Below are positions 1 through 64,000 of a stretch of DNA of 64,000 nt, one piece after another. How positions within the stretch are numbered: position 1 is the first letter of the stretch; the number at the start of each line of letters is the position of its first letter. A program made the position numbers and the translations under genes. The notes under the pieces were generated by a model. That model ran no database searches, was not told where the DNA came from, and saw only the letters and a list, made by a program, of their open reading frames with translations. Origin of the DNA: Candidatus Latescibacterota bacterium (lineage in GTDB: Bacteria; Latescibacterota; UBA2968; UBA8231); NCBI GenBank assembly GCA_965204725.1, contig OZ242005.1:2784001-2848000 (forward strand), given 5' to 3'.

Positions 1-490
1 CCACGGTTGGCTGGCGGCGCGGCCGGCCGCGCTGGGCAGCGTAGATTACAACGCGCGCAACGCAGTGGTCGAGCCGGAGGGAACGCGCGTTTACTTCCTC
101 GAATTTGCCAAAATCGGTTGGGACTGGACGGAACGGCGCTTGACGCAGTATACTACTAGTATGGGCAGCGGCCGGCCGGATGGGCGCGTCCGCTCGCTGC
201 TAGACGCGCCGGCCGCGCGGTTGTACGCCGAGGTATCCGGGCGCAGCGACGGGGCGCGGGCGCTCGATTGTCACCGAATTTTTTTTCTCCTCAACAGCGC
301 GGCCCTGTTGTGCGCGGCCCTCGACGGCGAGCCGGCCGCGCTGGCCCTGCGCCAACACTGGAAAAGGCCCCTTGCGCGGCTGCGGCAATGCGCGACCATG
401 CTGGCCGAGGGCCTGAGCACAGACCCAAGCGCGGCCGAGTTCAGAAGCCGGTTGCAGTTTTGTTTGTCACCACGCGGAGGTACTCTATGA
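1..490 (+). CDS. Partial aminoglycoside-phosphotransferase/kinase-like protein (5' end outside window)
   Basis: Frame is open from position 2. It reads GSVDYNARN...FLEFAKIGWDW, resembling the APH-family HxDxxxxN and DFE motifs. The stop overlaps the next ATG (ATGA). Confidence 0.5.
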   Translation, partial: HGWLAARPAALGSVDYNARNAVVEPEGTRVYFLEFAKIGWDWTERRLTQYTTSMGSGRPDGRVRSLLDAPAARLYAEVSGRSDGARALDCHRIFFLLNSAALLCAALDGEPAALALRQHWKRPLARLRQCATMLAEGLSTDPSAAEFRSRLQFCLSPRGGTL

Positions 491-753
491 GCGAGTGGAA
501 CACTCTCGATTTTAAGCCCCGGGCCCGGGGCATAATCATCGGCGATATTCCTTGGCTAGCGCGCATCGCCGACAAGGCGCGGGCGCACCAGCAGCAACGC
601 ATCGGCGACTATGTATTTCCCTGACCGGCCGACAAGCGCTTCCTGGAGGAAGTGGAGCTGACAGCCGCAGCATTCGAGGAGATGGTGGCCGCGTCCGACG
701 ACGACGATGCCCTGATCGAAAAAATGAAAGCGCACTTGGCCGGAAAGCACTAG
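487..753 (+). CDS. DUF5069-like small protein, probable selenoprotein (UGA46 = Sec), 88 aa
   Basis: GGAGG RBS precedes ATG 487. MSEW...WLARIADKARAH...GDYVFP-TGA(622-624)-PADKRFLEEV...KH-TAG 753. The TGA sits at the Cys of the DUF5069-type YxxxCPxD motif and a hairpin follows. Confidence 0.8.
637..654 (+). promoter_or_regulatory. Candidate bacterial SECIS hairpin
   Basis: CGCTTCC-TGGA-GGAAGTG forms a 7-bp stem with a G-containing loop that starts 20 nt after the in-frame UGA. Confidence 0.65.
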
Positions 754-754
754 C

Positions 755-1642
755 ATGAGCACCCCAGCGCAACCAGCACGCACGCCCAAGCGGAGAGTCC
801 GGGAGATGGAGGTGGTCGTAGTCCAAGCGCGCCGTGACACCCCAGACACCACCACGCTCTTTATGTCCGCTGGCGACGAGCCGACCCCCTATCAGGCCGG
901 CCACTTCTGCACCATTGATCCGCATCAGTTCGGCGAGTTGGAGCACTTCACCGCCTATTTAGAAGATCAAAAGGGGCAGCGGGAAAAGCCGCGGGCCTAT
1001 TCCATGGCTTCTGCACCGCACGAGCAGCATCTGGCCATCACGATCAAAGAGGAGCGCTACGAGCGCGGTCAGACGCCGTACCCACCGCTGCTGTCGCCGC
1101 TTTTGACGTACTACATCCAAGCGGGCCGGCGGCTGGTCATCAGCGGTTTTACCGGGGCGTACACCTTTCCCACGGATGTCTGCGAGCGCGCCGAGCACAT
1201 TGTCCACGTGTGTGCTGGCAGCGGCATTGTGCCCAACCGGAGCTTGATCAAGGAGAGCCTGCACCGCGGCGACCCGCTCCGGCACACCTTGCTGTTTAGC
1301 AACAAGACGCGCCGCGACATCATTTACTACGAAGAGCTCGAAGCACTGCGGGCGCAGTATCCCAGCCAGCTCGACGTGATCCACTGCATCACCCGCGAAG
1401 ATCCCGTCGGCATTCGCGGTGCCCGCAACGAGCGCATCTCCGGGGAACTCTTGCGCGAAGTCGCGCCCGATCCGTCTAAGGTGATGGCCTATAGCTGCGG
1501 CCCGGGCATCACGCCCTACGAACGCCGGGCGGCCCGGGCCAAGGGCGAGGAGCCGGAGCCGCGCTTCGTCGAAAACATGGTCGCACTCTTGCGCGCCCAC
1601 GGGTTGGACAAAGGTCAGATCCGGCAGGAAAGCTGGGGCTGA
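755..1642 (+). CDS. FAD/NAD(P)-binding ferredoxin-reductase (FNR)-like oxidoreductase
   Basis: RAYS flavin motif, AGSGIVP, CGP and C-terminal ESW. Confidence 0.85.
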   Translation: MSTPAQPARTPKRRVREMEVVVVQARRDTPDTTTLFMSAGDEPTPYQAGHFCTIDPHQFGELEHFTAYLEDQKGQREKPRAYSMASAPHEQHLAITIKEERYERGQTPYPPLLSPLLTYYIQAGRRLVISGFTGAYTFPTDVCERAEHIVHVCAGSGIVPNRSLIKESLHRGDPLRHTLLFSNKTRRDIIYYEELEALRAQYPSQLDVIHCITREDPVGIRGARNERISGELLREVAPDPSKVMAYSCGPGITPYERRAARAKGEEPEPRFVENMVALLRAHGLDKGQIRQESWG

Positions 1643-2599
1643 ATGAAGTTGATCGTGCAGATTCCCTGCTTTGACGAAGAGCAGACCCTGCCCGCTGTAA
1701 TTCGCGACATCCCGCGCCAAGTGCCCGGCATCGACCAAGTCGAAATTTTGGTCATCGACGACGGCTCCAGCGACCTCACCAGCGAGGTGGCGCGCGAGTG
1801 CGGTGCCGATCACGTAATTCGCTTCCCGCGCAACCGGGGGCTAGGGCAAGCCTTTAAGGCCGGTTTTGACGCTTGTCTGCGGCTGGGCGCCGACATCATC
1901 GTCAACACCGACGGCGACAACCAGTACTTCGGCGGCGACATTGGCAAATTGGTCGCGCCGATCCTCAGTGGCCGGGCCGACATGGTCATCGGCGACCGGC
2001 AGACGCAGGCTAAAGCCGACTTCTCCGCCCTCAAGCGCTACCTACAGGTCTTGGGCAGCCGGGTGATTAGCCGCCTCGCCGGCGTACAGGTGCCAGACGT
2101 GGCCAGCGGCTTTCGCGCCTTTAGCCGCGAGTGTGCGCTCCAGCTTTCGACCTTTGCCAATTTCGACCACACGGCCGAGCACGTGATCGAGGCCGGATAC
2201 AAAAATTTGGCCGTTGCTTCGGTCGCGGTCCGCACCAATCCCAAGACGCGCGAGTCGCGCCTCTTTTCCAACATCGGCAAGTTCGTCTTCAAGTCCGGGG
2301 AAATCAGTTTGCGGACCTACGCGCGCTATACCGCGCTCAAGATATTTGTTACATGCGGCGTTTTGACCTTTGTCGCCGGCTTTTGCCTCGGGGTGCGCTT
2401 TCTCTACTTCTTCTTTTTTACCGACGAAGGGGGGCTGCACGTGCAGTCGCTGATTTTGGCGGCGATCCTGCTGTTGGCCGGGTTTCAGATGTTTCTCACC
2501 GGGGTCATCGCCGATTTGATCGCGACCAATAGGTCCTTGCTCGAAGACGCGCTACAGCGGATCAAGAAGTTGGAATTGCGCGGTACGAGCCAAAAGTAA
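1643..2599 (+). CDS. Glycosyltransferase family 2 (DPM1/GtrB-like) with C-terminal TM helices
   Basis: IPCFDEE, DDGSSD, NRGLG, TDGDNQY, DVASGFR and two hydrophobic segments. Confidence 0.9.
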   Translation: MKLIVQIPCFDEEQTLPAVIRDIPRQVPGIDQVEILVIDDGSSDLTSEVARECGADHVIRFPRNRGLGQAFKAGFDACLRLGADIIVNTDGDNQYFGGDIGKLVAPILSGRADMVIGDRQTQAKADFSALKRYLQVLGSRVISRLAGVQVPDVASGFRAFSRECALQLSTFANFDHTAEHVIEAGYKNLAVASVAVRTNPKTRESRLFSNIGKFVFKSGEISLRTYARYTALKIFVTCGVLTFVAGFCLGVRFLYFFFFTDEGGLHVQSLILAAILLLAGFQMFLTGVIADLIATNRSLLEDALQRIKKLELRGTSQK

Positions 2600-2605
2600 T
2601 TTTCC

Positions 2606-3589
2606 ATGCAGAGACCTGCGATTTACATAGACGGCCAAGAGGGGACGACCGGGCTGCGGATTCGCCAGATGCTCGCCGGGCGCGAGGATGTGGAGGTGTT
2701 GCTCATTCCACCGGAGCATCGCCGGGATCGGCGGGCGCGGGCCGAGTTTCTCAACCGTGCGGATTTGAGCGTGCTCTGCCTGCCCGACGACGCGGCCGCC
2801 GAGGCCCTCGCCTTGCTCGAAAACCCGCAGACCAAGGTCATCGACACGAGCACGGCGCGCCGGGTCCGTCTCGGGTGGGTTTACGGTCAGCCCGAGATTT
2901 CATCCGAGTGGGTTTACGGTCTGCCCGAGATTTCACCCGCGCACAAGGAACAAATTCGCCGGGCGCGGCGAGTCGCCAACTGCGGTTGTTATCCCGTCGG
3001 CTTCATCCTCGCCGTGCGGCCCCTCATCTTGGAAGAGCCGCTTTTGTTGCCAACCGCGCCGCTGACCATCAACGCAGTGTCCGGCTATTCCGGCGGCGGC
3101 CGCAAAATGATCGCCGAATACGAGGGAGCCGACGCCCCCAAGCCCTTCTGTCTGTACGGCCTCAATGGCGACCACAAGCACTTGCCCGAGATGTGGAAAT
3201 TCAGCGGGTGCGAAAAACGACCGCTCTTTGTGCCGTCCGTAGATCATTCGTTCTGCGGCATGGTCGTCAGTACGCCGGTGCCCGCGGAATTTCTCGGCCC
3301 TCCTCGCGTCACGCGCGAAGCCGTGTACGAGGTCTGGCGCGAGCGCTACAAAGACTGTCCCTTTGTGAAGGTGGTCGAGCCTCAAGCCGCTGTGCTGCGC
3401 GACGACAAGTTCCTCGACCTAACCGGGTTGAGCCATACGAATTTCGTCGAGCTATCGGTCTGGGGCGACCCGGACCAAGGGTTGGTTTTGGTCGGGCGGC
3501 TCGACAACCTCGGCAAAGGGGCGGCGGGCAATGCCGTGCAGTGCCTCAACTTGATGCTCGGTCGCGATGAAACCGCAGGGCTGCGCTAG
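2606..3589 (+). CDS. argC: N-acetyl-gamma-glutamyl-phosphate reductase (type 2 ArgC)
   Basis: IDGQEGTTG, ANCGCYP, SGYSGGG, DNLGKGAAGNAVQ. Confidence 0.92.
   Translation: MQRPAIYIDGQEGTTGLRIRQMLAGREDVEVLLIPPEHRRDRRARAEFLNRADLSVLCLPDDAAAEALALLENPQTKVIDTSTARRVRLGWVYGQPEISSEWVYGLPEISPAHKEQIRRARRVANCGCYPVGFILAVRPLILEEPLLLPTAPLTINAVSGYSGGGRKMIAEYEGADAPKPFCLYGLNGDHKHLPEMWKFSGCEKRPLFVPSVDHSFCGMVVSTPVPAEFLGPPRVTREAVYEVWRERYKDCPFVKVVEPQAAVLRDDKFLDLTGLSHTNFVELSVWGDPDQGLVLVGRLDNLGKGAAGNAVQCLNLMLGRDETAGLR
2875..2940 (+). repeat. 33-bp in-frame tandem duplication inside argC
   Basis: GTGGGTTTACGGTCAGCCCGAGATTTCATCCGA followed by GTGGGTTTACGGTCTGCCCGAGATTTCACCCGC. Confidence 0.9.
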
Positions 3590-4339
3590 ATGCTCGTTGA
3601 TAGCCACTGCCATCTCGACCAATTTGCCGATGCCGACGCCGTCCTCGCCGACGCCGCCCAAGCCGGGGTCGCGCAGGTCGTCGCCGTCAGCCAAAGCGTC
3701 AGTTCCATGCGTGCGGTGCGCGCCCTCAAGCAGCGATACCCCCGCCAAGTGCTGGCCGGGCTAGGCTTGCATCCAGCATGGGTCACCCAAGCCACAGCCG
3801 CAGAGCTGGCAGACGGGCTTGCCTATCTGGCCGCGCATCTGGCCGATGCCGATGTCCTCGGGGAGGTCGGCCTCGATTACAAGTGGGCGGTCCATCCAGA
3901 GCAGCAGGCCCAGCAGCAAGACGTCCTCGCGCAGCAGCTCGATCTAGCCGCTCAATGCGGCAAGCCGATCAACCTGCACTCGCGCCGCGCCCAGCGGCAG
4001 ACCTTGGAACGGGCCGTGGAATTTCGCCGCCGCACCCAGCTCAACGCCCAGCTACACTGGTTCACCCAATCCAAAAAACTCGGGCGGATATGCCGTGCGG
4101 AGCGCATTTACGTCTCCGTCGGCCCGTCCGTCCTGTCCGACCCGCAGACCCAAGCCGTGATCGCGGAGCTCGACCGCGAGTTGCTGCTGTTGGAAACGGA
4201 CGCGCCCGTGCCCATCGGCGGGGAAGCGGGCCATCCGGCGCGGGTGGCCGCCGTTGCTACAAAACTAGCCGAACTCATCGGGTTCACCGCGGAGGAGGCC
4301 GCGGCCAATTGGGCACGTTATTTGGGCGAGCGGCCGTGA
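3590..4339 (+). CDS. tatD: TatD-family metal-dependent DNase
   Basis: DSHCHLD, GLHP, GEVGLDY, LHSR, LETDAP. Confidence 0.9.
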   Translation: MLVDSHCHLDQFADADAVLADAAQAGVAQVVAVSQSVSSMRAVRALKQRYPRQVLAGLGLHPAWVTQATAAELADGLAYLAAHLADADVLGEVGLDYKWAVHPEQQAQQQDVLAQQLDLAAQCGKPINLHSRRAQRQTLERAVEFRRRTQLNAQLHWFTQSKKLGRICRAERIYVSVGPSVLSDPQTQAVIAELDRELLLLETDAPVPIGGEAGHPARVAAVATKLAELIGFTAEEAAANWARYLGERP

Positions 4340-4404
4340 AAACGCGGCGGCTCTATCGACATTATGAGACATACTACAAGCGCAATTAAGTAACAGGAGG
4401 AACT

Positions 4405-6147
4405 ATGCCAACGAGCATTTTTGCCCTTGCTTGCGCCCTCGTCTTTTGCGGGCTATCCGGGACAGCAAGCGCCCAACAGGGCCTAGAAAGTTTGGAAAAT
4501 CTGATCGATCTGGGCGGAGGAGACGCCAGATTACAGGCCTTTTCCGCAGCCGACTTACCCGACCTAAATCAGGATTTGACTTCCGGTAAGGCTCGCCTGC
4601 CCGGCAGTTTGAACGTAGATAAGACGCGCATCAGCCAAGATCGCGACATAGACCCCGACGCGTACATCGTCGGCCCCAACGACGTATTGCAGCTCTACAT
4701 CTGGGGCGAATTCGACCAACCCTACACGCTACAGATCGATCCAGAGGGAAAGGTCCTCATCCCCACCGTCGGTTCGTTTCACATTTCGGGCCTGTCGCTG
4801 ACCGCGGCCAAAGAACGCCTCTCAGCCGCAGTCCAAAACAAGTATCCCAACGTGGAAATCAGCATCTCGCTCGTGAGCATGCGCTTCTTCACCGCGTACG
4901 TCACCGGCGCGGTGGTGAACGAGGGCAGTTTCACCATTCATCCGACCACGCGGGTTGCGAATATAATCAAGCAGGCCGGCGGCTTTAGGGACCGGTTGCA
5001 GGGCCAAGGCGTCGAAGAGCAAATCCTGCGCCCCAACCGCGACACGGGCCGGCGCTCCATCAAGGTGTTCCACCGCGACGGCACGGTCGAGCGCGTGGAC
5101 CTCGACATGTTCCTCGCCACCGGCGACCTCGCGCACAATCCCTACGTACGCATGGGCGACGTGGTCCACGTCGCGTTCCGCGACCATTCGGTGTACATCT
5201 TCGGCGCGGTCAACCAAGAGGGCGAATACGAGTTTCTACCCGGGGATACCCTCGGCGACTTAGTGACATTGGCCAAGGGGTTGCGCCACTCCAAGCCGCT
5301 GATCAGTGCTGAGCTCTGGCGCTTTCAGGAGGGGACCGATCAGGCCGAATTCATCGAGTTGAGCGGCGACAAAGAGACGCTGGCGGAGCTGGACTACGAA
5401 AAAATCCGCCACCTTGAGCTGCGCCCCAACGACGCGGTCTTCATCCGAGCGCAGTCCCTGTGGCAGTCCACGCACACGGTCGCGATCTCGGGCGAGGTGC
5501 GGTTCCAAGGCCGCTACCGCATCGAACCCGGTGTCACCCGCATCAAGGACGTGGTGGCAGCGGCCGGCGGCCTAACCGACGAGGCGTCGCTCATTGGCGC
5601 CCGAGTGATTCGCACTCGGGTCCGGGCTGAGAGCGACCCGCAGCTAGAGCAACTAAAAAGACAGAGCGAGGTGGCGGGCCTCACGTACATGAACATCGAG
5701 GATCGGGCTTATCTCAAAACCAAAACCCGCGAGGAAAAGGGGCGGGTCGCGGTCGATTTCGAGCGGTTGTTTATCGAGGGCGACGAGGGGCAAAACATCC
5801 TACTCGCCAGCGGCGACGTGATCTTTTTTCCCATGCAGCGGCACACCGTCAGCGTTAGTGGCCAAGTGGAGCGAGCCGGGCTGATCGACTACGAGATGGG
5901 CCGCGACGTGCGCTACTACATAACCAAGGCCGGCGGGTACTTGTACGACGCCGACAAACGCAATGCCCGCCTAGTCCGGGCGCGCACGGGCGTCCGCGAG
6001 AAACTCAAAGGCAACTTGATCGTTGAAGTGGGCGATGAAATATGGGTGCCCCAGAAGGAACGCATCAACTATTGGGCACTCACCCAAGAGACCATTCGCA
6101 CCGCCGCCAGCATCCTAGCCCTCGTCCTCGCAGTGCGGTCTCTTTAG
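4405..6147 (+). CDS. Polysaccharide export protein (Wza/KpsD-like, SLBB repeats)
   Basis: Signal peptide, YIVGPNDVL Poly_export motif, repeated VxGxV..G.Y SLBB units. Confidence 0.85.
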   Translation: MPTSIFALACALVFCGLSGTASAQQGLESLENLIDLGGGDARLQAFSAADLPDLNQDLTSGKARLPGSLNVDKTRISQDRDIDPDAYIVGPNDVLQLYIWGEFDQPYTLQIDPEGKVLIPTVGSFHISGLSLTAAKERLSAAVQNKYPNVEISISLVSMRFFTAYVTGAVVNEGSFTIHPTTRVANIIKQAGGFRDRLQGQGVEEQILRPNRDTGRRSIKVFHRDGTVERVDLDMFLATGDLAHNPYVRMGDVVHVAFRDHSVYIFGAVNQEGEYEFLPGDTLGDLVTLAKGLRHSKPLISAELWRFQEGTDQAEFIELSGDKETLAELDYEKIRHLELRPNDAVFIRAQSLWQSTHTVAISGEVRFQGRYRIEPGVTRIKDVVAAAGGLTDEASLIGARVIRTRVRAESDPQLEQLKRQSEVAGLTYMNIEDRAYLKTKTREEKGRVAVDFERLFIEGDEGQNILLASGDVIFFPMQRHTVSVSGQVERAGLIDYEMGRDVRYYITKAGGYLYDADKRNARLVRARTGVREKLKGNLIVEVGDEIWVPQKERINYWALTQETIRTAASILALVLAVRSL

Positions 6148-6173
6148 CCAAAAATCCCAAGGAGCGCGACGGA

Positions 6174-7367
6174 ATGAATTCCCCCAAAAAAGAAATCGAC
6201 CTCATCGACTTGCTAACGGCACTCCACGCCGGCCGGTGGCCCATCATCGGCGGCACCTTGGCGGTATGCGTCTTGGCCGGTGGCCTCAGCTTCCTCCTAC
6301 CAAAGGAATACGAGGCCACCGTGCAAATTCTGCCGCCCCGAGAAGAGAAGCAGAGTTTTGGTTTTTCCAGCCTGCTCTCGTCCTTACCCATACCGACCTT
6401 GCGCCTCGGGGAACGGGGTACGCCTGCTGACATTTCGCTCGCGACCATCCGCAGCGAGACGACGCGGCGGCGGATGATCGAGAAATTCGACTTGATGCGG
6501 CACTACGAAGCGCGCACCCTGACCGACGCGCTCGAAACCCTCGCCGACAAAACCACGGCCGACATGACCGAAGAGGGCATGCTGGCGGTCTCAGTACTCG
6601 CCTCAGAGCCGCAGATGGCCGCGGATATGGCCAATTATTACATCGTCCTGCTCGATAGCACCAACAAGCGGTTCTCGCACAAGACCGCCTCGGAGCGCTT
6701 GAATTTCATCCGCGGGCTTTTGCAAGAAGAGGATCAAAAGCTAGAGGACAAAATGAAGCGACTGGAGGAGTTTCAGGCCGAGCACAACGCCATCTCGATC
6801 TCAGACCAAGCCCGCGCCGTGATCCTGACGGCCACCTCCATGCGGACCGCCGTGCTGGAGCTCGAAATTGAGCGCCAACGGCTCATTCAATCGGGGCTGG
6901 GTTTTGATCACGACAAAGTCAAAAAGCTGGAGCGCGAAATTCAACTGCGGAATGTGACCATGGATTTCTTGCGCGACGGCCTGCCGACCAACAACGGCGT
7001 ACTGCAAAACGAGGCGCTGCAACTAGATCTGGAGGAAGATTTTTTTCTGCCGCTCAAGCAGATCCCGGGCGTGGCCCAAGAGTACGCGACCCTCGAAAAG
7101 GATGTGCTCGTGCAGACGTCCCTTTTGCTGGTCCTGCTGCAACAGGAGGCCCAAGCCCTGATTGAGGCCAAGGACGCTACTTCAACCGTGCAAGTGCTCG
7201 ACCCGGCCACGCCGCCCGAAATCAAGGCAAAACCCCAGCGCGTGATGATCGTATTCATCGCGGGCCTACTCAGCCTTTTCGCCTCGATATCTTATGTGCT
7301 GGGGGCGGTGTACCTACAGGATCTGCGGCAGCGCTGGCGTACGCGGCGCGCGGCGATGGCGGTCTGA
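6174..7367 (+). CDS. Polysaccharide chain-length determinant (Wzz/GumC-like)
   Basis: EIDLIDL start, N- and C-terminal TM helices, coiled coil, [14 protein letters not shown]. Confidence 0.85.
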
Positions 7368-7804
7368 TGGCTATTCAAGTGAAGGTGATCAACAAAGGGG
7401 GCCAACCGCTGCCCACCTATGAGACCGCCCACAGCGCGGGCCTCGATTTGCGCGCCGCGCTGTCAGAAGCAGTTGTCTTAGCCCCCGGCGAGCGCGGCCT
7501 CATTCCCACGGGCCTGTTCCTCGAAATCCCCCCGGGCTACGAGGCGCAGGTCCGGCCGCGCAGTGGCTTGGCCCTCAAGCGCGGTCTGACGCTGCTCAAC
7601 GCCCCGGGCACGATCGACGCCGACTACCGAGGCGAAGTGGGCGTCATCGCGATCAACCTTTCGGCCCAAGAGCAGCGCATCGTCCCGGGCGACCGCATTG
7701 CCCAGCTCATTTTCGCGCCGGTGACGCACGGCAAGTGGGTCGAAGTGGAGACGCTCGCCGAAACCGAGCGAGGACGCGGCGGCTTTGGCTCGACAGGAAT
7801 GTAG
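7367..7804 (+). CDS. dut: dUTP diphosphatase
   Basis: [33 protein letters not shown]. Confidence 0.97.
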
Positions 7805-7837
7805 CTTGGGAGTCTATCGCACCGCGTCGTCTAACGC

Positions 7838-8200
7838 TTAGTTATTGCGATTTTGTTTGGGTTTGGGAAACAGATAATTTACTATGATGGCGAGCAATCC
7901 AATGACTTTGACCGTCGTACCTGTGATTAAAGTAATAAGCACTCCATCCGGGAGGGCAAAACCACCAAAGTTAAATCCATGAAAAAAGAGAATTGTGGAT
8001 AGTATCACGAGCCATCCTATAACGAGGTAGTATATCAAATATCCGTATTTCTTGCGGTCTTTTATATTTTGCTCATCGCTTCGATTGATCAATTTTATAC
8101 GTTCAAGTTCAGCCTCGGCAATTTGTTGTTTGATGTTATCCTCGCCTGTGCTCTCTCCTGGAGGGATACGCCTTAATTTGTCTTTTTCCTCATCTTTCAT
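7838..8200 (-). CDS. Small two-TM membrane protein, putative toxin partner of Panacea antitoxin
   Basis: AT-rich. Start overlaps the upstream stop (ATGA). Charged N-terminus followed by two hydrophobic helices. Confidence 0.65.
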   Translation of the reverse strand: MKDEEKDKLRRIPPGESTGEDNIKQQIAEAELERIKLINRSDEQNIKDRKKYGYLIYYLVIGWLVILSTILFFHGFNFGGFALPDGVLITLITGTTVKVIGLLAIIVNYLFPKPKQNRNN

Positions 8201-8697
8201 TGAAGGCGTTCCTTATAGTATTTTTCTATAAGATCATTCTCTATATTGGCGTTTTTTATTGGCACCACTTTTTCGCGTACTTGACTCCAAGGGCTACCTT
8301 CTTCATGCGTCATAGCAGATAGCTCACCGGCACTAAAGCGGCCATACAGTTCCCATATCCGGTTGAGAAAAGCAATCGTGCGCTCATCATCAGGCTTAAT
8401 GTGGGGTATGTGGCTACGCCATTCTCCAAGAGAATAGTAGTAAATCCAATCTAATGCCGGTTTAAGGATCGGCCCTGAACCAAACTCCTTGAACTCATGA
8501 TAGATAGAGGGAAAGACCGGCCCATATTCCCATGCTTCAGCCAACTCATCTTGGACAAGGGGTTCCCCATAAAGGGCCAAATGCCAACCGTGAGCAATAT
8601 AGACCAACTTTTGAATTTTTAACGGCGAAATATCTTCTTTGGCCGAAAGTTCAAGGAAGTAGTTGGCGATTTCCTTTGCTGAGTATGAGTATTCCAT
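8197..8697 (-). CDS. Panacea/SocA-like antitoxin (DUF4065)
   Basis: IANYFL, LKIQKLVYIAHG, EAWEYGPV, LSAMTHEEGSPW. Confidence 0.9.
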   Translation of the reverse strand: MEYSYSAKEIANYFLELSAKEDISPLKIQKLVYIAHGWHLALYGEPLVQDELAEAWEYGPVFPSIYHEFKEFGSGPILKPALDWIYYYSLGEWRSHIPHIKPDDERTIAFLNRIWELYGRFSAGELSAMTHEEGSPWSQVREKVVPIKNANIENDLIEKYYKERLQ

Positions 8698-8782
8698 GTC
8701 CCTTTCTCCGATTCAAAGGATCATATACTGAACAAATGAATACCCTTTAACCGTGTCAATGCGTTTCGTATGTATTTTGATA

Positions 8783-8901
8783 TATAGCAATCCTACATCC
8801 TTCAAGACTGGATTCCCGCTTTCGCGGGAATGACTCCTTTTATGAAAAAAAGACCGTGCCGATCAACATTCCATGCTTTCAAGTCATTTAGGATTGCTAT
8901 A
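8783..8901. mobile_element. 119-bp MITE-like element, copy 1 (GTCATTCCCGCGAAAGCGGGAATCC core)
   Basis: Terminal inverted repeats TATAGCAATCCTA...TAGGATTGCTATA, internal palindrome 8810-8834, inverted near-identical copy at 35003-35121. Confidence 0.85.
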
Positions 8902-8902
8902 T

Positions 8903-8936
8903 AAAAGACCGGCACTCTTTCGGAGGCCGGCCTTTT
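8903..8936. terminator. Probable intrinsic terminator
   Basis: AAAAGACCGGC...GCCGGCCTTTT hairpin with A/T tracts downstream of the moaD-like gene. Confidence 0.6.
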
Positions 8937-8959
8937 GGTTGGAGTATGGATAACGCGGT

Positions 8960-9229
8960 TTAACGCGCGCCCCCGGCCAATGCCGGCAGAAAATGCACCT
9001 CGCTTTGCGGCCCCACCTTCGCCCTAAGCCCGGCCGCGACGACTTCGCCATCCACCGCGACCGCAATCTCAGTCTTGATGCGGTCGCCATCGAGAATCCG
9101 CTCCTTGAACTTAGGGTAGCGGGCGTCAAGGGCGACAATGACCTCGCGCACGGTCGCGCCCTCTACCTCTACTTGCTGCTGACCGTCGGTCAGCTTCTGC
9201 ATCAGCGAAGGAATCCAAACCACAGGCAT
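8960..9229 (-). CDS. MoaD/ThiS-family ubiquitin-like sulfur carrier
   Basis: 89 aa. VEGATVREVI, IAVAVDGE, VHFLPALAGG(AR). Lies directly after the molybdoenzyme genes. Confidence 0.85.
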   Translation of the reverse strand: MPVVWIPSLMQKLTDGQQQVEVEGATVREVIVALDARYPKFKERILDGDRIKTEIAVAVDGEVVAAGLRAKVGPQSEVHFLPALAGGAR

Positions 9230-9233
9230 GGCA

Positions 9234-11486
9234 CTAGCTCCCGGCCAATGCGGCGACAATGCGGTCGGGCTTCATGGGCAATTCCTGCGGACGCACGCCA
9301 ACGGCATCCTCAATGGCAGCGGCTAGGGCGGCGGGCGGCGGGGCGATGTTGGCCTCGCCCACGCCGCGCACGCCATAAGGATGGCCCGGGTTGGGAACCT
9401 CGACGATGATGGTCTCGATCATCGGCAGGTCGAGGCTGGTTGGGATCCGGTAGTCGAGATAGCTGGAGTTATCGAGGTGGCCGTCGGGATTGTAGAAGTA
9501 TTCCTCGTTGAGCGCCCAACCAATGCCTTGTACCGAGCCGCCCTGCATCTGGCCCTCGACGTACGCCGGGTGAATCGCCCGGCCCGCGTCTTGGACGACC
9601 GTAAAGCGCAGGACCTCGACCTTGCCGGTCTCGGGATCCACCCTGACATCGGCGATGTTGGCCGCAAAGGAACCGCCGACGCCCGAGTCTGGATCCACCG
9701 TGGCGCGGCCAATGACCGGGCCGCCGGTCTCTTCGACTCGGCCGGCTAGTTCCTTAAAGGTCATAGCGTTGTCGCCGGAACGGAAGACGCCGTCGGCAAA
9801 CTCGACTTGGCCCACTTCGACCTCCCAGAGCTGGGCCGCGCGCTCGCAGAGCTGATCCCGCACGTCGAGGGCGGCCTTGTACGCGGCCCAGCCGGTGGCG
9901 TACGTCACGCGGCTACCGCCGGTTACGTCCGTGTGGCCAATGGAGTCGGTGTCGCCCACCTGCGGCTTGACGTCTTCGGCCCGCAGGCCCAAGGTCTCGG
10001 CAAACTGCATGGCGACCGATGTGCGCGTACCGCCGATGTCGGTCGAACCCTCGACTAAGCTGACCGTGCCGTCTGCGTTGACGCTGGCCGTGCAGGACGA
10101 CTTGAGCCCGACGTTGAACCAATAGCCGACCGAGATGCCGCGCCCGCCGTTGGGGCCAGCCGGTGCTGGACTCTGGTAGTGGTCCGAGTGGGCGATGGCT
10201 TCCAACACCTCCTTGCAGCCCATCTTGGGATACACCACGCCGTCAATGCGGCGGGTGCCGGTCGTCGCGCTGTTCTTGAGCCGGAGCACTAGCGGCTCCA
10301 TCCCCAATTCGGCGGCCAGCAAATCGACCACGTGCTCAGTGGCAAAGGCCACTTGCGTCGAGCCTGGGGCGCGATACGCGAAACTCCGCGGCTTGTTGAC
10401 CACTACGTCATAGCAGTCAATCCGGCCATCGGGGATGTCGTAGCACGAAAACACGCACATCGCAGCCGCGCCGACTAAGCCGCCGGGATACGCCCCGGAC
10501 TCAAAGGCGATATAGGCGTCGGCGGCCACGATTTTGCCGCTCTTGTCCGCGCCCATCTTGATCTTGATGTACGACCCGGGCGTCGGGCCAGTGCTCTCGA
10601 AGACAGCTGGCCGGGTCATAACTAGTTTGACGGGTTGGCCGCTCGCCTTGGAGAGCAGGGCGGCGACCGGCTCCAAGTAGATCGGGATTTTGCCGCCAAA
10701 GCCGCCGCCGATTTCTTGGGGCACGACCTTGATCTTGGAAATGGGCATGTCCAAGACCGCGCCGACTTGGGCGCGGGCGGTGAACGACCCTTGGGTACTA
10801 GTCCAAATCGTCAGTTGGCCATCGGCGTTCCAGCTCGCCGTGGCGTTGTGCGGCTCGATGTACCCTTGATGCACGGTCGCGGTCTGAAACTCGCGTTCCA
10901 CAATCACGTCGGCCTCGGCAAAGGCCCTGTCTGGATCGCCGAGCCGGTGTTCAAAGTGGGTGGCGAGGTTGCTCTTGCGGCCGGTATCTTCGCCAAACTC
11001 TTGGGTCGTCATGTCGTCGTGGAGTTGCGGCGCGCCCTCCTGCATGGCTTCGCGCACATCGAGCACTGGCTCTAGGACCTCGTACTCGACTTCGATCAGG
11101 TCGAGCGCTTCTTCGGCAAGATGGACGTTGGTGGCCGCGACCGCGGCGACGGGATGCCCGCTGTACAGGGCTTTATCGGTAGCCAGCACGTTGTCGCGCA
11201 GGTACTTGAGCCGGGCTGGGCCTTCGCCGAGATCGACGATCTGGTCGCCGGCATCGGGCAGGTCCGTGCCCGTGAGAACGGCCTTGACCCCAGGGAGGGC
11301 AGCGGCCTTAGAGGTGTCTATGGACTTGATGCGCGCATGGGCGTGGGGCGAGCGCAGGACCTGTCCGTAGAGCAAGCCGGCCAATCGGGTGTCGGCCCCG
11401 TACAGGGCGCGCCCGGTGACCTTGTCGACGCCATCGTGGCGAATGGGACGGGTGCCGATGACTTTGTAGCCGTTGGTAGCAGACAT
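9234..11486 (-). CDS. Xanthine dehydrogenase-family molybdopterin-binding (large) subunit
   Basis: DGVDKVTGRALY, IGGGFGGK, AYRAPG, GQMQGG, RGVGE. Start at MSATNGY after a GAGGAGG RBS. Confidence 0.92.
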   Translation of the reverse strand: MSATNGYKVIGTRPIRHDGVDKVTGRALYGADTRLAGLLYGQVLRSPHAHARIKSIDTSKAAALPGVKAVLTGTDLPDAGDQIVDLGEGPARLKYLRDNVLATDKALYSGHPVAAVAATNVHLAEEALDLIEVEYEVLEPVLDVREAMQEGAPQLHDDMTTQEFGEDTGRKSNLATHFEHRLGDPDRAFAEADVIVEREFQTATVHQGYIEPHNATASWNADGQLTIWTSTQGSFTARAQVGAVLDMPISKIKVVPQEIGGGFGGKIPIYLEPVAALLSKASGQPVKLVMTRPAVFESTGPTPGSYIKIKMGADKSGKIVAADAYIAFESGAYPGGLVGAAAMCVFSCYDIPDGRIDCYDVVVNKPRSFAYRAPGSTQVAFATEHVVDLLAAELGMEPLVLRLKNSATTGTRRIDGVVYPKMGCKEVLEAIAHSDHYQSPAPAGPNGGRGISVGYWFNVGLKSSCTASVNADGTVSLVEGSTDIGGTRTSVAMQFAETLGLRAEDVKPQVGDTDSIGHTDVTGGSRVTYATGWAAYKAALDVRDQLCERAAQLWEVEVGQVEFADGVFRSGDNAMTFKELAGRVEETGGPVIGRATVDPDSGVGGSFAANIADVRVDPETGKVEVLRFTVVQDAGRAIHPAYVEGQMQGGSVQGIGWALNEEYFYNPDGHLDNSSYLDYRIPTSLDLPMIETIIVEVPNPGHPYGVRGVGEANIAPPPAALAAAIEDAVGVRPQELPMKPDRIVAALAGS

Positions 11487-11499
11487 GGCGTTCCTCCTC

Positions 11500-11979
11500 T
11501 CAGGCGCTTTGGCGCACTTCCTCGGCGGCGTCGAGGACCGCGCGGATGATCTTGTCGTAGCCGGTGCAGCGGCACAAGTTGCCGGCCAGCCAGTGCCGCA
11601 CTTCGTGTTCGGAAGGGTTGGGATTGTGATCGAGCAGTGCCTTGGAGGCCACCAAAAAGCCCGGAGTGCAGATGCCGCATTGGAGCGCGGCGTGTTCGAG
11701 GAACTTCTGCTGCACCGGGTGTAGGCTATCCGGGCTGGCAAGGCCCTCGACCGTTTCGACTTGTTTGCCCTCGGCCTCGACGGCCAGCATGAGACAAGAA
11801 TCGACGAGGATGCCATCGACTGCGACCGAGCACGCGCCGCAGTTGCCGTCGTTGCAGCCCTCTTTGGTGCCGGTGAAGCCGAGCGTCTCGCGCAATACTT
11901 CGAGCAGGCTCTGGCGCGGCTCGCAGAGAAATTCGGTTGGCTCCCCGTTGATCGTGGTCTGGACGTGTGTTTTGCTCAT
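11500..11979 (-). CDS. Xanthine dehydrogenase-family 2Fe-2S subunit
   Basis: GCNDGNCGAC, QCGICTPG, GNLCRCTGY. Confidence 0.95.
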   Translation of the reverse strand: MSKTHVQTTINGEPTEFLCEPRQSLLEVLRETLGFTGTKEGCNDGNCGACSVAVDGILVDSCLMLAVEAEGKQVETVEGLASPDSLHPVQQKFLEHAALQCGICTPGFLVASKALLDHNPNPSEHEVRHWLAGNLCRCTGYDKIIRAVLDAAEEVRQSA

Positions 11980-12052
11980 ATACCTTAACTCCGAATTTGG
12001 GCCGCCTGTTGCGGCGAGTGAAGAGCTTCAATGGTCGGTGTAACTGCTAACT

Positions 12053-12961
12053 TTAGCCGGCTGCTTCCTGCACGGCGTTGGCGACGAACTGGCCGCGGGC
12101 CCGAGCGATAGCACCCGCAAGGGTGCGCTTGACCAAGACCCCGACGAGGTGCGTGCGGAACTCGGCCGGGCCGCGCATATCGGAAATCGGCCGCGCCACG
12201 CTCTGAGCGGCGGCTGCCGCGGCCGCGATGGCCTCGTCTGAGACGGCTTGACCGGCTAGGCTATCGCCGGCCTCGCGTGCGAAAATCGGCGTGGGGCCAA
12301 CCGCCCCGAGCGCAATGCGCACGGCCTTAAACTCCTTGCCGCGATTGGCCAAGACAACGTGCGAGGACACGCCGACGACGGCAATATCCATCTCATTGCG
12401 CGGAATGAAGCGCTGGTAGTGAGAGCCGGTGTTCTTCTTGGCAATCGGCATCTGGAGAGCCACCAAGAGCTCGCCGGGCGCGAGCACATTGCGGCCCGGG
12501 CCGGTGCAAAAGTCCTCTACGGCGACTTGACGTTTGCCATCCGGCCCGGCGATGTGGCACACGGCCGAGTGGGTAATCAGGCTGGGGGTCGCGTCTGCGC
12601 TGGGAGAGGAGTTGCACAAATTGCCGCCAAAAGTGGCGCGGCCTTGGATTTGGATGCCGCCGATAATGGCGGCCGAATCGACGAGCCCAAGGTAACGCTC
12701 GACGATTTCGGGGTCGTTGTAGATGCGCCAGCAGGGCACGGCCGCGCCAATGACCAAACCCCGGCGGGGACCGTAGGAAAGCTCGTTGGCCTCGGGGACG
12801 TTCTTGATGTCGAGGATGCAGTCGGGCTCAAAACGCTTGCCGCGCAACTGGACGATCAAGTCGGTGCCGCCAGCGAGGACGCGGGCGGCCTCGCCTTTTT
12901 CGGCTTTGAGGCCCACAGCCTCGCGCAACGTGCTAGGGGCGCAGTATGCAAAATTTTTCAA
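12053..12961 (-). CDS. Xanthine dehydrogenase-family FAD-binding subunit
   Basis: LAGGTDL, QGRATFGGNLCNSSPSAD, PISDMRG. Confidence 0.93.
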   Translation of the reverse strand: MKNFAYCAPSTLREAVGLKAEKGEAARVLAGGTDLIVQLRGKRFEPDCILDIKNVPEANELSYGPRRGLVIGAAVPCWRIYNDPEIVERYLGLVDSAAIIGGIQIQGRATFGGNLCNSSPSADATPSLITHSAVCHIAGPDGKRQVAVEDFCTGPGRNVLAPGELLVALQMPIAKKNTGSHYQRFIPRNEMDIAVVGVSSHVVLANRGKEFKAVRIALGAVGPTPIFAREAGDSLAGQAVSDEAIAAAAAAAQSVARPISDMRGPAEFRTHLVGVLVKRTLAGAIARARGQFVANAVQEAAG

Positions 12962-13120
12962 GGAAAAGCCTCCTCGCTTGTAAGTGGTCGCTACGTTCGC
13001 GCCTAATTATGGAATGCGCCATCCGTGCTGTCAAGAGCGGTAAAAGGCGCGGCGCAATGGGCTGGATAGCTGGATTTTGCTGGGGAAAACCCTCGGCGTG
13101 GAGTGCTTCAGGCCGACGAG

Positions 13121-13155
13121 ATGCGCCCTCCGCAAAGAAGAAGCGGAGGGCGCAT
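13121..13155. terminator. Perfect 13-bp inverted repeat (terminator-like)
   Basis: ATGCGCCCTCCGC-9nt-GCGGAGGGCGCAT just downstream of the 13185 stop. Confidence 0.6.
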
Positions 13156-13184
13156 TGGCGAGGTTCGACTGTTTTCCGCCCCCC

Positions 13185-15014
13185 TTAGGGGAGCTTCGTC
13201 ATCTTCTTGGTTTCTACGCGCCCATCCACTTCGGCCCGATAGAGATACACGCCAGCGGCCACATCCCGACCCACCTCGTCGCGGCCATTCCAAGTAAAGC
13301 GATGAGCACCCGCCGGCAGCGACCCTTGCCATAGCTGCCGCACCCGACGACCCAACGCGTCGTACACGGCCAGCGACGCCTGCGCCGCGTCCGTCGCCAA
13401 ATCAAGGGGGATCACGACAGCCGGGTTGAACGGATTGGGATAGCTGTGGCCCAGCCGATGGTGCGCTGGCCGAGCACCCGACGCCATCGTCACCGCCGTC
13501 GGCGCTCCTGCCCCTGAATTCTCGAGCATGTACACACCGCCCAAGGCTGGGTCCAACACCACCAAGTCTAGGTCGCCGTCGCCATCGACATCGCCGGGCA
13601 GCACACTGACCCCATCGCCCGCCAAGCGATGCGTTTCCGTTTCTTGGGTCGGGTTCAAGCCCCCACCCCACTCGACAAACACTCCAAGACCCGACGCCCG
13701 GTTGCCGCCGACAAACACCCAATCATCTACCTCGTCGGCGTTCAAATCGCGCACCACCACCCGTGAGCGCAGAAATAGCTGTTCGTCGTAGAGAACCTGC
13801 TCGTTATATATCGCCCCCGAGGCGGAAAGCCCTTGCAAGACGAGGCCCATGCCCCATTCAAAGGAGTTGTGTTGGAGGTGCCAGAGCCACTCCCATTGCC
13901 CATCGCGATCAAAATCGCCCCCCGGAATGTCAAAGAGGGGTTCCGTCAAATCCAAGAGGACTTCGAGATCGCCCGGACTTATAGTGAGGACCTCTTCTTG
14001 GAGATCCGGCCCGATAGACCAAACCTCAATTTCGTCTCCCTTCCGTATCACAATCTCGTCTTGGCCATCGCCATCTACATCGTTGGCGAGTAGATACCAA
14101 GGGTACGGGTCTTGGGTATATCCGAGGCGCGCGGATTCAAAGGCCCCATGGCCATCATTGAGGGCCATGACCCAACCCTGAGGAGGCCGCCAGCCAGAGG
14201 GGGGATCCCCCTCATAAGGGGCAAACCGATCCGCGAAAAGGTCTAAGTCGCCATCGCCATCTAAGTCGATCAAGACGCCGCCCCATCGCCCTATACCCGG
14301 TATAATCGGATAAAACACCGGTGGCGCGAAAAGACCGGGGCGATCCAAGTGAAAATACGCTACGGGCGGCGGGGCCAATTCGCCCTGCAAACGCTCTTCA
14401 GGGCCGGTCAACTCGATCCAGTCGATCTCAAGGTGCCCGACCAACTCGTCCACGGACTGGAGCTCTGCCGTTTCGTTCCGAGAAAAGAAAAAAGCCAGCC
14501 GAATATCCCGTAAAAGCCCCTCCCACACGATATCATCTCGGCCGGAGAGGGTAAACTCTACTTCCTGCCACTCGGTGGTAGTGTAAGTGGAATCGTCCAT
14601 GGAGTGGATCGCAAACCGGCTCTTTGACAGCCTTTCTGGGTCTTGCCCTGGGGCCGCGAGATTGTGCTCATTCGTCCAAGCAAGCCGAACGAGCCCTACC
14701 TCAGGGCGATGGTGTGCGGTGCGGAACCGGACTCGCACCCGGTCGAATAGGTGCGAACCGTAGCCTATGGTAGAGGAAATCAAGTCCACATTCGGGGAAA
14801 GATCCCTTTTTCTGGCTACCGAGGGCGAGACATCGACCCTCCACACGCCGTCTTCAACTTCCCCCGGAAACAGATGAAATTCACTGGACCCGCCCCATGC
14901 AGTTGCTGTTTTGGCAGCCCACCCTTGCATCGTTCCGTCGTCGAAATCCCACTTGACTGCCTCGGCGAGGCTGCTCCACAGCACTACGCATACAAAAACG
15001 ACGAACTTCAACAT
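13185..15014 (-). CDS. Secreted FG-GAP/VCBS-repeat protein with C-terminal FlgD-Ig (T9SS-CTD-like) domain
   Basis: Signal peptide, DxDGDGDLDL repeats, tail YPNPFN...WNGRD...AAGVYLY...KKMTKL. Confidence 0.85.
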   Translation of the reverse strand: MLKFVVFVCVVLWSSLAEAVKWDFDDGTMQGWAAKTATAWGGSSEFHLFPGEVEDGVWRVDVSPSVARKRDLSPNVDLISSTIGYGSHLFDRVRVRFRTAHHRPEVGLVRLAWTNEHNLAAPGQDPERLSKSRFAIHSMDDSTYTTTEWQEVEFTLSGRDDIVWEGLLRDIRLAFFFSRNETAELQSVDELVGHLEIDWIELTGPEERLQGELAPPPVAYFHLDRPGLFAPPVFYPIIPGIGRWGGVLIDLDGDGDLDLFADRFAPYEGDPPSGWRPPQGWVMALNDGHGAFESARLGYTQDPYPWYLLANDVDGDGQDEIVIRKGDEIEVWSIGPDLQEEVLTISPGDLEVLLDLTEPLFDIPGGDFDRDGQWEWLWHLQHNSFEWGMGLVLQGLSASGAIYNEQVLYDEQLFLRSRVVVRDLNADEVDDWVFVGGNRASGLGVFVEWGGGLNPTQETETHRLAGDGVSVLPGDVDGDGDLDLVVLDPALGGVYMLENSGAGAPTAVTMASGARPAHHRLGHSYPNPFNPAVVIPLDLATDAAQASLAVYDALGRRVRQLWQGSLPAGAHRFTWNGRDEVGRDVAAGVYLYRAEVDGRVETKKMTKLP

Positions 15015-15038
15015 GACGACACCTCCATAGAAAAATTA

Positions 15039-15133
15039 ACGAGTCCGAGGCCGTGCTCGACGATTTCGGGGTCATTGTAGATGTGCCAGCAGGACACGGC
15101 CACGCCGAGAACCAAACCCCGGAGAGGGTCGTA
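15039..15133 (-). repeat. Degenerate ~95-bp duplicate of an internal segment of the XDH FAD-subunit gene (12681-12775)
   Basis: GCTCGACGATTTCGGGGTCaTTGTAGATGtGCCAGCAGGaCACGGCC...ACCAAACCCCGG matches 12697-12764 with scattered substitutions. Confidence 0.85.
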
Positions 15134-15328
15134 CTAGGTGTGCCGGCGACTACGTTTTGCTTCGTATTGTTCGTACTGCTTGATAAACAGCCTCTTTTCC
15201 TCTTCTGTTGGTTCGGGGTTTCGGGTTTTCTTGGAATAGGACCGCGAACCTAAATCAATGGACGAGTGTTCTATAAAATTCTTCAGCTCATCCATCTCAG
15301 AGATATTGGGATAAATATTCTGTCTCAT
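15134..15328 (-). CDS. Small (64 aa) charged hypothetical protein
   Basis: AGGAGG RBS. Starts 15 nt after the proteasome-like gene, same strand and same AT-rich composition. Confidence 0.65.
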   Translation of the reverse strand: MRQNIYPNISEMDELKNFIEHSSIDLGSRSYSKKTRNPEPTEEEKRLFIKQYEQYEAKRSRRHT

Positions 15329-15343
15329 AAAATTCCTCCTTGG

Positions 15344-16345
15344 TCATCTAGGGGTTATATGGCCTTGGAGCTTATAGGCTTCCTCAGAAATAAATCTGAA
15401 TCCATCCTTCCGGTCAATGATTGCCAGATGTATATCGCCACCGACCGTAGGCATTGAATCTCCAAATTCTTGTACTCTAACCATGAGTTCGACAAGCCAA
15501 TATACGCAATTTATAGCGTTTTGCGTGGAAAAATCTCCGTAATCGGCATTAAATCCCTCGAGTCGCCAAGGCTGTTCGCTGCTAGGGTCATCGGGGTTTT
15601 CTAAGCCAAATATATGGAACTTCTCGAAAAAATTATCTAAATCCGGCAAAACTATATCTCGATTTTCATGCTGCAATTCGTCTATAAATCGATATAGAAG
15701 AAACCTGTACCTTTCTTCTATCAAACGCATATTGAAGGGGTCTGTTCCATGAATAAGACGAGCGATTTCTCTGAATTGTCCACCAAATACTATGCCATAA
15801 TAGCCATCCAATTCAAGTCTGGCATCGCCAGAAGGAAAGTTTACACGGTAAATTTTAGGGGGACTGTCATTGGATTCCCAGCCTCCAATAAGAAGCTCAA
15901 TTTCTGGTTGGAATACATTGTCTGGATATTCTTTTTTATAGTACTCCTGAATTTCATCGACTAACCTTTGAGTAACACAATGAATTGTATAGGGTTCCTC
16001 AAAAGTGCCCTTTTGAGCGAAATCTTGAATGATACTCTTCAAGGTTGTATCACCAATAGATATACTGCCAGAGGTCATAACACCAACATGTTTATTTAGC
16101 TTAAAAAGCTTATCTATGTGTGTCATGTGGCTATAAGGTATATTTTTATTGTGAGAATGAATGTGTTCCCAAAAATTCGATAGAACTGGTTTTCCATTCT
16201 CGTCTGTTATGAGCTCGCCGTCTCTGTCAAAATCAAAATATTGAGCTAACTCATAAGGATCAACCATATTTCGACTGACAGTGCCAAGGCTATCACATCC
16301 CATCACAATTACATCTTTAGTTGAGAAAGTAATAAGTGTTGTCAT
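15344..16345 (-). CDS. Proteasome beta-subunit/Ntn-hydrolase-fold protein
   Basis: N-terminal M-T-T, GCDS (D17-like), DKLF, MTSG, LLIGG, C-terminal PTVGGDIHLAII. AT-rich. Confidence 0.75.
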   Translation of the reverse strand: MTTLITFSTKDVIVMGCDSLGTVSRNMVDPYELAQYFDFDRDGELITDENGKPVLSNFWEHIHSHNKNIPYSHMTHIDKLFKLNKHVGVMTSGSISIGDTTLKSIIQDFAQKGTFEEPYTIHCVTQRLVDEIQEYYKKEYPDNVFQPEIELLIGGWESNDSPPKIYRVNFPSGDARLELDGYYGIVFGGQFREIARLIHGTDPFNMRLIEERYRFLLYRFIDELQHENRDIVLPDLDNFFEKFHIFGLENPDDPSSEQPWRLEGFNADYGDFSTQNAINCVYWLVELMVRVQEFGDSMPTVGGDIHLAIIDRKDGFRFISEEAYKLQGHITPR

Positions 16346-16440
16346 AATACTTCCCTCATTCGTGGCTTTCTTTTAGAACGAAAAAATATAGAATAACCTA
16401 TGTCCAGCAACGAGCTATGTCAACGATCAACGATGGCTCG

Positions 16441-17304
16441 TCAATCGCTCCTTCCTCTCGCTTCTAGGCTCCAATAGATCGTTTCGATCCAGCGCGGCGT
16501 TGGCACGAAAGCCCACTCCCACGACGCCCATTGCGGGTCGAGCCCCTCTGCACGGATTTGGTCGAGGGACATGCCCGCGTCCCGGCGCGTCCGCACACTG
16601 GCCGTAGTCTCCACTAACATGCGATGGTACGTCTTCAGATCGTCGAGGGTGGCGACCGGACCGTGACCGGGGATGATTTTGGTGTCCGCGGGAAGCTGGT
16701 CGACGAGCGTGGCGATGTGTTGCGTCAGGGTCTCGACATCGCCGCCGTACTCTAGATCGACAAAGGGGAAGAGGCCGTTAAAGAAGAGGTCGCCGAGATG
16801 GGCAATCTGGGCGTTGACAAAGAATACGGCGATGTCCCCGTCGGTATGGCCGTGGGGGAAGTGAACGGCGCGGATTTCCTCGCCGTTGAAGAACACGGAC
16901 GCCGACTGCTCAAACGCAATCTCTGGCAAGGCAACCGCCGGCGCAGCCTCAATGAACCGCTTGCCAAATTCACCCCCCGTAGCCAAGCGTTTGCGGACGT
17001 TGGTGTGCGCCAAAATCGTCGCGTGCTGGCCCAAGGCGCGGTTGCCGCCGGTGTGGTCGGCGTGGAAATGCGTGTTGAAGATGTACTGGGGCTGGCCAGC
17101 AAAACGGGCTAGCGCGGCGCGTAGCGCATCGGCCTGCGACGCCAATTTGGCATCAACCAACAGAATGCCATCGCTGCCGACGCAAACCCCGACATTGCCG
17201 CCACCACCCTGCAACACATACACCGCGTCGCTGAGTTGGGAAAGCGACAGTTCGGCGGCCGCTGGGCTAGCCGCCCACAGCACCGCGATTAGTAACAAGC
17301 GCAT
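16441..17304 (-). CDS. Secreted MBL-fold metallo-hydrolase (cyclase-like)
   Basis: NTHFHADHTGGN, GHTDGD, PGHG and a signal peptide. Confidence 0.9.
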   Translation of the reverse strand: MRLLLIAVLWAASPAAAELSLSQLSDAVYVLQGGGGNVGVCVGSDGILLVDAKLASQADALRAALARFAGQPQYIFNTHFHADHTGGNRALGQHATILAHTNVRKRLATGGEFGKRFIEAAPAVALPEIAFEQSASVFFNGEEIRAVHFPHGHTDGDIAVFFVNAQIAHLGDLFFNGLFPFVDLEYGGDVETLTQHIATLVDQLPADTKIIPGHGPVATLDDLKTYHRMLVETTASVRTRRDAGMSLDQIRAEGLDPQWASWEWAFVPTPRWIETIYWSLEARGRSD

Positions 17305-17344
17305 GTTCCTTTTCCTCCGTGCTTAGGTTCAGTGGGGTGGGAGG

Positions 17345-17412
17345 ACTGATGTTACTTACTACACGACACCAGCCGCTTCCTTCCAAGGAGCGAGGGCATC
17401 TTGCCCTCGATC
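17345..17412. repeat. Short intergenic palindrome / REP-like remnant
   Basis: CGAGGGCATCTTGCCCTCG hairpin at 17391-17409, preceded by ACTGATGTTACTTACT. Single copy in window. Confidence 0.4.
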
Positions 17413-17416
17413 CCGA

Positions 17417-19042
17417 TTACCGATCCCTCTTCCCCTCTTCGATCATTAAATACCGATTGACTGGCAAGTCGGTAAAAATCTCGCGGTGCTGGTCGGGCCA
17501 GCGCACTTCGAGCGTATCGACTCGCTCGACGCGCCCTAGCCCAAAGTGAAGGCGGCGGTCCTCGCTGGAGAGGAAACTGCTGCCGCAGACGAGGTCGCGG
17601 ATCTGCGTCCGCTTGCCAGCGACGAGGCGCGCTCTAGCGCCAATGCCATCGCGGTTGCCGCGCGTACCAACCAAGCGCAGGCCCAGCCAATTCCGCCGGT
17701 TGCCCACATCGTTTCGCAGCAACGAGGGCCGGTCGTCGAGATTGGCAACGAAAACATCCAAGTCGCCATCGTCGTCAAAGTCGAGCAAGTTGGTGCCGCG
17801 GCTGACGCGGGGCACCTTGGGGCCGAGCGCGACGGGAGTGAACGTTCCATCGCCACCATTGGCAAAAAGGTGATTGGGCTGGGCATAAGCACTGCCGCTG
17901 CCGGAGCGGTCAATCTGCGGATACACGTGACCATTGGCTACCAACAAATCGAGGTCGCCATCGTGGTCAAAGTCAAAGAACCCCGCGCCAAAGCTCACGT
18001 GCGCCCACCCGACACGCCCCAAGGCCGCTTCGCCGCTGACATCCGCAAAGGTGCCGTCGCCCTCGTTGCGATAGAGGGTATTGTACTCGTCTTCAAAATG
18101 CGTGGCGAGCAAGTCGGGCCGGCCGTCGTTGTCGTAGTCGCCCCAAGCCACCCCCATGCTCGCTTGGATTTGTCCGCTGCGGCCGTAGGCCAAGCGGGCT
18201 GGGAGGGAGCGGTCGGTAAAGCGACCATCGCCGCGATTGCGATAAAAAAAGTTCGGGCTAGAGTCGTTGGCTACGAACAGGTCGGGCCAGCCATCGGCGT
18301 CGGCGTCCGCAAACAGGACGCCCAAGCCGTAGCCGGGGGAGGGATGGTTGAGGCGCGCCCAAGCGGTGATGTCGGCAAACTCGTCGCCGTCGTTGCGGTA
18401 AAACACGTCCGCCGCCCCGGTCAACCCCCTCGGGCCGACGAAGACATCGACTCCCTTCCATTGCGCGCCCAAGCGCTCGACCGCAGCAGAATCAAATATG
18501 GCATAGATCGCCACGTACAGGTCGAGGTCGCCGTCGCGGTCGTAGTCGGCCCAAGCCGCGCCCGTGCTCCAATGAGACGTAGCCACACCAGCCGCTGCGC
18601 CCACATCGGCGAAGGCCACGCCGTCGTTGCGAAAGAGCACATTCTCCCGCAGTTGGGTCGCGTACAGGTCTGGGTCCCCGTCGTTGTCAAAGTCCGCACT
18701 CGTCGCACCCATGCCCCAGCCGCGGCCGGCGGTCCCGAGTGCCTCGCCCACATCGACAAAGCCGGTCGGACCATCGTTGCGGAAAAGCGCGTGCCCGCCG
18801 CTTGGGCCATTAACCCAATAGAGGTCTTGGTCGCCATCGAGATCAAAGTCGAGCGCGGCGGTGCCGCCGCCTTTGGCCTCGGGGATATAGCCCTTTTCTA
18901 AACTGCCGCTCGCGTGGACGCGGGTCAGGCCGAGTTCGGCGGCCACATCGACGAAGGGCGAGCGCGGCTCGGCTGCGACGCCGCACGTCCATAGCATGAC
19001 CGCGCAGAGGGCGCGGGCCGTGTTGGAGAGAAACGTGGGCAA
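17417..19042 (-). CDS. CRTAC1/ASPIC-UnbV family FG-GAP repeat protein
   Basis: Repeated DFDxDGDxDL, NRDGIGAR, SFLSSEDRRLHFGLG, VRWP. Confidence 0.92.
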   Translation of the reverse strand: MPTFLSNTARALCAVMLWTCGVAAEPRSPFVDVAAELGLTRVHASGSLEKGYIPEAKGGGTAALDFDLDGDQDLYWVNGPSGGHALFRNDGPTGFVDVGEALGTAGRGWGMGATSADFDNDGDPDLYATQLRENVLFRNDGVAFADVGAAAGVATSHWSTGAAWADYDRDGDLDLYVAIYAIFDSAAVERLGAQWKGVDVFVGPRGLTGAADVFYRNDGDEFADITAWARLNHPSPGYGLGVLFADADADGWPDLFVANDSSPNFFYRNRGDGRFTDRSLPARLAYGRSGQIQASMGVAWGDYDNDGRPDLLATHFEDEYNTLYRNEGDGTFADVSGEAALGRVGWAHVSFGAGFFDFDHDGDLDLLVANGHVYPQIDRSGSGSAYAQPNHLFANGGDGTFTPVALGPKVPRVSRGTNLLDFDDDGDLDVFVANLDDRPSLLRNDVGNRRNWLGLRLVGTRGNRDGIGARARLVAGKRTQIRDLVCGSSFLSSEDRRLHFGLGRVERVDTLEVRWPDQHREIFTDLPVNRYLMIEEGKRDR

Positions 19043-19203
19043 GGTGTAGGGTGGCCCCTACGGCGGGATGGGTGTTGATCGATAATGGCTCATAGCGCGT
19101 AACCCGTCGTTCCTGTGAAAGAACATCACCCCCAGAAGGGCACGGGGTGGACTCCGGTTTGCGCTGGAGGAACCACGCATCGATTTGACAGACCTTTCTC
19201 CAT

Positions 19204-19554
19204 CTAACCCAACGCCAGCGGCAGCAGCGCTTGGTTGTAGCCGACGACTAGGCGCGTCCCGCAGCGGAGCGCGGGTGCTCGGAGCTTGCCGGAACGCCCT
19301 AAAAGAAGCTGGAGCAACTCCTCGTCCGCGGGCCGTTGCGACGTCAGATCGAAGCGGAGGACGCGCTGCCCTTGGGCGACGAATAGCTCGGTCGCGCCCT
19401 TTAGCAGGGCGAGGGCTGCCGTGCCCGCGACCGGTTCTTTGGTCGCACTCTGCACGACGCCATCGGCTATGTTGTTTTGCACGAGAAACTCTCGGGCGCG
19501 CTTGCAGCTTTGTCAGCCGGGGCGGTGGTAGCGCCATTCCAAGGCGTGATCCAT
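19204..19554 (-). CDS. ArsC/Spx/glutaredoxin-like selenoprotein (UxxC), 116 aa
   Basis: GAGAGG RBS. MDHALEWRYHRPG-TGA(19515-19513)-QSCKRAREFL...LLGRSGKLRAPAL...VVGYN gives a UQSC redox motif in a thioredoxin-like fold. Confidence 0.85.
19479..19499 (-). promoter_or_regulatory. Candidate bacterial SECIS hairpin
   Basis: Minus strand GCG-CC-CGAGA-GTT-TCTCG-TGC. The G-led loop lies about 23 nt after the UGA. Confidence 0.55.
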
Positions 19555-19639
19555 TGCGCGGTTCCTCTCATATATAATGGTGCTAGTATTTGACCGTGGT
19601 CCAGGTAGTTCCTACGCTGAAGGGTCCCACCTTTCAGCC

Positions 19640-20500
19640 TCAGCGCTGCAACCACCGCGGCAAGCGAATTTCGGCCGACTGGTGCCAAGCCGTTAGGTAA
19701 AGAGAGGCCGTAAAGCGCACGGCCGTGCGGGCAAACGCCAAGGTCAAGGCGCGCACGCGGGCGTCGCTCTCGTCCTCCCAGTGGCCCAGCAGCGCGTACA
19801 CCTCTTCCACCCGCCGGTTGCTTTCTTTGATCTGGGCGACGATGGCCTTCATCGTCGAATCAAAGGCTACAATGTCCTGCTCAGCCGCCAAATCCTCGGG
19901 CGCAAACCCGAGCCGCTCCACCGATGAATCCACCTGTTCGTGGATCCCTTTGCCTACAACCGTGCCGTCCGCTTGCTCCTTGCCGTTGAAATCCCGGGTC
20001 GTGTGCAGGGGCTGGCAAACGTCTTGGGCGTAGTGGGCGAGAATGCCCGCATAGACGAGGCATTTCTGCTGAATCGCCTCGTTCTCCGGCCACTGGCGAT
20101 GCTCGGCAAAGGCCACGGCTAGCCGCTCGGTCCACTCGGCGATGGCGTAGGGGGCCATCCCGACCCGGGGCGGATCTAGTTGTAGCTCAAAGCACAAGGC
20201 GATAAAGTCAAAGCGCTTTGTTGGAATCGCTCGCCCCTCGAGGTATTCTAGATCGAAATAGTGCTCGCCGTGCTCAGCATGGCTGAGCAAGGGGGCGCGG
20301 CGGTTCTTAAACAAATCTGGATCGAAGACCACGTGGCTGGCCGTGTTGCCACCTTGGCGAAAGAAAGCGGGCACCTCCGCCGGCAGGGTCAGCACCGCTC
20401 CCGCGGTCAGAATTCCGTGTCCATCGCCCCACCAAGCTTGGGCTGGAACGGCCAACCAGCCAAAGGCGACTGCAATCCATGTTGCGCGGATCGCTCTCAT
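19640..20500 (-). CDS. Secreted S1/P1 nuclease / zinc phospholipase C-like protein
   Basis: AQA^WWGDGH mature N-terminus, HYFDLE, AHYAQDVCQPLH, IHEQVD. Confidence 0.85.
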   Translation of the reverse strand: MRAIRATWIAVAFGWLAVPAQAWWGDGHGILTAGAVLTLPAEVPAFFRQGGNTASHVVFDPDLFKNRRAPLLSHAEHGEHYFDLEYLEGRAIPTKRFDFIALCFELQLDPPRVGMAPYAIAEWTERLAVAFAEHRQWPENEAIQQKCLVYAGILAHYAQDVCQPLHTTRDFNGKEQADGTVVGKGIHEQVDSSVERLGFAPEDLAAEQDIVAFDSTMKAIVAQIKESNRRVEEVYALLGHWEDESDARVRALTLAFARTAVRFTASLYLTAWHQSAEIRLPRWLQR

Positions 20501-20569
20501 TGGTTTGCATCCTTTCCTTGTGCAAATTCTAAGCAGGTGCCAACAACCCTCAATCTCGAGGATCATAAG

Positions 20570-21397
20570 ATGAAACTCTCACTATCGGTCCGCGTAGCCG
20601 AAAAATTCCACGCCAAGCGCGAAGCCAATATGACGCTCGAACAATTGGCCATCCTCGCTGTTGAGCACGGCTACGAAGCCCTCTGTCTGCGCGCCTCGCA
20701 GGTGGGTACGCATACCCCGCCCGAGACGGTTGCCGCTGCGCGCGCCCTTCTCGGCCGCTACTCGCTGGCCGTCTCCATGCTCACCGGCGACTTCCCCATC
20801 CCCGAAAACTCGGACCAAGGGCCGGATGCCCTCCGCAATATAACGCCCTATCTCGATCTAGCCGAACAGCTCGGTGCTCCACTGCTGCGCGTCTGTCTAA
20901 AAAAAGACGAGGATATCGCTTGGGCGCGTCGGGCTGCGGACGAAGCCGCCGAGCGCGACACGCGCCTAGCCCACCAGTGCCACACCCGCAGTTTGTTCGA
21001 GGAAATTGACCGCTCGCTGCAAGTTTTGGCGAGCATTGGCCGCCCCAATTTCGGCCTGATCTACGAACCAGCCAACCTAGAGTTATGCGGCCAGCCTTAC
21101 GCGCTCGATGCCATCCGCCGCCTCGCGCCGCACCTATTCAACGTGTATCTGCAAAATCAGGTCTTGACCTCCGATGGGCCAGACGCCATCGCTACGTGGT
21201 GCCGCGGCGAGGTGCGGTTTCGCCAGATTCCCTTGTGGCAAGAAGGGGGCATTCGCTTTCCGCCGCTGATTGACGCGCTACACGCGGTCGGCTACGAGGG
21301 CTATGTAACGGTCCATCAGGCTTCGGCCGAACTGGGCACTGAAGCCGCTGTCTCCGAGAGTGCCCGCTATCTCAAGCGGCTTTTGGCGGCCAATTGA
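20570..21397 (+). CDS. Sugar phosphate isomerase/epimerase (xylose isomerase-like TIM barrel)
   Basis: GLIYEPANL, GYEGYVTVH and an AP-endonuclease-2-like pattern. Confidence 0.8.
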   Translation: MKLSLSVRVAEKFHAKREANMTLEQLAILAVEHGYEALCLRASQVGTHTPPETVAAARALLGRYSLAVSMLTGDFPIPENSDQGPDALRNITPYLDLAEQLGAPLLRVCLKKDEDIAWARRAADEAAERDTRLAHQCHTRSLFEEIDRSLQVLASIGRPNFGLIYEPANLELCGQPYALDAIRRLAPHLFNVYLQNQVLTSDGPDAIATWCRGEVRFRQIPLWQEGGIRFPPLIDALHAVGYEGYVTVHQASAELGTEAAVSESARYLKRLLAAN

Positions 21398-21421
21398 CAA
21401 CGCCTATGCGTAAATTAGATT
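21394..21421 (+). promoter_or_regulatory. Putative sigma70 promoter of the peroxiredoxin gene
   Basis: TTGACA-16nt-TAGATT. Confidence 0.4.
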
Positions 21422-21470
21422 AAATGTCCGTTTGCGAACCCCCATCATAGTAGGAATAAGGAGAACCGTC

Positions 21471-22109
21471 ATGGCTGTCCAACTGGGCGACGAAGCCCCG
21501 GATTTTAGCGCGGAAACCACCGCAGGCCCCATCAACTTTCACGAATGGCTCGGCGATTCTTGGGGAGTGCTCTTTTCCCACCCCGCCGACTTCACGCCGG
21601 TCTGCACCACAGAGTTAGGTGCAGTCGCCAATATCGAAGAGGAGTTCAAAAAGCGCGGCGTCAAAATCATCGCCTTGAGCGTCAACTCGGTGGATGACCA
21701 CGAGGGCTGGATCGCCGACATCAACGAGACCCAAAACGCCGAGGTCGCCTTCCCGATGATCGCTGACCCCGAGCGCAAGGTCGCCCAGCTCTACGATATG
21801 ATCCACCCCAACGCGCTCGACAATATGACCGTGCGCTCGGTTTTCGTCATTGGCCCAGATAAAAAGGTCAAGCTGACGCTGACGTACCCGGCCTCGACCG
21901 GCCGCAACTTCGACGAAATTTTGCGCGTGATCGACTCGCTGCAACTGACGGCCAACTACTCGGTCGCCACCCCGGCCAACTGGCAAGACGGCGACGACTG
22001 CATCGTGGTCCCGGCCCTCTCGGACGAGGAAGCCACCGAGAAGTTTCCCCAAGGCTTCACAGCGGTTAAGCCCTATCTGCGCGTCACGCCGCAACCCAAC
22101 AGGAGGTAA
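21471..22109 (+). CDS. 1-Cys peroxiredoxin (Prx6 family)
   Basis: SHPADFTPVCTTELG, YPASTGRNFDE, ATPANW. Confidence 0.95.
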   Translation: MAVQLGDEAPDFSAETTAGPINFHEWLGDSWGVLFSHPADFTPVCTTELGAVANIEEEFKKRGVKIIALSVNSVDDHEGWIADINETQNAEVAFPMIADPERKVAQLYDMIHPNALDNMTVRSVFVIGPDKKVKLTLTYPASTGRNFDEILRVIDSLQLTANYSVATPANWQDGDDCIVVPALSDEEATEKFPQGFTAVKPYLRVTPQPNRR

Positions 22110-22112
22110 GTT

Positions 22113-23201
22113 ATGAATTCAACTTGGTTCGATAGGCTAGCTCGGATGGGTGCGTTGGCCGCGCTGATGTGGTGTGCGGCGGCCAACGCAGAATTTCTGA
22201 CCGTGGTGTCTTGGGGCGGTTCCTACGCACGCGCCTGCGTAAAAGGCTACCACGAGGCGTTTACGGCCGAGACCGGCATTGAAGTTCGCTTGGAGGACTA
22301 CAACGGCGGCCTCGCCCAGTTGCGCGCCCAAGTGGATGCGGGAAACGTGCATTGGGACGTGGTGGATATGGAGGTCGCCGATGCCATGACCGGCTGCGAC
22401 GAGGGCTTGCTCGAAGTCTTGGACTTTGACCTGCCGCCGGGGGCAAATGGCGAAGCCCCAGAGGACGACTTTTACCCGGAAACTATGGGCGAATGCGGCT
22501 TTGGCACGTTGTTCTATTCGACCATCTACGCGTACCGCACAGACCATTTTGAGGAGCGCGAACCAGAGACCATCGCCGACTTTTTCGACCTCGAGGCGTT
22601 CCCGGGCCGGCGCGGGATGCGGCGCGTACCGGCCGTAAACTTGGAGTTCGCTCTGATGGCCGACGGAGTGCCCCCAGATTCGGTGTACGCCACCCTCGAC
22701 ACGCCCGAGGGAGTCAGCCGCGCATTCCGCAAGCTCGACACCATCAAGGATCAGGTGGTTTGGTGGGAAGCCGGGGCGCAGCCGCCGCAGATGCTCGCAG
22801 ACCGCGAAGTGGTGATGACCACAGCGTACAACGGGCGCATCTTCAATGCACAAATTTTGGAAAAGCAGCCTTTTACCATCGTCTGGGATGGCCAAGTGCT
22901 AGACACCGGCCAGCTCGTCATCGCGGCGGGTGCGCCGAATTTGGAGGCCGCACGCAAGTTCCTCGCCTTTGCGGCGCGTCCAGAGTCCATGGCCGGTGTG
23001 GGCCGCTACATTGCCTACGCGCCCGCACGTCGCTCGGGTGATGATTTAATCACGGTCCACGCCGAGACCGGCGAGGAGATGGCCGCGCACATGCCCACAC
23101 ACCCAATCAACGTGACGGGCGCACTGTACAACGACTGGCGTTGGTGGAGAGACAACATGGACGAGATGAACGAGCACTTCAGCGCTTGGCTAGCGCGCTA
23201 G
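22113..23201 (+). CDS. ABC transporter substrate-binding protein (polyamine/PotD-like), orphan
   Basis: VSWGGSY, WDVVD, DFFDLEAFPGRRG, AYNGRI. Confidence 0.88.
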   Translation: MNSTWFDRLARMGALAALMWCAAANAEFLTVVSWGGSYARACVKGYHEAFTAETGIEVRLEDYNGGLAQLRAQVDAGNVHWDVVDMEVADAMTGCDEGLLEVLDFDLPPGANGEAPEDDFYPETMGECGFGTLFYSTIYAYRTDHFEEREPETIADFFDLEAFPGRRGMRRVPAVNLEFALMADGVPPDSVYATLDTPEGVSRAFRKLDTIKDQVVWWEAGAQPPQMLADREVVMTTAYNGRIFNAQILEKQPFTIVWDGQVLDTGQLVIAAGAPNLEAARKFLAFAARPESMAGVGRYIAYAPARRSGDDLITVHAETGEEMAAHMPTHPINVTGALYNDWRWWRDNMDEMNEHFSAWLAR

Positions 23202-23237
23202 AAGCGGGAAATTGGAGTGAAGCAGCCGTCCGCCAGC

Positions 23238-23274
23238 GGGCCGGGGCCTCTGTATTGGCCTCGGCCCATTTTTT
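23238..23274. terminator. Probable bidirectional terminator
   Basis: GGGCCGGGGCC-8nt-GGCCTCGGCCC-ATTTTTT between convergent genes. Confidence 0.6.
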
Positions 23275-24109
23275 ATAATTCGGCGAAAATCGCCTCGACA
23301 TCCGCCGTTTTTTGCCACTTGGCGAATTCTTTTTCCATGGTAGGCGACCACTTGCGATCCACCTCCCCAGGCGTGTAGCGACCATCGGCAATGCTCTTCT
23401 TGCCCCAATAGTCGCGCAGGCGGGTGTTTTCGGAGGACTCCACGACTTCGCGGGCGTATTGCGGCGGCACGAAAATCGCGCCCGTGGGGGTCGCCAGCAC
23501 GACATCGCCCGGCATACAGGTCGCGGCCCCTATCCGCACCGGGCCGTTGATCTCGGCCATGGTCACTTCGCCAATTGCCGAGGGATGTAGCCCTTTACAG
23601 AGCACGTTGATCGGCAGCTTACGCACGCGGTGATCGTCGCGGATGCCGCCATCGACGATTAGGCCCGTACCCTCGGTGTTGGCCGCGATCGCCGTGCCTA
23701 GATTGTCGCCGATAAAGGTCCCGCGCAGCACCTTGCCGAACAGATCGACAACCAATACGTCGTTAGCACCCAAGGTGTCGATGACCCAGCTATTCTGACC
23801 GCCGATCCGGCCGTGCCGCTCGCCTTCGGCCTGCACGACGCCGTCGAAGTCGGGCCGGTGCGGGATGTAGCGGGCCGTCACCGCGCGGCCGACGAGCACG
23901 CGTTTTGGATGCAGGTTGATCCAGTCGCCTTCAAACTGAAACGAATGCCCCTTGCCCATCAGCACTCCCCAGGCTTCCTCAATGGTCACCCGCTTCATCC
24001 GCTCCACGATATCGCCATTGACTTTAGGCCGCCCGTCGCGAAAACGCGGACCTGTGTACGCACTCGTTATGCTCTTTATCTTGCTCGGTGCGTTGAGTTC
24101 AAACGCCAT
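23273..24109 (-). CDS. RraA/HMG-aldolase family protein
   Basis: GRAVTA, FIGDNLG, VDGGIRD, PGDVV. Confidence 0.85.
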   Translation of the reverse strand: MAFELNAPSKIKSITSAYTGPRFRDGRPKVNGDIVERMKRVTIEEAWGVLMGKGHSFQFEGDWINLHPKRVLVGRAVTARYIPHRPDFDGVVQAEGERHGRIGGQNSWVIDTLGANDVLVVDLFGKVLRGTFIGDNLGTAIAANTEGTGLIVDGGIRDDHRVRKLPINVLCKGLHPSAIGEVTMAEINGPVRIGAATCMPGDVVLATPTGAIFVPPQYAREVVESSENTRLRDYWGKKSIADGRYTPGEVDRKWSPTMEKEFAKWQKTADVEAIFAEL

Positions 24110-24202
24110 GGTCGCTCCGTTTCGAGAAAAAAAATGGTCGCGCATCCTTTGCGGACCGCAACCAAGCTAATACATCTCGCCCGAGCGTCAACTCGACCGA
24201 GG

Positions 24203-24619
24203 CTAGAAGGGCAGATCGTCGCCGTTGGGCCCGGTCGCAGGAGCGGCGGCGAGTGCGTGGCCGTTTTCCACGACGGCCTCGGCGGCCCGCTCCGCGCCGA
24301 GCATTTTCATGGTGCTGGCGACGATTTCGGTGGTCTGGCGCTTATGGCCCTGCTGATCTTCCCAAGAGCGCGTTTGCAGCTTGCCCTCAATGTAGATCTT
24401 GCTGCCCTTTTTTAAGTACTGACCAGCGATTTCGGCAAGGCGCTGCCACAAGACGATGCGGTGCCATTCGGTGCGCTCTTGGCGCTGCCCGTTCTTGTCG
24501 TTCCACGACTCGCTGGTGGCCAAGCTGAAGTTGGCAACCTGCGCGCCGCTGGGGGTAAAGCGCGTCTCGGGATCAGACCCCAAGTTGCCGATGAGTAAAA
24601 CCTTGTTGAGACTCGACAT
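24203..24619 (-). CDS. ssb: Single-stranded DNA-binding protein
   Basis: [30 protein letters not shown]-terminal DDLPF. Confidence 0.97.
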
Positions 24620-24620
24620 A

Positions 24621-24830
24621 TTACTGCTCCTTTTGGTTGTGCAGGCTGAGATAATCCTGCTTCCACTCGCTGCGCTGACGGCGTTTGCGCGCTTGGGGCG
24701 TCTCGATGCCGTAGCGACGACAGAGGCGGCTGAAGCTGCCCGGGGCAATGCCCAAGGCCGAGCCGGCGTCGTGGTTGCTGGCGTATATGCGCGCGGCGCG
24801 TTCGATGCGATCTTTGGCGATAGGCGGCAT
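24621..24830 (-). CDS. Small basic helix-turn-helix-like protein (69 aa)
   Basis: [42 protein letters not shown] resembles a Fis-type HTH. Stop abuts the ssb start. Confidence 0.7.
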
Positions 24831-24850
24831 GATTTTCCTTTTGGGCAAGG

Positions 24851-24994
24851 TTAGGTGAGATAGCGAAAAACGGGAAAGCTCCAGACGACGAAGATCGCTC
24901 CTGTACACATTGGCCCTAGTCGGCTCACTTGGCGCTGGGTGCGCTTGTTTTTGCTCACCTCGCGCAAGGCGTGAAACGCAAAAATCGGGTTCAT
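24851..24994 (-). CDS. Putative 47-aa small protein, first ORF of the ssb operon
   Basis: AGGAG RBS 7 nt upstream. MNPIFAFHALREVSKNKRTQRQVSRLGPMCTGAIFVVWSFPVFRYLT. Confidence 0.4.
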   Translation of the reverse strand: MNPIFAFHALREVSKNKRTQRQVSRLGPMCTGAIFVVWSFPVFRYLT

Positions 24995-25040
24995 TGCTCT
25001 GCTCCTATGGCCAGCTTTTTACTTTGATTACCTGCACAAA

Positions 25041-25069
25041 AAGATAGTAAACATTTGTGTAGAAGTCAA
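25041..25069 (-). promoter_or_regulatory. sigma70 promoter with imperfect palindromic operator in the spacer
   Basis: Minus strand TTGACT-17nt-TATCTT. The spacer contains TACAC-AAAT-GTTTA. Confidence 0.6.
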
Positions 25070-25302
25070 GAAATTTGCCCCCTTTTTTTGCCTCCTTTTA
25101 CGGGGATTTTCCCATCTATCCCAAAAACAATAACTTATTGATATAAAAAAACTTTTTCAACTTAATAAATTTCCATTAAAATACGATAAAACAAAGAGTG
25201 TATCGGCCGACAAACTCGGTAGTGTCGCACGGTGCTTTGTTTGTTAGATTAGTGGGTACTAATGGCACAATGGCTGCGAGCCTACGAGAAAGGAGAAAAG
25301 CC

Positions 25303-25716
25303 ATGAGTACGGTACTCGTCCACATTGGCGTCCGGGCCACAGACCTCGAAAAGACCATTCGCTTTTGGCGCGATGGCCTCGGCCTGCCCGTGGTATCGAC
25401 CCACGGGAGCTGCTACGACCTCAGCGACGGCCACCACAACTTCCGAGTCTTCCAGCACAACGGCCCGAGCCGCCCCCCGCACGTCAGTGGGATGCTCGAC
25501 TACCTCCACATCGGCGTGCGGGTGCCCGACCTCGCAGAGGCCGGTCGTCGCCTGTTGGAGATGGGCTATGAAATTTTTTCCGATGGCTTGGGCGGCAAAG
25601 AGCCGATTGATGTCCACGACATCCGCGAAGGGGCCTTCAAGGTTGAAGACCCAGACGGCATTACCGTGGACGTAACGGCCAGCGACGGTCAATGGCCGGG
25701 TGCGGTCCTCCAGTAG
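25303..25716 (+). CDS. VOC/glyoxalase family protein
   Basis: HIGVRATDLEKTIRFW, LHIGVRV, EDPDGITVDV. Confidence 0.88.
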   Translation: MSTVLVHIGVRATDLEKTIRFWRDGLGLPVVSTHGSCYDLSDGHHNFRVFQHNGPSRPPHVSGMLDYLHIGVRVPDLAEAGRRLLEMGYEIFSDGLGGKEPIDVHDIREGAFKVEDPDGITVDVTASDGQWPGAVLQ

Positions 25717-25758
25717 CCCGCCTCCCTCCCAATCCTTACCTCAAATCGAGAGGATCTA

Positions 25759-27159
25759 ATGCCAGCTAAAAAGACCAACGTCATCATCTTAGGCATCGAC
25801 AGCTTGCGCGCCGATCATCTGAGTTGCTATGGCTACCACCGCCAGACCACGCCCCACATCGACCGCTTTGCCGCAGACGCCGTGCTCTTTGAAAAGAACT
25901 ACTCGGCCCACATTCCCACGACTTCGGCCTACGCCTCCATGCTCACCGGCCTCGACTGCTTCGGCACCAGCGTCGTGGCCCTGCGCCACCGCGGCGGCCT
26001 GCCCAAAAAAATTCGCACTCTGCCCGAGATCCTCCGCCGAAGCGGCTATAACACCGCGTGCGTCGGATTCACGGGCAACCCAAGTTCGCGTGGCTTCAGC
26101 CGCTACTTGGACTACCCAAGTTGGGGTTCCTTTGCCGAAGGCCGCAGCCCCAAGGCCGAAAACCTCAACCAAGTCGCCATCCCCGAGCTGGAGCGGCTCG
26201 CGCGCTCCAAGAAGCCCTTCTTCCTCTTCTTGCGCCACATGGACCCGCACGCCCCCTATCTGCCGCCGGCCCCGTTTGAGCGGATGTTTTATAGCGGCAA
26301 CGAATTCGACCCGAAAAACAAGAGCATGGAGCCGGTGTTTAGCTTCAAGCCCTTCTGCGACTTCTTTGCCGACTGGATGCCGCCCGGGGTGCGGGACCGC
26401 CACTACGTGGACGCCCAGTACGACGGTGCCATCGCCTATATGGACGCCTGCATTCAGCGCATCCTCACCCGCGTCGAAGAGCTGGGCTTGAGCGACAACA
26501 CCTTAATCGTCATCAACGGCGATCACGGCGAGACCCTGTACGAACACGAATGCTGGTACGACCATCACGGCCTCTACGAAAACACGCTGCACGTGCCGCT
26601 GATCATCCGCCTGCCCGGCAAGTTGCCCGCTGGCCAGCGCGTCGGGGGCATCGCGCTGCACCAAGATTTGGTCCCCACCGTGCTCAAGCTCCTCAACATC
26701 CGCACGGACATCGCATTCGATGGGCGGTCGCTGCTGCCGCTGATCGCGGGCCAAAGGGCTTCCAACTACTCGGACTTTTACATCACCGAATGCACTTGGA
26801 TGCGCAAACACGGCTGGCGTACCCCGGAGTGGAAGCTGATGGTCGCGCTAGAGCCGGACTTTCACTTTAAGCCCGAAGTCGAGCTCTACAACTTGGTCGC
26901 CGACCCGCTGGAGCTGAAAAACTTGGCCAAGAAAGAGCCGGGGATCGCTGCCGCCCTGAAGGATCGGATGGAGGCTTGGATCGCCAAACGCGAGCGGGAG
27001 ACGGGCGCGACCAACCCAATGTTCACCAATTTGCAATGGCATGGCTCGAAAACGCACGAGGGGCCGTTCAAGACATCGCAACAGGCGTACGACACCCTGC
27101 ACATCGGCTCGGTAGGTGCGGCCGACAGATTGCAGGCGGCGGACAGAAAGGGGTCGTAG
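25759..27159 (+). CDS. Sulfatase-like alkaline phosphatase superfamily hydrolase
   Basis: IDSLRADHL, PTTSAYASMLTG, DPHAPY, GDHGE, LHVPLI. Confidence 0.88.
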   Translation: MPAKKTNVIILGIDSLRADHLSCYGYHRQTTPHIDRFAADAVLFEKNYSAHIPTTSAYASMLTGLDCFGTSVVALRHRGGLPKKIRTLPEILRRSGYNTACVGFTGNPSSRGFSRYLDYPSWGSFAEGRSPKAENLNQVAIPELERLARSKKPFFLFLRHMDPHAPYLPPAPFERMFYSGNEFDPKNKSMEPVFSFKPFCDFFADWMPPGVRDRHYVDAQYDGAIAYMDACIQRILTRVEELGLSDNTLIVINGDHGETLYEHECWYDHHGLYENTLHVPLIIRLPGKLPAGQRVGGIALHQDLVPTVLKLLNIRTDIAFDGRSLLPLIAGQRASNYSDFYITECTWMRKHGWRTPEWKLMVALEPDFHFKPEVELYNLVADPLELKNLAKKEPGIAAALKDRMEAWIAKRERETGATNPMFTNLQWHGSKTHEGPFKTSQQAYDTLHIGSVGAADRLQAADRKGS

Positions 27160-27210
27160 CGATGCCCCGCCCGCTCCTATATTGCGAGGCACTTTAGAGG
27201 GGAGCACACC

Positions 27211-27774
27211 ATGACCACCCAGCCGCAGGGCCGCGTCTTCACGGTCGGCGAGTACTACCGCATGGCCGAGGTCAACATTCTTACCGAGGAGGACCGCGTT
27301 GAGCTTATCGCCGGGCAGATCGTCGCCATGAGCCCCATTGGTAGCCGGCACGCCGCTTGTGTCGATCGGCTCAACGGCTTACTGCATCGCCAGCCGGGGC
27401 CAGCCTTCATCGTGCGAGTGCAAAGCCCCATCGCCCTCGACGCGTACTCCGAACCGGAGCCTGACCTAGTGCTGCTCGAGCCCCGCGCCGACTTTTACGC
27501 GGCGGCTCATCCGTCGGCCGGCGATGTGCTGCTAGCCATTGAAGTCGCCGACACCTCGGCGAGCTACGACCGCGAGGTCAAGGTGCCGCTCTACGCGCAA
27601 GCCGGGCTTCCCGAAGTGTGGCTGATCGATCTGCAACAAGGCCGCATTGAGGTGTTCGCCCGTCCCCAAGGCAACGCCTACCAACAGCGCGTCGAAGTCG
27701 CCGCCGACGATGCCTTCACCTCGCCGACCGTCGCTGGCCTAACACTGACGGCCGCCGACCTGTTGGGGAGCTAG
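27211..27774 (+). CDS. Uma2-family putative endonuclease (copy 1)
   Basis: RVELIAGQI, EPEPDL, IEVAD, KVPLYAQAG, EVWLIDL. Confidence 0.92.
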   Translation: MTTQPQGRVFTVGEYYRMAEVNILTEEDRVELIAGQIVAMSPIGSRHAACVDRLNGLLHRQPGPAFIVRVQSPIALDAYSEPEPDLVLLEPRADFYAAAHPSAGDVLLAIEVADTSASYDREVKVPLYAQAGLPEVWLIDLQQGRIEVFARPQGNAYQQRVEVAADDAFTSPTVAGLTLTAADLLGS

Positions 27775-27776
27775 CT

Positions 27777-28337
27777 ATGACCACTCAGCCGCAGGGCCGC
27801 GTCTTCACGGTCGGCGAGTACTACCGCATGGCCGAGGCGAGCATTCTTACCGAGGAGGACCGCGTTGAACTTATCGCCGGGCAGATCGTCGCCATGAGCC
27901 CCATTGGCAGCCGACACGCCGCTTGTGTAAAACGCCTCAATCTGTTGCTGGGAAAAATGATCGGGGATTCCATGCTGCTCGGCGTCCAAGACCCCATCGC
28001 CCTCGACGCGTACTCCGAACCGGAGCCTGACCTAGTGTTGCTCCGGCCCCGCGCCGACTTTTACGCTACCGCCCATCCGGCGGCAGGCGACGTGCTGCTG
28101 GCCATTGAAGTCGCCGACACCTCGGCGAGCTACGACCGCGAGGTCAAGGTGCCGCTCTACGCGCAGGCCGGGATTCCCGAAGTGTGGCTGATCGATCTGC
28201 AACAAGGCCGCATTGAGGTGTACGCCCGTCCCCAAGGCAACGCCTACCAACAGCGCATCCAAGTCGCCGCCAACGATGCCTTCACCTCGCCGACCGTCGC
28301 CGGCCTAACACTGGCGGCAGCCGACCTGTTGGGCTGA
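27777..28337 (+). CDS. Uma2-family putative endonuclease (copy 2, tandem paralogue)
   Basis: Near-identical to copy 1 apart from a divergent central block. Confidence 0.92.
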   Translation: MTTQPQGRVFTVGEYYRMAEASILTEEDRVELIAGQIVAMSPIGSRHAACVKRLNLLLGKMIGDSMLLGVQDPIALDAYSEPEPDLVLLRPRADFYATAHPAAGDVLLAIEVADTSASYDREVKVPLYAQAGIPEVWLIDLQQGRIEVYARPQGNAYQQRIQVAANDAFTSPTVAGLTLAAADLLG

Positions 28338-28339
28338 CT

Positions 28340-29485
28340 TCACGTCCCCGTCGCCCACGCCCAATCCAGCCACGGGACTAGTGCTTCAATGTCGCTGGTT
28401 TCCACGGTCCCGCCACCCCAGATCCGCAGGCCGGGCGGCGCGGCGCGGTAGCCGTTGATGTCGTAGGCCACGCCTTCGGCCTCCAGCGCGGCGACCATTT
28501 GTTGGACCTTCGCTCGCTGAGCGGCCTCGCCCAAGCCTGAGTACCGCGCATCGTCAATCCGCAGGCAAATCGACGTACTAGAACGAACCGCTCGGCGCGT
28601 CGGCAAAAACGCGATCCACTCGCTTGTAGCTTCCCACTGCTCTAGCACCGCGAGGTTGGCCTGCGTGCGCCGCACGAGTTCGGGCAGGCCGCCGATGCGC
28701 TCGGCCCAGCGCAGCCCGTCGAGCGCGTCTTCCACGCACAGCAGGGAGGGCGTGTTGATGGTGTCGCCCCGGAACAGTGCCTCGTTGAGCTGGCCGCCTT
28801 GAGTCATGCGGAAGAGTTTGGGTACGGGCCAAGGCGGCGTGAAGCGGGCGAGCCGCTCAACCGCCCGCGGGCTTAGGATGAGCATTCCGTGCGCGGCCTC
28901 GCCGCCCATGACCTTTTGCCAAGAGTACGTGACTACGTCGAGCTTTTCCCACGGCAGGTTCACGGCAAAAACCGCGGACGTCGCATCGCAGATGGTCAGG
29001 CCCGTGCGGTCAGCGGCGATCCACTCGCCATCGGGCACCTTCACCCCAGAGGTTGTGCCGTTCCACGCAAAGACCACGTCGCGGTCGCCGTTGATCGAGG
29101 ACAAGTCGGGTAGCTCCCCGAAGTCAGCGTCGAAGACGCGCACGTCCTCTATCTGCAAGTGTTGGGTGATATTCGTCGCCCATCCCCGGCTGAAACTTTC
29201 CCAAGACAGCACATCCACGCCTCGGGGCCCCAACAGCGACCACAGGCACATCTCCACGGCCCCCGTATCCGAACCCGGCACCACCCCGATGCGGTAGTCT
29301 GCCGGCACCCCCAGTAGCGCACGCGACCGCTCAATGACCTCCTGTAGCTTAGCCCGCCCTTGCGCTGACCGGTGGGAGCGCCCGAGGGCTGCGTCGGCCA
29401 AAGCGGCCAAGCTCCACCCGGGGCGCTTGGCGCATGGACCCGAGGAAAAGCAGGGGTTTTGCGGTTTGACGGCTGGCTTGGTCAT
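28340..29485 (-). CDS. serC: Phosphoserine aminotransferase (Methanosarcina/alphaproteobacterial type)
   Basis: [40 protein letters not shown]. Confidence 0.93.
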
Positions 29486-30241
29486 CTACTCGGTCCGCGC
29501 CAGCATCCCGCCATCTACGGTGAGTGCGGTTCCGGTGATAAAGGACGCCTCGTCCGAGGCGAGGAACAGCACGGCGTTGGCGATGTCCTCGCCGGTGCCT
29601 AGCCGCTTGGCGGGGACCATGTTCGCATAGCGCTGCTGTTCTCGCTCGGAGACCCCCTTCCACAAGGGCGTCAGAATGGCCCCGGGCAGTACGGCGCAGA
29701 CGCGGATGTCCGGCCCGTAGTCAATAGCGAGGGTCCGCGTCAGGCCCAAAACGCCGGCCTTGGCCGCGTCGTAGGCCGTGGCCGTGGCAAAGCTGACCAG
29801 CGAATGCACCGATCCGGTGTTGATAATCACTCCGCCCCCGGTTTTGCGCATGACCGGGATGCCGTATTTGGCGGCGAGGAAAATCGCCTTCAAGCCGATG
29901 TTTAACGTCCCGTCCCAATCCTTTTCCTCGAGTTCGGTCGCCGGGCCGTGGCGGAACCATATCGCGTTGTTGTGGACGATGTCCACCCGGCCAAAGGCTG
30001 CTTGAGTGCGCTCAAACATCTCAACAACCTCGGCGGCCTCGCCCACATTGGTACGCACGAAGATGGCCTCGCCGCCGCTGGCCTTGATTGTATCGACGAC
30101 CTGCTGGCCGCCATCAACGTTGACATCCGCGACGCACACGGCCGCCCCTTCGCACGCCAAAACCTGCGCGGTGGCTTCCCCAATCCCCGAAGCCGCGCCC
30201 GTTACAATGGCCGCCTTACCGGCGACTCGTCCCTTGGTCAT
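29486..30241 (-). CDS. SDR-family oxidoreductase
   Basis: TGAASGIG, NNA, YDAAKAG, FITG. Confidence 0.93.
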   Translation of the reverse strand: MTKGRVAGKAAIVTGAASGIGEATAQVLACEGAAVCVADVNVDGGQQVVDTIKASGGEAIFVRTNVGEAAEVVEMFERTQAAFGRVDIVHNNAIWFRHGPATELEEKDWDGTLNIGLKAIFLAAKYGIPVMRKTGGGVIINTGSVHSLVSFATATAYDAAKAGVLGLTRTLAIDYGPDIRVCAVLPGAILTPLWKGVSEREQQRYANMVPAKRLGTGEDIANAVLFLASDEASFITGTALTVDGGMLARTE

Positions 30242-30264
30242 AGTTGGTCTCCTGTGTCAGAAAT

Positions 30265-31179
30265 TTACGTTTTGTGCAAAGCGTGTTTGAAGCGATCAAT
30301 TGCCTTCTCTGCGTCCTCTGCCTCCTCAATACCCTCTCCCCGAGCGGCTTTCAGATGGAGATTCAGAGCATATTCGCAGCAATGTGCAATGTAGGCGATA
30401 AATTCGGCCAAATCTTCACTCTTGTCGGCCTGCTCCAGCGAGTTGATGTATCGGTTCCGCTCCTGTATGGGTATGATTGCCACTGTGTAGCCGTGCTTGA
30501 TTAAGATCATATTCATCAGAAGCCGAGCCATGCGTCCGTTTCCATCGTCAAAAGGATGAATGCGGACAAAGCGGTAGTGGAACGTGGCAGCTATGATAAT
30601 GGGGTGTTCGCCCTCGTTCTCGTTCCTTCTGTACCAGTCTATGAGATCGCTCATAGCCGGTTTCACCTGCTCCGGCGGCGTAAAATAGTACATCTCGCCG
30701 GTAGAAGTTCGCACGTTATTGGGCTGTGTTTTGTAATCGCCAATCGCAATGCGCCGCTTCGTGGGCTGTCCTGCGGGCGTTATGGCGTCGTTTTCATAAG
30801 GCTCCTTCAACAACACTTGATGGAGATTGCGGATGAAGACCTCGTTGAGCGATTCGTTTCTCTTTACGGCATCCTCTATCGCCTTTACCGCCTCGTCATG
30901 CCCCTCGATGTCTAGGTGATCACGCATGGGCTTCCCGCGGGCCGTAAGCCCATGGAGGATCAGGCTCCTCGTTTCGCCGAGGGTCAGGCTGTTGCCTTCT
31001 ATCGCATTGGAATGATAGTTCGACTCAAGCCTGAGCTTTTGTTCTATCCGTCCCACGACATCAGCCGGCAATGGCCGCAATGCGTCCAATTCCCCTTTCA
31101 GGCGATCAATTTCTTCAAGGATCGTCGCGCCAGCCGAAGCGTCAATGCTGCTCATGATTTTCTTATCGTCTAGCCTCAT
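30265..31179 (-). CDS. Fic-family protein (class II-like, N-terminal inhibitory motif)
   Basis: HPFDDGNGRMAR and SNAIEGN. Confidence 0.92.
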   Translation of the reverse strand: MRLDDKKIMSSIDASAGATILEEIDRLKGELDALRPLPADVVGRIEQKLRLESNYHSNAIEGNSLTLGETRSLILHGLTARGKPMRDHLDIEGHDEAVKAIEDAVKRNESLNEVFIRNLHQVLLKEPYENDAITPAGQPTKRRIAIGDYKTQPNNVRTSTGEMYYFTPPEQVKPAMSDLIDWYRRNENEGEHPIIIAATFHYRFVRIHPFDDGNGRMARLLMNMILIKHGYTVAIIPIQERNRYINSLEQADKSEDLAEFIAYIAHCCEYALNLHLKAARGEGIEEAEDAEKAIDRFKHALHKT

Positions 31180-31185
31180 GGCCGC

Positions 31186-31530
31186 TCAGATGTGCAATTG
31201 CAAGTCAAACACGAGTTCCATGTTGGCCCACCACTCTCCCTCTTTGGCTTCGGGCACCTGCTGCTGAAAGGTCCGCATCAGCTCGTCCCACTCCTTCGCT
31301 TTGGGGTTCTGCTCGACATAGCGCGGAAAGTCGCGGAGTGGATCGAACTCGTCGGTGGCGGTCATGTACATGAACATCCGCTGCCCCAAGAGAAAAATTT
31401 TCATGTCGGTGATGCCGATCTCGGCTAGGCCCTGAAGCGGCTCGGGCCACGGGTCGGCGTGGTATGCCTTGTACTGGGCGATCAGCTCGGGATCGTCCTT
31501 TAGCTCAATGGTTAGGCCAAAGTGCTGCAT
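31186..31530 (-). CDS. L-rhamnose mutarotase-family protein
   Basis: YKAYHADPWPE, MFMYM, WDELM, MELVFDL. Confidence 0.85.
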   Translation of the reverse strand: MQHFGLTIELKDDPELIAQYKAYHADPWPEPLQGLAEIGITDMKIFLLGQRMFMYMTATDEFDPLRDFPRYVEQNPKAKEWDELMRTFQQQVPEAKEGEWWANMELVFDLQLHI

Positions 31531-32852
31531 TGCGTTCCTCCTTGGTGTTCAGCGCGGTAAGCCGCGGCCAAAAGCGATACGGGGTGGACGACGACCACGG
31601 CCGCTTGGGCGCGGCGGACGCCGTATTGGAGCTGGATGGCACAGCCTGTGTTGCCCGTGGCGACTGCGGTCGCGCCGGTCGCGCACACGTGCGCCATCTT
31701 GCGGTCGAGTAGCTGCATAGACAGCTCGGGCTGGGTGATGTTGTAGATGCCGGCACTGCCGCAGCACCAGTCGGCCTCTAACAGCGGCACGAGTTCCAAA
31801 TTCGGTACGGCTTGGAGCACCGCTCGCGGGGCCGCGGAAACCCGCTGCCCGTGCTTGAGGTGGCACGACTCGTGATAGGCGACCTGTTGGGGGGGCATTG
31901 TGGCGCGAGGTGGGCGCAAGCCGATGGCGGCGAGCCACTCGTGGACGTCCTTTGTTTTTTTGCTCCACTCGGCAGCCCGCTCTGCGTAGGCCGAATCGTC
32001 GGCCAGCAAACGGTCGTAGTGCTTGCAGTGCAAGCCGCAGCCACCGGCGTTGACGACGATTGCGTCCAGATTTTCAGCGTCAAACGCATCGATATTGATC
32101 CGCGCCTGCTGCCGCGCCTGTTCAACCGCGCCGTTGTGCGCGTGCAGCGAGCCGCAACACGCCTGTCCATCCGGCAGCAGCACTTGGCAGCCGTTGTGCT
32201 GCAACACGCATATCGTATCGGCGTTTACCTCGGCAAAGGATACGTCTTGGACGCAGCCGGCCAACAGCGCGACCCGGTAGCGCGGTGCGGGCGGATTCGC
32301 CTGCTGCAAACCTCGGCGATACAGCTGGTCGGTAAAGCGCGGAGAAATCTGCGGCGCCAGCGGCTCTAGGGCACCTAAGCCAAAGGGCAGCAGCCTGAGA
32401 AGGCCGCTGCGGCGCGCTAGGGTTTGCAGGCCGCTGCGTTGGAAGGCACGCAACAAGCGCGCCGCGACCCGCAGGCGCGTCTGGTTGGCAAAGAGCCAGC
32501 CGAGGACCCAACGGCGCACAAAATTCCGCACAGTGCCGTCGAGCAAGCCCTGCCGCTCCACTTCGGCGCGCGCATTTTCAAATAGCGCGGCGTAATCCAC
32601 GCCAGCCGGGCACGCCGTCTGACAGGCGAGGCAGCCTAGGCAGAAGTACATCTCGTCGGCAAAGGTCGCACTCGCCTCCAGCTCGCCATCGGCGATGGCC
32701 CGCATCATGGCGATCCGCCCTCTGGGCGAAGAGCGCTCGTGCAGGGTTGCGTCGTACGTCGGGCAGGTCGGCAAGCAGAGGCCGCAGTGCATGCACTGCT
32801 GGAGTGCGGAGTAATCCAGACCGCGCAGTAGGTTGAGACCGTCGTCGCTCAA
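31512..32852 (-). CDS. glcF: Glycolate oxidase Fe-S subunit-like
   Basis: CMHCGLCLPTCPTY, CLGCLACQTACP, CCG domains. Confidence 0.88.
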   Translation of the reverse strand: MSDDGLNLLRGLDYSALQQCMHCGLCLPTCPTYDATLHERSSPRGRIAMMRAIADGELEASATFADEMYFCLGCLACQTACPAGVDYAALFENARAEVERQGLLDGTVRNFVRRWVLGWLFANQTRLRVAARLLRAFQRSGLQTLARRSGLLRLLPFGLGALEPLAPQISPRFTDQLYRRGLQQANPPAPRYRVALLAGCVQDVSFAEVNADTICVLQHNGCQVLLPDGQACCGSLHAHNGAVEQARQQARINIDAFDAENLDAIVVNAGGCGLHCKHYDRLLADDSAYAERAAEWSKKTKDVHEWLAAIGLRPPRATMPPQQVAYHESCHLKHGQRVSAAPRAVLQAVPNLELVPLLEADWCCGSAGIYNITQPELSMQLLDRKMAHVCATGATAVATGNTGCAIQLQYGVRRAQAAVVVVHPVSLLAAAYRAEHQGGTQCSTLA

Positions 32853-34228
32853 TCGAACATGTTCCCCGGGTTTAGGATGCCCTTGGGGTCAAAGGCGGCC
32901 TTGACGCGCTTGATAATTTCCAGCCCCACCGGCCCGACTTGCCGCGGCAAATAGGGCTTTTTGGCCAAGCCAACCCCGTGCTCACCCGTGATGGTTCCGC
33001 CCAATTTTACGGCATGGGCAAAAACCTCGGCCATGGCCTTTTCGACGCTGGCCATTTCGTCCGAGTCGCGCTCGTCGCACAAAAAGGTGGGGTGTAGGTT
33101 GCCGTCGCCGAAGTGGCCGAAGGTCCCCACCCGCACTTGGTGCCGCTGGCCGACCTCCTGTAGGTAGGCCACCATGGCCGCTAGCTCGCTGCGCGGTACT
33201 GTGACGTCCTCCAACACCACTGTCGGAGCACGCCGCGCCAGCGCACTAAAGGCCGTGCGCCGAGCTGCTGCGAGCTGCTGAGCCTCGGCGGCCGATTCGG
33301 CGAGTCGCACCGAGCGGGCACCGCCCTCGCGGGCAATGGCCTCAATTTGGGCGGCCTGCTCGGCGACCTGTGCCGGGTGTCCATCTACCTCCATCAGCAG
33401 CACGGCCGCGCAATCCGTCGGCAGGCCAATGCCGGCGTGGGCCTCCACGCACTCGATAGTGGTGCGGTCGAGGAATTCGAGGGTGCAGGGGATGATTTTG
33501 TGCGCGATAATCGCCGAGACCGTGGCCGCAGCCTGCGTCATCTCGTCGTACAGGCCGAGCAAGGTTTTCTTGCTCGCGGGTGCTGGGACCAACTTGAGCG
33601 CGATCTGGGTAATGACCCCGAGCATGCCCTCGGAGCCGACGAACAGATCTTTGAGCGTGAAACCAGCCACGTCCTTGACGCATTTGTTGCCGGTCTCCAA
33701 CACCTGCCCATCGGCTAGGACCACCTCCAGCCCCATCACGTAGTCGCGTGTCACGCCGTATTTTAACCCGCGCAGTCCGCCGGAATTGTTGGCCACATTG
33801 CCGCCGATAGTCGAAATCTTGATCGAACCGGGGTCCGGGGGATAAAATAGGCCGGCGGCTTGGGCCGCGTCGGCGATTTGCTGAGTGAGAACCCCCGGCT
33901 GGACGACCATGACTAGGTTGGCCGCGTCCAGCTCTAAGATCTGGTTGAGCCGGACCAAGCAGAGCGCGACCCCCCCTTGCGAGGGCACCGATCCTCCGGC
34001 CAACCCAGTGCCCGAGCCGCGCGGCACTACGGGGACCCCTCGCTGGTTGCACCGGGCCAAGAGTTGGACGACCTCCTCCCGGCTCTCCGGCAGGGCCACG
34101 CAACAGGGTCGCTGGTGCAGCAGGGCGGTCCCGTCGAACGCATAAACGCTGCAATCCTCGGCCGAGGTCAACAACTGGTCCGGGCGTAGGAAGGTGCTGA
34201 GATCGCCTATTAGGGCGGCGTGATCCAT
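32849..34228 (-). CDS. glcD: Glycolate oxidase FAD-linked subunit-like
   Basis: RGSGTGLAGG, PPDPGS, GHFGDGNLH, GEHGVG, LNPG. Start at MDHAAL. Confidence 0.88.
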   Translation of the reverse strand: MDHAALIGDLSTFLRPDQLLTSAEDCSVYAFDGTALLHQRPCCVALPESREEVVQLLARCNQRGVPVVPRGSGTGLAGGSVPSQGGVALCLVRLNQILELDAANLVMVVQPGVLTQQIADAAQAAGLFYPPDPGSIKISTIGGNVANNSGGLRGLKYGVTRDYVMGLEVVLADGQVLETGNKCVKDVAGFTLKDLFVGSEGMLGVITQIALKLVPAPASKKTLLGLYDEMTQAAATVSAIIAHKIIPCTLEFLDRTTIECVEAHAGIGLPTDCAAVLLMEVDGHPAQVAEQAAQIEAIAREGGARSVRLAESAAEAQQLAAARRTAFSALARRAPTVVLEDVTVPRSELAAMVAYLQEVGQRHQVRVGTFGHFGDGNLHPTFLCDERDSDEMASVEKAMAEVFAHAVKLGGTITGEHGVGLAKKPYLPRQVGPVGLEIIKRVKAAFDPKGILNPGNMFD

Positions 34229-34241
34229 GGCGGTGCGCCCC

Positions 34242-35003
34242 TTATGCGCTCGGCGGCTGGCGGCGCTGCAACTCGCTGGGCAGGTGCTCAGTGCGGTTGA
34301 CATATTGGATGGAGACCAAGGCGGGGTCGTGGCGCAGGGAGACGCGGGTGATGGCCGTGTTGTCGTGTTCGTAGTAAAAGCCCCCTTGTATCGCAGCGAA
34401 TTCGCTTTCGCGGTAAAAGCCTTCGCCTTTGCCCCGCAGCTTGTTGTCCAAGGCCCTCAGCAGCAGGCTCATAAAGCCGGCGTGAGTTACCAAGCCGATG
34501 CGCGTCCTTTCCCCCGCCCGCGCTAGCAAGGCGGTAGCGGCGTCGATAGCGCGGCACTGGACCTGCTGACTCGTTTCCACGCCCTCGCTCCACCACCCGT
34601 CCTCGCCGACTTCCGCTGGCACGACGCTGGCTGGAAAACGCGCAGCAATCTCCGCTCGCGTCAGCCCGGGATAGCCCACGACGCCCCGCTCGCCGCGGTC
34701 GAGATAAATGCCGCCGATCTCGTGAATGGCCACCCAGACCTCGGGGGCCGATTCCATGGCCCGTCCGATTTCTTGCGCTGTGTGCAGGGCGCGGATCATT
34801 GCACTGCAATAAAGCCGATCGAGAAAGGGCCGACCCGCTGTGCGCTCGGCCGGGGTCAGGTGCAACCCCTCTGCTAGATACGCCGCCACTCGTTTGGCCT
34901 GTGCCCGGCCGGTAGCGGTCAATTCGGGATCGGCGACGCGCTGGCTAGCATCGGCCAGCGCATTGTTGGTGGACTCGCCGTGGCGGATTAGAAATAGGTC
35001 CAT
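34242..35003 (-). CDS. Histidine phosphatase (phosphoglycerate mutase family)
   Basis: LIRHGES, RALHTA, VTHAG, NTAIT. Confidence 0.9.
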   Translation of the reverse strand: MDLFLIRHGESTNNALADASQRVADPELTATGRAQAKRVAAYLAEGLHLTPAERTAGRPFLDRLYCSAMIRALHTAQEIGRAMESAPEVWVAIHEIGGIYLDRGERGVVGYPGLTRAEIAARFPASVVPAEVGEDGWWSEGVETSQQVQCRAIDAATALLARAGERTRIGLVTHAGFMSLLLRALDNKLRGKGEGFYRESEFAAIQGGFYYEHDNTAITRVSLRHDPALVSIQYVNRTEHLPSELQRRQPPSA

Positions 35004-35121
35004 ATAGTAGTCCTAAATGACCTGAAAGCATGGAATGTTCATCGGCACCGTCTTTTTGTTTATGAGGCGTCATTCCCGCGAAAGCGGGAATCCAGTCTTG
35101 AAGGATGTTAGGATTGCTATA
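35003..35121. mobile_element. 119-bp MITE-like element, copy 2 (inverted relative to copy 1)
   Basis: TATAGTAGTCCTAAATGA...GTCATTCCCGCGAAAGCGGGAATCC...TAGGATTGCTATA. Confidence 0.85.
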
Positions 35122-35194
35122 GCATTCTTGACAGTAGTACGGATAGTGGTTAGTGGTTAATGCCCACGTACTTCCCACCACTTTCCTAAATGTT

Positions 35195-36682
35195 ATGGAC
35201 ATTAAAGTAATACAGGGAGCCATTCAAAAACAGGACGCGGACGTCCTCGTGGTCAATCTCTTTGCCGGAGCGCGTCCCGGCGGGGCTACGAGTGCGGTTG
35301 ACCAAGCCCTAGGCGGCCAAATCTCAGCGGCGATTGACTTGGGCGACTTCGAGGGCAAGGCCGGACAGACCCTGCTGCTGTACTCGCACGGCCAGATCCC
35401 AGCCCCGCGCATCCTCGTCGTCGGCTTGGGCGAGCAGGAGGGCTTTGATCTCGAAAGGGCGCGCCGCGCCGCGGGCACGGCTATCGGCACCCTCAGCCGC
35501 TTGGGTGCCAAAAGCGCGGCCACCATCCTTCACGGCACGGGCGCGGGCAACCTGCCCGTCGGGCCAGCCGCGCAAGCGGTGGCCGAAGCATCGCTGTTGG
35601 CAGCCTATCGCTTTGACGAGTACCGCTCGCAACCCCGCCCGCAGCCGCTGACCAAGCTGCGCATCGTAGAGTTCGACGCGACCAAGCTCAAAGAGGCGCG
35701 GCGCGGAATGCGGCGAGGCCGCGCCCTCGCGGAGGCCACCTGCCTTGCCCGCGACTTGGTGAATCACCCCGGCGACGAGGTTACACCGGCCTACTTGGCC
35801 CGCACGGCCCGCCGCCTAGCCAAAACCCACGATTTGCGCTGCCGGGTTTTCAGCGCGAAAGGCTTGGCCCAGCTAGGGATGGGCGCCCTGTTGGCCGTTG
35901 GCCAAGGCAGCGCCAACAAGCCGCGTTTCATCGTCCTCGAACACGGCCCCCACAAGGGAGAGCCGCTGGTGTTTGTCGGCAAGGGCATCACCTTTGACAG
36001 CGGCGGCCTATCGCTCAAGACCGTCGAGGGCATCCGCACGATGAAGACCGACATGTCCGGTGCGGCGGCCGTCTTGGGAGCTATGCAGGCGGTGGCCGCC
36101 CTCGGCCTCAAGCGGCGGGTCGTCGGCCTGATCGCCGCCGCTGAGAACATGCCCTCCAGCACCGCCTTTCGTCCCGACGACGTCCTGCGCACCCTCGCTG
36201 GCAAGACCATCGAGATCGTCAGCACAGACGCCGAGGGCCGCCTCGTCTTGGCCGACGCGCTCGCCTACGCCACCCGCTACGAACCGGCCGTGGTCATCGA
36301 TTTGGCTACCCTCACCGGCGCTTGTGTTACCGCGCTGGGGCACCATGCTTCGGGCCTGTTTGCCAACGACGACGACTTAGCAAATCGGCTGCTCGCGGCC
36401 GGCGAGCAAACCGGCGAGCGGCTCTGGCGGCTGCCGTTGTGGCCCGAGTACCGCGACCAGATCGACAGCGACATCGCCGACATGAAAAACTCAGGCGGTC
36501 GGCCCGCGGGTGCCAGTACGGCCGCCGCGCTCTTGGCCGAGTTTGCCCCCTACTCGTGGGCGCACCTCGACATCGCCGGCACCGCTTGGTGCGAAAAGGC
36601 CAAGCCTTACGTGCCGCGAGGCGGCGTCGGCATTGGTGTGCGCTTGTTGACCCAACTTGCCCTCGATTGGAGCTCATCATGA
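35195..36682 (+). CDS. pepA: Leucyl aminopeptidase (M17)
   Basis: VGKGITFDSGG, MKTDMSGAA, STDAEGRL, DLATLTGA, HLDIAG. Confidence 0.95.
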   Translation: MDIKVIQGAIQKQDADVLVVNLFAGARPGGATSAVDQALGGQISAAIDLGDFEGKAGQTLLLYSHGQIPAPRILVVGLGEQEGFDLERARRAAGTAIGTLSRLGAKSAATILHGTGAGNLPVGPAAQAVAEASLLAAYRFDEYRSQPRPQPLTKLRIVEFDATKLKEARRGMRRGRALAEATCLARDLVNHPGDEVTPAYLARTARRLAKTHDLRCRVFSAKGLAQLGMGALLAVGQGSANKPRFIVLEHGPHKGEPLVFVGKGITFDSGGLSLKTVEGIRTMKTDMSGAAAVLGAMQAVAALGLKRRVVGLIAAAENMPSSTAFRPDDVLRTLAGKTIEIVSTDAEGRLVLADALAYATRYEPAVVIDLATLTGACVTALGHHASGLFANDDDLANRLLAAGEQTGERLWRLPLWPEYRDQIDSDIADMKNSGGRPAGASTAAALLAEFAPYSWAHLDIAGTAWCEKAKPYVPRGGVGIGVRLLTQLALDWSSS

Positions 36683-37671
36683 CTATTCGCACGATCCACC
36701 TAGGGGCCGGTGGCCGCGGCCGCTGGCCCCTAAACCGCTTCCGCGACCGCACGGACTTTGAGGCCGTCGCCTTAGTCGATGTTAGCGAGGAGAACCTCGC
36801 GGCCACACGCGAGACGACCCGCCTCGGTGAAGAAGCGTGTTTTTCTACGCTCGCCGATGCCCTGCAAGCCGTTGACGCGGACGCCGTAGTGGTCATTACG
36901 CCGCCCGATCTACACGCTGGCCAGTGCTTGGAGGCGGTCCGCGCTGGCAAGCACGTACTGGTGGAAAAGCCTTTTACCAAAGACCTCGGCCAAGCGCGGC
37001 AAATCGTCGCTGAGGCCACCGAGCGCGACCTCAAGGTCGCCGTCACCCAAAACGCCCGCTACTATCCGCCGGTCCTGACTATTCGCCGCTTGCTGCAAAG
37101 CGGCGAGTTGGGCCACCCTTCCTTTGGCTTGATGACCAAATACGGCTGGCGTCCGCGGGTGCATCATTCGGGTGCGGACCAGCACGCCTATTTGTGGGAG
37201 CGCGGCATCCACGACTTCGATCAACTGCGCCACCTGCTCGACGCCGAGCCGCGGCGGCTGTTCTGCCACAGCTTCAATCCGCCTTGGAGTCCGTACAGCG
37301 GCGGCGCGGCCATTGACGGCTGGATCGAGTTCCACAACGGCACCACGTTCAACTTCCAATGCACCTTCGCCACCCACAAAGGCGGCTCGAGCTGGCGGCT
37401 GGACTGCGAGCAGGGCACGGTTGAAGAAGTCGCTGGCGGCTTGGCGATCCGGCGTCCCGGAGCCGACAGCGACGAGATCATCCCCATGGACGAAAACCCC
37501 CATCCCGAAGAAGTCCTCTTAGACGGCTTCCGCGACTTCGTGCTCCACGGCGTGGAGCCGCCCTTCTCAGGCCGGCGCAACTTGGCGACTGTGGGCCTGA
37601 TCAACGCCTTAGGCTCCTCGTCAGAGCAAGGCGTTGTAATTGACTTCGACGAGTACATGGCTGCCGAATAG
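36679..37671 (+). CDS. Gfo/Idh/MocA oxidoreductase
   Basis: HLGAGGRG, GKHVLVEKP, GIHDFD. Confidence 0.9.
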   Translation: MTIRTIHLGAGGRGRWPLNRFRDRTDFEAVALVDVSEENLAATRETTRLGEEACFSTLADALQAVDADAVVVITPPDLHAGQCLEAVRAGKHVLVEKPFTKDLGQARQIVAEATERDLKVAVTQNARYYPPVLTIRRLLQSGELGHPSFGLMTKYGWRPRVHHSGADQHAYLWERGIHDFDQLRHLLDAEPRRLFCHSFNPPWSPYSGGAAIDGWIEFHNGTTFNFQCTFATHKGGSSWRLDCEQGTVEEVAGGLAIRRPGADSDEIIPMDENPHPEEVLLDGFRDFVLHGVEPPFSGRRNLATVGLINALGSSSEQGVVIDFDEYMAAE

Positions 37672-38075
37672 GCAAAAGTCCAAGCCTACTTGGTTTTCGC
37701 GGACGAGCGATACCGCTTCTCTAGCAAGAAGCCCTCTACTCGTGCGCCATGGCGCGAAACAGGGGCCGGACATCTCGTTCCGCAACTAATATCGCGCCCG
37801 TTCTGTTTCGCTTGCAGGAATACGACAATAGGTGCTATCAGCGGATCGTAGATACCATTCGGCTGATCCTGCCTTTCTTTTTTAATTTCGCATTAGAGCC
37901 ACAGTACAATCGTCTTCTCCTGAACTGGCGCGAGCGCAACAGCGATCAGGTATTCAGCGTGGCGCAGGCGTCGGATAGCATGTTGCGAGTCTTATCGCTA
38001 GTCACTCTTCTCTTGCAGCCAGAACGGGATTTGCCGGACGTTCTGATCCTCGACGAACCAGAACTTGGATTGCAC
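37672..38075 (+). pseudogene. Truncated AAA_21/AbiEii-type ABC ATPase remnant
   Basis: QASDSMLRVLSLVTLLLQP...VLILDEPELGLH (signature and Walker B). No Walker A, and the sequence breaks off after GLH. Confidence 0.7.
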
Positions 38076-38124
38076 CTGCAGGATCGGGTGTCGTTCTTGT
38101 GGCTGTTCAAAAAGGAGAATGACG

Positions 38125-39723
38125 ATGAGAGAATTTCCCATGGGCTTGCTTGCTGCTCGCAAAAAGCAGGAGGCAGAGTTGTATGCAAGCCGCTTGAATT
38201 GGATGGAGTGGCTAAAGCCACCCATTGATCTCAGCCTTGATCAAAATAAGTTCGACGTGCTCAGTTGGCTTGAGAGTACTGCGTATTTTATTGAGGCGTC
38301 AGCGAAGGCGTACTTGGTCTTGCAGTATGGGCCAAATTCATTTCCACGTACCCACAACATATGCGAAATAATGCGCCATCTCGAAGAAAAGAATGGTTCC
38401 CTGGTGGAGGACCTGTGCCTTGCAACAGACCTAATGACAGGAGGATCGATTCGCGGTGATATTGAGAGCCTTTCCAACTTGAACAATAAGGTGCAATATG
38501 AAGTTGTGAACCCCTCTGATTACAGCGACATGATGCTCCCCCTGCGAGTATTCTCCTTGTATTTGGGAGATGTCTTACAGGAAAAGCTAAAGTCCACGGG
38601 TAAAGATGGTAACATAATGAGGCATCTTGCGTGGGATAGGCGTTCCCCTCGAAAAGGTCATCCGCAAGGACTCCCGCTTATTGACGTGTATGAAGCTAGC
38701 GGTGCTTACCTGGGCATACCGTGGCGCACCCTTGATCCTCTGAGGAATTGTCAGCTCGATAAAGGAGAGTTGATATTTCGATTCCCCATGAATTGGATAT
38801 TCGGCAGTCCCTTGTCAGAATTGACGGTCTTGTTTTCGCATGATGATGCCAAGCGTTTCTATGAGGGCATGGAGAGTGATCCATCTGAAATCATCCGCTT
38901 TGGTAAATGCAAGCAGATCAGCACAGACACGAGGAGCATTTCTGTCCGGTGCGAAGGAATAGCCACTTACGGTTCCCGCGATCCGTCTCCGATTCATTTC
39001 AATCTCAAGGAACCTGAGCCCTCTCTGACAGGCCACAGAATTGTTGATGGCGAAAATCAGTTTGAGGCAATGGCAAAATTAAAGTCAATGGACATTTATA
39101 AGGGGCTAGACATGCCCGACTTATACTTAGCCATTGAGAGAGATTTTGACCATGTTGTGCAGCATTTGGTTAGATCGGGGTGTGACGTTAATGAGTCAAA
39201 TCCCGGTAGCTGGACTCCCCTAGGGTATGCGGCGGTCTTGGGGTCGTGCAATGCTGCCCGTATTTTGATAGGCGCAGGAGCAGAGATAGACAAAGGAGAT
39301 GGGGAAGGACACTCTACTCCTCTTCTCGAATCTATCCATGGTCCTGTGTCCAACGATCCAAACTTCAATACCTCAATGGCTATCCTTCTGATAGAGCACG
39401 GTGCCGATGTGCTAGCCAAGACTGATTCTGGCCTGACCGCGATACATCTTGCGTCTTTTTACGACAGCCAGTTGGATAGGTTACGCTTGTTTTTGGGCAA
39501 ATTTGAGGAATTGGGGAAACTCAAAGACAGCGTTAATGCTCAGGACGATCTAGGTCGAACCGCTCTGCACATTGCATGCGATCGTGAGGTGGCCAGGGGG
39601 TGTGTAGAGTTGTTGCTTGATCATGGGGCATCCAAGAGCATCAAGAATAACTTAGGGCAGTTCCCCATAGACGTGGCTAATAGACCAGTCGATCCCGGCC
39701 TTCTCAACTTACTATCCCCATAA
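38125..39723 (+). CDS. HEPN-like N-terminal domain plus C-terminal ankyrin repeats
   Basis: AAGGAG RBS. IEASAKAYL...FPRTHNI (HEPN-like). Ankyrin units WTPLGYAA, STPLLES, GLTAIHLA, GRTALHIA. Confidence 0.75.
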   Translation: MREFPMGLLAARKKQEAELYASRLNWMEWLKPPIDLSLDQNKFDVLSWLESTAYFIEASAKAYLVLQYGPNSFPRTHNICEIMRHLEEKNGSLVEDLCLATDLMTGGSIRGDIESLSNLNNKVQYEVVNPSDYSDMMLPLRVFSLYLGDVLQEKLKSTGKDGNIMRHLAWDRRSPRKGHPQGLPLIDVYEASGAYLGIPWRTLDPLRNCQLDKGELIFRFPMNWIFGSPLSELTVLFSHDDAKRFYEGMESDPSEIIRFGKCKQISTDTRSISVRCEGIATYGSRDPSPIHFNLKEPEPSLTGHRIVDGENQFEAMAKLKSMDIYKGLDMPDLYLAIERDFDHVVQHLVRSGCDVNESNPGSWTPLGYAAVLGSCNAARILIGAGAEIDKGDGEGHSTPLLESIHGPVSNDPNFNTSMAILLIEHGADVLAKTDSGLTAIHLASFYDSQLDRLRLFLGKFEELGKLKDSVNAQDDLGRTALHIACDREVARGCVELLLDHGASKSIKNNLGQFPIDVANRPVDPGLLNLLSP

Positions 39724-39735
39724 AGGAGCGTCCTA

Positions 39736-41262
39736 ATGACTAACCCTAGCCCCACCCTCAACGTCGTCCCCGGCACGATCTTCCACATGGACAACATCTT
39801 GGCCCTGCGCGGCATCAACTCAGGGACCATCGACCTCATCGCCACCGACCCGCCGTTCAACACGGGCCGCAACCGCGAGGCCGTCGGCGGCCAGTACCCG
39901 GACCAGTGGCTATGGGACGAGGGAAAGAATGGCCCGTGGTTGGAGCAGATACGCGACCTGAACCGCGCCGTCGCCGAGGTCATCGAATCGGCGATGCACG
40001 CCCACACAAAGAACCTTGGTGCGTTCCTCTGCTTCTTGGCCGAGCGGCTGATTGAGTGCCATCGGATACTCAAGGACACCGGCAGCATCTATGTCCACTT
40101 GGACCAGACGGCGAGCCACTACGTCAAGGGTATCATGGACGCGATCTTCGGGGCGAAGAATTTTCGCAATGAGATCGTGTGGGCGTATGAGAAATGGACC
40201 AATGCGGCGTCCAGATTCCAGCGCAATCACGACGTGATTCTTTTCTATGCTATGAGCAGTAACAGCACGTTCAACAAAATCCGTGGGCCTAGAACAGCAC
40301 GGCAAGATTCCTTGATCGAGGCTGGGTACAATCTCGGAACAAGCGGGGATGGCAGTCCTATTGTTCGGATTTACAACCCCGATCACCCGAAAGTCGTTGA
40401 ACAGATAGATCGCTGGCGGGCAGAGGGACGGGCAATCTATCAAGTAAACCCGCAGGGCAAAGCACTGTCGTCAGTATGGGTACTACCTATGCTCAATGGA
40501 CAAGCCAAGGAGCGCACCGGCTACCCCGACCAAAAGCCCGTCGCCCTGTATGAGCGCATCGTCACCGCGTCCAGTAACGAAGGCGACCTCGTCCTCGATC
40601 CGTTCTGCGGCTGCGGCACTACCCTCGTCGCGGCCGGCAAGCTCGGTCGCCAGTTCATCGGCATTGACCGCAACGACGACGCCAAAGAGATGATCCTCTG
40701 CAGCCTCGCTGGCACGAAGAAGGCCGACCTAGAGATCATCCGCAAGAAGACCCGGCACACCGACCCGGGCTGGATCGACCGCCAGCTTGCCAATCACGAG
40801 GCCATCTTTACCACGGACCCACCGGAGCGCACCGACGACCTCGAAGAGGAGACGACGCCGGGCCTGCCGACGGTGCATCGCCACAAGGAGCGCACGATCT
40901 TTGATCCGCACACCATGAAGCGTATGCTCTATGAGAAGTTCGGCTCTCAGTGCTGGGGCTGCGACTTCCAAGCCCCCGCGGGCGACCGCGGCATCAAGTA
41001 TCTGGAGTTGGACCACATCAGCCCTCGGGCCGACGGCGGCTCCAACCAACTCACCAACCGCGCCTTGCTGTGCGGCCCGTGCAACAAGGAGAAGTCCGAC
41101 AATCTGACGCTGGGTGCGCTGCGTCGCCAAATCTATGGCAATCGCAAGAAGGCCAACCAGCACCCCATTGATCTCAAGGCGGCGGCCGCGTGGACGCGCC
41201 ACCAAGAGCTAGAGGAATTGCTCCGGCGCGAGGCGGAGGACAAGCCGCTGTTTGCCAAATAA
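39736..41262 (+). CDS. N6/N4 DNA methyltransferase fused to a C-terminal HNH endonuclease
   Basis: TDPPFN, GYPDQKP, LDPFCGCGTT, then CWGC...LDHISPRADGGSN..NRALLCGPCNKEKS. Confidence 0.92.
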   Translation: MTNPSPTLNVVPGTIFHMDNILALRGINSGTIDLIATDPPFNTGRNREAVGGQYPDQWLWDEGKNGPWLEQIRDLNRAVAEVIESAMHAHTKNLGAFLCFLAERLIECHRILKDTGSIYVHLDQTASHYVKGIMDAIFGAKNFRNEIVWAYEKWTNAASRFQRNHDVILFYAMSSNSTFNKIRGPRTARQDSLIEAGYNLGTSGDGSPIVRIYNPDHPKVVEQIDRWRAEGRAIYQVNPQGKALSSVWVLPMLNGQAKERTGYPDQKPVALYERIVTASSNEGDLVLDPFCGCGTTLVAAGKLGRQFIGIDRNDDAKEMILCSLAGTKKADLEIIRKKTRHTDPGWIDRQLANHEAIFTTDPPERTDDLEEETTPGLPTVHRHKERTIFDPHTMKRMLYEKFGSQCWGCDFQAPAGDRGIKYLELDHISPRADGGSNQLTNRALLCGPCNKEKSDNLTLGALRRQIYGNRKKANQHPIDLKAAAAWTRHQELEELLRREAEDKPLFAK

Positions 41263-41280
41263 CCTCAGAAAGGAGGCCCC

Positions 41281-41412
41281 ATGACCATCCGACGCACCGA
41301 CACTGCCAAAAGAAATCCCAGCCCATCCGACGCCCGGAGAAGATCGGATTGCCTACATTTCGCCGAATGGCTTTGTAGGCTAGAGACGCTGAATAAGAGG
41401 AGAACGCAATAA
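41281..41412 (+). CDS. Putative 43-aa basic ORF or truncated gene
   Basis: AAGGAGG RBS. The TAA overlaps the dipeptidase ATG. Confidence 0.35.
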   Translation: MTIRRTDTAKRNPSPSDARRRSDCLHFAEWLCRLETLNKRRTQ

Positions 41413-42440
41413 TGCCAATGGACGAACAAACCGCCCGTCGCCTCCATCGCGACTCTTTGGTCATCGACGCGCACAACGACAGCATCGTCGCTCTGATCCG
41501 CCGGGGCATGTCTTTAGGCGGCGCACAGCGCGTTGACTTCCACCAGCGCGAGGGGGCGGTCGCTTATTTGCGCCAGTACCAGCCGCTCGGCGATGGCGTG
41601 CAACTCGACTTGCCCAAGGCGCGCGAAGGAGGGCTAGACGCGGCGTTTTTCGCTGTTGACTGCACCCGCCCTTGGGGCAATCACTTGCTCTACTGCATGG
41701 ACGCCTTGGGCTATTTTCTGCAAGAGGTGGAAGAACACAGCGAGGGCATTACCGTGGCTCACTGCTCGGCTGACATTGAGCGCGCCCACGCCGAGGGCCA
41801 ACTGGCGGCCATACTGGCGGTGGAAAACAGCGATGCGCTGGAGAAAAGCCCCCACGTTCTGCCGCTGCTCTATCGGCTGGGCGTCCGCGCCATGACCCTC
41901 ACCCACAGCACCCGCTCGTGGGCTGGCGATGGCTGCGAGGTCGCGGGAGGTGGCAGTCTGACCGGCTTTGGCCGTCAGCTACTCGCGCAGATGAACGAGC
42001 TAGGCATGGTCGTCGATGTCTCCCATCTCAACGAGCCGGGCTTTTGGGACGTGGTTCGAGCGGCCCAAGCACCCTTTATGGCGACCCATAGCTGCTGCCG
42101 CGCCCTCTGCGACCACCCGCGCAACCTCCGCGACGAGCAGCTGCGCGCCCTCGCCGAACAGGGCGGGGTCGTGAGCATCACCTTTGTCCCAGACTTTATC
42201 GACGCGCACAACCCCACCTTCGACGGCCTGCTCGACCACATCGACCACGCGGTCGCGGTCGCTGGCATCGACCACGTCGGCTTGGGATCGGATTTTGATG
42301 GCGGCGGCCTGCTCTTGCAAGACGCGACCTGCCTCCCAAGCATTGCGGTGGGCTTGGCCGCCCGCGGCTATGCCGCAGCCGATGTCCGCAAAATTCTCGG
42401 CGCGAACCAGCTCCGGTTCCTGCGGCAGGTCATCGGCTGA
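41412..42440 (+). CDS. Membrane dipeptidase (M19)
   Basis: IDAHND, DVSHL, HPRNL, GLGSDFDG. Confidence 0.93.
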   Translation: MPMDEQTARRLHRDSLVIDAHNDSIVALIRRGMSLGGAQRVDFHQREGAVAYLRQYQPLGDGVQLDLPKAREGGLDAAFFAVDCTRPWGNHLLYCMDALGYFLQEVEEHSEGITVAHCSADIERAHAEGQLAAILAVENSDALEKSPHVLPLLYRLGVRAMTLTHSTRSWAGDGCEVAGGGSLTGFGRQLLAQMNELGMVVDVSHLNEPGFWDVVRAAQAPFMATHSCCRALCDHPRNLRDEQLRALAEQGGVVSITFVPDFIDAHNPTFDGLLDHIDHAVAVAGIDHVGLGSDFDGGGLLLQDATCLPSIAVGLAARGYAAADVRKILGANQLRFLRQVIG

Positions 42441-43929
42441 GGCCGTACAGCGCGCCGAACTTCTCCCGCAAATAGTCGATAAAGCAATCGGTCCTTAGTG
42501 CCGCGCCCGTCACCTCCTTGACCAATTCGCTGGCCGTCACCCGCGCGCCGCGAGCGTGGATCTTTTCGTTGAGCCAAGTCTTGAGCGGCCCGAATGCGCC
42601 CTGCGCGATCTGCGCTTCGAGGTCGGGCAAGTCTTGGTGGGCTTGGTGAAAAAACTGGGCCGCGTACAGGTTGCCCAGCGCGTAGGTCGGGAAATACCCC
42701 AGCAGGCCGCAGGACCAGTGCGTGTCTTGGAGCACGCCGCGGGCATCGTCGGGCGGGCGGATGCCCAAGTATTGCTCCATCCGCTCGTTCCACGTCATTG
42801 GCAACTCCGCCACGGCAACCCGCCCTTCAATTAGGTCGCACTCCAGCTCAAAACGCAGCAGAATGTGGAGGTTGTACGTCACCTCGTCGGCCTCGACCCG
42901 AATCAGCGAAGGCCCGACTTGGTTGACCGCAGCGTAAAAGGCGTCCAAATCGACTGCGCTGAGTTGCTGGGGAAAAAGCGCTCGCAGCTTGGGCAGGTAG
43001 TGAGTCCAAAAGGCTTTGCTGCGGCCGACCATATTCTCCCACAGCCGCGATTGCGACTCGTGGATCCCCAGCGAGATGCTCGCGCCGGCCGGCGTGCCGT
43101 TGGCGTCGGCCGGCAGGCCCTGCTCGTACAGCCCGTGCCCGGCCTCGTGGATGGTGCCAAAGAGCGCACCGGGCAGCCAATCGGCACTGTAGCGCGTCGT
43201 CAGCCGCACATCGTCGCGGGACGTGCCCGAGCAAAAGGGATGCACCGCCAAGTCGAGCCGCCCGGCCTGTAGGTCGAAGCCGAGGTCCGCTAACACCTGC
43301 TGGCCCAAAAGCTCCTGTTGCTCAATGGGGTATGCTTGGTCGAGTACGCCCCGCGCGGGGTGCTGCCCGGTGGCGACGATCTGCTCGACCAGCGGCACGA
43401 GCTGCGCTTTGAGCTGGTCAAAGACCGGGACGATCTCCTCGACTCTCGCATAAGGCTCGTACTCGTCGAGTAGCGCGTTGTACATCGCGCCTTCGTACCC
43501 GACTCGCTCGGCCACCTCCTTTTTGAGCGCGACTATTTTCTCCAGCCAAGGCCGGAAGAGCGCGAAGTCCGATTTTTTTCGCGCCTCGACCCACGCTTCG
43601 TGCCCCAAGGACTCGGTCTGGCTCAACTCGACGACCAGCTCCTTGGGCAACTTGAGCGAGCGGCTCTGCTGGCGGTCGATTTCGCGGACGTTGATGGCCG
43701 CGTCCCCTGTTAGCGCGGCGTCCTTGAGATCGGCTACCAGCGCGACCAACACTGGGGCCGTGAGCCGCTCGTGGTACAGACCGGCCAAGGTGCCCAACGC
43801 TCTGGCCCGCATGGCCGCGCCGCGCGGCGGCATGTAAGTCTCTTGGTCCCAGTGCATCAGCCCCTGCGCGTGGCTTATGTCGGCCAACTCGTGGAGGCGT
43901 TCTACAAAGGCTTTATACGTCTTGTTCAC
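42430..43929 (-). CDS. Carboxypeptidase M32 (Taq family)
   Basis: HPF, HEAGH, HESQ, IRVEAD, GVLQDTHW, YFPTY. Confidence 0.95.
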   Translation of the reverse strand: MNKTYKAFVERLHELADISHAQGLMHWDQETYMPPRGAAMRARALGTLAGLYHERLTAPVLVALVADLKDAALTGDAAINVREIDRQQSRSLKLPKELVVELSQTESLGHEAWVEARKKSDFALFRPWLEKIVALKKEVAERVGYEGAMYNALLDEYEPYARVEEIVPVFDQLKAQLVPLVEQIVATGQHPARGVLDQAYPIEQQELLGQQVLADLGFDLQAGRLDLAVHPFCSGTSRDDVRLTTRYSADWLPGALFGTIHEAGHGLYEQGLPADANGTPAGASISLGIHESQSRLWENMVGRSKAFWTHYLPKLRALFPQQLSAVDLDAFYAAVNQVGPSLIRVEADEVTYNLHILLRFELECDLIEGRVAVAELPMTWNERMEQYLGIRPPDDARGVLQDTHWSCGLLGYFPTYALGNLYAAQFFHQAHQDLPDLEAQIAQGAFGPLKTWLNEKIHARGARVTASELVKEVTGAALRTDCFIDYLREKFGALYGLSR

Positions 43930-43945
43930 AGCGTTACCTTTCTTT

Positions 43946-44093
43946 TATAGCAATCCTAAATGACTTGCAAGCATGTAGAGATGCTTCGCTGCGCTCAGCA
44001 TGACACACAGACGGCCAGCCCTTGTCATACTGAGCGCAGCGAAGTATCTCATACCCAAAACGCCATGCAGAACCGAATTTATTAGCGGTTGCT
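43946..44093. mobile_element. MITE-like element, copy 3 (paired GTCATRCTGAGCGCAGCGAAG core)
   Basis: Left end TATAGCAATCCTAAATGACTTGCAAGCATG. Inverted pair GAGATGCTTCGCTGCGCTCAGCATGACA / TGTCATACTGAGCGCAGCGAAGTATCTC. Degenerate right end. Confidence 0.8.
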
Positions 44094-44157
44094 CGCCAGC
44101 GCATTTTTGCATGTCTTATGTCCACTAGCCCATACCTCATCACCCTCGGAGGCCCCC

Positions 44158-45387
44158 ATGAAGATCACCCACGCAGAATCCATTGCCCTCAACATCCCCT
44201 TCTACGCCGAGCACGTCACCCGCGCCATGCACCGCGCCTCCACCCACGACGAGCGGGTATGGGTGGTGCGCTTGGAGACGGACAAGGACCTCGTGGGCTG
44301 GGCCGACAGCCACGGCCAGCCGTCGGTCGACGGCCTCGTCGGGCAAAATCCGGCCAGCCTGATAAATCGCGATGAGATTGGCTTTGGGCCGCAAGTCGCC
44401 TGTCTCGATTTAGTGGGCCAAGACAACGGCGTACCCGTCCACGAGCTACTCGGCGTCAAGCTCCGCGACCGCTGCCCCATATCTTGGTGGGATATAGATA
44501 TGCCGCCCCAAGACTGGGTCGCCGAGGCCGAAGAATCGCTAAGGCGCGGGTACACCTGCTTTAAGATGAAGGCCCGCCCGTGGCGCGACATCATCGCCCA
44601 AACCGAGGCGGTCGCCGCGGTCGTCCCGGCCGACTACAAGTTCGACGTCGACTTCAACGGCTTCTTGCTCAACCAAGCTAAGGCCGAAATCATCCTGCAA
44701 AAACTCGATGAAAACCCCAATGTCGGCATGTACGAAAGCCCGTTTTACCTGCACTCGGACGTAGATGGGGCGCGGATTTTGCGCGAGCGGGTGCGCAAAC
44801 CCATTGTCGAGCACTACCAAGACCAGTATTTGCGCAACAACTGCTGCGATGGTTTTGTCATCGGCAGCGGCGCGACCGAGACCCGGCGGTCGGCCACCCT
44901 TGCAGCCGCTCACAACAAGCCCTTTTGGCTCCAGCTCGTCGGCGCGGGCTTAACCACCGCTTATGCGGCTCACCTCGGCGCAGTGCTCTCGCACGCCCAA
45001 CTACCCTATATCACCTGCCACGAGCTGTGGGAGGACGACCTGCTGCAAGAGCCGATTGAGGTCCGCGATGGCTACATGCCGGTTTTGGACGCGCCCGGCT
45101 TGGGCGTCTCTGTGGATGAAAACGCGATTGAAACCTACCGAGTGGATCCCGCCGAGCCAACGCCCAAGCACCGCTACTTGGCCCAAAAGCGCATTCTTCG
45201 CGTGTCTTGGCCGAGCGGCGGCCAAGCGCGGGAGTGGGAATTTACCGCTGAAGACCGCTATCAGCGGGCCTTCTACGCGGGCAACATTCCCGGCTTTGAG
45301 CAGGGCGTTGACTTGCAGGTGATGGAAGACGACAACAGCGCGGCCTTCCAAAAGCGGCATGCCGAGCTGCTGGCGCAAGGGCGTTAG
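44158..45387 (+). CDS. Mandelate racemase/muconate lactonizing enzyme family
   Basis: FKMKAR, VDFN, YESP, PGLGV. Confidence 0.85.
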   Translation: MKITHAESIALNIPFYAEHVTRAMHRASTHDERVWVVRLETDKDLVGWADSHGQPSVDGLVGQNPASLINRDEIGFGPQVACLDLVGQDNGVPVHELLGVKLRDRCPISWWDIDMPPQDWVAEAEESLRRGYTCFKMKARPWRDIIAQTEAVAAVVPADYKFDVDFNGFLLNQAKAEIILQKLDENPNVGMYESPFYLHSDVDGARILRERVRKPIVEHYQDQYLRNNCCDGFVIGSGATETRRSATLAAAHNKPFWLQLVGAGLTTAYAAHLGAVLSHAQLPYITCHELWEDDLLQEPIEVRDGYMPVLDAPGLGVSVDENAIETYRVDPAEPTPKHRYLAQKRILRVSWPSGGQAREWEFTAEDRYQRAFYAGNIPGFEQGVDLQVMEDDNSAAFQKRHAELLAQGR

Positions 45388-46394
45388 TCCCGCTGCCGGG
45401 CGATGGCCTCGTAGTCCGCCAGCGCGTAGCCGATGCCCACGTAGTCGAGCAGGTTGAGCAAGGCCCGCAGCGCGACCCCAAACCCATCGACGCCGCTGAA
45501 GCCGCCAAACTGCCCGCCGCCCTTTAGGTGCGGCTCTAGGTCGAGGAACACGCCGGGGACTCCCTTTTGCTTTAGCTCGTGTTCTAGGGCCGGGATGCGG
45601 GAGCGGAAGTCGCGCAATATGGCCTCGTGCCCGGAGTCGCCTCGGTCGGCGGGCACAAAGTTTTTGAGCCGTTCCTCATCTACGACGCCCTCCCATTGGA
45701 GGGTCGGGTCGATCTTGTAGTCCTTGATGTGCATCCAGCCAATCCCCGTGCGCATGGCCCGATACTCGGCTAGGGTCTCGACCGCGGTGAAGTTTTGGCT
45801 CGACAGGTTGCCGCCGTCAAAAATCAGGCACAGGTTGGGGTGGGCCACCATTTCGTAGAGCTTTTGCAGGACCCGCCCGTTCTGGCCGACGAGATTGGCC
45901 TCGACCTCTAGGCCAAAAATGACCCCGCCCCGGCTGCAAACCTCGGCGATTCGCGCCAGCCGTTCGGCCGCCGGTTCCACGTAATCGGCTGGGGCTTCCC
46001 CGCGGGGATGGTAAAACGAGAACCCGCGGATCAGCCGCGTCTCGAACTCGCCGGCCAGATCCACGGCCCGCTGCACATCTTGTTGCAAGTATTGATCAAA
46101 CGGGATATAGGCGTTGGCCGAGCCGTCTTCCACATCGAGCAGCTTGACCTTGCCAATCGGCGAGCCGATCGAGGCCACCGCAATCCCAAATTCGCCGTGC
46201 AATTGTCGCAGCCGTGCGATCTCGGGTCGCGTTAGCTGCATCGCGTTTTTGACGCCCTGCCCCACATCCACAAAGCGCAAGCTATAGTGCGACATGCCCA
46301 GCGCCGCGAGCATGGTTAGCTGGGCTTCGGCCTTTTTGTCGGCCGGCCCCTCGTCGGCAAAGCCGCTGATGATCACCTTGGGTATTTCGCGCAT
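45384..46394 (-). CDS. Xylose isomerase-like TIM-barrel sugar isomerase/epimerase
   Basis: ISGFADE, IGSPIGK, IFDGGN, MHIKD, LEPHL. Confidence 0.88.
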   Translation of the reverse strand: MREIPKVIISGFADEGPADKKAEAQLTMLAALGMSHYSLRFVDVGQGVKNAMQLTRPEIARLRQLHGEFGIAVASIGSPIGKVKLLDVEDGSANAYIPFDQYLQQDVQRAVDLAGEFETRLIRGFSFYHPRGEAPADYVEPAAERLARIAEVCSRGGVIFGLEVEANLVGQNGRVLQKLYEMVAHPNLCLIFDGGNLSSQNFTAVETLAEYRAMRTGIGWMHIKDYKIDPTLQWEGVVDEERLKNFVPADRGDSGHEAILRDFRSRIPALEHELKQKGVPGVFLDLEPHLKGGGQFGGFSGVDGFGVALRALLNLLDYVGIGYALADYEAIARQRD

Positions 46395-46504
46395 CACACA
46401 CTCCTGAAATTCTTCTAAGTATAGAGCTTGGACCGGCCTTGACAAAACGCCCGCTCGCTGCTGTCTTAGGGCGTCCTCCAAACTACATCTACATAGTGAA
46501 AACC

Positions 46505-49060
46505 ATGAAGCCTCTATATCGCCTTAATATCGTTCCGTCCCTGCCCGAGCAACTGACGCCGCTGTGGGAGTTGGGGCACAACCTCTGGTGGACTTGGAGC
46601 AAGGAAACCATCCGCACCCTCTACCAGATCGACCCAGAAACTTGGACCGAAAGCCAGCGCGATCCCCTGCGCTTTTGGGCCTCCCTGCGGCCGGACCAGC
46701 TCGATGCCCTAATCGACGACGCGCAACTGCGGAGCCGCGTCGAGCGCGTCGTCGAGCAATTCGAGGGCTATTTGTCTCAACCGACGTGGTTTGGCCAGAC
46801 GCACGGCGAGTGCCGGTTACAGGTTGCGTACTTCTCGGCGGAATTCGGCCTGACCGAGAGCCTCCGCATCTATTCGGGTGGCTTGGGCGTGCTCGCCGGC
46901 GATCACCTCAAGGCCGCTAGCGATCTAGGGGTCCCTCTCGTCGGGGTCGGCTTGCTCTACCGCGAGGGCTATTTCCGCCAAGCCCTCAACGCCGACGGCT
47001 GGCAGATAGAGCAAAACCCGGAAAACGACTTCTTCCAGATGCCCGTCCAGCCGGTCCACGCCCGCGACGGCGAGCACCTGACCATTGAGGTTCCCTTTGT
47101 CCACGGCTTGGTGCCGGCGCGGATATGGCAGGTGCAGGTGGGCCGGGTGCGGCTCTATTTGCTCGATACCAACCTCGACGAAAACGCCCCTGCAGACCGC
47201 GATATTACCGCCCGCCTCTACGGCGGCGACGCGGCCATGCGCCTCCGGCAGGAGATCCTCCTCGGCATCGGCGGCCTGCGCGCCCTTCAAGCCGTGGGCG
47301 TCGAACCCACCATCTGCCATATCAACGAGGGGCACTCGGCCTTTTTGGCCCTAGAGCGGATTCGCCGGCTAATGGCCGAGCACGGCTATTCGTTTGACAC
47401 GGCGCGCGAGGCCAGCATCGTGGGCAATGTGTTCACCACGCACACCCCGGTTGCAGCGGGCAACGACTGGTTTCCCGCAGACTTGGTCGAGGCGCACTTG
47501 GGCTACTTCCGCGAGTGGCTCGGCCTGTCGCACGAGGAATTTATCGGCTTGGGCCGCGTTGACCCCCGCGACCTCCATGCCGACTTCTGCATGACGGTCT
47601 TGGCGCTCAGGCTCTCGGGTCGGGCCAATGGCGTCAGCCGCCTGCACGGCGCGGTTAGCCGCCGTATATGGCAGGGCCTGTGGCCCGACTTTTCAGAGCA
47701 CGAGATCCCCATTGGCCACGTCACCAACGGCGTCCATCTCCACACGTGGGTTTCGCTGGAAATGGCCGAGCTGTTAGACCGCCATCTCGGCGACGTCTGG
47801 TGCTTTGCAGCGGCCGACGAGCGAGACTGGGCCCCGGTCTATCGCATCCCCGACCGCGAGTTGTGGGACACGCACCAGCACCGGCGCAAGCGGCTGATTG
47901 ACGTAACGAGCCATCACCTGCGCCAGCAGATGCAGGGCCAAGGGGTGCTGGCGGTCAAAATTGAACAGGCCCTCGCACGGCTCGACCCGGAGGTGCTGAC
48001 CATTGGCTTTGCTCGCCGCTTTGCCACCTACAAGCGCGGCAACCTGATCTTCCGCAATATCGAGCGGCTCAAGGCCCTGTTTTCCGACTCGCAACGGCCC
48101 GTGCAGATTCTCTTCGCCGGCAAGGCCCACCCCCGCGACGACGCTGGCAAGGAGCTGATCCGCCAAGTCGTTCACCTCGCACGGCAAACGCCCTTTAATG
48201 GCCGGATTTTCTTTTTGCAAGACTACGACATGAACCTCGCCCGCTACTTGGTGCAAGGGTGCGATGTTTGGCTCAACAACCCCCGCCGCCCCTTGGAGGC
48301 TTCGGGCACGTCTGGCATGAAGGCCGCGATCAACGGCGTGCTCAACGTCAGCGTATTCGACGGCTGGTGGGACGAAGCCTGCGACGAGCACGCTGGCTGG
48401 ACCATTGGCCGCGGCGAGGACTACGACGACGAACACTACCAAGACGAGGTCGAGTCCAACTCGCTCTACGACCTGCTAGAGACCGAGGTGATCCCGCTCT
48501 TTTACCAGCGCGATGCGGACGGATTGCCCGGCGGTTGGATCGCCCGCATGAAGGAGACCATCGCCCAACTCGCGCCGCAGTACAACACGCACCGCATGGT
48601 CCGCGAGTACGTCGAGCGGTTTTACTTGCCCGGGCAGGATCGCTTTGGGGAATTGGCGGCCGACCGCGAGCGAGTTCAGCGGCTGACGCATTGGAAGTCG
48701 CACGTGCGCTCCAAGTGGGCGCAAGTCCAGATAGGCGCGGTGGATGTTGAGTTTCCGCGGCAACTCAAGGTGGGGGTGCAGGTGCCGTTGCGCATCGCAG
48801 TGGCCTTGGGCGAGCTCGCGCCCGAGGATGTCCGCGTCGAGATTTACGCCGGCCGCCTCAACGCCCAGCACGAATTCGCCCAGACCGAAGTGTATCCGCT
48901 AAAATTGGCTGGGCGCAACGGCGACGGCACCTACCATTTCGCCGGCACCTTCACGTGCGCCGCGGCTGGCTCGTACGGCTACACGCTGCGCGTGGTGCCC
49001 TCGCATCCCGACTTGCAAAACCCCTTGGAAATGGGGTTGGTCCACTGGGCGAAGGGGTAG
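46505..49060 (+). CDS. glgP: Alpha-glucan (glycogen) phosphorylase
   Basis: YSGGLGVLAGD, NEGH, FTTHTP, ARRFATYKR, EASGTSGMK. Confidence 0.96.
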   Translation: MKPLYRLNIVPSLPEQLTPLWELGHNLWWTWSKETIRTLYQIDPETWTESQRDPLRFWASLRPDQLDALIDDAQLRSRVERVVEQFEGYLSQPTWFGQTHGECRLQVAYFSAEFGLTESLRIYSGGLGVLAGDHLKAASDLGVPLVGVGLLYREGYFRQALNADGWQIEQNPENDFFQMPVQPVHARDGEHLTIEVPFVHGLVPARIWQVQVGRVRLYLLDTNLDENAPADRDITARLYGGDAAMRLRQEILLGIGGLRALQAVGVEPTICHINEGHSAFLALERIRRLMAEHGYSFDTAREASIVGNVFTTHTPVAAGNDWFPADLVEAHLGYFREWLGLSHEEFIGLGRVDPRDLHADFCMTVLALRLSGRANGVSRLHGAVSRRIWQGLWPDFSEHEIPIGHVTNGVHLHTWVSLEMAELLDRHLGDVWCFAAADERDWAPVYRIPDRELWDTHQHRRKRLIDVTSHHLRQQMQGQGVLAVKIEQALARLDPEVLTIGFARRFATYKRGNLIFRNIERLKALFSDSQRPVQILFAGKAHPRDDAGKELIRQVVHLARQTPFNGRIFFLQDYDMNLARYLVQGCDVWLNNPRRPLEASGTSGMKAAINGVLNVSVFDGWWDEACDEHAGWTIGRGEDYDDEHYQDEVESNSLYDLLETEVIPLFYQRDADGLPGGWIARMKETIAQLAPQYNTHRMVREYVERFYLPGQDRFGELAADRERVQRLTHWKSHVRSKWAQVQIGAVDVEFPRQLKVGVQVPLRIAVALGELAPEDVRVEIYAGRLNAQHEFAQTEVYPLKLAGRNGDGTYHFAGTFTCAAAGSYGYTLRVVPSHPDLQNPLEMGLVHWAKG

Positions 49061-49132
49061 GGTTTGAGGTCGGCTGTCATTTGTTATTGGCTCCGATTCG
49101 TGTGCTCCCCTGCCTCTCCACCGCCGCCTTCC

Positions 49133-50704
49133 TCACATCCCCCAGATGTCGATCTCCGTCCCACGGTCCGACACGCGGCGATCCCGAAACACCTTGTCGT
49201 CCCAACGCCGACCTGTGCGCCGGTCGAAAATCACCAAATGACCCGCCTCTGCATCGCAGCGATCCATATACTCGGCGGTCTGCTCCAACCCCTCGGCGAT
49301 CGTCTGTTCCAAGCTCTTGTGGAGCACTTTGCACTCGATCACGAACTGGCGTGTGCGCTCGCCCTGCGGCCAGACGATGAGCAGATCGGTGCGTTTCCGA
49401 CCCAAGCCATACTCGCGCTCGATACGCCCGCCGCTGTTGACGAGCCGTTGCAAAAACGCCTGCAACAGCAACTGCGGACCGGCCTCTTGATACTGGAATC
49501 GCTTGACCCAATGCTCGGAGTGTTCGCGGAAGAACGTCTGGAACGCGGTCAGCAACTTGGCTACGTCTAAGTTGCCGTCGGCATGGACGTACCAAGCCGT
49601 GTCTTGGACGAGTCCCGATTGGGTGGCATAGGTCAATTCGCGCGGCACGATTTCCGCGTAGATGGGATTGGCGATGCGGAGCGGATCCTTCTGGGCGATC
49701 AAGCCCAAATCGCGGACGTATTCGAGGTCTGGGGTCGAGAACTCGCTCTTTTCGGCCCCGCTCAACAGCGGTTCGACGATGCGCCGCACGCGCTCCTCTT
49801 GGAGCTTGTCCGCCAATTGGTCGAGGTGCGTTTCGCGGCGGAGGATGAGCTGCTCTTGCGCCTCGACGATGGCCGCCGCCGTGATTGGATCGCGCCGGTC
49901 TGCGGCCCCATCGCGGAAGCAGGTTTGGTCTGCCAAGGCATTGACCAGCCACGGCTGCCCTTGGGTCTGCGTCCAGATCGTCGCCAATGCGTCTGGCGTG
50001 AACACCTGACCCGTTTCATCGGTGTGTTGGCCGAGCAGGGCCTGCACCTCGTCGGGCGAAAAGTCGCCCAAGCGCAACGATTGTGCCTTGATGTTGAACG
50101 CGCTACCCCCGGCGATAGTCGCGTTGGCCGCAGTGGAATGGATGCGGTAGTCGCGCACATCGCGCACACCGCATAGCACCACGCTTTGCGGAAACCCTTC
50201 TGGGCGCAGGTCATAGCCCGCCCGCAACTGTCGCAATACGGACAGGAGCGCGTCGCCGATCAGGGCATCGATCTCGTCGATGAGCAACACCAGCGGTTTC
50301 GGGGACGCCGCGGCCCAGCGCGTCAATGCCTCGGTCAAGGCAGCGTGCGGACCGTGTTTGGTTAAGATGTCGAGCCAAACTTCGTCCAGAAATTCGTCGC
50401 CTATTGAACGCGCCCGAGACGCCAACCCGGCCAAAATGGTGCGCGTCACTTGTTCCACATCTTCGCGTGCGGCTTGCCCACCTTCAACATTGACGTACAC
50501 GCAACGATAGACGCCCTCGGCGTTGAGCAGGTCGCGCAAGGCCAGCAAGGCCGAAGTCTTGCCCGTCTGCCGGGGCGCGTGCAGGACGAAATACTTCTCG
50601 TCCCGAATGAGGGCGAGTACATCGTCGAGGTCTAAGCGTTCCAGCGGCGGGATGCAATAATGCCTTGCCGGCTTGATGGGGCCGGCGGTGGTGAAAAAGC
50701 GCAT
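49133..50704 (-). CDS. AAA-like ATPase with C-terminal PD-(D/E)xK-like domain
   Basis: HAPRQTGKTS, LLIDEID, REYGLGRKRTDL...IECK. Confidence 0.88.
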   Translation of the reverse strand: MRFFTTAGPIKPARHYCIPPLERLDLDDVLALIRDEKYFVLHAPRQTGKTSALLALRDLLNAEGVYRCVYVNVEGGQAAREDVEQVTRTILAGLASRARSIGDEFLDEVWLDILTKHGPHAALTEALTRWAAASPKPLVLLIDEIDALIGDALLSVLRQLRAGYDLRPEGFPQSVVLCGVRDVRDYRIHSTAANATIAGGSAFNIKAQSLRLGDFSPDEVQALLGQHTDETGQVFTPDALATIWTQTQGQPWLVNALADQTCFRDGAADRRDPITAAAIVEAQEQLILRRETHLDQLADKLQEERVRRIVEPLLSGAEKSEFSTPDLEYVRDLGLIAQKDPLRIANPIYAEIVPRELTYATQSGLVQDTAWYVHADGNLDVAKLLTAFQTFFREHSEHWVKRFQYQEAGPQLLLQAFLQRLVNSGGRIEREYGLGRKRTDLLIVWPQGERTRQFVIECKVLHKSLEQTIAEGLEQTAEYMDRCDAEAGHLVIFDRRTGRRWDDKVFRDRRVSDRGTEIDIWGM

Positions 50705-50873
50705 GATTTAAGTCTCCCGTTCGATGTTGATGATACTTCTGCTATCGGCCCCGACGAGCGGAATGTACAGTATGTGCAGTATGCGACAAAACGCTACCCG
50801 GAGTGAGGACCTTGTTTAGCACCGCAGTAATCCGCTATCTTAATCGCGCAAAACCTCAAAGGAGCAAACCGTA

Positions 50874-51896
50874 ATGACCGCACGAGAACAATCCGTCGTC
50901 CTAGTCTCGCTCACCGGCGACGAAGCCATCAAGCTCTACGACCTCGACCCCCAATCGGGCGCACTGGCCCTGCGCGCCACCAGCCCGGCACACGGCCCTT
51001 CGGGCGCGCTCTTTTTGCACCCATCGCGCCCGGTGCTCTACGACGCGCATGTCGGGGCCGCAACCCTCGCCAGCTTCCACCTCAACGCCGCGTCCGGGGT
51101 ATTGACCCTGATCAACAAGGTCGATACCGGCCTCGAAACCCCGGCTCACCTGATTACCGACCGCGCCGGCCGCTTTCTCCTCACCGCGTATTACACCGGC
51201 GGCGGCATCACAGTCCACCGCCTCGGCGACGACGGGGCCATCGGCGACCTCGTCCAGCGCATCGACACCGGCCCCAAGGCCCACGCCGTCTTGCTGACCG
51301 AGGACGAGCGCTTTGTCTTTGTGCCCCACGTCTGCCCCAACAACAAGACCAGCCAGTTCCGCTTCGACGCCCGCACCGGCCAGCTCGCCCCCAACGACCC
51401 GGCCGAGTTGGCCCCGCCAGCGGGCGAACCCGGCCCCCGGCACCTGTGCTTCCGCCCCCGCGGCGATGTCGCGTACATCGTCAACGAGCAGGGCAACACA
51501 GTAACCACCCACCGCTTCGACCCCGAGCGCGGCACCCTGTCTATCTTCCAAGACGTCTCGACCCTGCCGGCGGACTACGCCGATGGCGGGAACACCGCCC
51601 ACGTCGAAGTTCACCCCAATGGGCAATGGTGCTACGCATCCAATCGCGGCCACGACAGCATCGTCGGCTACCGCCTCGACGCGGAGGGTGCCCTCAGCCC
51701 ATTTGGGCACTACCCAGTGCCGGCCAGCCCGCGCTCGTTCAACATCGACCCGACTGGCGAGTACCTGTATTGCGCGGGAGAAGCCGCCGACCGCATGACC
51801 TGTTATCGGGTGGATGCAGCCAGCGGCGCGCTACAGGCCAGCGCTGATTACGAAGTGGGCCAGCAGCCGTTTTGGGTGATGGCGACGACCCTTTAG
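50874..51896 (+). CDS. Lactonase (6-phosphogluconolactonase-like beta-propeller)
   Basis: GPRHLCF, YASNRGHDSI, SPRSFNIDP. Confidence 0.9.
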   Translation: MTAREQSVVLVSLTGDEAIKLYDLDPQSGALALRATSPAHGPSGALFLHPSRPVLYDAHVGAATLASFHLNAASGVLTLINKVDTGLETPAHLITDRAGRFLLTAYYTGGGITVHRLGDDGAIGDLVQRIDTGPKAHAVLLTEDERFVFVPHVCPNNKTSQFRFDARTGQLAPNDPAELAPPAGEPGPRHLCFRPRGDVAYIVNEQGNTVTTHRFDPERGTLSIFQDVSTLPADYADGGNTAHVEVHPNGQWCYASNRGHDSIVGYRLDAEGALSPFGHYPVPASPRSFNIDPTGEYLYCAGEAADRMTCYRVDAASGALQASADYEVGQQPFWVMATTL

Positions 51897-53149
51897 GCCA
51901 GCCCAAGGGCCTCGTCGATGTCTTGCTGGTAGGCCCGCACGGCCCCGCTTAGAATCTCCGCCATGGACAGCGAACGCCCGGCGCAGGCCGACTCATAAGC
52001 TCCCACAATCGCTGCGACAGCCTGCATCCCGCCTAGGCCATCCACTTCGGGCTGGCCGCCGGTGAGTATGGCTCGGGCAAAGTCGTAGTACTCAATGGCC
52101 AAGTGCCGAGAGTCGATCTCGTAGAAGGAGGTTGCGGACGGGTCGTATTCGACGCCGTCGGCACCGAAGAGACGCTCGGTGATCTCGTCAAGGTGAAAAT
52201 CCGGCAGGAGCGAGAGGATTTCGCGGCCTTTCAGCTCCTTGCCTTCCAAGCGCAGCACTACGGGCCGACCGTTGCGGTCGCCCGGGGAATAGAGCGCTCC
52301 CCAGCGACCGTGGACGCTGCGCTCCCACCCCCGACCACCGCGACCCGCCACCAGCACGAGTTGCGCCAGCGCACCGGACCGCATCCGGTAGAGCGCGACG
52401 ACCGAATCTTCGCCCGTGGCCTCTACGGTATCGGGATAGGTCTTGACCCGCTCGCGGTAGGATTCGAGGGGGTGATCGGCGTGGCCTTCTGGCTTGCGCC
52501 GCACCGGCTCGACGATGAAGCCGCCGCCAAAGACGTGCGCGTACTCTCCCATGTAGTATTGGATGATGTCGCCGTAGTGGACGCCCATGTCCAAACCAAT
52601 GGCCCCCTTTTCCTTGAGGTGCCGCCAAGGCGTGATGGCCATGGTATCGCTGCCGCCAGCCGAGGTCTGCATCATCAAAAAGGGGTCGCCGAGCAGGCCG
52701 GACTCGACGATGGCCCGCGCCAAGCGGTTGGGCGGGTCGCGGCGGTAGTTTTCGGCGGTGGCCAGCACCACACCGCCGGTGCGGGCCGCGTCGATCATGG
52801 CTTGGCAGGCGCGGATGGTAATGCCGAGGGGCTTTTCCACCAGCGCGTGCTTGCCGGCCAAGAGGGCCGGCACGGCGACTTGGTGGTGCATGGAGACGTC
52901 GGTAACCACGTCGATGGCTAGGATGTCGTTGCGGTTGAGCACTGAGTCCATATCGGTAAAGACCAGCGGCGCGCGCCCGAAGAGCCGCTGCACCTCGCGG
53001 GCGGCAAACTCGGCGTTTTCCCGGCGCACGTCGCAGACGGCCGTCAATTCGACATTGCCGATGCCGCTGTCTTCCAACACCTTATAGGCCATGATATGGC
53101 GATGGCCCATGCCGCCGCAGCCGACGACGCAAAGCGGTACTTTTTCCAT
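51893..53149 (-). CDS. Gfo/Idh/MocA oxidoreductase
   Basis: VVGCGGMG, GKHALVEKP, DMGVHYGD. Confidence 0.9.
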   Translation of the reverse strand: MEKVPLCVVGCGGMGHRHIMAYKVLEDSGIGNVELTAVCDVRRENAEFAAREVQRLFGRAPLVFTDMDSVLNRNDILAIDVVTDVSMHHQVAVPALLAGKHALVEKPLGITIRACQAMIDAARTGGVVLATAENYRRDPPNRLARAIVESGLLGDPFLMMQTSAGGSDTMAITPWRHLKEKGAIGLDMGVHYGDIIQYYMGEYAHVFGGGFIVEPVRRKPEGHADHPLESYRERVKTYPDTVEATGEDSVVALYRMRSGALAQLVLVAGRGGRGWERSVHGRWGALYSPGDRNGRPVVLRLEGKELKGREILSLLPDFHLDEITERLFGADGVEYDPSATSFYEIDSRHLAIEYYDFARAILTGGQPEVDGLGGMQAVAAIVGAYESACAGRSLSMAEILSGAVRAYQQDIDEALGLA

Positions 53150-53233
53150 AATAGAATCTCCTGTTAGGTATGCGGAAGGTTGGGCGCGGCTGTGGGCATT
53201 GTCAAGGGGAAGGCAAAACGCGGGAGGAACATT

Positions 53234-55177
53234 TTGCTAAAGCGTTCTCCACCAACGATAAAGGGCTGCACGCCCAAGGCCCTGCTCGTCGGGTTGCTCG
53301 GCGCTCTTTGCATCGGCCTCGGCTCGACCTACAACGATATGATCGTCAAAGGCTCTGGGCTGGCGGTGTGGAACCTGACCCCGGCGGCAACCTTTCTCTT
53401 TTTTGTGCTGGTCATCTTCTTAAACCCGCTCTTAAAGCGGCTGCATCCACACCTGCCCTTACAGCGCGGCGAATTAGCCGTGGCCTTCTTCCTGATCCTA
53501 CTGGCCAATACCCTGTCGAGCCGCGGCCTGCCGGCGCAACTCCTGCCGGTCATCACGGGGGCCTATTACTACGCCACCCCGGAAAACGGTTGGGCCGAGA
53601 TCGTCCAGCCCTATATGCCCGATTGGCCGGTGCCCCAAAACCGCGACGCCATCTGGGGCTTTTACGAAGGTGACCCCACGGGGTCTGTGCCGTGGGCGAT
53701 CTGGGCCGCGCCGCTGCTCTATTGGGCCATCTTTGGCTTGGCCCTCTTTTTGGCGATGGTCTGCTTAATGGTGATCGTGCGGCGGCAATGGGTAGAGCAC
53801 GAGCGTCTAGCCTATCCCATGGTCCAGCTCCCGTTGGCCCTGATCGCCGACGACCGCCAGCGGCTCGGGCGCAGCGGGTTGATGTGGCTGGGGTTTGCCA
53901 TCCCGTTTGTCTTAGGCTCGATCAACGCTTTGCACAACTACTTCCCAGCCGTTCCCACCGTCAGCGTGTCGCTCGATGGCTTGTCGGCGTTCCGCGGCGC
54001 GGTGTCGCTGAGCCTGTACCTGAGCCTGTCGATGGTGGGCTTTTCCTATTTCGTGCCGCAGAACGTCGCCTTGGGGTTGGTTTTTTTTCACCTCGTAAAC
54101 GTGGTGCAGCGCGGGTTGTTGGGGATGCTGGCTTGGGGGGGCAAGGACGAGACCATGGGCGCGTACAGCCAGTACACCGATCCGATCATCATCCACCAAT
54201 CCATGGGCGGCATGATCGTCTTGGTTGCGGGGTCCTTGTGGGTGGGCCGACGACATATCGGGAACGTGCTGCGCAAGGCTTTGGGCCGCGCCCCGGAGGT
54301 AGAGGACGCCGATGAAATTGCTTCCTATAGCGTGGCCGTGTGGGGGGCCGTGGCCAGCTTTGTGGTCATGGGCGTCTGGCTGTGGCAATCCGGCATCCCA
54401 CCGCTGTTGGTCCCCCTGCTGCTGTTGGGCGCATTTGTCGGGTTTATGACCATCGCCCGCGTCGTCGCGCAGGGCGGGGTGGCGGCGATGTTTCCGCCGA
54501 CCAACGGGCCGGACTTCGTCGTCGCCAATGTCGGGGGCTCCGTATTGGGTAGCAAGGGCATGGCCGGCATGGCCCTGAGCTATGCTTGGAGCGTAGATAC
54601 CTTGATCTTGCTGATGAGCGCGTGCGCCAATGGCCTAAAGCTGGTCGCGGAAATCAACCTGCCCCAGCGCCGCCGCCTCTTCGGGGCCACCATTGCCGTG
54701 ATCGTCCTGACGCTGGGCTGCGTCGTCGCCCTAACCCTCTATCTAGGCTATCAGTACGGGGCCATTAATTTGTCGCGATTTTACTTTGATAACGTCGCGC
54801 AATATCCCTATCGGTTCATGGAGAAGAGCATCCTCAATCCATTCGCGCCGCGCCCGAGTACGTGGATGCACATAGGCGTTGGCGCGGCGATCATGGGCGG
54901 GTTGATGGCGGCCCAGTATCGGTTTTTGTGGTGGCCCTTCCACTCGCTGGGGTTTCCGATTAGCTGCGTCTTTGGCAAGATGTGGTTCAGCGTGTTTATC
55001 GCTTGGCTCCTCAAGAGCGCGGTGCTCAAATACGGCGGGCTGACGCTGTTGAACCGCCTCAAGCCCTTCTTTCTGGGCTTGGTCTTGGGCGAGGCCGTCG
55101 TGGCCGGGACTTGGGTGCTCATTGACTATGTAACCGGCATGCAAAACAATCATCTGGGTGGGATTGTGTTTCAATAG
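53234..55177 (+). CDS. Polytopic membrane protein (DUF6785-like putative transporter)
   Basis: Many TM helices, RRQWVEHERLAYP, WWPFHSLG, KYGG...PFFLGLVLGE. TTG start after GGAGG. Confidence 0.75.
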   Translation: MLKRSPPTIKGCTPKALLVGLLGALCIGLGSTYNDMIVKGSGLAVWNLTPAATFLFFVLVIFLNPLLKRLHPHLPLQRGELAVAFFLILLANTLSSRGLPAQLLPVITGAYYYATPENGWAEIVQPYMPDWPVPQNRDAIWGFYEGDPTGSVPWAIWAAPLLYWAIFGLALFLAMVCLMVIVRRQWVEHERLAYPMVQLPLALIADDRQRLGRSGLMWLGFAIPFVLGSINALHNYFPAVPTVSVSLDGLSAFRGAVSLSLYLSLSMVGFSYFVPQNVALGLVFFHLVNVVQRGLLGMLAWGGKDETMGAYSQYTDPIIIHQSMGGMIVLVAGSLWVGRRHIGNVLRKALGRAPEVEDADEIASYSVAVWGAVASFVVMGVWLWQSGIPPLLVPLLLLGAFVGFMTIARVVAQGGVAAMFPPTNGPDFVVANVGGSVLGSKGMAGMALSYAWSVDTLILLMSACANGLKLVAEINLPQRRRLFGATIAVIVLTLGCVVALTLYLGYQYGAINLSRFYFDNVAQYPYRFMEKSILNPFAPRPSTWMHIGVGAAIMGGLMAAQYRFLWWPFHSLGFPISCVFGKMWFSVFIAWLLKSAVLKYGGLTLLNRLKPFFLGLVLGEAVVAGTWVLIDYVTGMQNNHLGGIVFQ

Positions 55178-55242
55178 CAGGGGGTTATAAGTAGCGTTCT
55201 TACAATTAGGGTTCCAGTTTCTGATTCGGCTTGGTCCTTTTC

Positions 55243-55268
55243 TGGATTCCCGCTTTCGCGGGAATGAC
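55243..55268. repeat. Third copy of the GTCATTCCCGCGAAAGCGGGAATCCA palindrome
   Basis: TGGATTCCCGCTTTCGCGGGAATGAC, without the TATAGCAATCC ends. Confidence 0.85.
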
Positions 55269-55341
55269 CCCTAGCGTCGTCGTGTAAGACTAGCCAAAGG
55301 CAACTCTTGAAAGGGGCCGTTGAAACGGCTATCTTAGTCTC

Positions 55342-56175
55342 ATGATGACGCCCGACCAACGCTACTTCTTCGATTTGACCGGCTATCTCCACTTGCGCGG
55401 CGTGCTCAGCGCAGCCGAGCTCGCGCCCGCCCAAGCCGCGGCCGACCGCTACATCAACATGCCGCCCGAAGAGTGGCCCCCCGAATTTGGCGCGGATCGC
55501 ACGCGCCGCGACCTCACCCCCTATCAGCACGGCTTTGCCTTCGACAAAAGCCTCGAAGTGCTCACCCGGCATCCGGCGACTTGGCCCATCCTCATGGAAC
55601 TCACCGACCGCCGGCCGCGCTTCAACGGCGGCACCTTGGGCTACAACCGCCACGGCCACCGCTTCCACCGCTTGCACGCCGGATGGCAGCCCTCCAAGCG
55701 GCCCGACGTGCGGCGGTACTACCTCGAGGACGGCCAAGTCCGCTGTACGGACTTTATTTTCTTTTTTTACTTGACCGATGTGTTCCCCGGCGACGGCGGC
55801 CTCATCGTCTTGCCCGGCTCGCACAAGGCTCACTTCGACCGGCCCCAAGGGATGTTTTACCCCGGTGCCGAAGGCGACGCCGACTATGTTGCCGACGCGG
55901 TGCCCCCGGGCGTCCACAATGTCTGCGCCCGCGCCGGCGATGTCGTCATCATGCCCGAGCACCTCATGCACGGCGCGCTCACTTGGCAACCCCGCGACCG
56001 CGACCGCCGCTTCCTCATCCTGCGCTACAACGTCCAGCACATGCTCACCGGCCAGCGCCGCCCCTTTCCCGAGGCCATTCGCCAGCGGCTCGACCCCGAG
56101 ACGATTGACCTGCTCGAACTGGCCCCGTACTACGAGTACAAAAACATCGTCAAGAAGCGCGAAAACATCGCCTAG
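55342..56175 (+). CDS. Phytanoyl-CoA dioxygenase (PhyH)-family protein
   Basis: FDLTGYL, LHAG, GGLIVLPGSHK, AGDVV, MHG, RR. Confidence 0.88.
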   Translation: MMTPDQRYFFDLTGYLHLRGVLSAAELAPAQAAADRYINMPPEEWPPEFGADRTRRDLTPYQHGFAFDKSLEVLTRHPATWPILMELTDRRPRFNGGTLGYNRHGHRFHRLHAGWQPSKRPDVRRYYLEDGQVRCTDFIFFFYLTDVFPGDGGLIVLPGSHKAHFDRPQGMFYPGAEGDADYVADAVPPGVHNVCARAGDVVIMPEHLMHGALTWQPRDRDRRFLILRYNVQHMLTGQRRPFPEAIRQRLDPETIDLLELAPYYEYKNIVKKRENIA

Positions 56176-56255
56176 CCCCGTGCTGAGTCACAAGGGTTGA
56201 CAGGGCCCTTCTTGGATTGAACATTTGTATAGGCCAATCAAACCGGAGGGCAGCC

Positions 56256-56795
56256 ATGTGGAACAGGAGATTCACGGTCGATGTAGGGCGCGGGTGGGCC
56301 GATCTGCTCACGCCAATCAATTACTATCGCATCCACTGCAAGGCATTTCGCTTGGATGTGGTCGTGCAAACGGGGGCCGAGATCTTGCCGGGGGTCGTCA
56401 TCTACCCGCAGATCATGGCCGTCTGCGGCCTCACCGTAAAGACCCGGCGCGAGCGGGACATCTATCGCGGGGCCCCGAGCCTCGTAGCAGAGGTTTTCCC
56501 GCACGCCGAGCCGTCCGCCAACCTAATGGAAAAGTCGCAAGAGCTGTTGGCAGAAGCCGGCGTCATCGAGTACATCGCCTCCGGCGGCAGCGCGGGGAAT
56601 ACGACTTGGTTCCGATTGGCCGATGGGCGCTATCAGGAGGTCGCGCCCAGTGCCGATGGCTTCATTCGCAGCGCGGCCCTCCCGGGCTTTTGGATGGACC
56701 TAGAGGCGCAAAGAAAGGGTGCTTACCAGCGAGTATTCCATGGAATCCACCAAGGCATTGCGACCGACCTCGACGAGAAGTATCGGGCACTATAA
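56256..56795 (+). CDS. Divergent or N-truncated Uma2-family protein
   Basis: GAPSLVAEV, AEAGVIEY, IRSAALPGFWMD. Confidence 0.6.
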   Translation: MWNRRFTVDVGRGWADLLTPINYYRIHCKAFRLDVVVQTGAEILPGVVIYPQIMAVCGLTVKTRRERDIYRGAPSLVAEVFPHAEPSANLMEKSQELLAEAGVIEYIASGGSAGNTTWFRLADGRYQEVAPSADGFIRSAALPGFWMDLEAQRKGAYQRVFHGIHQGIATDLDEKYRAL

Positions 56796-56968
56796 CCGTC
56801 CTACATCCTTCATACGGGATGTTGTGCATGGATTTTTGGGTATGAGATACTTCGCTGCGCTCAGTATGACAAGGTGTGGGGCACGCAGCCCTCGTCTGGG
56901 TGTCATGCTGAGCGTAGCGCAGCGCAGCGAAGCATCTCTACATGCTTTCGAGTCATAGGATTGCTATA
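56791..56968. mobile_element. MITE-like element, copy 4 (inverted relative to copy 3)
   Basis: TATAACCGTCCTACATCCTTCA...GAGATACTTCGCTGCGCTCAGTATGACA...TGTCATGCTGAGCG...GAAGCATCTCTACATGC...TAGGATTGCTATA. Confidence 0.85.
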
Positions 56969-56970
56969 GC

Positions 56971-57720
56971 ATGACGGCTCTCGATTTCCGCGCCCGCGTC
57001 CCGGTTTTCGACGCCAACATCGGCGTCGGCCATGCCCACGACCGGCCCTCGCCGGTTGCCGATGCGGCCGGCCTGCGGGCGGAGATGCAGCGCCACGGCG
57101 TGGAGCGCGGCTTGATCTACCACCGCCAAGGCGAAGCCATCAGCGCGATTGAGGGCAACGAGGCCCTGCGAGCTTGGCAAGGCGATGGGCTCGTCTGCCA
57201 ATGGGTTGCCGGGCCGAGCGCAGAATCGCTGGCGCAACTGCGGGCGCTCCACGCGGCCGGCGAGGTCCGCAGCGTCCGCCTACACAACACGCAGGCGTGC
57301 CGCGTCCCCTTTGTGGGTTGGATCTACGGCGAGTTGCTCGCTTGGCTGGCGGCTGAGCGCATCCCCCTGTGGGTCTCGCTGGCCGACACCCCGGTTGCCG
57401 AAGTCGCGGAGACCTTGCGTTGCTTCCCGGAGGTACAGGTAGTACTCCTCGGTGCTCACTACGTGCATTCCCTCGCCTTGCGCCCCCTGCTCAGGGCGCT
57501 GCCGCAAGCGGCCATGGAGCTAAGCCGCTTTGAGAATCTGGGCGGTATTGAGGCGCTGATCGGCGAATTTGGCGTGGAACGCTTCCTCTACGGCTCCTAC
57601 TATCCGCGCTACGCCATGGGGCCGATGCTCTTTTACCTGCACCACTTGGCTATTGACAACGCCGCGCTCGCAGCTTTGGCCGCGGGCAATCTAGCGCGCA
57701 TTCTCGGAGAGGTCGCGTGA
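56971..57720 (+). CDS. Amidohydrolase-2-like protein with degenerate metal site
   Basis: TIM-barrel pattern, FGVERFLYGSYYP. DANI replaces DxHxH. Confidence 0.75.
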   Translation: MTALDFRARVPVFDANIGVGHAHDRPSPVADAAGLRAEMQRHGVERGLIYHRQGEAISAIEGNEALRAWQGDGLVCQWVAGPSAESLAQLRALHAAGEVRSVRLHNTQACRVPFVGWIYGELLAWLAAERIPLWVSLADTPVAEVAETLRCFPEVQVVLLGAHYVHSLALRPLLRALPQAAMELSRFENLGGIEALIGEFGVERFLYGSYYPRYAMGPMLFYLHHLAIDNAALAALAAGNLARILGEVA

Positions 57721-58451
57721 TCATCGACTTTCACGGCCACGTAGGCCGCTGGGATGGGCTCGACATGGTCGACGACCCGGTCGAGATGCTCCGCGCCATG
57801 GATGCGGTGGGGATCGACAAAAGCTGCGTCTTCAACATCTTCCATCCCGACGGCAAACCCGGCAACGACCAGACAGCGGCTTTTGTCGCCCGCCATCCCG
57901 ACCGCTTCATTGGCTTCGCGTACGTAGCCCCCACCTGCCCCGACACCGTGCGCCCCGAGTTGGAAAGAGCCATCGACGAGCTCGGGTTCCGGGCGATCAA
58001 AATCTACTCGCCCTACACGCCCTTTCCGCTCGACGACCCGGCTTGGGACCCAATCTACGGCTTTGCCGATGAGCGCGGCCTCGCCATCTTGGCGCACACG
58101 GGCGGCGAGGCAACGGCCGCACCTGCCCAATTTGGCCGCGCGGCCGCGCGCTTTCCCAACGCCCGCTTCGTCGCCGGCCACGCCGGCAACACCGAGCCGT
58201 ATCGCAGCCAAGCTATTGCCGCGGCCGTGCGCTTGCCCAACTACTTCCTCGAAACCTGTTCGACCTTTCGCACCCCGGGCGTCGTCGAAGAGTTGGTGGC
58301 CAAGGCCGGGGCCGACCGCGTTCTCTTTGGCTCGGATACGCCCTTGATGGACCCCCGCCCCCAGCTCGGCAAGATCATCACCGCAGCCATTGACCGCGAC
58401 GCCAAGCGCCTCATCCTCGGGGAGAATGCCCGGCGCCTGCTCGGGCTGTAA
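57717..58451 (+). CDS. Amidohydrolase-2 family protein
   Basis: IIDFHGH, LAHTG, GHAG, RVLFGSD, GENARRLL. Confidence 0.9.
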   Translation: MIIDFHGHVGRWDGLDMVDDPVEMLRAMDAVGIDKSCVFNIFHPDGKPGNDQTAAFVARHPDRFIGFAYVAPTCPDTVRPELERAIDELGFRAIKIYSPYTPFPLDDPAWDPIYGFADERGLAILAHTGGEATAAPAQFGRAAARFPNARFVAGHAGNTEPYRSQAIAAAVRLPNYFLETCSTFRTPGVVEELVAKAGADRVLFGSDTPLMDPRPQLGKIITAAIDRDAKRLILGENARRLLGL

Positions 58452-58463
58452 GCTGTAAGACGC

Positions 58464-58500
58464 AAAAAGCCCGCCTGCCACCGAGGGCAAGCGGGCTTTG
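58464..58500. terminator. Probable bidirectional terminator
   Basis: AAAAAGCCCGC...GCGGGCTTT between convergent genes. Confidence 0.7.
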
Positions 58501-58521
58501 CAAGCGGTGCGGAACCGGGTA

Positions 58522-59451
58522 TTACTGGTACTGATGCTTAATCCGGCCCCAACTCTGCGCTTCGACCGAGGTCGGCTCGCCCCAATCAATGGTGTCGTCC
58601 ATGGGGGAGATGAGCAGGTCCTGCGAAGAGTGACAACAGTTCGTCGGGGTCGTCGCCCACATGCCGACGCGGTTGTCGGCATCGCCGGCACTGTCATCGA
58701 CGTCGCTGACGAAAATCGAAAAGCCGATTATCTCGCCCGCCGTCAGGTCGTGCTCAATGACCTGATCTTCGGTGATGTTCTCCTCGGTCGGCTTGGGATA
58801 CGAATCAATGGCGATGGTGCGGAACTCGTAGATATACGTGCTCTCGCCATACTCCTCGCCCTCAAAGCTATAGGTGCAGTAGTACCAACGGCTGCCGTTG
58901 GACAGCAGCGTCGGGTTTTCGATGTCGGCAGAAGAGACGGCAGCCGTTTGCAGGGCCGGGCCGAAATTGCCGTTGAGCGGCGGGAACGCGAATGAGTACT
59001 TGTGGTGCGTCACCACGTCTTCGGGCTTGGGCAAGTAGTCGTGGCGCGGATTGAACTCGATCTCAATGCTGTCGTCCCACCAGTAGGAGCCTAAGTCTTG
59101 GCGGGTAATGGTGTGTTTGTTGTCGAACACCTTCGTCGTCACGTAGAGTTCATTGCGCGAGTCGTTCCAGCCCAAGATGTGGCGGATCTGCATAGAAGCC
59201 GGATCCATGCCGCCGCGTGGCACGTCGTCGCCAGCAAAGCCATGCACGGAAAAGAGCCTCGAACTGGGAATGGCGTACACATCGAGCGGCACCGCCGCCC
59301 AATCGTCGTCAAATCCGTCGATGACCGGCACATGGGAATCGGGGAACTGCACGGCGAGTTCAAACTCGCCCGGGGGCTCGTGCGCCCCGGCGGCGAGGGC
59401 AAAGGCCAAAAGGGCCATTGCCGTCAGGCTACAGGTGAAAAGACGCTTCAT
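58522..59451 (-). CDS. Secreted CBM9/DOMON-like protein with C-terminal TxVE..SWG.IK motif
   Basis: Signal peptide, PVIDGFDDDW, DDSIEI, IIGFSIFVSDVD, tail PTSVEAQSWGRIK. Confidence 0.75.
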   Translation of the reverse strand: MKRLFTCSLTAMALLAFALAAGAHEPPGEFELAVQFPDSHVPVIDGFDDDWAAVPLDVYAIPSSRLFSVHGFAGDDVPRGGMDPASMQIRHILGWNDSRNELYVTTKVFDNKHTITRQDLGSYWWDDSIEIEFNPRHDYLPKPEDVVTHHKYSFAFPPLNGNFGPALQTAAVSSADIENPTLLSNGSRWYYCTYSFEGEEYGESTYIYEFRTIAIDSYPKPTEENITEDQVIEHDLTAGEIIGFSIFVSDVDDSAGDADNRVGMWATTPTNCCHSSQDLLISPMDDTIDWGEPTSVEAQSWGRIKHQYQ

Positions 59452-59562
59452 AGCTACCTCCTTGGGTAGGTGGACGATGAACGAGGGATTGCAAATGTAG
59501 TCAAACGACCCGCCAAATACAACTATTGCGACTGCCAGCACCCCCCGCTACGGCCGGGATGA

Positions 59563-62250
59563 CTACTGCAAGCCGGCGTATAGCGTGACAAAGGTCTCGG
59601 TCGTGGTTGCGGGCGCGGCCTCCGCAAACGCTTTGCGCTCTACCACAAAGCCGGCCAACGCCGCGATCCGGTAGCCCAAATAGGCCGACTCAGTCTCCAA
59701 CTGCAAGGCCCAACTCAGGGAGTCGAAATTTTCCGCCTCGCGGTTGAAGTCCTTGAACAGCGCGTACTCAACGCCGGCTTGAAGGCGCGTGGCTTGCAAT
59801 AGTTGCGTTTCCAAAAGTAGCGAGAACAGCTCTATCAGCGTCGTGCGATTGTCTTGGTCAAACAGCGACCGGTTCTGCTGACGCCACTCGCTCTTCCAAC
59901 GCGGCGATAGGGTCAGCCCGCGCCAAGTGTGGCGATAGCTGGCCTTGTTGATCAAGCCAAAGAAAAAGTCCGTCGCATCGCGCTGCCGCTGCGCGAAGAA
60001 GACCCCGTGCAGCTTGCTCATCACCAACAGCGCGTCGCTCGTCAGGCTGTGGCCAGCGAACAGCTGGTGGACCCAAGCATCGCGGGCTAGGAGCGGATCG
60101 TCGATGGGGACGAGCTGGCCGCCGCGCAGCGTGTTGTCGGGTTGCCACTGCAAAATTGGATCGGGAATGTCGTCTTGCACCAACTGGCTCATCTCGAAAA
60201 GCCGCACCCGCCCCACCCGCGGCCACGCGCGCTCGTAGCTCAACTGCCAGTACGTGCTGTGGTTTTTGCGATCCGCCGAAATTTGCTCCTCGCGCAAGGC
60301 CCCCACCTTGAGTTGCCAATACCGACTCAGGTCGATGCCCCCATAGACATTGAACCCTTGCTGATCGCGGCGGTAGGGGTAGTCCGGCTCGGTGTCGTTT
60401 TCGTATAGATCGACCCAGAAGTTGTGGTTCATATCCACGCCGAAGAGGAACTCCGGCCGATCGACCAAGAAGCGGAGGAAAGGCTCCTCGTAATCTGGAA
60501 CGGCATTGGCCTTGACCCGGTTGTCGTTTTGGTTGAAGTCGGGCACTAAGTCGTTGTTGAGGTCCCAGCCGGGAAAGACTAAGCGGTCGTTGACCAAAAA
60601 ATCCGCGCGGAATCCATCGGGAAAGCGATCTTGATCGTCGTTGTCTTCCACTAAGTCAAAGCGGTTGCCCTGCCGGGCGTAATCGAGGCCCGAGGCGGTG
60701 GTGACAAAAGACTGGGTGTTGTAGCGCGGGTCAATCGAATACACTTCTCCGAACAGCGACAGCCGCCCCAAGTGCTTGCTCAGGTTCGCCATCCACGCTG
60801 GCGCGCTTTCGCGCCCGCCAATGCCCGCCGAGGAAGTGTGCGTCTCCTCGGCGACGTTGGGATACTTGCGGAAGCTCCAGCTCAGGTCGTATTCGCCATA
60901 TAGGTCAAAGCCGAGCACATTTTCCACCTTGATCGTGGCGCCGGCGACGGTCGTAGCCGTCGGCAGCCCGTAGGCAAAGCGGACCGTGCGCAGATTGGAT
61001 AGGTCCTGCACATTCCCCTCGGCCTGCGCCGTCAGCAAGAAGACCGGATCTTCTACATCCGCGCCGAAGACGTCGCCCAAGCTGATGGAGCGCTCGCCCG
61101 TCCGACTAAACGAGCTCGATGGCCGACCGACTGTTACAAAGCCGCCGCCCTCTCCCAACTGCTGGTCCGAACTCATCCATATCTGGTAGTCGTTGGCCAA
61201 GACGAGGCGAAATTCCACTGCCGAGATCTCGGACTTATCGGCCGAGGCGCGGTTGACAAACGACGGGCTGTCAAAGTCGTAGAGCAGGCTGATTTGCCCG
61301 TCGCCATCGGCGGTGAGAAACCCCTGCCGCTCTAGGCCGCCGCTGATCACCGGACCAAAGCGAATGTCGCGGCCCGACTCCACCGTGCCGTCGCGGTAGG
61401 TGATAATCACGTCCGAGGCGTCTGGGAAGTACGCTGCGCCGCCGCGGCCGTCTCCGGGCGAGTCGTCCCGCAAGGCGATTGCGATCTGGGATACGGTCGC
61501 GTTTTGCTGCTTGTTCAGCCCGCCTTTATACAGCGTTTCTACGAGCTGATCCGACTCGCTGTTGGTCTGATGGGCGTTGACCGCGTGTAGGCCCAACTCC
61601 ACGAAATCCCCGAGCTGGGCCGCAAACCGCCCTCCCACGAGGGAGGTCGCGTCCGTAAAGCGACTCTCTTCCTCCTGCAAGCCGCGCGGCCCGGTAATCA
61701 GCGAGTGGAGAAAGGTCAGTTGGTACTTGTCGGTGGCGAGGTCCATCTGCAAGCCGTTTAGGCGCGGCTTGGAAAACGACAGCGGCGTCAAGGTGGTCCG
61801 CAGGTTGTTGCTCACCGTCAGTGCGTAGTGGTATTGGCCCTTGTGGTCGCCGGCGATGACCAGTTCGTTGAACCACTGCGCGAACCGCTCGGTCTTGAAC
61901 AGGGAGCTACCGGCCTCTTGGGGCCGCGTCTGCGCCGTATTAAAAATGAGCCAGCCCTGAGTCAGGTAATTCCCGTACAGATCGTAGAAGTAATCGCCCT
62001 CCAAGTCGATGTTCACGTAGCGCTGATACGGCAGCCGCGCGCGGTTGGTGTACTCCCACTGCCGCCATGGGTATTCGGCGAACATCACCTGCGGCACGTA
62101 CCAGCGCCGCGTGGCCGGGTCGAGGGCGTCGAGGTACACCTCCGGGCTTCGCGCTACTTCCCGTTGCCATGCCCAGGCCCAGTCGGCAAAAACGAGGCCG
62201 AGCACTGCGACGCCGAGGAAGGTCCAAGGCTGTTTTGTCACGCCGCTCAT
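59563..62250 (-). CDS. Large secreted or outer-membrane hypothetical protein (895 aa)
   Basis: Signal peptide, Asp-rich DxD loops, amphipathic beta-strand-like C-terminus ending FVTLYAGLQ. Confidence 0.75.
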   Translation of the reverse strand: MSGVTKQPWTFLGVAVLGLVFADWAWAWQREVARSPEVYLDALDPATRRWYVPQVMFAEYPWRQWEYTNRARLPYQRYVNIDLEGDYFYDLYGNYLTQGWLIFNTAQTRPQEAGSSLFKTERFAQWFNELVIAGDHKGQYHYALTVSNNLRTTLTPLSFSKPRLNGLQMDLATDKYQLTFLHSLITGPRGLQEEESRFTDATSLVGGRFAAQLGDFVELGLHAVNAHQTNSESDQLVETLYKGGLNKQQNATVSQIAIALRDDSPGDGRGGAAYFPDASDVIITYRDGTVESGRDIRFGPVISGGLERQGFLTADGDGQISLLYDFDSPSFVNRASADKSEISAVEFRLVLANDYQIWMSSDQQLGEGGGFVTVGRPSSSFSRTGERSISLGDVFGADVEDPVFLLTAQAEGNVQDLSNLRTVRFAYGLPTATTVAGATIKVENVLGFDLYGEYDLSWSFRKYPNVAEETHTSSAGIGGRESAPAWMANLSKHLGRLSLFGEVYSIDPRYNTQSFVTTASGLDYARQGNRFDLVEDNDDQDRFPDGFRADFLVNDRLVFPGWDLNNDLVPDFNQNDNRVKANAVPDYEEPFLRFLVDRPEFLFGVDMNHNFWVDLYENDTEPDYPYRRDQQGFNVYGGIDLSRYWQLKVGALREEQISADRKNHSTYWQLSYERAWPRVGRVRLFEMSQLVQDDIPDPILQWQPDNTLRGGQLVPIDDPLLARDAWVHQLFAGHSLTSDALLVMSKLHGVFFAQRQRDATDFFFGLINKASYRHTWRGLTLSPRWKSEWRQQNRSLFDQDNRTTLIELFSLLLETQLLQATRLQAGVEYALFKDFNREAENFDSLSWALQLETESAYLGYRIAALAGFVVERKAFAEAAPATTTETFVTLYAGLQ

Positions 62251-62265
62251 TGTAGCTAAGTCCGT

Positions 62266-62958
62266 CTAAAATTGGTACGAGTAATACAGTGCTATGCCTC
62301 GCTCTTGGGCATAAGCTGCAACATCGGGCGATGAAATCATGTGCGTGACCAAAACGGCAAATACATCCTCGAATAGCGGCTCGAGACGAGTGAGCCGGCC
62401 TTGGATGAAATGGTCGATGTTCTTGGCGGACAACTGGCTCTTGCTTTCGCCAATTACGACCACCGCGCGCCCATCCCTGCGCCCTCGACCGAAGATGTTG
62501 ACCTCAACGGGATACCCTCTGTCGGTTGTGAGGTACGTGCGAATGAGCCGGTCCTCCACCTCAATCCCATGATCGGTCTTGAGGAGTGCCGGCAGAGCGC
62601 GATAGGCTTCGTTTTCGAGGATGTACCCTACGGTATGCGAGAGGCCGCCGAGTTGTTTGCGCGTTTCGTCGTGCGCTTCTGTCAGTTTTTTGAGTGCCTC
62701 TTCGGTCCCCGCTTGGGCGGCCGCCAGTCGGTCGAGCGTGGCTTCGACCCGGTCCATGCGGTTTTCCACGCCTTCCAACCGCTCCTCTGCCCGCGCTTGG
62801 GCGACGGCGAGGGCTTTGACCGCATCCTTGAGGTCCTCCATGTCAACGGAGGTGGCCAAGCCGACGTGGAGCTCACTCAACAGGCCGGTGAGGACGTCGG
62901 CCTGCGCTTGGGTAAACGCCCCGCCTAATCTGCGTTTGACGTCGTCTGTGTTTAACAT
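62266..62958 (-). CDS. Coiled-coil (heptad-repeat) protein with C-terminal PD-(D/E)xK-like domain
   Basis: LAVAQARAEERL / LAAAQAGTEEAL repeats, LGGLSHTVGYILE, EVNIFG...IGESK. Confidence 0.8.
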   Translation of the reverse strand: MLNTDDVKRRLGGAFTQAQADVLTGLLSELHVGLATSVDMEDLKDAVKALAVAQARAEERLEGVENRMDRVEATLDRLAAAQAGTEEALKKLTEAHDETRKQLGGLSHTVGYILENEAYRALPALLKTDHGIEVEDRLIRTYLTTDRGYPVEVNIFGRGRRDGRAVVVIGESKSQLSAKNIDHFIQGRLTRLEPLFEDVFAVLVTHMISSPDVAAYAQERGIALYYSYQF

Positions 62959-63035
62959 GGCTTTTTCCTTGTGACACCGGGTATTCGGCTCTCAGTTATA
63001 CTTACAGGGCCGCTAGTCAATGTCAAGTCTCCAGC

Positions 63036-63998
63036 CTAGTACGCCACGCCTATCGCGCCGTTGGCTACTTCGCGGCCCTTGTCGGTGTCCCAATCGAGTT
63101 GATAGAGGTACAGGCCGGGCGGCACGAGTGCGCCCTCTGCGTCGAGCCCGTTCCAAGTTTGGGCAAAGCTGCCACTGCCGGCGTTCGCCGCGCTTTGGCG
63201 CACTAGGCGGCCGGATAGGTCGTAGATCCGCAAGCGGATCGGCCGCCGGCTTTCCAAATCGCGCAACTCATAAGCAATCGCGACGTGGTCGTTGACGCCG
63301 TCGCCGTTGGGCGTAAAGGTCGCGGGCGTGGCTTGGACGCTGCTGATGAGGCCGCCGCCCATGGGCGTGCGCACCGATACCACATCGCCGCCAAAGCGGA
63401 ACGTCGCGTTGCCCGGGGCGACCTGCTGCTTGAGCTCGGGTTCGGTGCTGTCGTACACCCAGCTTCTGAAGTCCGCGCCAAAGCGCAAGACCTTGGCGTC
63501 GAAGACGACCTCGATCCGCTTCTCGTTGTCGCGCGGCCCCACCAAGCGGTCGAAGCCGACGATCAGGCGGTCGTCTTGAATCTCGGGCGGGAAGCGGTCG
63601 CTGATCTCCGCGCCGTCAATGAGCACGGAATGCACCCGCTCGACCGGGATCTGGGTAAAAATTTCCAGCCGGTCAAAGCCCAAGTCGCGGGCGCGCAAGA
63701 CCGGGCGCACCACATAAGTAAAGGTCGTGGCCGCAAAGCTCTCCGTGGCAATGGGCCAGATCTCCCCAACCACCTCTTGGGCTACCGGGTCCTCGGAAAA
63801 CAGCAGGGACAGGTCGTCGATGCGCGGGGCCGCGTCGGCGCGGGCGAACAGGACGGCCTCTAGCTGGAAGTAGCGCGCCGGACTCGGCGAGAGGACGGGC
63901 GTACCGTCTTGCCACCGGTCGGCCGGCAGTTCGACCTGCCGCAGCCCCGCAGCGAACTCGTAGGGCGCCGACCAAAGGCTCCAATTTTCTAGGTCGTA
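63036..63998 (-). CDS. Partial large secreted protein with C-terminal FlgD-Ig/CHU_C-like domain
   Basis: Frame open to the window edge. FTPNGDGVND, IYDLSGRLVR, WNG, VPPGLYLY. Confidence 0.85.
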   Translation of the reverse strand, partial: YDLENWSLWSAPYEFAAGLRQVELPADRWQDGTPVLSPSPARYFQLEAVLFARADAAPRIDDLSLLFSEDPVAQEVVGEIWPIATESFAATTFTYVVRPVLRARDLGFDRLEIFTQIPVERVHSVLIDGAEISDRFPPEIQDDRLIVGFDRLVGPRDNEKRIEVVFDAKVLRFGADFRSWVYDSTEPELKQQVAPGNATFRFGGDVVSVRTPMGGGLISSVQATPATFTPNGDGVNDHVAIAYELRDLESRRPIRLRIYDLSGRLVRQSAANAGSGSFAQTWNGLDAEGALVPPGLYLYQLDWDTDKGREVANGAIGVAY

Positions 63999-64000
63999 GC

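Follow-up and report, generated by a model that had tools for sequence, protein, structure and literature searches.

Probable decoding of an in-frame TGA in a small conserved gene

Near the start of the window, the 64,000-nt stretch of Candidatus Latescibacterota DNA analyzed here, a small reading frame is interrupted by a single TGA. This raises the question of whether the codon ends the protein or is read as selenocysteine (Sec) and, if it is read, what the product does and with which partner. The original prediction held that the frame is a hidden DUF5069 selenoprotein gene and that its product may form a selenium-dependent redox module with the FNR-type reductase encoded next to it. Every element of the frame that it described is in the sequence (487..753, + strand). 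A Shine-Dalgarno-like GGAGG (476..480, +) lies 6 nt 5' of the ATG at 487–489, one TGA stands at 622–624 (+) in the context GDYVFP-TGA-PADKRFL, and the frame closes with TAG at 751–753, followed by the single nucleotide C754 and the ATG of the reductase gene at 755–757. Read through, the gene yields 88 residues with Sec at residue 46 (U46). The stop codon of the upstream ORF (TGA, 488–490) overlaps the ATG at 487 as ATGA, so the small gene is coupled to its upstream neighbor at least as tightly as to the reductase.

We compared the codon at the Sec column across relatives. The TGA is not confined to one assembly, a restriction that the original prediction had named as counting against it: 61 related genomes, which represent four families within a single class, contain 54 orthologues, of which 51 have TGA there, and 50 loci in which the column was checked comprise 47 with TGA and 3 with TGC. 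The best 80 loci of a species-wide genome collection include 63 with TGA and 17 with TGC or TGT, the TGA-bearing ones coming from Latescibacterota, Poribacteria and bins labelled Gemmatimonadota or Planctomycetota. Forty-four database proteins of ~89 aa are 49–72% identical to the read-through product over 91–100% of its length, and their alignment places the Cys of YxYP-C-PxD at the Sec column, the pairing of UGA with Cys that had been anticipated. Both sides of the column are conserved as well. Of 13 comparisons made downstream of the UGA, 12 gave a defined dN/dS, which was 0.12–0.51 in 11 of them, and the Cys-form homologues match to the end of the frame; the sequence past the TGA is under purifying selection, in line with the predicted continuation of the frame.

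Metatranscriptome contigs from four runs of four studies (~85–95% identical) cover the small gene, although such coverage is no proof that the gene is transcribed. Of the differences between these contigs and the gene, 40 are listed, all of them outside 622–624, and 196 more lie beyond the listing.

A SECIS-type hairpin and the selenocysteine machinery

A hairpin of the bacterial SECIS type lies 3' of the TGA within the coding sequence (637..654, +), where it occupies the codons for R-F-L-E-E-V. It consists of CGCTTCC (637–643), the loop TGGA (644–647) and GGAAGTG (648–654), giving 7 bp including one G-U, and on its own it folds at -8.0 kcal/mol. A 7-bp hairpin 20 nt after the UGA had been predicted; the hairpin is there and the distance suits its loop, which begins 19 nt from the last TGA base, but the stem already begins at 12 nt. 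The published bSECIS model specifies a loop of 3–9 nt, a stem of 4–16 bp, G within the first two loop positions, a UGA-to-loop distance of 16–37 nt and a minimum free energy of at most -7.5 kcal/mol (PMC13188914, Fig. 2 legend). The window's hairpin falls within all of these limits (UGGA loop of 4 nt with G at position 2, 6–7 bp, and the distance and energy given above), in agreement with the bacterial SECIS geometry first proposed for it. The SECIS hairpin of the genome's own selD has a UGA-to-loop distance equal to that of the small gene.

The stem is conserved among relatives. Over 66 distinct Sec forms, pairing holds in 93.9% of cells, a level reached by 0 of 500 shuffles (the shuffling ignores relatedness). 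The paired bases covary, pair 18-31 being CG in 43 and GC in 23 of these forms and pair 17-32 being GU in 24, AU in 22, GC in 10 and UA in 8, compensatory changes that amount to few events common to clades (Poribacteria and some Latescibacterota families). The six core pairs are complete in 63 of the 66 Sec forms compared with 1 of 17 Cys forms. Similarly, the hairpin codons are fixed in Sec forms (TTC in 64/66, CTG in 66/66, GAG in 65/66 and GAA in 61/66) and variable in Cys forms; because the hairpin is coded by the conserved peptide F-L-E-E, protein-level constraint adds to this conservation. The stem is not exclusive to Sec forms, since it is kept in the Cys-form loci L098 (6/6 pairs), L138 and L139 (5/6 each); the loop of L098 reads UACA in place of UGGA. 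A scan of window positions 400–900 at E≤1 returned no Rfam family, as expected, since to our knowledge Rfam offers no model that covers bacterial SECIS elements in general.

The original prediction had also called for a search for selA, selB, selC and selD, and all four are in the window's genome: SelA scored 478 bits, SelB 62 bits, selD 374 bits with one TGA of its own, making it Sec-containing itself, and tRNA-Sec 70 bits, with a TCA anticodon assigned by ARAGORN. SelA was detected in 58 of the 61 related genomes. Among the three in which it was not found is G036, the sole Cys-form genome within the window's own family.

These data bear on two other readings of the TGA. It could be a true stop left by a nonsense mutation, pseudogene formation or an assembly error, with the gene dead or encoding its first 45 residues only; translation table 11 does stop the frame at 622–624, and 12 of 149 representative proteins are gene calls that end exactly before the Sec column. 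Yet the codon is kept in most orthologues and loci under several phylum labels, selection acts on the sequence past it, the match to Cys-form homologues runs until the end and a covarying hairpin is conserved 3' of it, which together leave this reading exceedingly improbable. The UGA could also be decoded as a residue other than Sec, either under a code reassigned to Trp or Gly or by near-cognate read-through inserting Cys or Trp. One database protein, P0047, has W at the Sec column and would fit such decoding; that W probably reflects a gene call made under another genetic code. Both genes flanking 487–753, however, end in TGA themselves, the homologues align Cys and not Trp or Gly, a complete Sec machinery is present together with a SECIS-type hairpin, and SelA was not found in G036, where the gene is in the Cys form. 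We consider non-Sec decoding very unlikely.

We therefore judge it highly likely that 487–753 is a true selenoprotein gene whose UGA is decoded by means of a SECIS in the coding region. The hidden DUF5069 selenoprotein of the original prediction is borne out, as the conserved Cys column, its flanks, the hairpin and the Sec machinery all agree. Gene integrity, Sec/Cys pairing, SECIS conservation, Sec machinery and folds were computed, and from them we infer actual selenium insertion: UGA 622–624 would be decoded as selenocysteine by SelB and tRNA-Sec, with the hairpin at 637–654 directing the decoding as a bacterial SECIS within the coding sequence.

A short DUF5069 subfamily with a helical predicted fold

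The read-through product matched Pfam DUF5069 (PF16798) with 49.4 bits (cut-off 27; E 6.6e-13) over residues 11–84, a match that spans the TGA and covers profile positions 4–77 of 133. The full 133-position domain is not present, its C-terminal third being absent from the small protein; since all close homologues are also ~89 aa, they constitute a short subfamily of DUF5069. An extension of the Pfam match to profile position 101 (window 813) runs through the TAG stop and was read as alignment over-extension. No NCBIfam model matched the small protein at E≤0.1. The original prediction described the Cys as conserved in DUF5069, which applies to much of the family: in 151 domain instances from 149 representative proteins, the column is Cys in 110, but it is Ser in 31, mostly in multi-domain forms, and the triple-domain DUF5069 paralogue of the window's own genome lacks Cys at the Sec position.

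The predicted model of the small protein is mostly helical (pLDDT 82.5) and places its single Sec, in the motif P-U-P-x-D, at the N-terminus of the second helix, Sec46 directly preceding helix 47–55. Its only clear fold match is 3omd, an uncharacterised DUF5069 protein of Leptospirillum rubarum (Z 10.9, rmsd 2.4 Å, 83 aligned residues; Foldseek probability 1.00, TM 0.74), and a profile search matched the same structure at E 2.8e-12 with its Cys aligned to the Sec column. The small protein shares sequence family and fold with 3omd and differs from it in its shortness and in having Sec for Cys. Because translation of the read-through frame contains no Cys at all, the selenol of Sec46 would be the one reactive group, redox-active or nucleophilic. 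The N-terminal half has five invariant basic residues (K10, R12, R14, R26 and K30) that, on this sequence pattern, are candidates to hold an anionic ligand or a partner.

Compared with known bacterial Sec/Cys selenoproteins (such as the Sec-containing SelD; 119 families, PMC13188914), the small protein shows the same placement of UGA on a conserved Cys, the same mixture of Sec and Cys forms among close relatives, a stem-loop within the published spacing and a genome with selA, selB, selC and selD. It differs from them in its motif, in its helical rather than thioredoxin-like fold and in lacking the partner Cys of UxxC/CxxU; its helical model and the missing resolving Cys likewise set it apart from the thioredoxin-fold UxxC/CxxU oxidoreductases. 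Thioredoxin-like chains were absent from the listed fold matches of the model, where an unlisted family is still possible.

A kinase-like gene and an FNR-type reductase as neighbors

The upstream gene, here called UP, has its 3' part in the window (2..490, +) and starts 503 bases before it; the full ORF, read from locus L041:512-1504, encodes 330 aa. Four members of the UP family matched no Pfam family at E≤10, the APH model PF01636 included, and PDB sequence searches with UP, both as a single sequence and as a profile, gave chance-level matches only. With the AlphaFold2 model of UP (pLDDT 94.1, pTM 0.91), Foldseek returned 291 PDB chains at E≤0.001, and all listed ones are APH/ChoK-like phosphotransferases (best 8agy, E 9e-8). 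An ESM Atlas search also points to APH clusters, and the UP alignment contains an invariant Lys, an invariant Glu and a D-x-N-x-x-N loop. By its predicted structure, then, UP is of the APH/choline-kinase-like fold. The model resembles corramycin, aminoglycoside and macrolide phosphotransferases, homoserine kinase and N-acetylhexosamine kinase, whereas the sequence departs from these kinases in failing to match Pfam APH or any other model. A candidate Sec form of UP in genome G057 was rejected, as the TGA there is an ordinary stop codon.

UP lies upstream of the small gene in 62 of the 80 best loci, a steadier neighbor than the reductase, and in at least 38 of the 80 its frame ends at the start codon of the small gene in the ATGA overlap. 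Poribacteria and three Latescibacterota families lack this adjacency. Four of five genomes without adjacency have a UP-family gene elsewhere; UP was not found in G038 (95% complete). The searches made returned no APH-fold kinase paired with a selenoprotein. Judged from gene order, a link between the small protein and UP comes close to an even call, falling slightly short of one.

The product of the downstream gene (755..1642, +), 295 aa long, is an FNR-type FAD/NAD(P)H reductase that has a Pfam NAD_binding_1 domain (E 1.6e-13) and no Fe-S domain. Its NCBIfam matches to PaaE, NqrF and FNR are partial and all below cut-off, its nearest PDB sequences are a nitrate reductase FAD fragment, FNR and cytochrome b5 reductase (~E 6e-8), and a protein search with its sequence retrieved near-identical relatives only, adding no clue to function. 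A family 2 glycosyltransferase (1643..2599, +; Pfam Glycos_transf_2, E 7.5e-23) and an ArgC-like semialdehyde dehydrogenase (2606..3589, +; Pfam Semialdhyde_dhC_1, E 1.1e-25) follow; both are often in the same cluster and recur downstream in related loci. The context of the small gene varies elsewhere: Poribacteria have UPF0182 and a P-protein in its neighborhood, some Latescibacterota families have RsmD, and other loci have genes of the enolase superfamily or PhyH.

According to the original prediction, small gene and reductase may form a two-component selenium redox module, a functional unit in which the FNR would be dedicated to reducing the DUF5069 selenoprotein with NAD(P)H. Gene order agrees with this in the window's genus, where the reductase keeps a constant offset with 1-nt spacing in 28 of 30 loci, and in the Cys forms, 12 of 17 of which, from several lineages, have the FNR gene adjacent; in one Cys-form locus, L107, its start codon overlaps the small-gene stop. 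Adjacency extends to 41 of the 80 best loci, and the reductase, which has neither an Fe-S nor a haem domain, needs an external acceptor. Outside the genus, however, the FNR gene is adjacent in 13 of 52 loci, of which 12 are Cys forms, so that it accompanies 1 of 35 Sec forms there. The Sec gene is present without a close FNR orthologue in three genomes of other families: G044 offers no more than one weak, partial match (E 9.2e-6, 32% identity), and searches of G052 and G038 at E≤1e-5 came back empty. In G031 and G032 the FNR orthologue lies elsewhere in the genome. The small protein also offers no second Cys for a reducible Se-S bond, and we know of no FNR-family flavoprotein that reduces selenols or selenenyl species directly. 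The predicted synteny thus stands for the genus and the Cys forms and gives way among the Sec forms beyond them, and with UP the more constant neighbor we consider the dedicated module unlikely. A link between reductase and small protein, judged from gene order, is likewise rather unlikely. The pair recalls ferredoxin-NADP reductase with ferredoxin and cytochrome b5 reductase with cytochrome b5 in setting a plain two-domain FAD/NAD(P)H reductase beside a small possible acceptor; it differs in that the small protein has no recognised cofactor-binding motif and in that the putative link occurs in part of the family.

The small protein might instead be a free-standing antioxidant or a selenium/sulfur carrier that has no dedicated partner, its neighbors representing inherited gene order. 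A gene context that differs between phyla and a single reactive residue would both suit such a protein. The frequent ATGA overlap with the kinase-like gene speaks against it, as does the presence of a UP-family gene elsewhere in four of five genomes without adjacency, and we regard this alternative as rather improbable.

A working model and its implications

Our working model builds on the preferred reading of 487–753 as a selenoprotein gene. The gene would be expressed in a tight operon behind the APH/choline-kinase-like phosphotransferase, with the FNR-type flavoprotein following at 1 nt in the window's genus. The small protein may serve a pathway defined by the kinase-like enzyme, and the FNR, where present, may feed NAD(P)H-derived electrons to regenerate the selenol or to act through it; this chemistry and both partnerships are what we infer from the genes. 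A more specific and quite doubtful proposal is that short DUF5069 proteins contribute the selenol, as one of the subunits, to an undescribed enzyme system around the APH-fold kinase. The kinase would activate a substrate by phosphorylating it, the Sec at the end of the helix, aided by the invariant basic residues, would attack it to form a covalent selenium-substrate intermediate or reduce the substrate, and the FNR would recycle the selenol with NAD(P)H in some lineages. If true, this kinase-centred reading would give selenocysteine a catalytic role of a new kind, on an all-helical scaffold unlike that of thioredoxin and in a system found widely across uncultured phyla, those associated with sponges included.

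PF16798 is missing from the 119 prokaryotic selenoprotein families of a 2026 inventory (PMC13188914, Table 1), a comparison that leaves out the BSepDB list (PMC13326102, Table S2). The product of the gene at 487–753 is very probably a selenium-containing protein, conserved across several bacterial phyla that have received little study, and it would add a well-supported family to the prokaryotic selenoproteome. This family is nearly universal among the searched genomes of phyla in which hardly any member has been cultured (Latescibacterota, Poribacteria and relatives). A Cys worth upgrading to selenocysteine would also be the first functional clue for DUF5069, pointing to redox or nucleophilic chemistry. 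In addition, the results define a small operon in which the selenoprotein gene is joined by an unclassified gene of kinase fold and, in some members of the family, by an FNR-type reductase gene. Finally, they reveal that public annotation errs systematically by ending gene calls at the UGA, as in the 12 truncated representative proteins described above.

A very probable selenoprotein gene of the DUF5069 family

The forward-strand frame at window positions 487–753 is, we judge with high confidence, a genuine selenoprotein gene decoded via a SECIS element in its coding region. All sequence elements named in the original prediction (ribosome-binding site, ATG, TGA, stop, hairpin and reductase ATG) are present in the window. 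Read directly from the forward strand, these include GGAGG at 476–480, the ATG at 487, a sole in-frame TGA at 622–624 (GDYVFP-TGA-PADKRFL), and a TAG stop at 751–753, with the next gene's ATG at 755, one base on. A further feature, absent from that prediction, is that the stop codon of the upstream ORF (TGA, 488–490) overlaps the small gene's ATG as ATGA.

Reading through the TGA yields an 88-residue product that scores 49.4 bits against Pfam DUF5069, above the cut-off of 27 (E=6.6e-13); the aligned residues are 11–84, so that the homology crosses the TGA. The match covers only positions 4–77 of the 133-position profile, and no NCBIfam model matched the protein at E≤0.1. Among 5.8 billion clustered proteins 45 matched, 44 of them PF16798 proteins of ~89 aa with 49–72% identity over 91–100% of the query. 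As had been proposed as a check, the UGA aligned with Cys between conserved flanks: the column, inside Y-x-Y-P-C-P-A-D, was Cys in at least 90% of alignment rows (the C in the query row being the tool's substitute for U), and both halves of the protein, either side of the TGA, were conserved.

Conservation of the TGA across genomes

We ran the profile of this alignment, with stops read through, against the window's genome and 60 relatives; 54 of these 61 genomes have an orthologue at E≤1e-30. Exactly one in-frame TGA was present in 51 of the 54, and none in genomes G036, G053 and G037. Checked codon by codon in 50 loci, the same codon was TGA in 29 of 30 loci from the window's genus (Cys in one) and in 18 of 20 from other genera and families (TGC in two). 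A species-wide scan of bacteria and archaea, using one genome per species and keeping the 80 best loci, gave 63 with TGA (Sec forms) and 17 with TGC or TGT (Cys forms); this set overlaps the 61 genomes, so the two TGA counts are not independent. Record titles of the 80 loci named Latescibacterota (near-identical relatives of the window) and Poribacteria, together with bins labelled Gemmatimonadota, Planctomycetota, Opitutales and Handelsmanbacteria.

These counts contradict the possibility, raised at the outset, that the UGA occurs in a single assembly only. In addition, of 13 sequences compared with the window over the 40 codons 3' of the UGA, 11 gave a dN/dS of 0.12–0.51 (one gave 1.03 and one was undefined), indicating that the downstream part is translated. 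Judged from sequence, then, the TGA is a conserved feature and not an error. TGA is a normal stop in this genome, as both genes flanking the small gene terminate in it, which argues against a reassigned code.

The selenocysteine machinery that the original prediction asked for was found in the window's genome: SelA (478 bits), a SelB winged-helix domain (62 bits) inside a 645-residue frame, selD (374 bits, one TGA) and tRNA-Sec (70 bits; gathering score 47), the last also called by ARAGORN as tRNA-SeC with anticodon TCA. Of the 61 genomes, 58 have SelA; it was not found in G033 (81% complete), a Sec form, G050 (91%), which is without an orthologue of the small gene, or G036 (93%), the sole Cys-form genome of the window's own family. 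The selD gene, on the window's own contig (G000:C1:3670444; position 1531 of locus L005), is itself a selenoprotein gene with the motif CGG-U-ASK and a strong hairpin.

A candidate SECIS element downstream of the TGA

The hairpin occupies 637–654 on the forward strand, with arms CGCTTCC (637–643) and GGAAGTG (648–654) around a TGGA loop (644–647); its stem begins 12 nt and its loop 19 nt past the TGA, and its folding energy in isolation is −8.0 kcal/mol. As claimed, its geometry is that of a bacterial SECIS, agreeing throughout with the model quoted in the Fig. 2 legend of PMC13188914 (loop of 3–9 nt, stem of 4–16 bp, MFE≤−7.5 kcal/mol, G within loop positions 1–2, UGA–loop distance of 16–37 nt). 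The genome's selD served as an internal control: its UGA lies in a classical motif, and its hairpin loop likewise begins 19 nt after the UGA.

We aligned, gap-free, the 48 nt from the TGA onward in all 66 distinct Sec forms. Within the 7-bp helix 93.9% of cells pair, compared with a shuffled mean of 81.1% and with 0 of 500 shuffles reaching the observed value, a result to be read knowing that the stem encodes a conserved peptide. Shifting the 3' partner columns by 1–3 left only 29–69% pairing. Compensatory changes were seen at pair 18–31 (C-G 43, G-C 23, unpaired 0) and pair 17–32 (G-U 24, A-U 22, G-C 10, U-A 8, other 2), although they represent few events, common to clades, and the outermost pair was kept in just 41 of the 66. 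The complete set of six core pairs occurred in 63/66 Sec forms but only 1/17 Cys forms. Hairpin codons were near-frozen in Sec forms (TTC 64/66, CTG 66/66, GAG 65/66, GAA 61/66), whereas the same four varied freely in Cys forms, in both codon and residue. By these comparative measures the hairpin appears to behave as a SECIS.

In three Cys-form loci (L098, L138, L139) the stem survives wholly or for the most part, a pattern we read as a mark of recent Sec-to-Cys conversion. In L098 (2636–2683), where the codon is TGT, the full 6-bp stem persists with the loop changed from UGGA to UACA; this looks like a fossil SECIS from a recent Sec-to-Cys replacement.

Protein structure, family and novelty

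An AlphaFold2 model of the small protein (46-row alignment; pLDDT 82.5, pTM 0.70) predicts helices at 24–35, 47–55, 60–69 and 73–87, placing Sec46, the residue encoded by the TGA, directly before a helix. Its sole clear structural relative was PDB 3omd (Z 10.9, rmsd 2.4 Å, 83 residues aligned; next best Z 3.6), an uncharacterised Leptospirillum protein that is likewise a DUF5069 member and carries Cys where the small protein has Sec.

A family profile search of 1.84 billion representatives gave 508 members at E≤0.001. Among 149 of the best-scoring 150 (151 domain instances), the key column was Cys in 110 and Ser in 31, mostly in multi-domain forms, with Gly in 4, Asn and Ala in 2 each, and Trp and Lys in 1 each; the conserved Cys ascribed to DUF5069 therefore holds for those 110 instances but not throughout the family. 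Among the 149, twelve gene calls stop exactly before the key column, ending ...Y-I/V-Y-P (P0055, P0067–P0069, P0071, P0073, P0078, P0084, P0087, P0088, P0092, P0158), and are therefore Sec forms shortened by annotation. Protein P0047 has W at this column, probably from a call under a code reading TGA as Trp. The window's genome also encodes its own DUF5069 paralogues, two with Cys and a 444-residue protein without the key Cys (G000:C1:3890841–3892173, locus L015), whose three tandem domains carry motifs such as Y-G-D-D-S-G-L-D. Proteins with several such domains turn up again among the library's representatives, where the key column is usually Ser.

The window's protein has no Cys, and so no resolving partner. 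Together with the repeated exchange of Cys and Sec and the position at a helix N-terminus, this points to a single reactive selenol, which would perform redox or nucleophilic chemistry; a possible role of the invariant basic residues is to bind an anionic ligand.

A full-text literature search for DUF5069 or PF16798 found no paper. Table 1 of PMC13188914, a 2026 review, lists 119 prokaryotic selenoprotein families, most entries being NCBIfam models; neither PF16798 nor a matching motif appeared in that table or in a full-text search, and none of its NCBIfam entries matches the small protein. On this evidence it represents a new selenoprotein family relative to the review's list.

Gene neighbourhood and candidate partners

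The downstream gene (755–1642) encodes a plain FNR-type reductase with a Pfam NAD_binding_1 match and closest PDB sequences at about E=6e-8; its NCBIfam matches, to PaaE, NqrF and FNR, are partial and fall below cut-off. We scored all 80 species-wide loci with neighbour profiles built from the loci themselves, counting as outside the genus all but the 28 closest (L071–L097 and L099). Synteny with the small gene, proposed as a check, held within the window's genus (constant offset in 28/30 loci) and in 41/80 loci overall, but outside the genus it fell to 13/52, 12 of them Cys forms and one a Sec form. An FNR orthologue lies elsewhere in two of the genomes that lack adjacency (64–66% identity); three further Sec-gene genomes without adjacency had nothing closer than a 32% partial match. 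Many public calls of FNR orthologues are 278 aa, not 295, fitting an internal start at Met18 (window 806), so that neither the start nor its 1-nt spacing from the small gene's stop is certain. In genome G005 (loci L031, L072) the orthologue matches as two overlapping pieces in different frames, suggesting a frameshift or sequencing error.

The upstream gene was the steadier neighbour, adjacent in 62/80 loci and in 34/52 outside the genus, and its frame ends at the small gene's start codon in at least 38 of the 80. Four of five genomes without adjacency have a family member elsewhere. The gene lies on the forward strand, occupying window positions 2–490 and starting at G000:C1:2783498 (locus L041:512–1504). 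Pfam gave no family for its protein even at E≤10. The model (pLDDT 94.1, pTM 0.91) has a predicted APH/choline-kinase-like fold, with which the ESM Atlas agrees; Foldseek matched 291 PDB chains at E≤0.001, with corramycin, aminoglycoside and macrolide phosphotransferases, homoserine kinase and N-acetylhexosamine kinase at the head of the list. A Lys, a Glu and a D-x-N-x-x-N loop are invariant in its alignment. This is a conserved family without a Pfam model, its kinase-like fold being predicted with confidence. Gene order points first to this enzyme as partner of the small protein, and the reductase of the proposed two-component redox module could act as electron source in part of the family; we infer both partnerships from gene order.

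Often next in the cluster are a GT2 glycosyltransferase and an ArgC-like dehydrogenase. Poribacteria loci neighbour UPF0182 and chorismate mutase/prephenate dehydratase genes, and an RsmD-like methyltransferase lies upstream in several Latescibacterota families; as neighbours differ between lineages, no partner is universal. Past the cluster in the window come genes for a TatD-family hydrolase (3590–4339) and for a polysaccharide export protein (4405–6147; Poly_export and SLBB domains), a hint that in the window's genus the context may involve the cell envelope or polysaccharides.

Follow-up and report, generated by a model that had tools for sequence, protein, structure and literature searches.

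A two-gene cassette was found in the window, herein the whole analyzed stretch of 64,000 nucleotides from a Latescibacterota genome (Table 1). Judged from its sequence and structural model, the large protein is a Thr enzyme of the proteasome β fold with an intact catalytic set and uncharacterised function; comparison across loci supports the small ORF as its conserved, co-expressed partner. We tentatively read the large protein as a Thr1 enzyme of narrow specificity, a peptidase or transpeptidase, and the small protein as its dedicated ligand, together forming a mobile, conflict-type module. New here are the conserved coupled partner ORF, its motif, its replacement by a GIY-YIG protein, a mobile block linked to Bil genes, and homologues in Pseudomonas prophages. 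The partner gene provides a first handle on the function of a catalogued enzyme family of unknown function, and a conserved coupled partner with a short invariant motif makes a cheap, concrete experiment possible for one of the catalogued groups of proteasome homologues, probably a PMI group ("Proteasome homolog with Multiple Insertions"; PMC8665760).

Table 1. Positions of the cassette genes and associated signals in the window
Feature	Position	Strand	Basis
Gene for the proteasome-β-fold N-terminal-nucleophile enzyme, probably of PMI type, 333 aa, starting MTTLITF	15344..16345	-	ORF, PF00227, AF2, Foldseek, conservation
Gene for the 64-aa basic partner	15134..15328	-	ORF, partner alignment, dN/dS, AF2
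AAGGAGG Shine-Dalgarno sequence of the small gene	15335..15341	-	direct sequence reading
AT-rich leader (GC 0.40) separating the large gene from the MBL-fold hydrolase gene upstream of it	16346..16440	-	sequence, composition

The proteasome-type enzyme

The proteasome-β (Ntn) fold that the earlier note had proposed from the letters alone was recovered by three approaches. PF00227 was the only Pfam family matched by the 333-aa protein at E <= 10 (36.7 bits against a cut-off of 22.4, with the match covering residues 74–169 only). The AF2 model (pLDDT 85.0, pTM 0.76) gave at least 500 Foldseek matches in the PDB at E <= 0.001, with 20S β subunits first; the best match was 8rvo_Y (E = 3.6e-9), and the Thermoplasma β subunits 6bdf_1 and 1pma_1 were found within the top 20. 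Structural alignments to 20S β subunits showed 9–15 % identity and TM scores of 0.6–0.7 on the target. Model, Foldseek and Pfam thereby agree on the α-β-β-α sandwich fold of proteasome subunits.

In proteasomes, the catalytic residues are numbered Thr1, Asp17, Lys33 and Gly47, the last being the oxyanion Gly (PMC8665760). Their equivalents in the 333-aa protein are T2, D18, K79 (within IDKLF) and G93. The Thr directly after Met, the Asp at the D17 position, the DKLF lysine after an insertion of about 45 aa and the C-terminal TVGG, all pointed out previously, were confirmed: K79 falls 45 residues later than Lys33 would, and the distance from K79 to G93 is 14, equal to that from Lys33 to Gly47. 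No propeptide precedes the Thr. T2, D18, K79 and P299-T-V-G-G303 are invariant or nearly so among 30 aligned relatives, 28 of which start with M-T-[T/S], the other two being N-terminally short. D18, K79 and G93 do not vary in a set of 65 relatives with 20–52 % identity, in which conservation of M1, T2 and T300–G303 is at least 90 %. The regions corresponding to Ser129/Asp166/Ser169 contain FGGQ (187–190) and PTVGG (299–303); proteasome β subunits carry G-S-G at the position of FGGQ. The intact catalytic set within this fold agrees with the former description of the protein as an uncharacterised Thr enzyme.

The protein is about 130 residues longer than a 20S β subunit because of two large insertions. 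In the AF2 model, the S3/S4 insertion (approximately residues 29–73) contains helices 30–36 and 58–65 and lies between strands 21–28 and 80–84, and the H3/H4 insertion spans approximately residues 227–273. Helices H1 and H2 are retained in the model (102–112 and 121–139). The enzyme family comprises 327 representative clusters at E <= 0.001. A set of 86 homologues is of about 330 aa, and none of these 86 exceeds 357 aa; no longer, fused forms were found, which is weak evidence. Other collections were little informative. The family profile gave only weak β-4 matches (E ~0.09) among PDB sequences, and residues 1–29 alone, too short a query, gave 0 matches there. Only unnamed clusters were matched in the ESM Atlas, one of them with PF00227 on 10 % of its members; nothing was found in PHROGs below E = 0.03, and NCBIfam yielded only archaeal α-subunit models far below threshold.

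HslV, Anbu, BPH and connectase had been named as the stand-alone classes, a list that is outdated: the catalogue of Fuchs, Alva and Lupas (2021) adds 22 subfamilies of proteasome homologues, for which they reported limited clues to function and no informative gene context (PMC8665760). Insertions at S3/S4 and H3/H4 together are reported only for PMI-5 and PMI-6 (PMC8665760), and since these are the insertions modelled here, the 333-aa protein probably belongs to this catalogued, unstudied type. These two groups share with the 333-aa protein the proteasome-like core, the Thr1/Asp17/Lys33/Gly47 set, the missing propeptide and the insertions at both sites. The two-helix S3/S4 insertion described for PMI-6 is likewise seen in the model, and the PMI-6 taxon row of Table 1 in PMC8665760 resembles the spread of the present family. 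This placement, and with it the likeness to the published PMI representatives WP_103790100.1 and WP_179179973.1, follows the published description.

HslV, Anbu and BPH (PDB 1G3K, 5LOX and 5OVS, as cited in PMC8665760) are likewise stand-alone bacterial proteasome-β homologues with N-terminal Thr. None of them was found among PDB sequence matches at E <= 10 with either the protein or the family profile, and all three identities were rejected; additionally, HslV and BPH are compact subunits lacking insertions (PMC8665760), in contrast to the two large ones here, and no hslU-type gene lies nearby. Connectase, the DUF2121 protein of methanogens (PDB 6ZVZ), is described in PMC7980362 as a monomer with a lid that binds its substrate by β-strand addition and cleaves before Pro (between Asp and Pro in KDPGA). 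It resembles the 333-aa protein in being related to proteasome β subunits, in having Thr directly after Met and in the two-helix S3/S4 insertion seen in the model; furthermore, it acts on a short linear motif of a specific partner at a bond preceding Pro, and the small partner here has a conserved Tyr-Pro. However, connectase has no H1/H2 (PMC8665760), both of which the model of the 333-aa protein keeps, and it occurs in methanogens with MtrA as partner, whereas the present family is bacterial and mobile and is partnered by a dedicated small ORF. DUF2121 was not among the Pfam matches, searching PDB sequences at E <= 10 brought up no connectase chain, and identity with connectase was rejected on the presence of H1/H2 and the missing DUF2121 match.

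The 20S β subunits (PF00227, MEROPS T1) provide the best fold matches and the same catalytic residues and spacing, but no α-subunit gene, propeptide or unfoldase gene was found here. Greedy ORF calling with a 90-aa minimum gave 56 window ORFs, of which the large gene alone matched PF00227, and no HslU-type or proteasomal AAA+ ATPase, PafA or Dop was found. A canonical 20S particle, with an α partner and a ring complex served by an unfoldase, is thus not encoded among these ORFs. The former statement that α-subunit and HslU genes are absent nearby is correct for the same set. Pup itself falls below 90 aa; the one ORF of that size scanned, the 64-aa ORF, matched no Pup family.

The partner gene and its motif

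The small gene had been described as a charged ORF with its own strong ribosome-binding site, which was confirmed: its AAGGAGG lies 6 nt ahead of the ATG, inside the 15-nt spacer that follows the TGA of the large gene. The protein (pI 9.05, 13 K+R, 11 D+E) has an extended N-terminus with I-Y-P-N at residues 5–8, helices at 9–21 and 42–63, and a basic tail (AF2 pLDDT 84.6, pTM 0.40). No fold match in the PDB (0 matches), no HTH or other DNA-binding family in Pfam or NCBIfam, and no recognisable toxic domain in Pfam, NCBIfam, PADLOC or PHROGs was found for these hydrophilic small proteins.

Conservation of the gene pair, proposed earlier as a check, was surveyed in 45 genomic loci of enzyme homologues. 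Many of these come from MAGs, where misassembly may account for apparent frameshifts. A small ORF follows the enzyme gene in 35 of the 45 loci, 27 of them with the Tyr-motif type and 8 with another small ORF in the same position. The remaining loci have a GIY-YIG ORF (4 loci), a broken small ORF (2 loci) or none (4 loci); the GIY-YIG protein replaces the small partner in one clade. The genes are often translationally coupled: 12 related loci have an ATGA overlap, with the small-gene start placed 4 nt ahead of the stop of the large gene, and GGAGG lies inside the 3' end of the latter. No other large neighbour gene is conserved across the 45 loci.

The small gene has dN/dS of 0.07–0.37 in frame against 0.5–9 in the shifted frames, both of which gave higher values, and is under purifying selection. 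A chance ORF was rejected because of this ratio together with conservation and translational coupling. Relatives of the small protein form 47 clusters of 47–71 aa, predicted independently elsewhere; approximately 22 of these match the L024 partner in their length of 55 aa. The partner evolves faster than the enzyme in most of the divergent pairs (dN 0.34 vs. 0.13 for L018/L024 and 0.146 vs. 0.075 for L020/L022), whereas among the closest relatives it is the more conserved of the two (dN 0.04–0.06 vs. 0.10–0.11). Several non-homologous partner types occur with one conserved enzyme.

In the alignment of 28 partners, Tyr6 is the single invariant Tyr. The consensus around it is [L/I]-Y-[P]-[T/N], located in the AF2 model in the extended segment ahead of helix 1. 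The pattern [LIVM]Y[PSTI][TNK] was found in 19 of 34 non-redundant partner ORFs, whereas 2000 shuffles gave 1.2 on average and never more than 6. The strict motif is missing from the other 15: Y-[I/M/H]-[T/K] replaces it in the partner type of L007, L015, L023 and L044, and no Tyr is present in the L040 partner or in the L043 frame used. LY is present in the four Bacteroidota-type partners, and motif-like strings occur elsewhere in unalignable partner types (PYPR in L008, LYPR in L010). The GIY-YIG protein of L014 starts with M-K-G-P-Y-P-I-S, in which PYPI resembles the motif; this resemblance was seen at only one of three GIY-YIG N-termini. Since P-[T/N]-x-x-E immediately ahead of a helix has the look of an N-capping box as well, part of the conservation may be structural rather than a matter of recognition. 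Complex prediction for the enzyme and the small protein scored 0.01, which is below the mark, has no controls and is informative neither way.

Copies with only one intact gene were also found. The enzyme is intact beside a broken partner in L016 and stands without partner in L019 and L034; in L030, the enzyme has lost its N-terminal nucleophile region and the small ORF is intact. After the phage copies of the enzyme, no convincing partner was found. Such orphan and half-decayed copies of either gene lean against strict toxin–antitoxin dependence.

Mobility and interpretation of the pair

The cassette is, as noted before, far more AT-rich than its host: its GC is 0.396, while the remainder of the window has 0.612 (rounded, 40 % for the gene pair and 61 % for the genome), and GC3 is 0.34 in the large gene against 0.75 and 0.78 in two flanking genes. 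In 44 of the 45 loci, the gene has a lower GC than its flanks, the mean difference being 0.11. The enzyme family is spread patchily across phyla, being found in Deltaproteobacteria-type lineages, Bacteroidota and other bacteria. In L010, L013, L039 and L045, the cassette has transposases of the IS1 family or IS4/5 type next to it or within it. Distant homologues were found in 16 temperate phages of Pseudomonas between integrase and tail-fibre genes, i.e., in accessory positions of prophages; the plasmid collection gave no match. These comparisons support horizontal mobility of the family, with clear transfer between phyla. The pair of the window was also found in three other Latescibacterota genomes, partly in synteny, with 81–85 % DNA identity (flanks 80–90 %), and looks vertically inherited within that clade. 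The proposed horizontal acquisition therefore fits the family but not a recent event in this lineage.

L018 (Pseudomonadota) and L024 (Gemmatimonadota) share one common block with 77.6 % DNA identity and unrelated flanks. It runs from 3 nt before the enzyme ATG to just past bilA and includes, in 4.6 kb, the enzyme gene, the small ORF and then, convergently, bilD-C-B-A; pair and bil operon are not co-transcribed. The block was also found in L026 and L039, giving four loci in three phyla, and the enzymes of the Bil-linked loci form one clade (support 100/99). The other 41 of the 45 loci, among them the window and its sister locus L042, showed no Bil genes within 3.5 kb. The word "proteasome" occurs 0 times in either Bil preprint, and term searches there found no Ntn-type or other accessory neighbour.

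The suggestion of a defence or toxin–antitoxin-like module is only suggestive on present evidence. PADLOC-DB 2.0 contains 0 families matching either protein at E <= 10, and the flanks in the window are ordinary genes for an MBL hydrolase, FG-GAP proteins and a CoxM-like subunit. Enrichment of defence genes, also proposed as a check, was not distinguishable from background: defence models matched 45 of 290 neighbour ORFs and 6 of 55 ORFs of the window (Fisher p = 0.53), the latter being a single-window background that itself holds defence-like islets. Because this control showed no enrichment, the generic "defence island" argument was rejected.

From the fold, catalytic residues, partner conservation and coupling, motif and mobility, we infer how the pair may bind, cleave, assemble and act. 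Methionine aminopeptidase would strip Met1 and expose the Thr, which is a permissive second residue for this removal, and Asp18, Lys79 and Gly93 would complete a proteasome-type active site. The two-helix S3/S4 insertion of the model sits where connectase has its substrate-selecting lid, with the second insertion between H3 and H4; because of these insertions, a specific, probably non-barrel enzyme appears more likely than a bulk protease. The co-translated small protein would be a ligand dedicated to the enzyme and would dock in the active-site cleft through the [L/I]-Tyr-[Pro]-[Thr/Asn] motif of its extended N-terminus. Most likely, hydrolysis or connectase-like transpeptidation would then process it at Tyr-Pro or close by, which would release or alter its helical, basic remainder. 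The pair would act as an autonomous, horizontally mobile conflict-type module, physically welded to the BilABCD operon in one clade. Canonical proteasome sites cleave a Tyr-Pro bond poorly, which fits a non-cleaved pseudo-substrate as well as processing. The more specific proposal of a connectase-like, sequence-specific Thr1 protease/ligase that acts on its own small-protein substrate at Tyr-Pro, with Bil coupling in one clade, is rather doubtful. A specific ligase of the connectase kind would offer a second natural scaffold for protein-ligation tools, and a functional Bil linkage would bear on the reach of ubiquitin-proteasome logic into bacterial immunity; a Tyr-Pro substrate together with Bil coupling would mean a bacterial ubiquitin-like conjugation system tied to a proteasome homologue. 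If neither the ligase nor the Bil link holds, there is still a cleaner annotation, that of a PMI-type homologue with an unannotated small partner gene.

A non-cleaved pseudo-substrate is the core of a toxin–antitoxin or abortive-infection reading, in which the enzyme is harmful and the small protein is a labile inhibitor whose loss, for example during infection, frees the protease; the Tyr of the inhibitor would lie in the S1 pocket, and Pro at P1' would block hydrolysis. We consider this unlikely, though with an appreciable chance of being correct. As in type II-like systems, two adjacent genes are co-expressed and one is small; the unit is autonomous, translationally coupled, AT-rich and mobile, its partner is partly extended, and a Tyr-Pro bond would resist cleavage. 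Faster evolution of the partner in most of the divergent pairs and the several non-homologous partner types beside one conserved enzyme point the same way, and the Panacea-domain antitoxin-like islet of the window indicates that such modules lodge in this genome. However, there are intact enzyme genes whose partner is broken (L016), missing (L019, L034) or not convincing (phage copies), a state that an unneutralised toxin should not allow; the partner is more conserved than the enzyme among the closest relatives, and the GIY-YIG nuclease-domain protein taking its place in one clade is unlike an inhibitor. That swap, with the enzyme constant, would suit a reversed polarity, in which the downstream small basic or GIY-YIG protein is the effector or toxin and the enzyme neutralises or licenses it by cleavage. 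The motif-like start of the L014 GIY-YIG protein fits as well, but it is the only such case in three, in L030 the small ORF has stayed intact although the enzyme next to it lacks its nucleophile region, and the hydrophilic small proteins carry no recognisable toxic domain; we give this reading little credence. A protease-repressor switch of the CapP/CapH or ImmA/ImmR kind, with a DNA-binding small protein whose signal-triggered cleavage de-represses nearby genes, is slightly less credible again. It draws on the basic C-terminal helix, on the adjoining defence operon in four loci and on the capH/capP regulators carried by type II Bil operons (bioRxiv 10.1101/2023.09.26.559546), but no HTH or other DNA-binding family was detected, the pair runs convergently to bil instead of diverging from the bil promoter, and for most copies, which stand by themselves, no regulatory target is evident.

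An accessory arm of the Bil pathway, with the enzyme processing or removing Ubl-tagged proteins and the window copy as an orphan, is very unlikely. The single enzyme–small ORF–bilDCBA block in L018, L024, L026 and L039, the homology that begins 3 nt before the enzyme ATG, the single clade of these enzymes (100/99) and the 55-aa length that about 22 of 47 small-protein clusters share with the L024 partner all speak for it. Against this, 41 of 45 loci have no Bil genes within 3.5 kb, the operons are convergent and not co-transcribed, the only β-grasp gene of the window is a ThiS-family one about 6 kb away, and neighbouring defence systems often co-travel without working together. Finally, a housekeeping, self-compartmentalising protease like HslV or BPH, with the small protein as an assembly, gating or adaptor factor, seems improbable. 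In its favour, the closest folds are 20S β subunits, the retained H1/H2 mediate ring contacts in proteasomes (PMC8665760), and the ordinary metabolic and secreted-protein genes around the window copy and its stable inheritance in the Latescibacterota clade would be natural for it. On the other side, the modelled H3/H4 insertion lies at the ring-ring contact site and the S3/S4 insertion over the active site (PMC8665760), no AAA+ unfoldase was found among window ORFs of at least 90 aa, the distribution is patchy with clear transfer between phyla, GC is far under that of the host in 44 of 45 loci, and copies are disrupted by IS elements. The specific, mobile enzyme with a dedicated ligand remains our tentative preference.

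Local sequence around the cassette

No convincing promoter or terminator was found by scanning the minus strand, and the consensus scan reported no minus-strand promoter in the leader. TTGACA at 16418–16423 of the leader is a possible -35 box, a weak reading by eye; such boxes also occur upstream of the large gene in several related loci, and no common element was found across loci within 100 nt upstream of it. Around the islet, only short repeats at chance level were found as terminal repeats. The window contains no detected tRNA, and Rfam gave no match over 14000–17500. The only β-grasp gene of the window is a ThiS-family ORF beside a molybdenum-enzyme gene, approximately 6 kb from the cassette, and a second AT-rich islet of the window encodes a Panacea-domain antitoxin-like protein.

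Fold and class of the enzyme

The protein encoded by the larger gene of the pair, herein referred to as the enzyme, matches PF00227 over residues 74–169 only (Pfam; 36.7 bits against a gathering score of 22.4). The AF2 model, built from 30 relatives, is confident (pLDDT 85.0, pTM 0.76), and the best full-length matches among PDB structures were 20S beta subunits, including Thermoplasma beta (E from 3.6e-9; TM 0.6–0.7, target-normalised). Among viral matches, the best was a phage protein bearing the name 'Proteasome beta type-2 subunit'. G16, D18, S19, K79, G93, F187-G188, R196, G200, D202, and P299-T-V-G-G303 are invariant among the 30 relatives, and T2 is nearly so. Among 65 relatives, with identity down to 20%, D18, K79, and G93 are invariant, and M1, T2, and T300–G303 are conserved at 90% or above. 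By alignment, T2, D18, K79, and G93 are the predicted equivalents of Thr1, Asp17, Lys33, and Gly47 once Met1 is lost (numbering as in the available text of PMC8665760). An insertion of 45 residues shifts the Lys33 equivalent, but the distance from Lys to Gly remains 14. Judged from model and conservation, the enzyme is a proteasome-beta-fold protein with a predicted intact active site at these four positions. Database searches indicate that its family is not small, with 327 representative clusters at E <= 0.001. All 86 homologues of near-equal length (~330 aa) are unnamed or 'hypothetical', except one JGI record named '5'-3' exonuclease'.

The earlier note compared the protein with HslV, Anbu, BPH, and connectase, a list that predates or overlooks 22 further subfamilies added to the proteasome homologues by Fuchs, Alva, and Lupas in 2021 (PMC8665760). 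Among these are the PMI groups (Proteasome homolog with Multiple Insertions). As described there, an insertion between S3 and S4, the site of the two-helix lid of connectase, occurs elsewhere in two groups alone, PMI-6 (as two helices) and PMI-5 (unstructured), and an insertion between H3 and H4 is carried by PMI-2 to PMI-6. In the AF2 model of the enzyme, strands 3–8, 12–18, and 21–28 are followed by helices 30–36 and 58–65 and by strand 66–74, ahead of the Lys79 strand; about 47 extra residues are located between H3 (203–226) and H4 (274–293). Since the model has both the two-helix S3/S4 insertion and the H3/H4 insertion, the enzyme appears PMI-6-like or PMI-5-like by the published description of insertions. 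The enzyme shares a lid-like S3/S4 insertion with connectase but differs in retaining H1/H2 (helices 102–112 and 121–139). Connectase was ruled out by this retention and by the lack of any DUF2121 or connectase match even at E <= 10; HslV, Anbu, and BPH were ruled out by the same searches. The proposal of an uncharacterised enzyme holds, and that of a protein outside all classes probably does not: its insertions fit a catalogued type, and it is most likely a member of an uncharacterised PMI-type class already described in the part of the literature available.

Coordinates of the features discussed (window positions unless a locus is named)
Feature	Locus	Position	Strand	Description
Large gene	window	15344-16345	-	333-aa protein, starts MTTLITF
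Small gene	window	15134-15328	-	64-aa protein, pI 9.05
AT-rich leader	window	16346-16440		95 nt, upstream of large gene
GC-rich fragment	window	15055-15133		79 bp, directly past small-gene stop; duplicate piece of CoxM-like gene
Intact CoxM-like gene	window	12053-12961		
FG-GAP/FlgD-Ig gene	window	13185-15014		609-aa secreted protein
Panacea-like islet	window	7838-8697	-	two genes
Uma2-family genes	window	27211-28337	+	two tandem genes
Fic/DOC gene	window	30265-31179	-	
Ankyrin and methylase-HNH genes	window	38065-41262	+	
Phage homologue	L046 (OQ594955.1)	287-1309		
Phage homologue	L047 (OR188720.1)	about 4001-5023		
Bil block	L018	5998-10594		
Bil block	L024	5998-10597		
Bil block	L026	about 5987-10651		
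Bil block	L039	5991-10777		
GIY-YIG-type ORF	L009	7049-7375		
GIY-YIG-type ORF	L011	2520-2849		
GIY-YIG-type ORF	L014	7038-7361		
GIY-YIG-type ORF	L037	downstream of 6124		
ORF listed with GIY-YIG type	L019	4092-4415		locus tallied as without downstream partner

The small partner gene

The two genes are separated by 15 nt containing AAGGAGG. The GC content of the cassette is 0.396 vs. 0.612 for the remainder of the window, and GC3 of the large gene is 0.34 vs. 0.75 and 0.78 in two flanking genes, in agreement with the AT-richness noticed earlier; the other observations made from the sequence were likewise borne out in every particular. The islet has a sharp 3' edge because the GC-rich CoxM-like fragment begins right after the small-gene stop. 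This fragment reads CWHIYNDPEIVEH, as does the intact CoxM-like gene, and matches an internal stretch of the CoxM-like FAD-subunit gene in the homologous loci L001–L003 at 82–88% identity. In these three loci, the CoxM-like gene directly follows the cassette; in the window, the FG-GAP/FlgD-Ig gene intervenes, and therefore a local rearrangement must have taken place and left a fragment behind.

Enzyme homologues were analyzed in 45 genomic loci, which represent ten or more phyla, with three frames translated downstream of each. In 27 loci the downstream small ORF is of the type present in the window (alignment A2), and in eight a different small ORF of 54–72 aa is located at the same place (four Bacteroidota-type, two Verrucomicrobia-type, and L008 and L043). 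Four loci, forming one clade of Zixibacteria, a Methanobacteriota archaeon, and Cloacimonadota, instead have a GIY-YIG-like ORF of 107–109 aa with CPxxGC at its end. Only the L011 ORF exceeds the Pfam GIY-YIG cut-off, and narrowly (23.2 vs. 22.6 bits); L014 has no Pfam match. The small ORF is broken in L016 and L021. Four loci have no downstream partner: L019, L034, and two with IS disruption, L039 and L045. Beside the enzyme, the 45 loci have no other large gene in conserved position, and no enzyme-partner fusion was seen among the homologues examined. The small gene of 12 loci begins 4 nt ahead of the large-gene stop, with GGAGG inside the large gene, as is characteristic of translationally coupled genes. 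Between close relatives, partner dN/dS is 0.07–0.37 in frame vs. 0.5–0.6 and 1.2–9 in shifted frames, from small counts of 9–21 substitutions per pair. Gene callers elsewhere have independently predicted the partner (47 clusters, 47–71 aa, no names, no Pfam domains). Comparative sequence evidence thus indicates that the enzyme has a genuine and conserved partner in the small ORF.

The one invariant column of A2 is Tyr6 of the window's small protein, in the context [basic]-x-[L/I]-Y-[P/S/T/I]-[T/N/K]-x-x-E. In 34 partner ORFs of all types, after removal of five near-duplicates, [LIVM]Y[PSTI][TNK] was found in 19 (mean 1.2, maximum 6 in 2000 shuffles of the same sequences) and [LIVMP]YP in 18 vs. 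1.4 in shuffles. Similar words occur elsewhere in partners that cannot be aligned to A2: PYPR in L008, LYPR late in L010, and LY in all four Bacteroidota-type ORFs; one GIY-YIG protein has PYPI at its N-terminus. AF2 predicts residues 1–8 as extended, helices at 9–21 and 42–63, and no compact fold (pLDDT 84.6, pTM 0.40). P-[T/N]-x-x-E immediately ahead of a helix also has the appearance of a helix N-cap, so recognition need not be the role, or the only role, of the motif.

Possible action of the pair

Of the relatives with an S3/S4 lid, only connectase has been characterised. This monomer binds to a short linear motif in a single partner protein via beta-strand addition; the bond attacked is the one preceding proline (KD|PGA), and the N-terminal piece is retained as a Thr1 amide (available passages of PMC7980362). 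By analogy, the small protein may be a ligand directed to the active site of the enzyme, with processing most likely at or beside Tyr-Pro. This is the favoured reading and is advanced tentatively: a lid-like insertion and an intact Thr1 site coincide with a dedicated partner whose one invariant feature is an aromatic-Pro motif in an extended segment. In the main rival reading, Tyr-Pro would be present precisely because it is uncleaved, and the small protein would act as a pseudo-substrate that inhibits a harmful protease, in the manner of a toxin-antitoxin pair. This is rather unlikely. Intact enzymes are found with a broken partner (L016) or with none (L019, L034), and in L030 the partner is intact although the enzyme beside it has lost its N-terminal part. 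From this decay pattern, observed in MAGs where some frameshifts may be assembly errors, neither gene seems lethal by itself, and the balance leans towards a substrate. The main value of the pair is that the function of one PMI group becomes directly testable.

Inheritance, phage relatives, and defence context

In 44 of the 45 loci, the homologue has a lower GC content than its flanks (difference 0.11 on average, up to 0.28). In a protein tree of 38 intact rows, the window's enzyme falls in a clade of seven sequences, all from Latescibacterota, that has full support, and other well-supported clades mix phyla. Cassette DNA of the window and L001–L003 is 81–85% identical, the flanks are 80–90% identical but rearranged, and dS between the window's pair and those of L001–L003 is 0.4–0.6; the cassette thus looks inherited within this clade. 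Horizontal acquisition, proposed earlier, holds for the family but is not recent in this lineage, where cassette and flanks appear to have diverged together. In the window and L001–L003, the pair stays at ~39% GC (GC3 0.34) in ~61% GC genomes, without amelioration despite this apparent divergence. In L010 and L013, IS1-family transposases occur at the flanks of the pair; the enzyme gene is split by an IS4/5-type element in L039 and truncated by another in L045.

Full-length homologues were found in 16 Pseudomonas aeruginosa temperate phages (tblastn, 23% identity, E = 6e-19; pairwise BLASTP, 24%, E = 9e-27). The phage protein (340 aa) has the same catalytic motifs and insertions, retaining the M-T start, GCDSL, the lysine, FGGQ, and TVGG; in one record the annotated start (4163) is too far downstream. 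In LESphi2 the gene, annotated 'proteasome subunit beta', is alone at the genome end, past the tail-fibre genes and on the opposite strand, and in LPPA33 it is located between integrase and tail-fibre genes; positions of this kind are typical of accessory genes. The phage homologue is not followed by a convincing small partner, and the literature searched gave no record of its function.

Loci L018 (Paracoccaceae) and L024 (Longimicrobiales) share one block with 77.6% identity, extending from 3 nt before the enzyme ATG through the small ORF and convergent bilD-bilC-bilB-bilA genes of the BilABCD ubiquitin-like anti-phage operon. The same block was found in L026 (Dehalococcoidia; 68–71%) and in the IS-disrupted L039 (78–84%), and thus spans Pseudomonadota, Gemmatimonadota, and Chloroflexota with 68–84% DNA identity and unrelated flanks; L042 has only the two-gene cassette in common with it. 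This co-transfer, in four of the 45 loci, the window not among them, is the strongest hint of a conflict-related role. The word 'proteasome' does not occur in either Bil preprint, and the passages found in these versions contain no proteasome homologue. The partner ORF, its motif, partner swapping, and Bil co-transfer were not found in the accessible text of the CC-licensed PMC papers and bioRxiv preprints searched.

PADLOC models, none of which matched the enzyme or the small protein, matched 45 of 290 neighbour ORFs within ~3.5 kb vs. 6 of 55 other window ORFs at E <= 1e-5 (Fisher p = 0.53), the control being a single window that itself carries defence-like islets. Neighbour matches include MzaA/B, HEC-01, HEC-09, type IIG restriction-modification enzymes, MADS parts, PDC-S01, and PDC-S18. 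A second AT-rich two-gene islet in the window (GC 0.39 and 0.44 in a 0.61 host) encodes a 166-aa SocA/Panacea antitoxin-domain protein (PF13274, E = 5.7e-20), then a 120-aa ORF without family, and looks like a Panacea-type toxin-antitoxin pair. Another region of lower GC (0.49 then 0.60) holds a gene for a 552-aa protein whose C-terminal part consists of ankyrin repeats and, after it, one for a fusion of a DNA N6/N4-methylase with an HNH endonuclease; both have PADLOC matches (PDC-M72A, MTase_II). The Fic/DOC-domain protein (GC 0.52) matches the SoFic and PDC-S04 defence models, and both Uma2-family putative endonucleases (187 and 186 aa) match PDC-S03.
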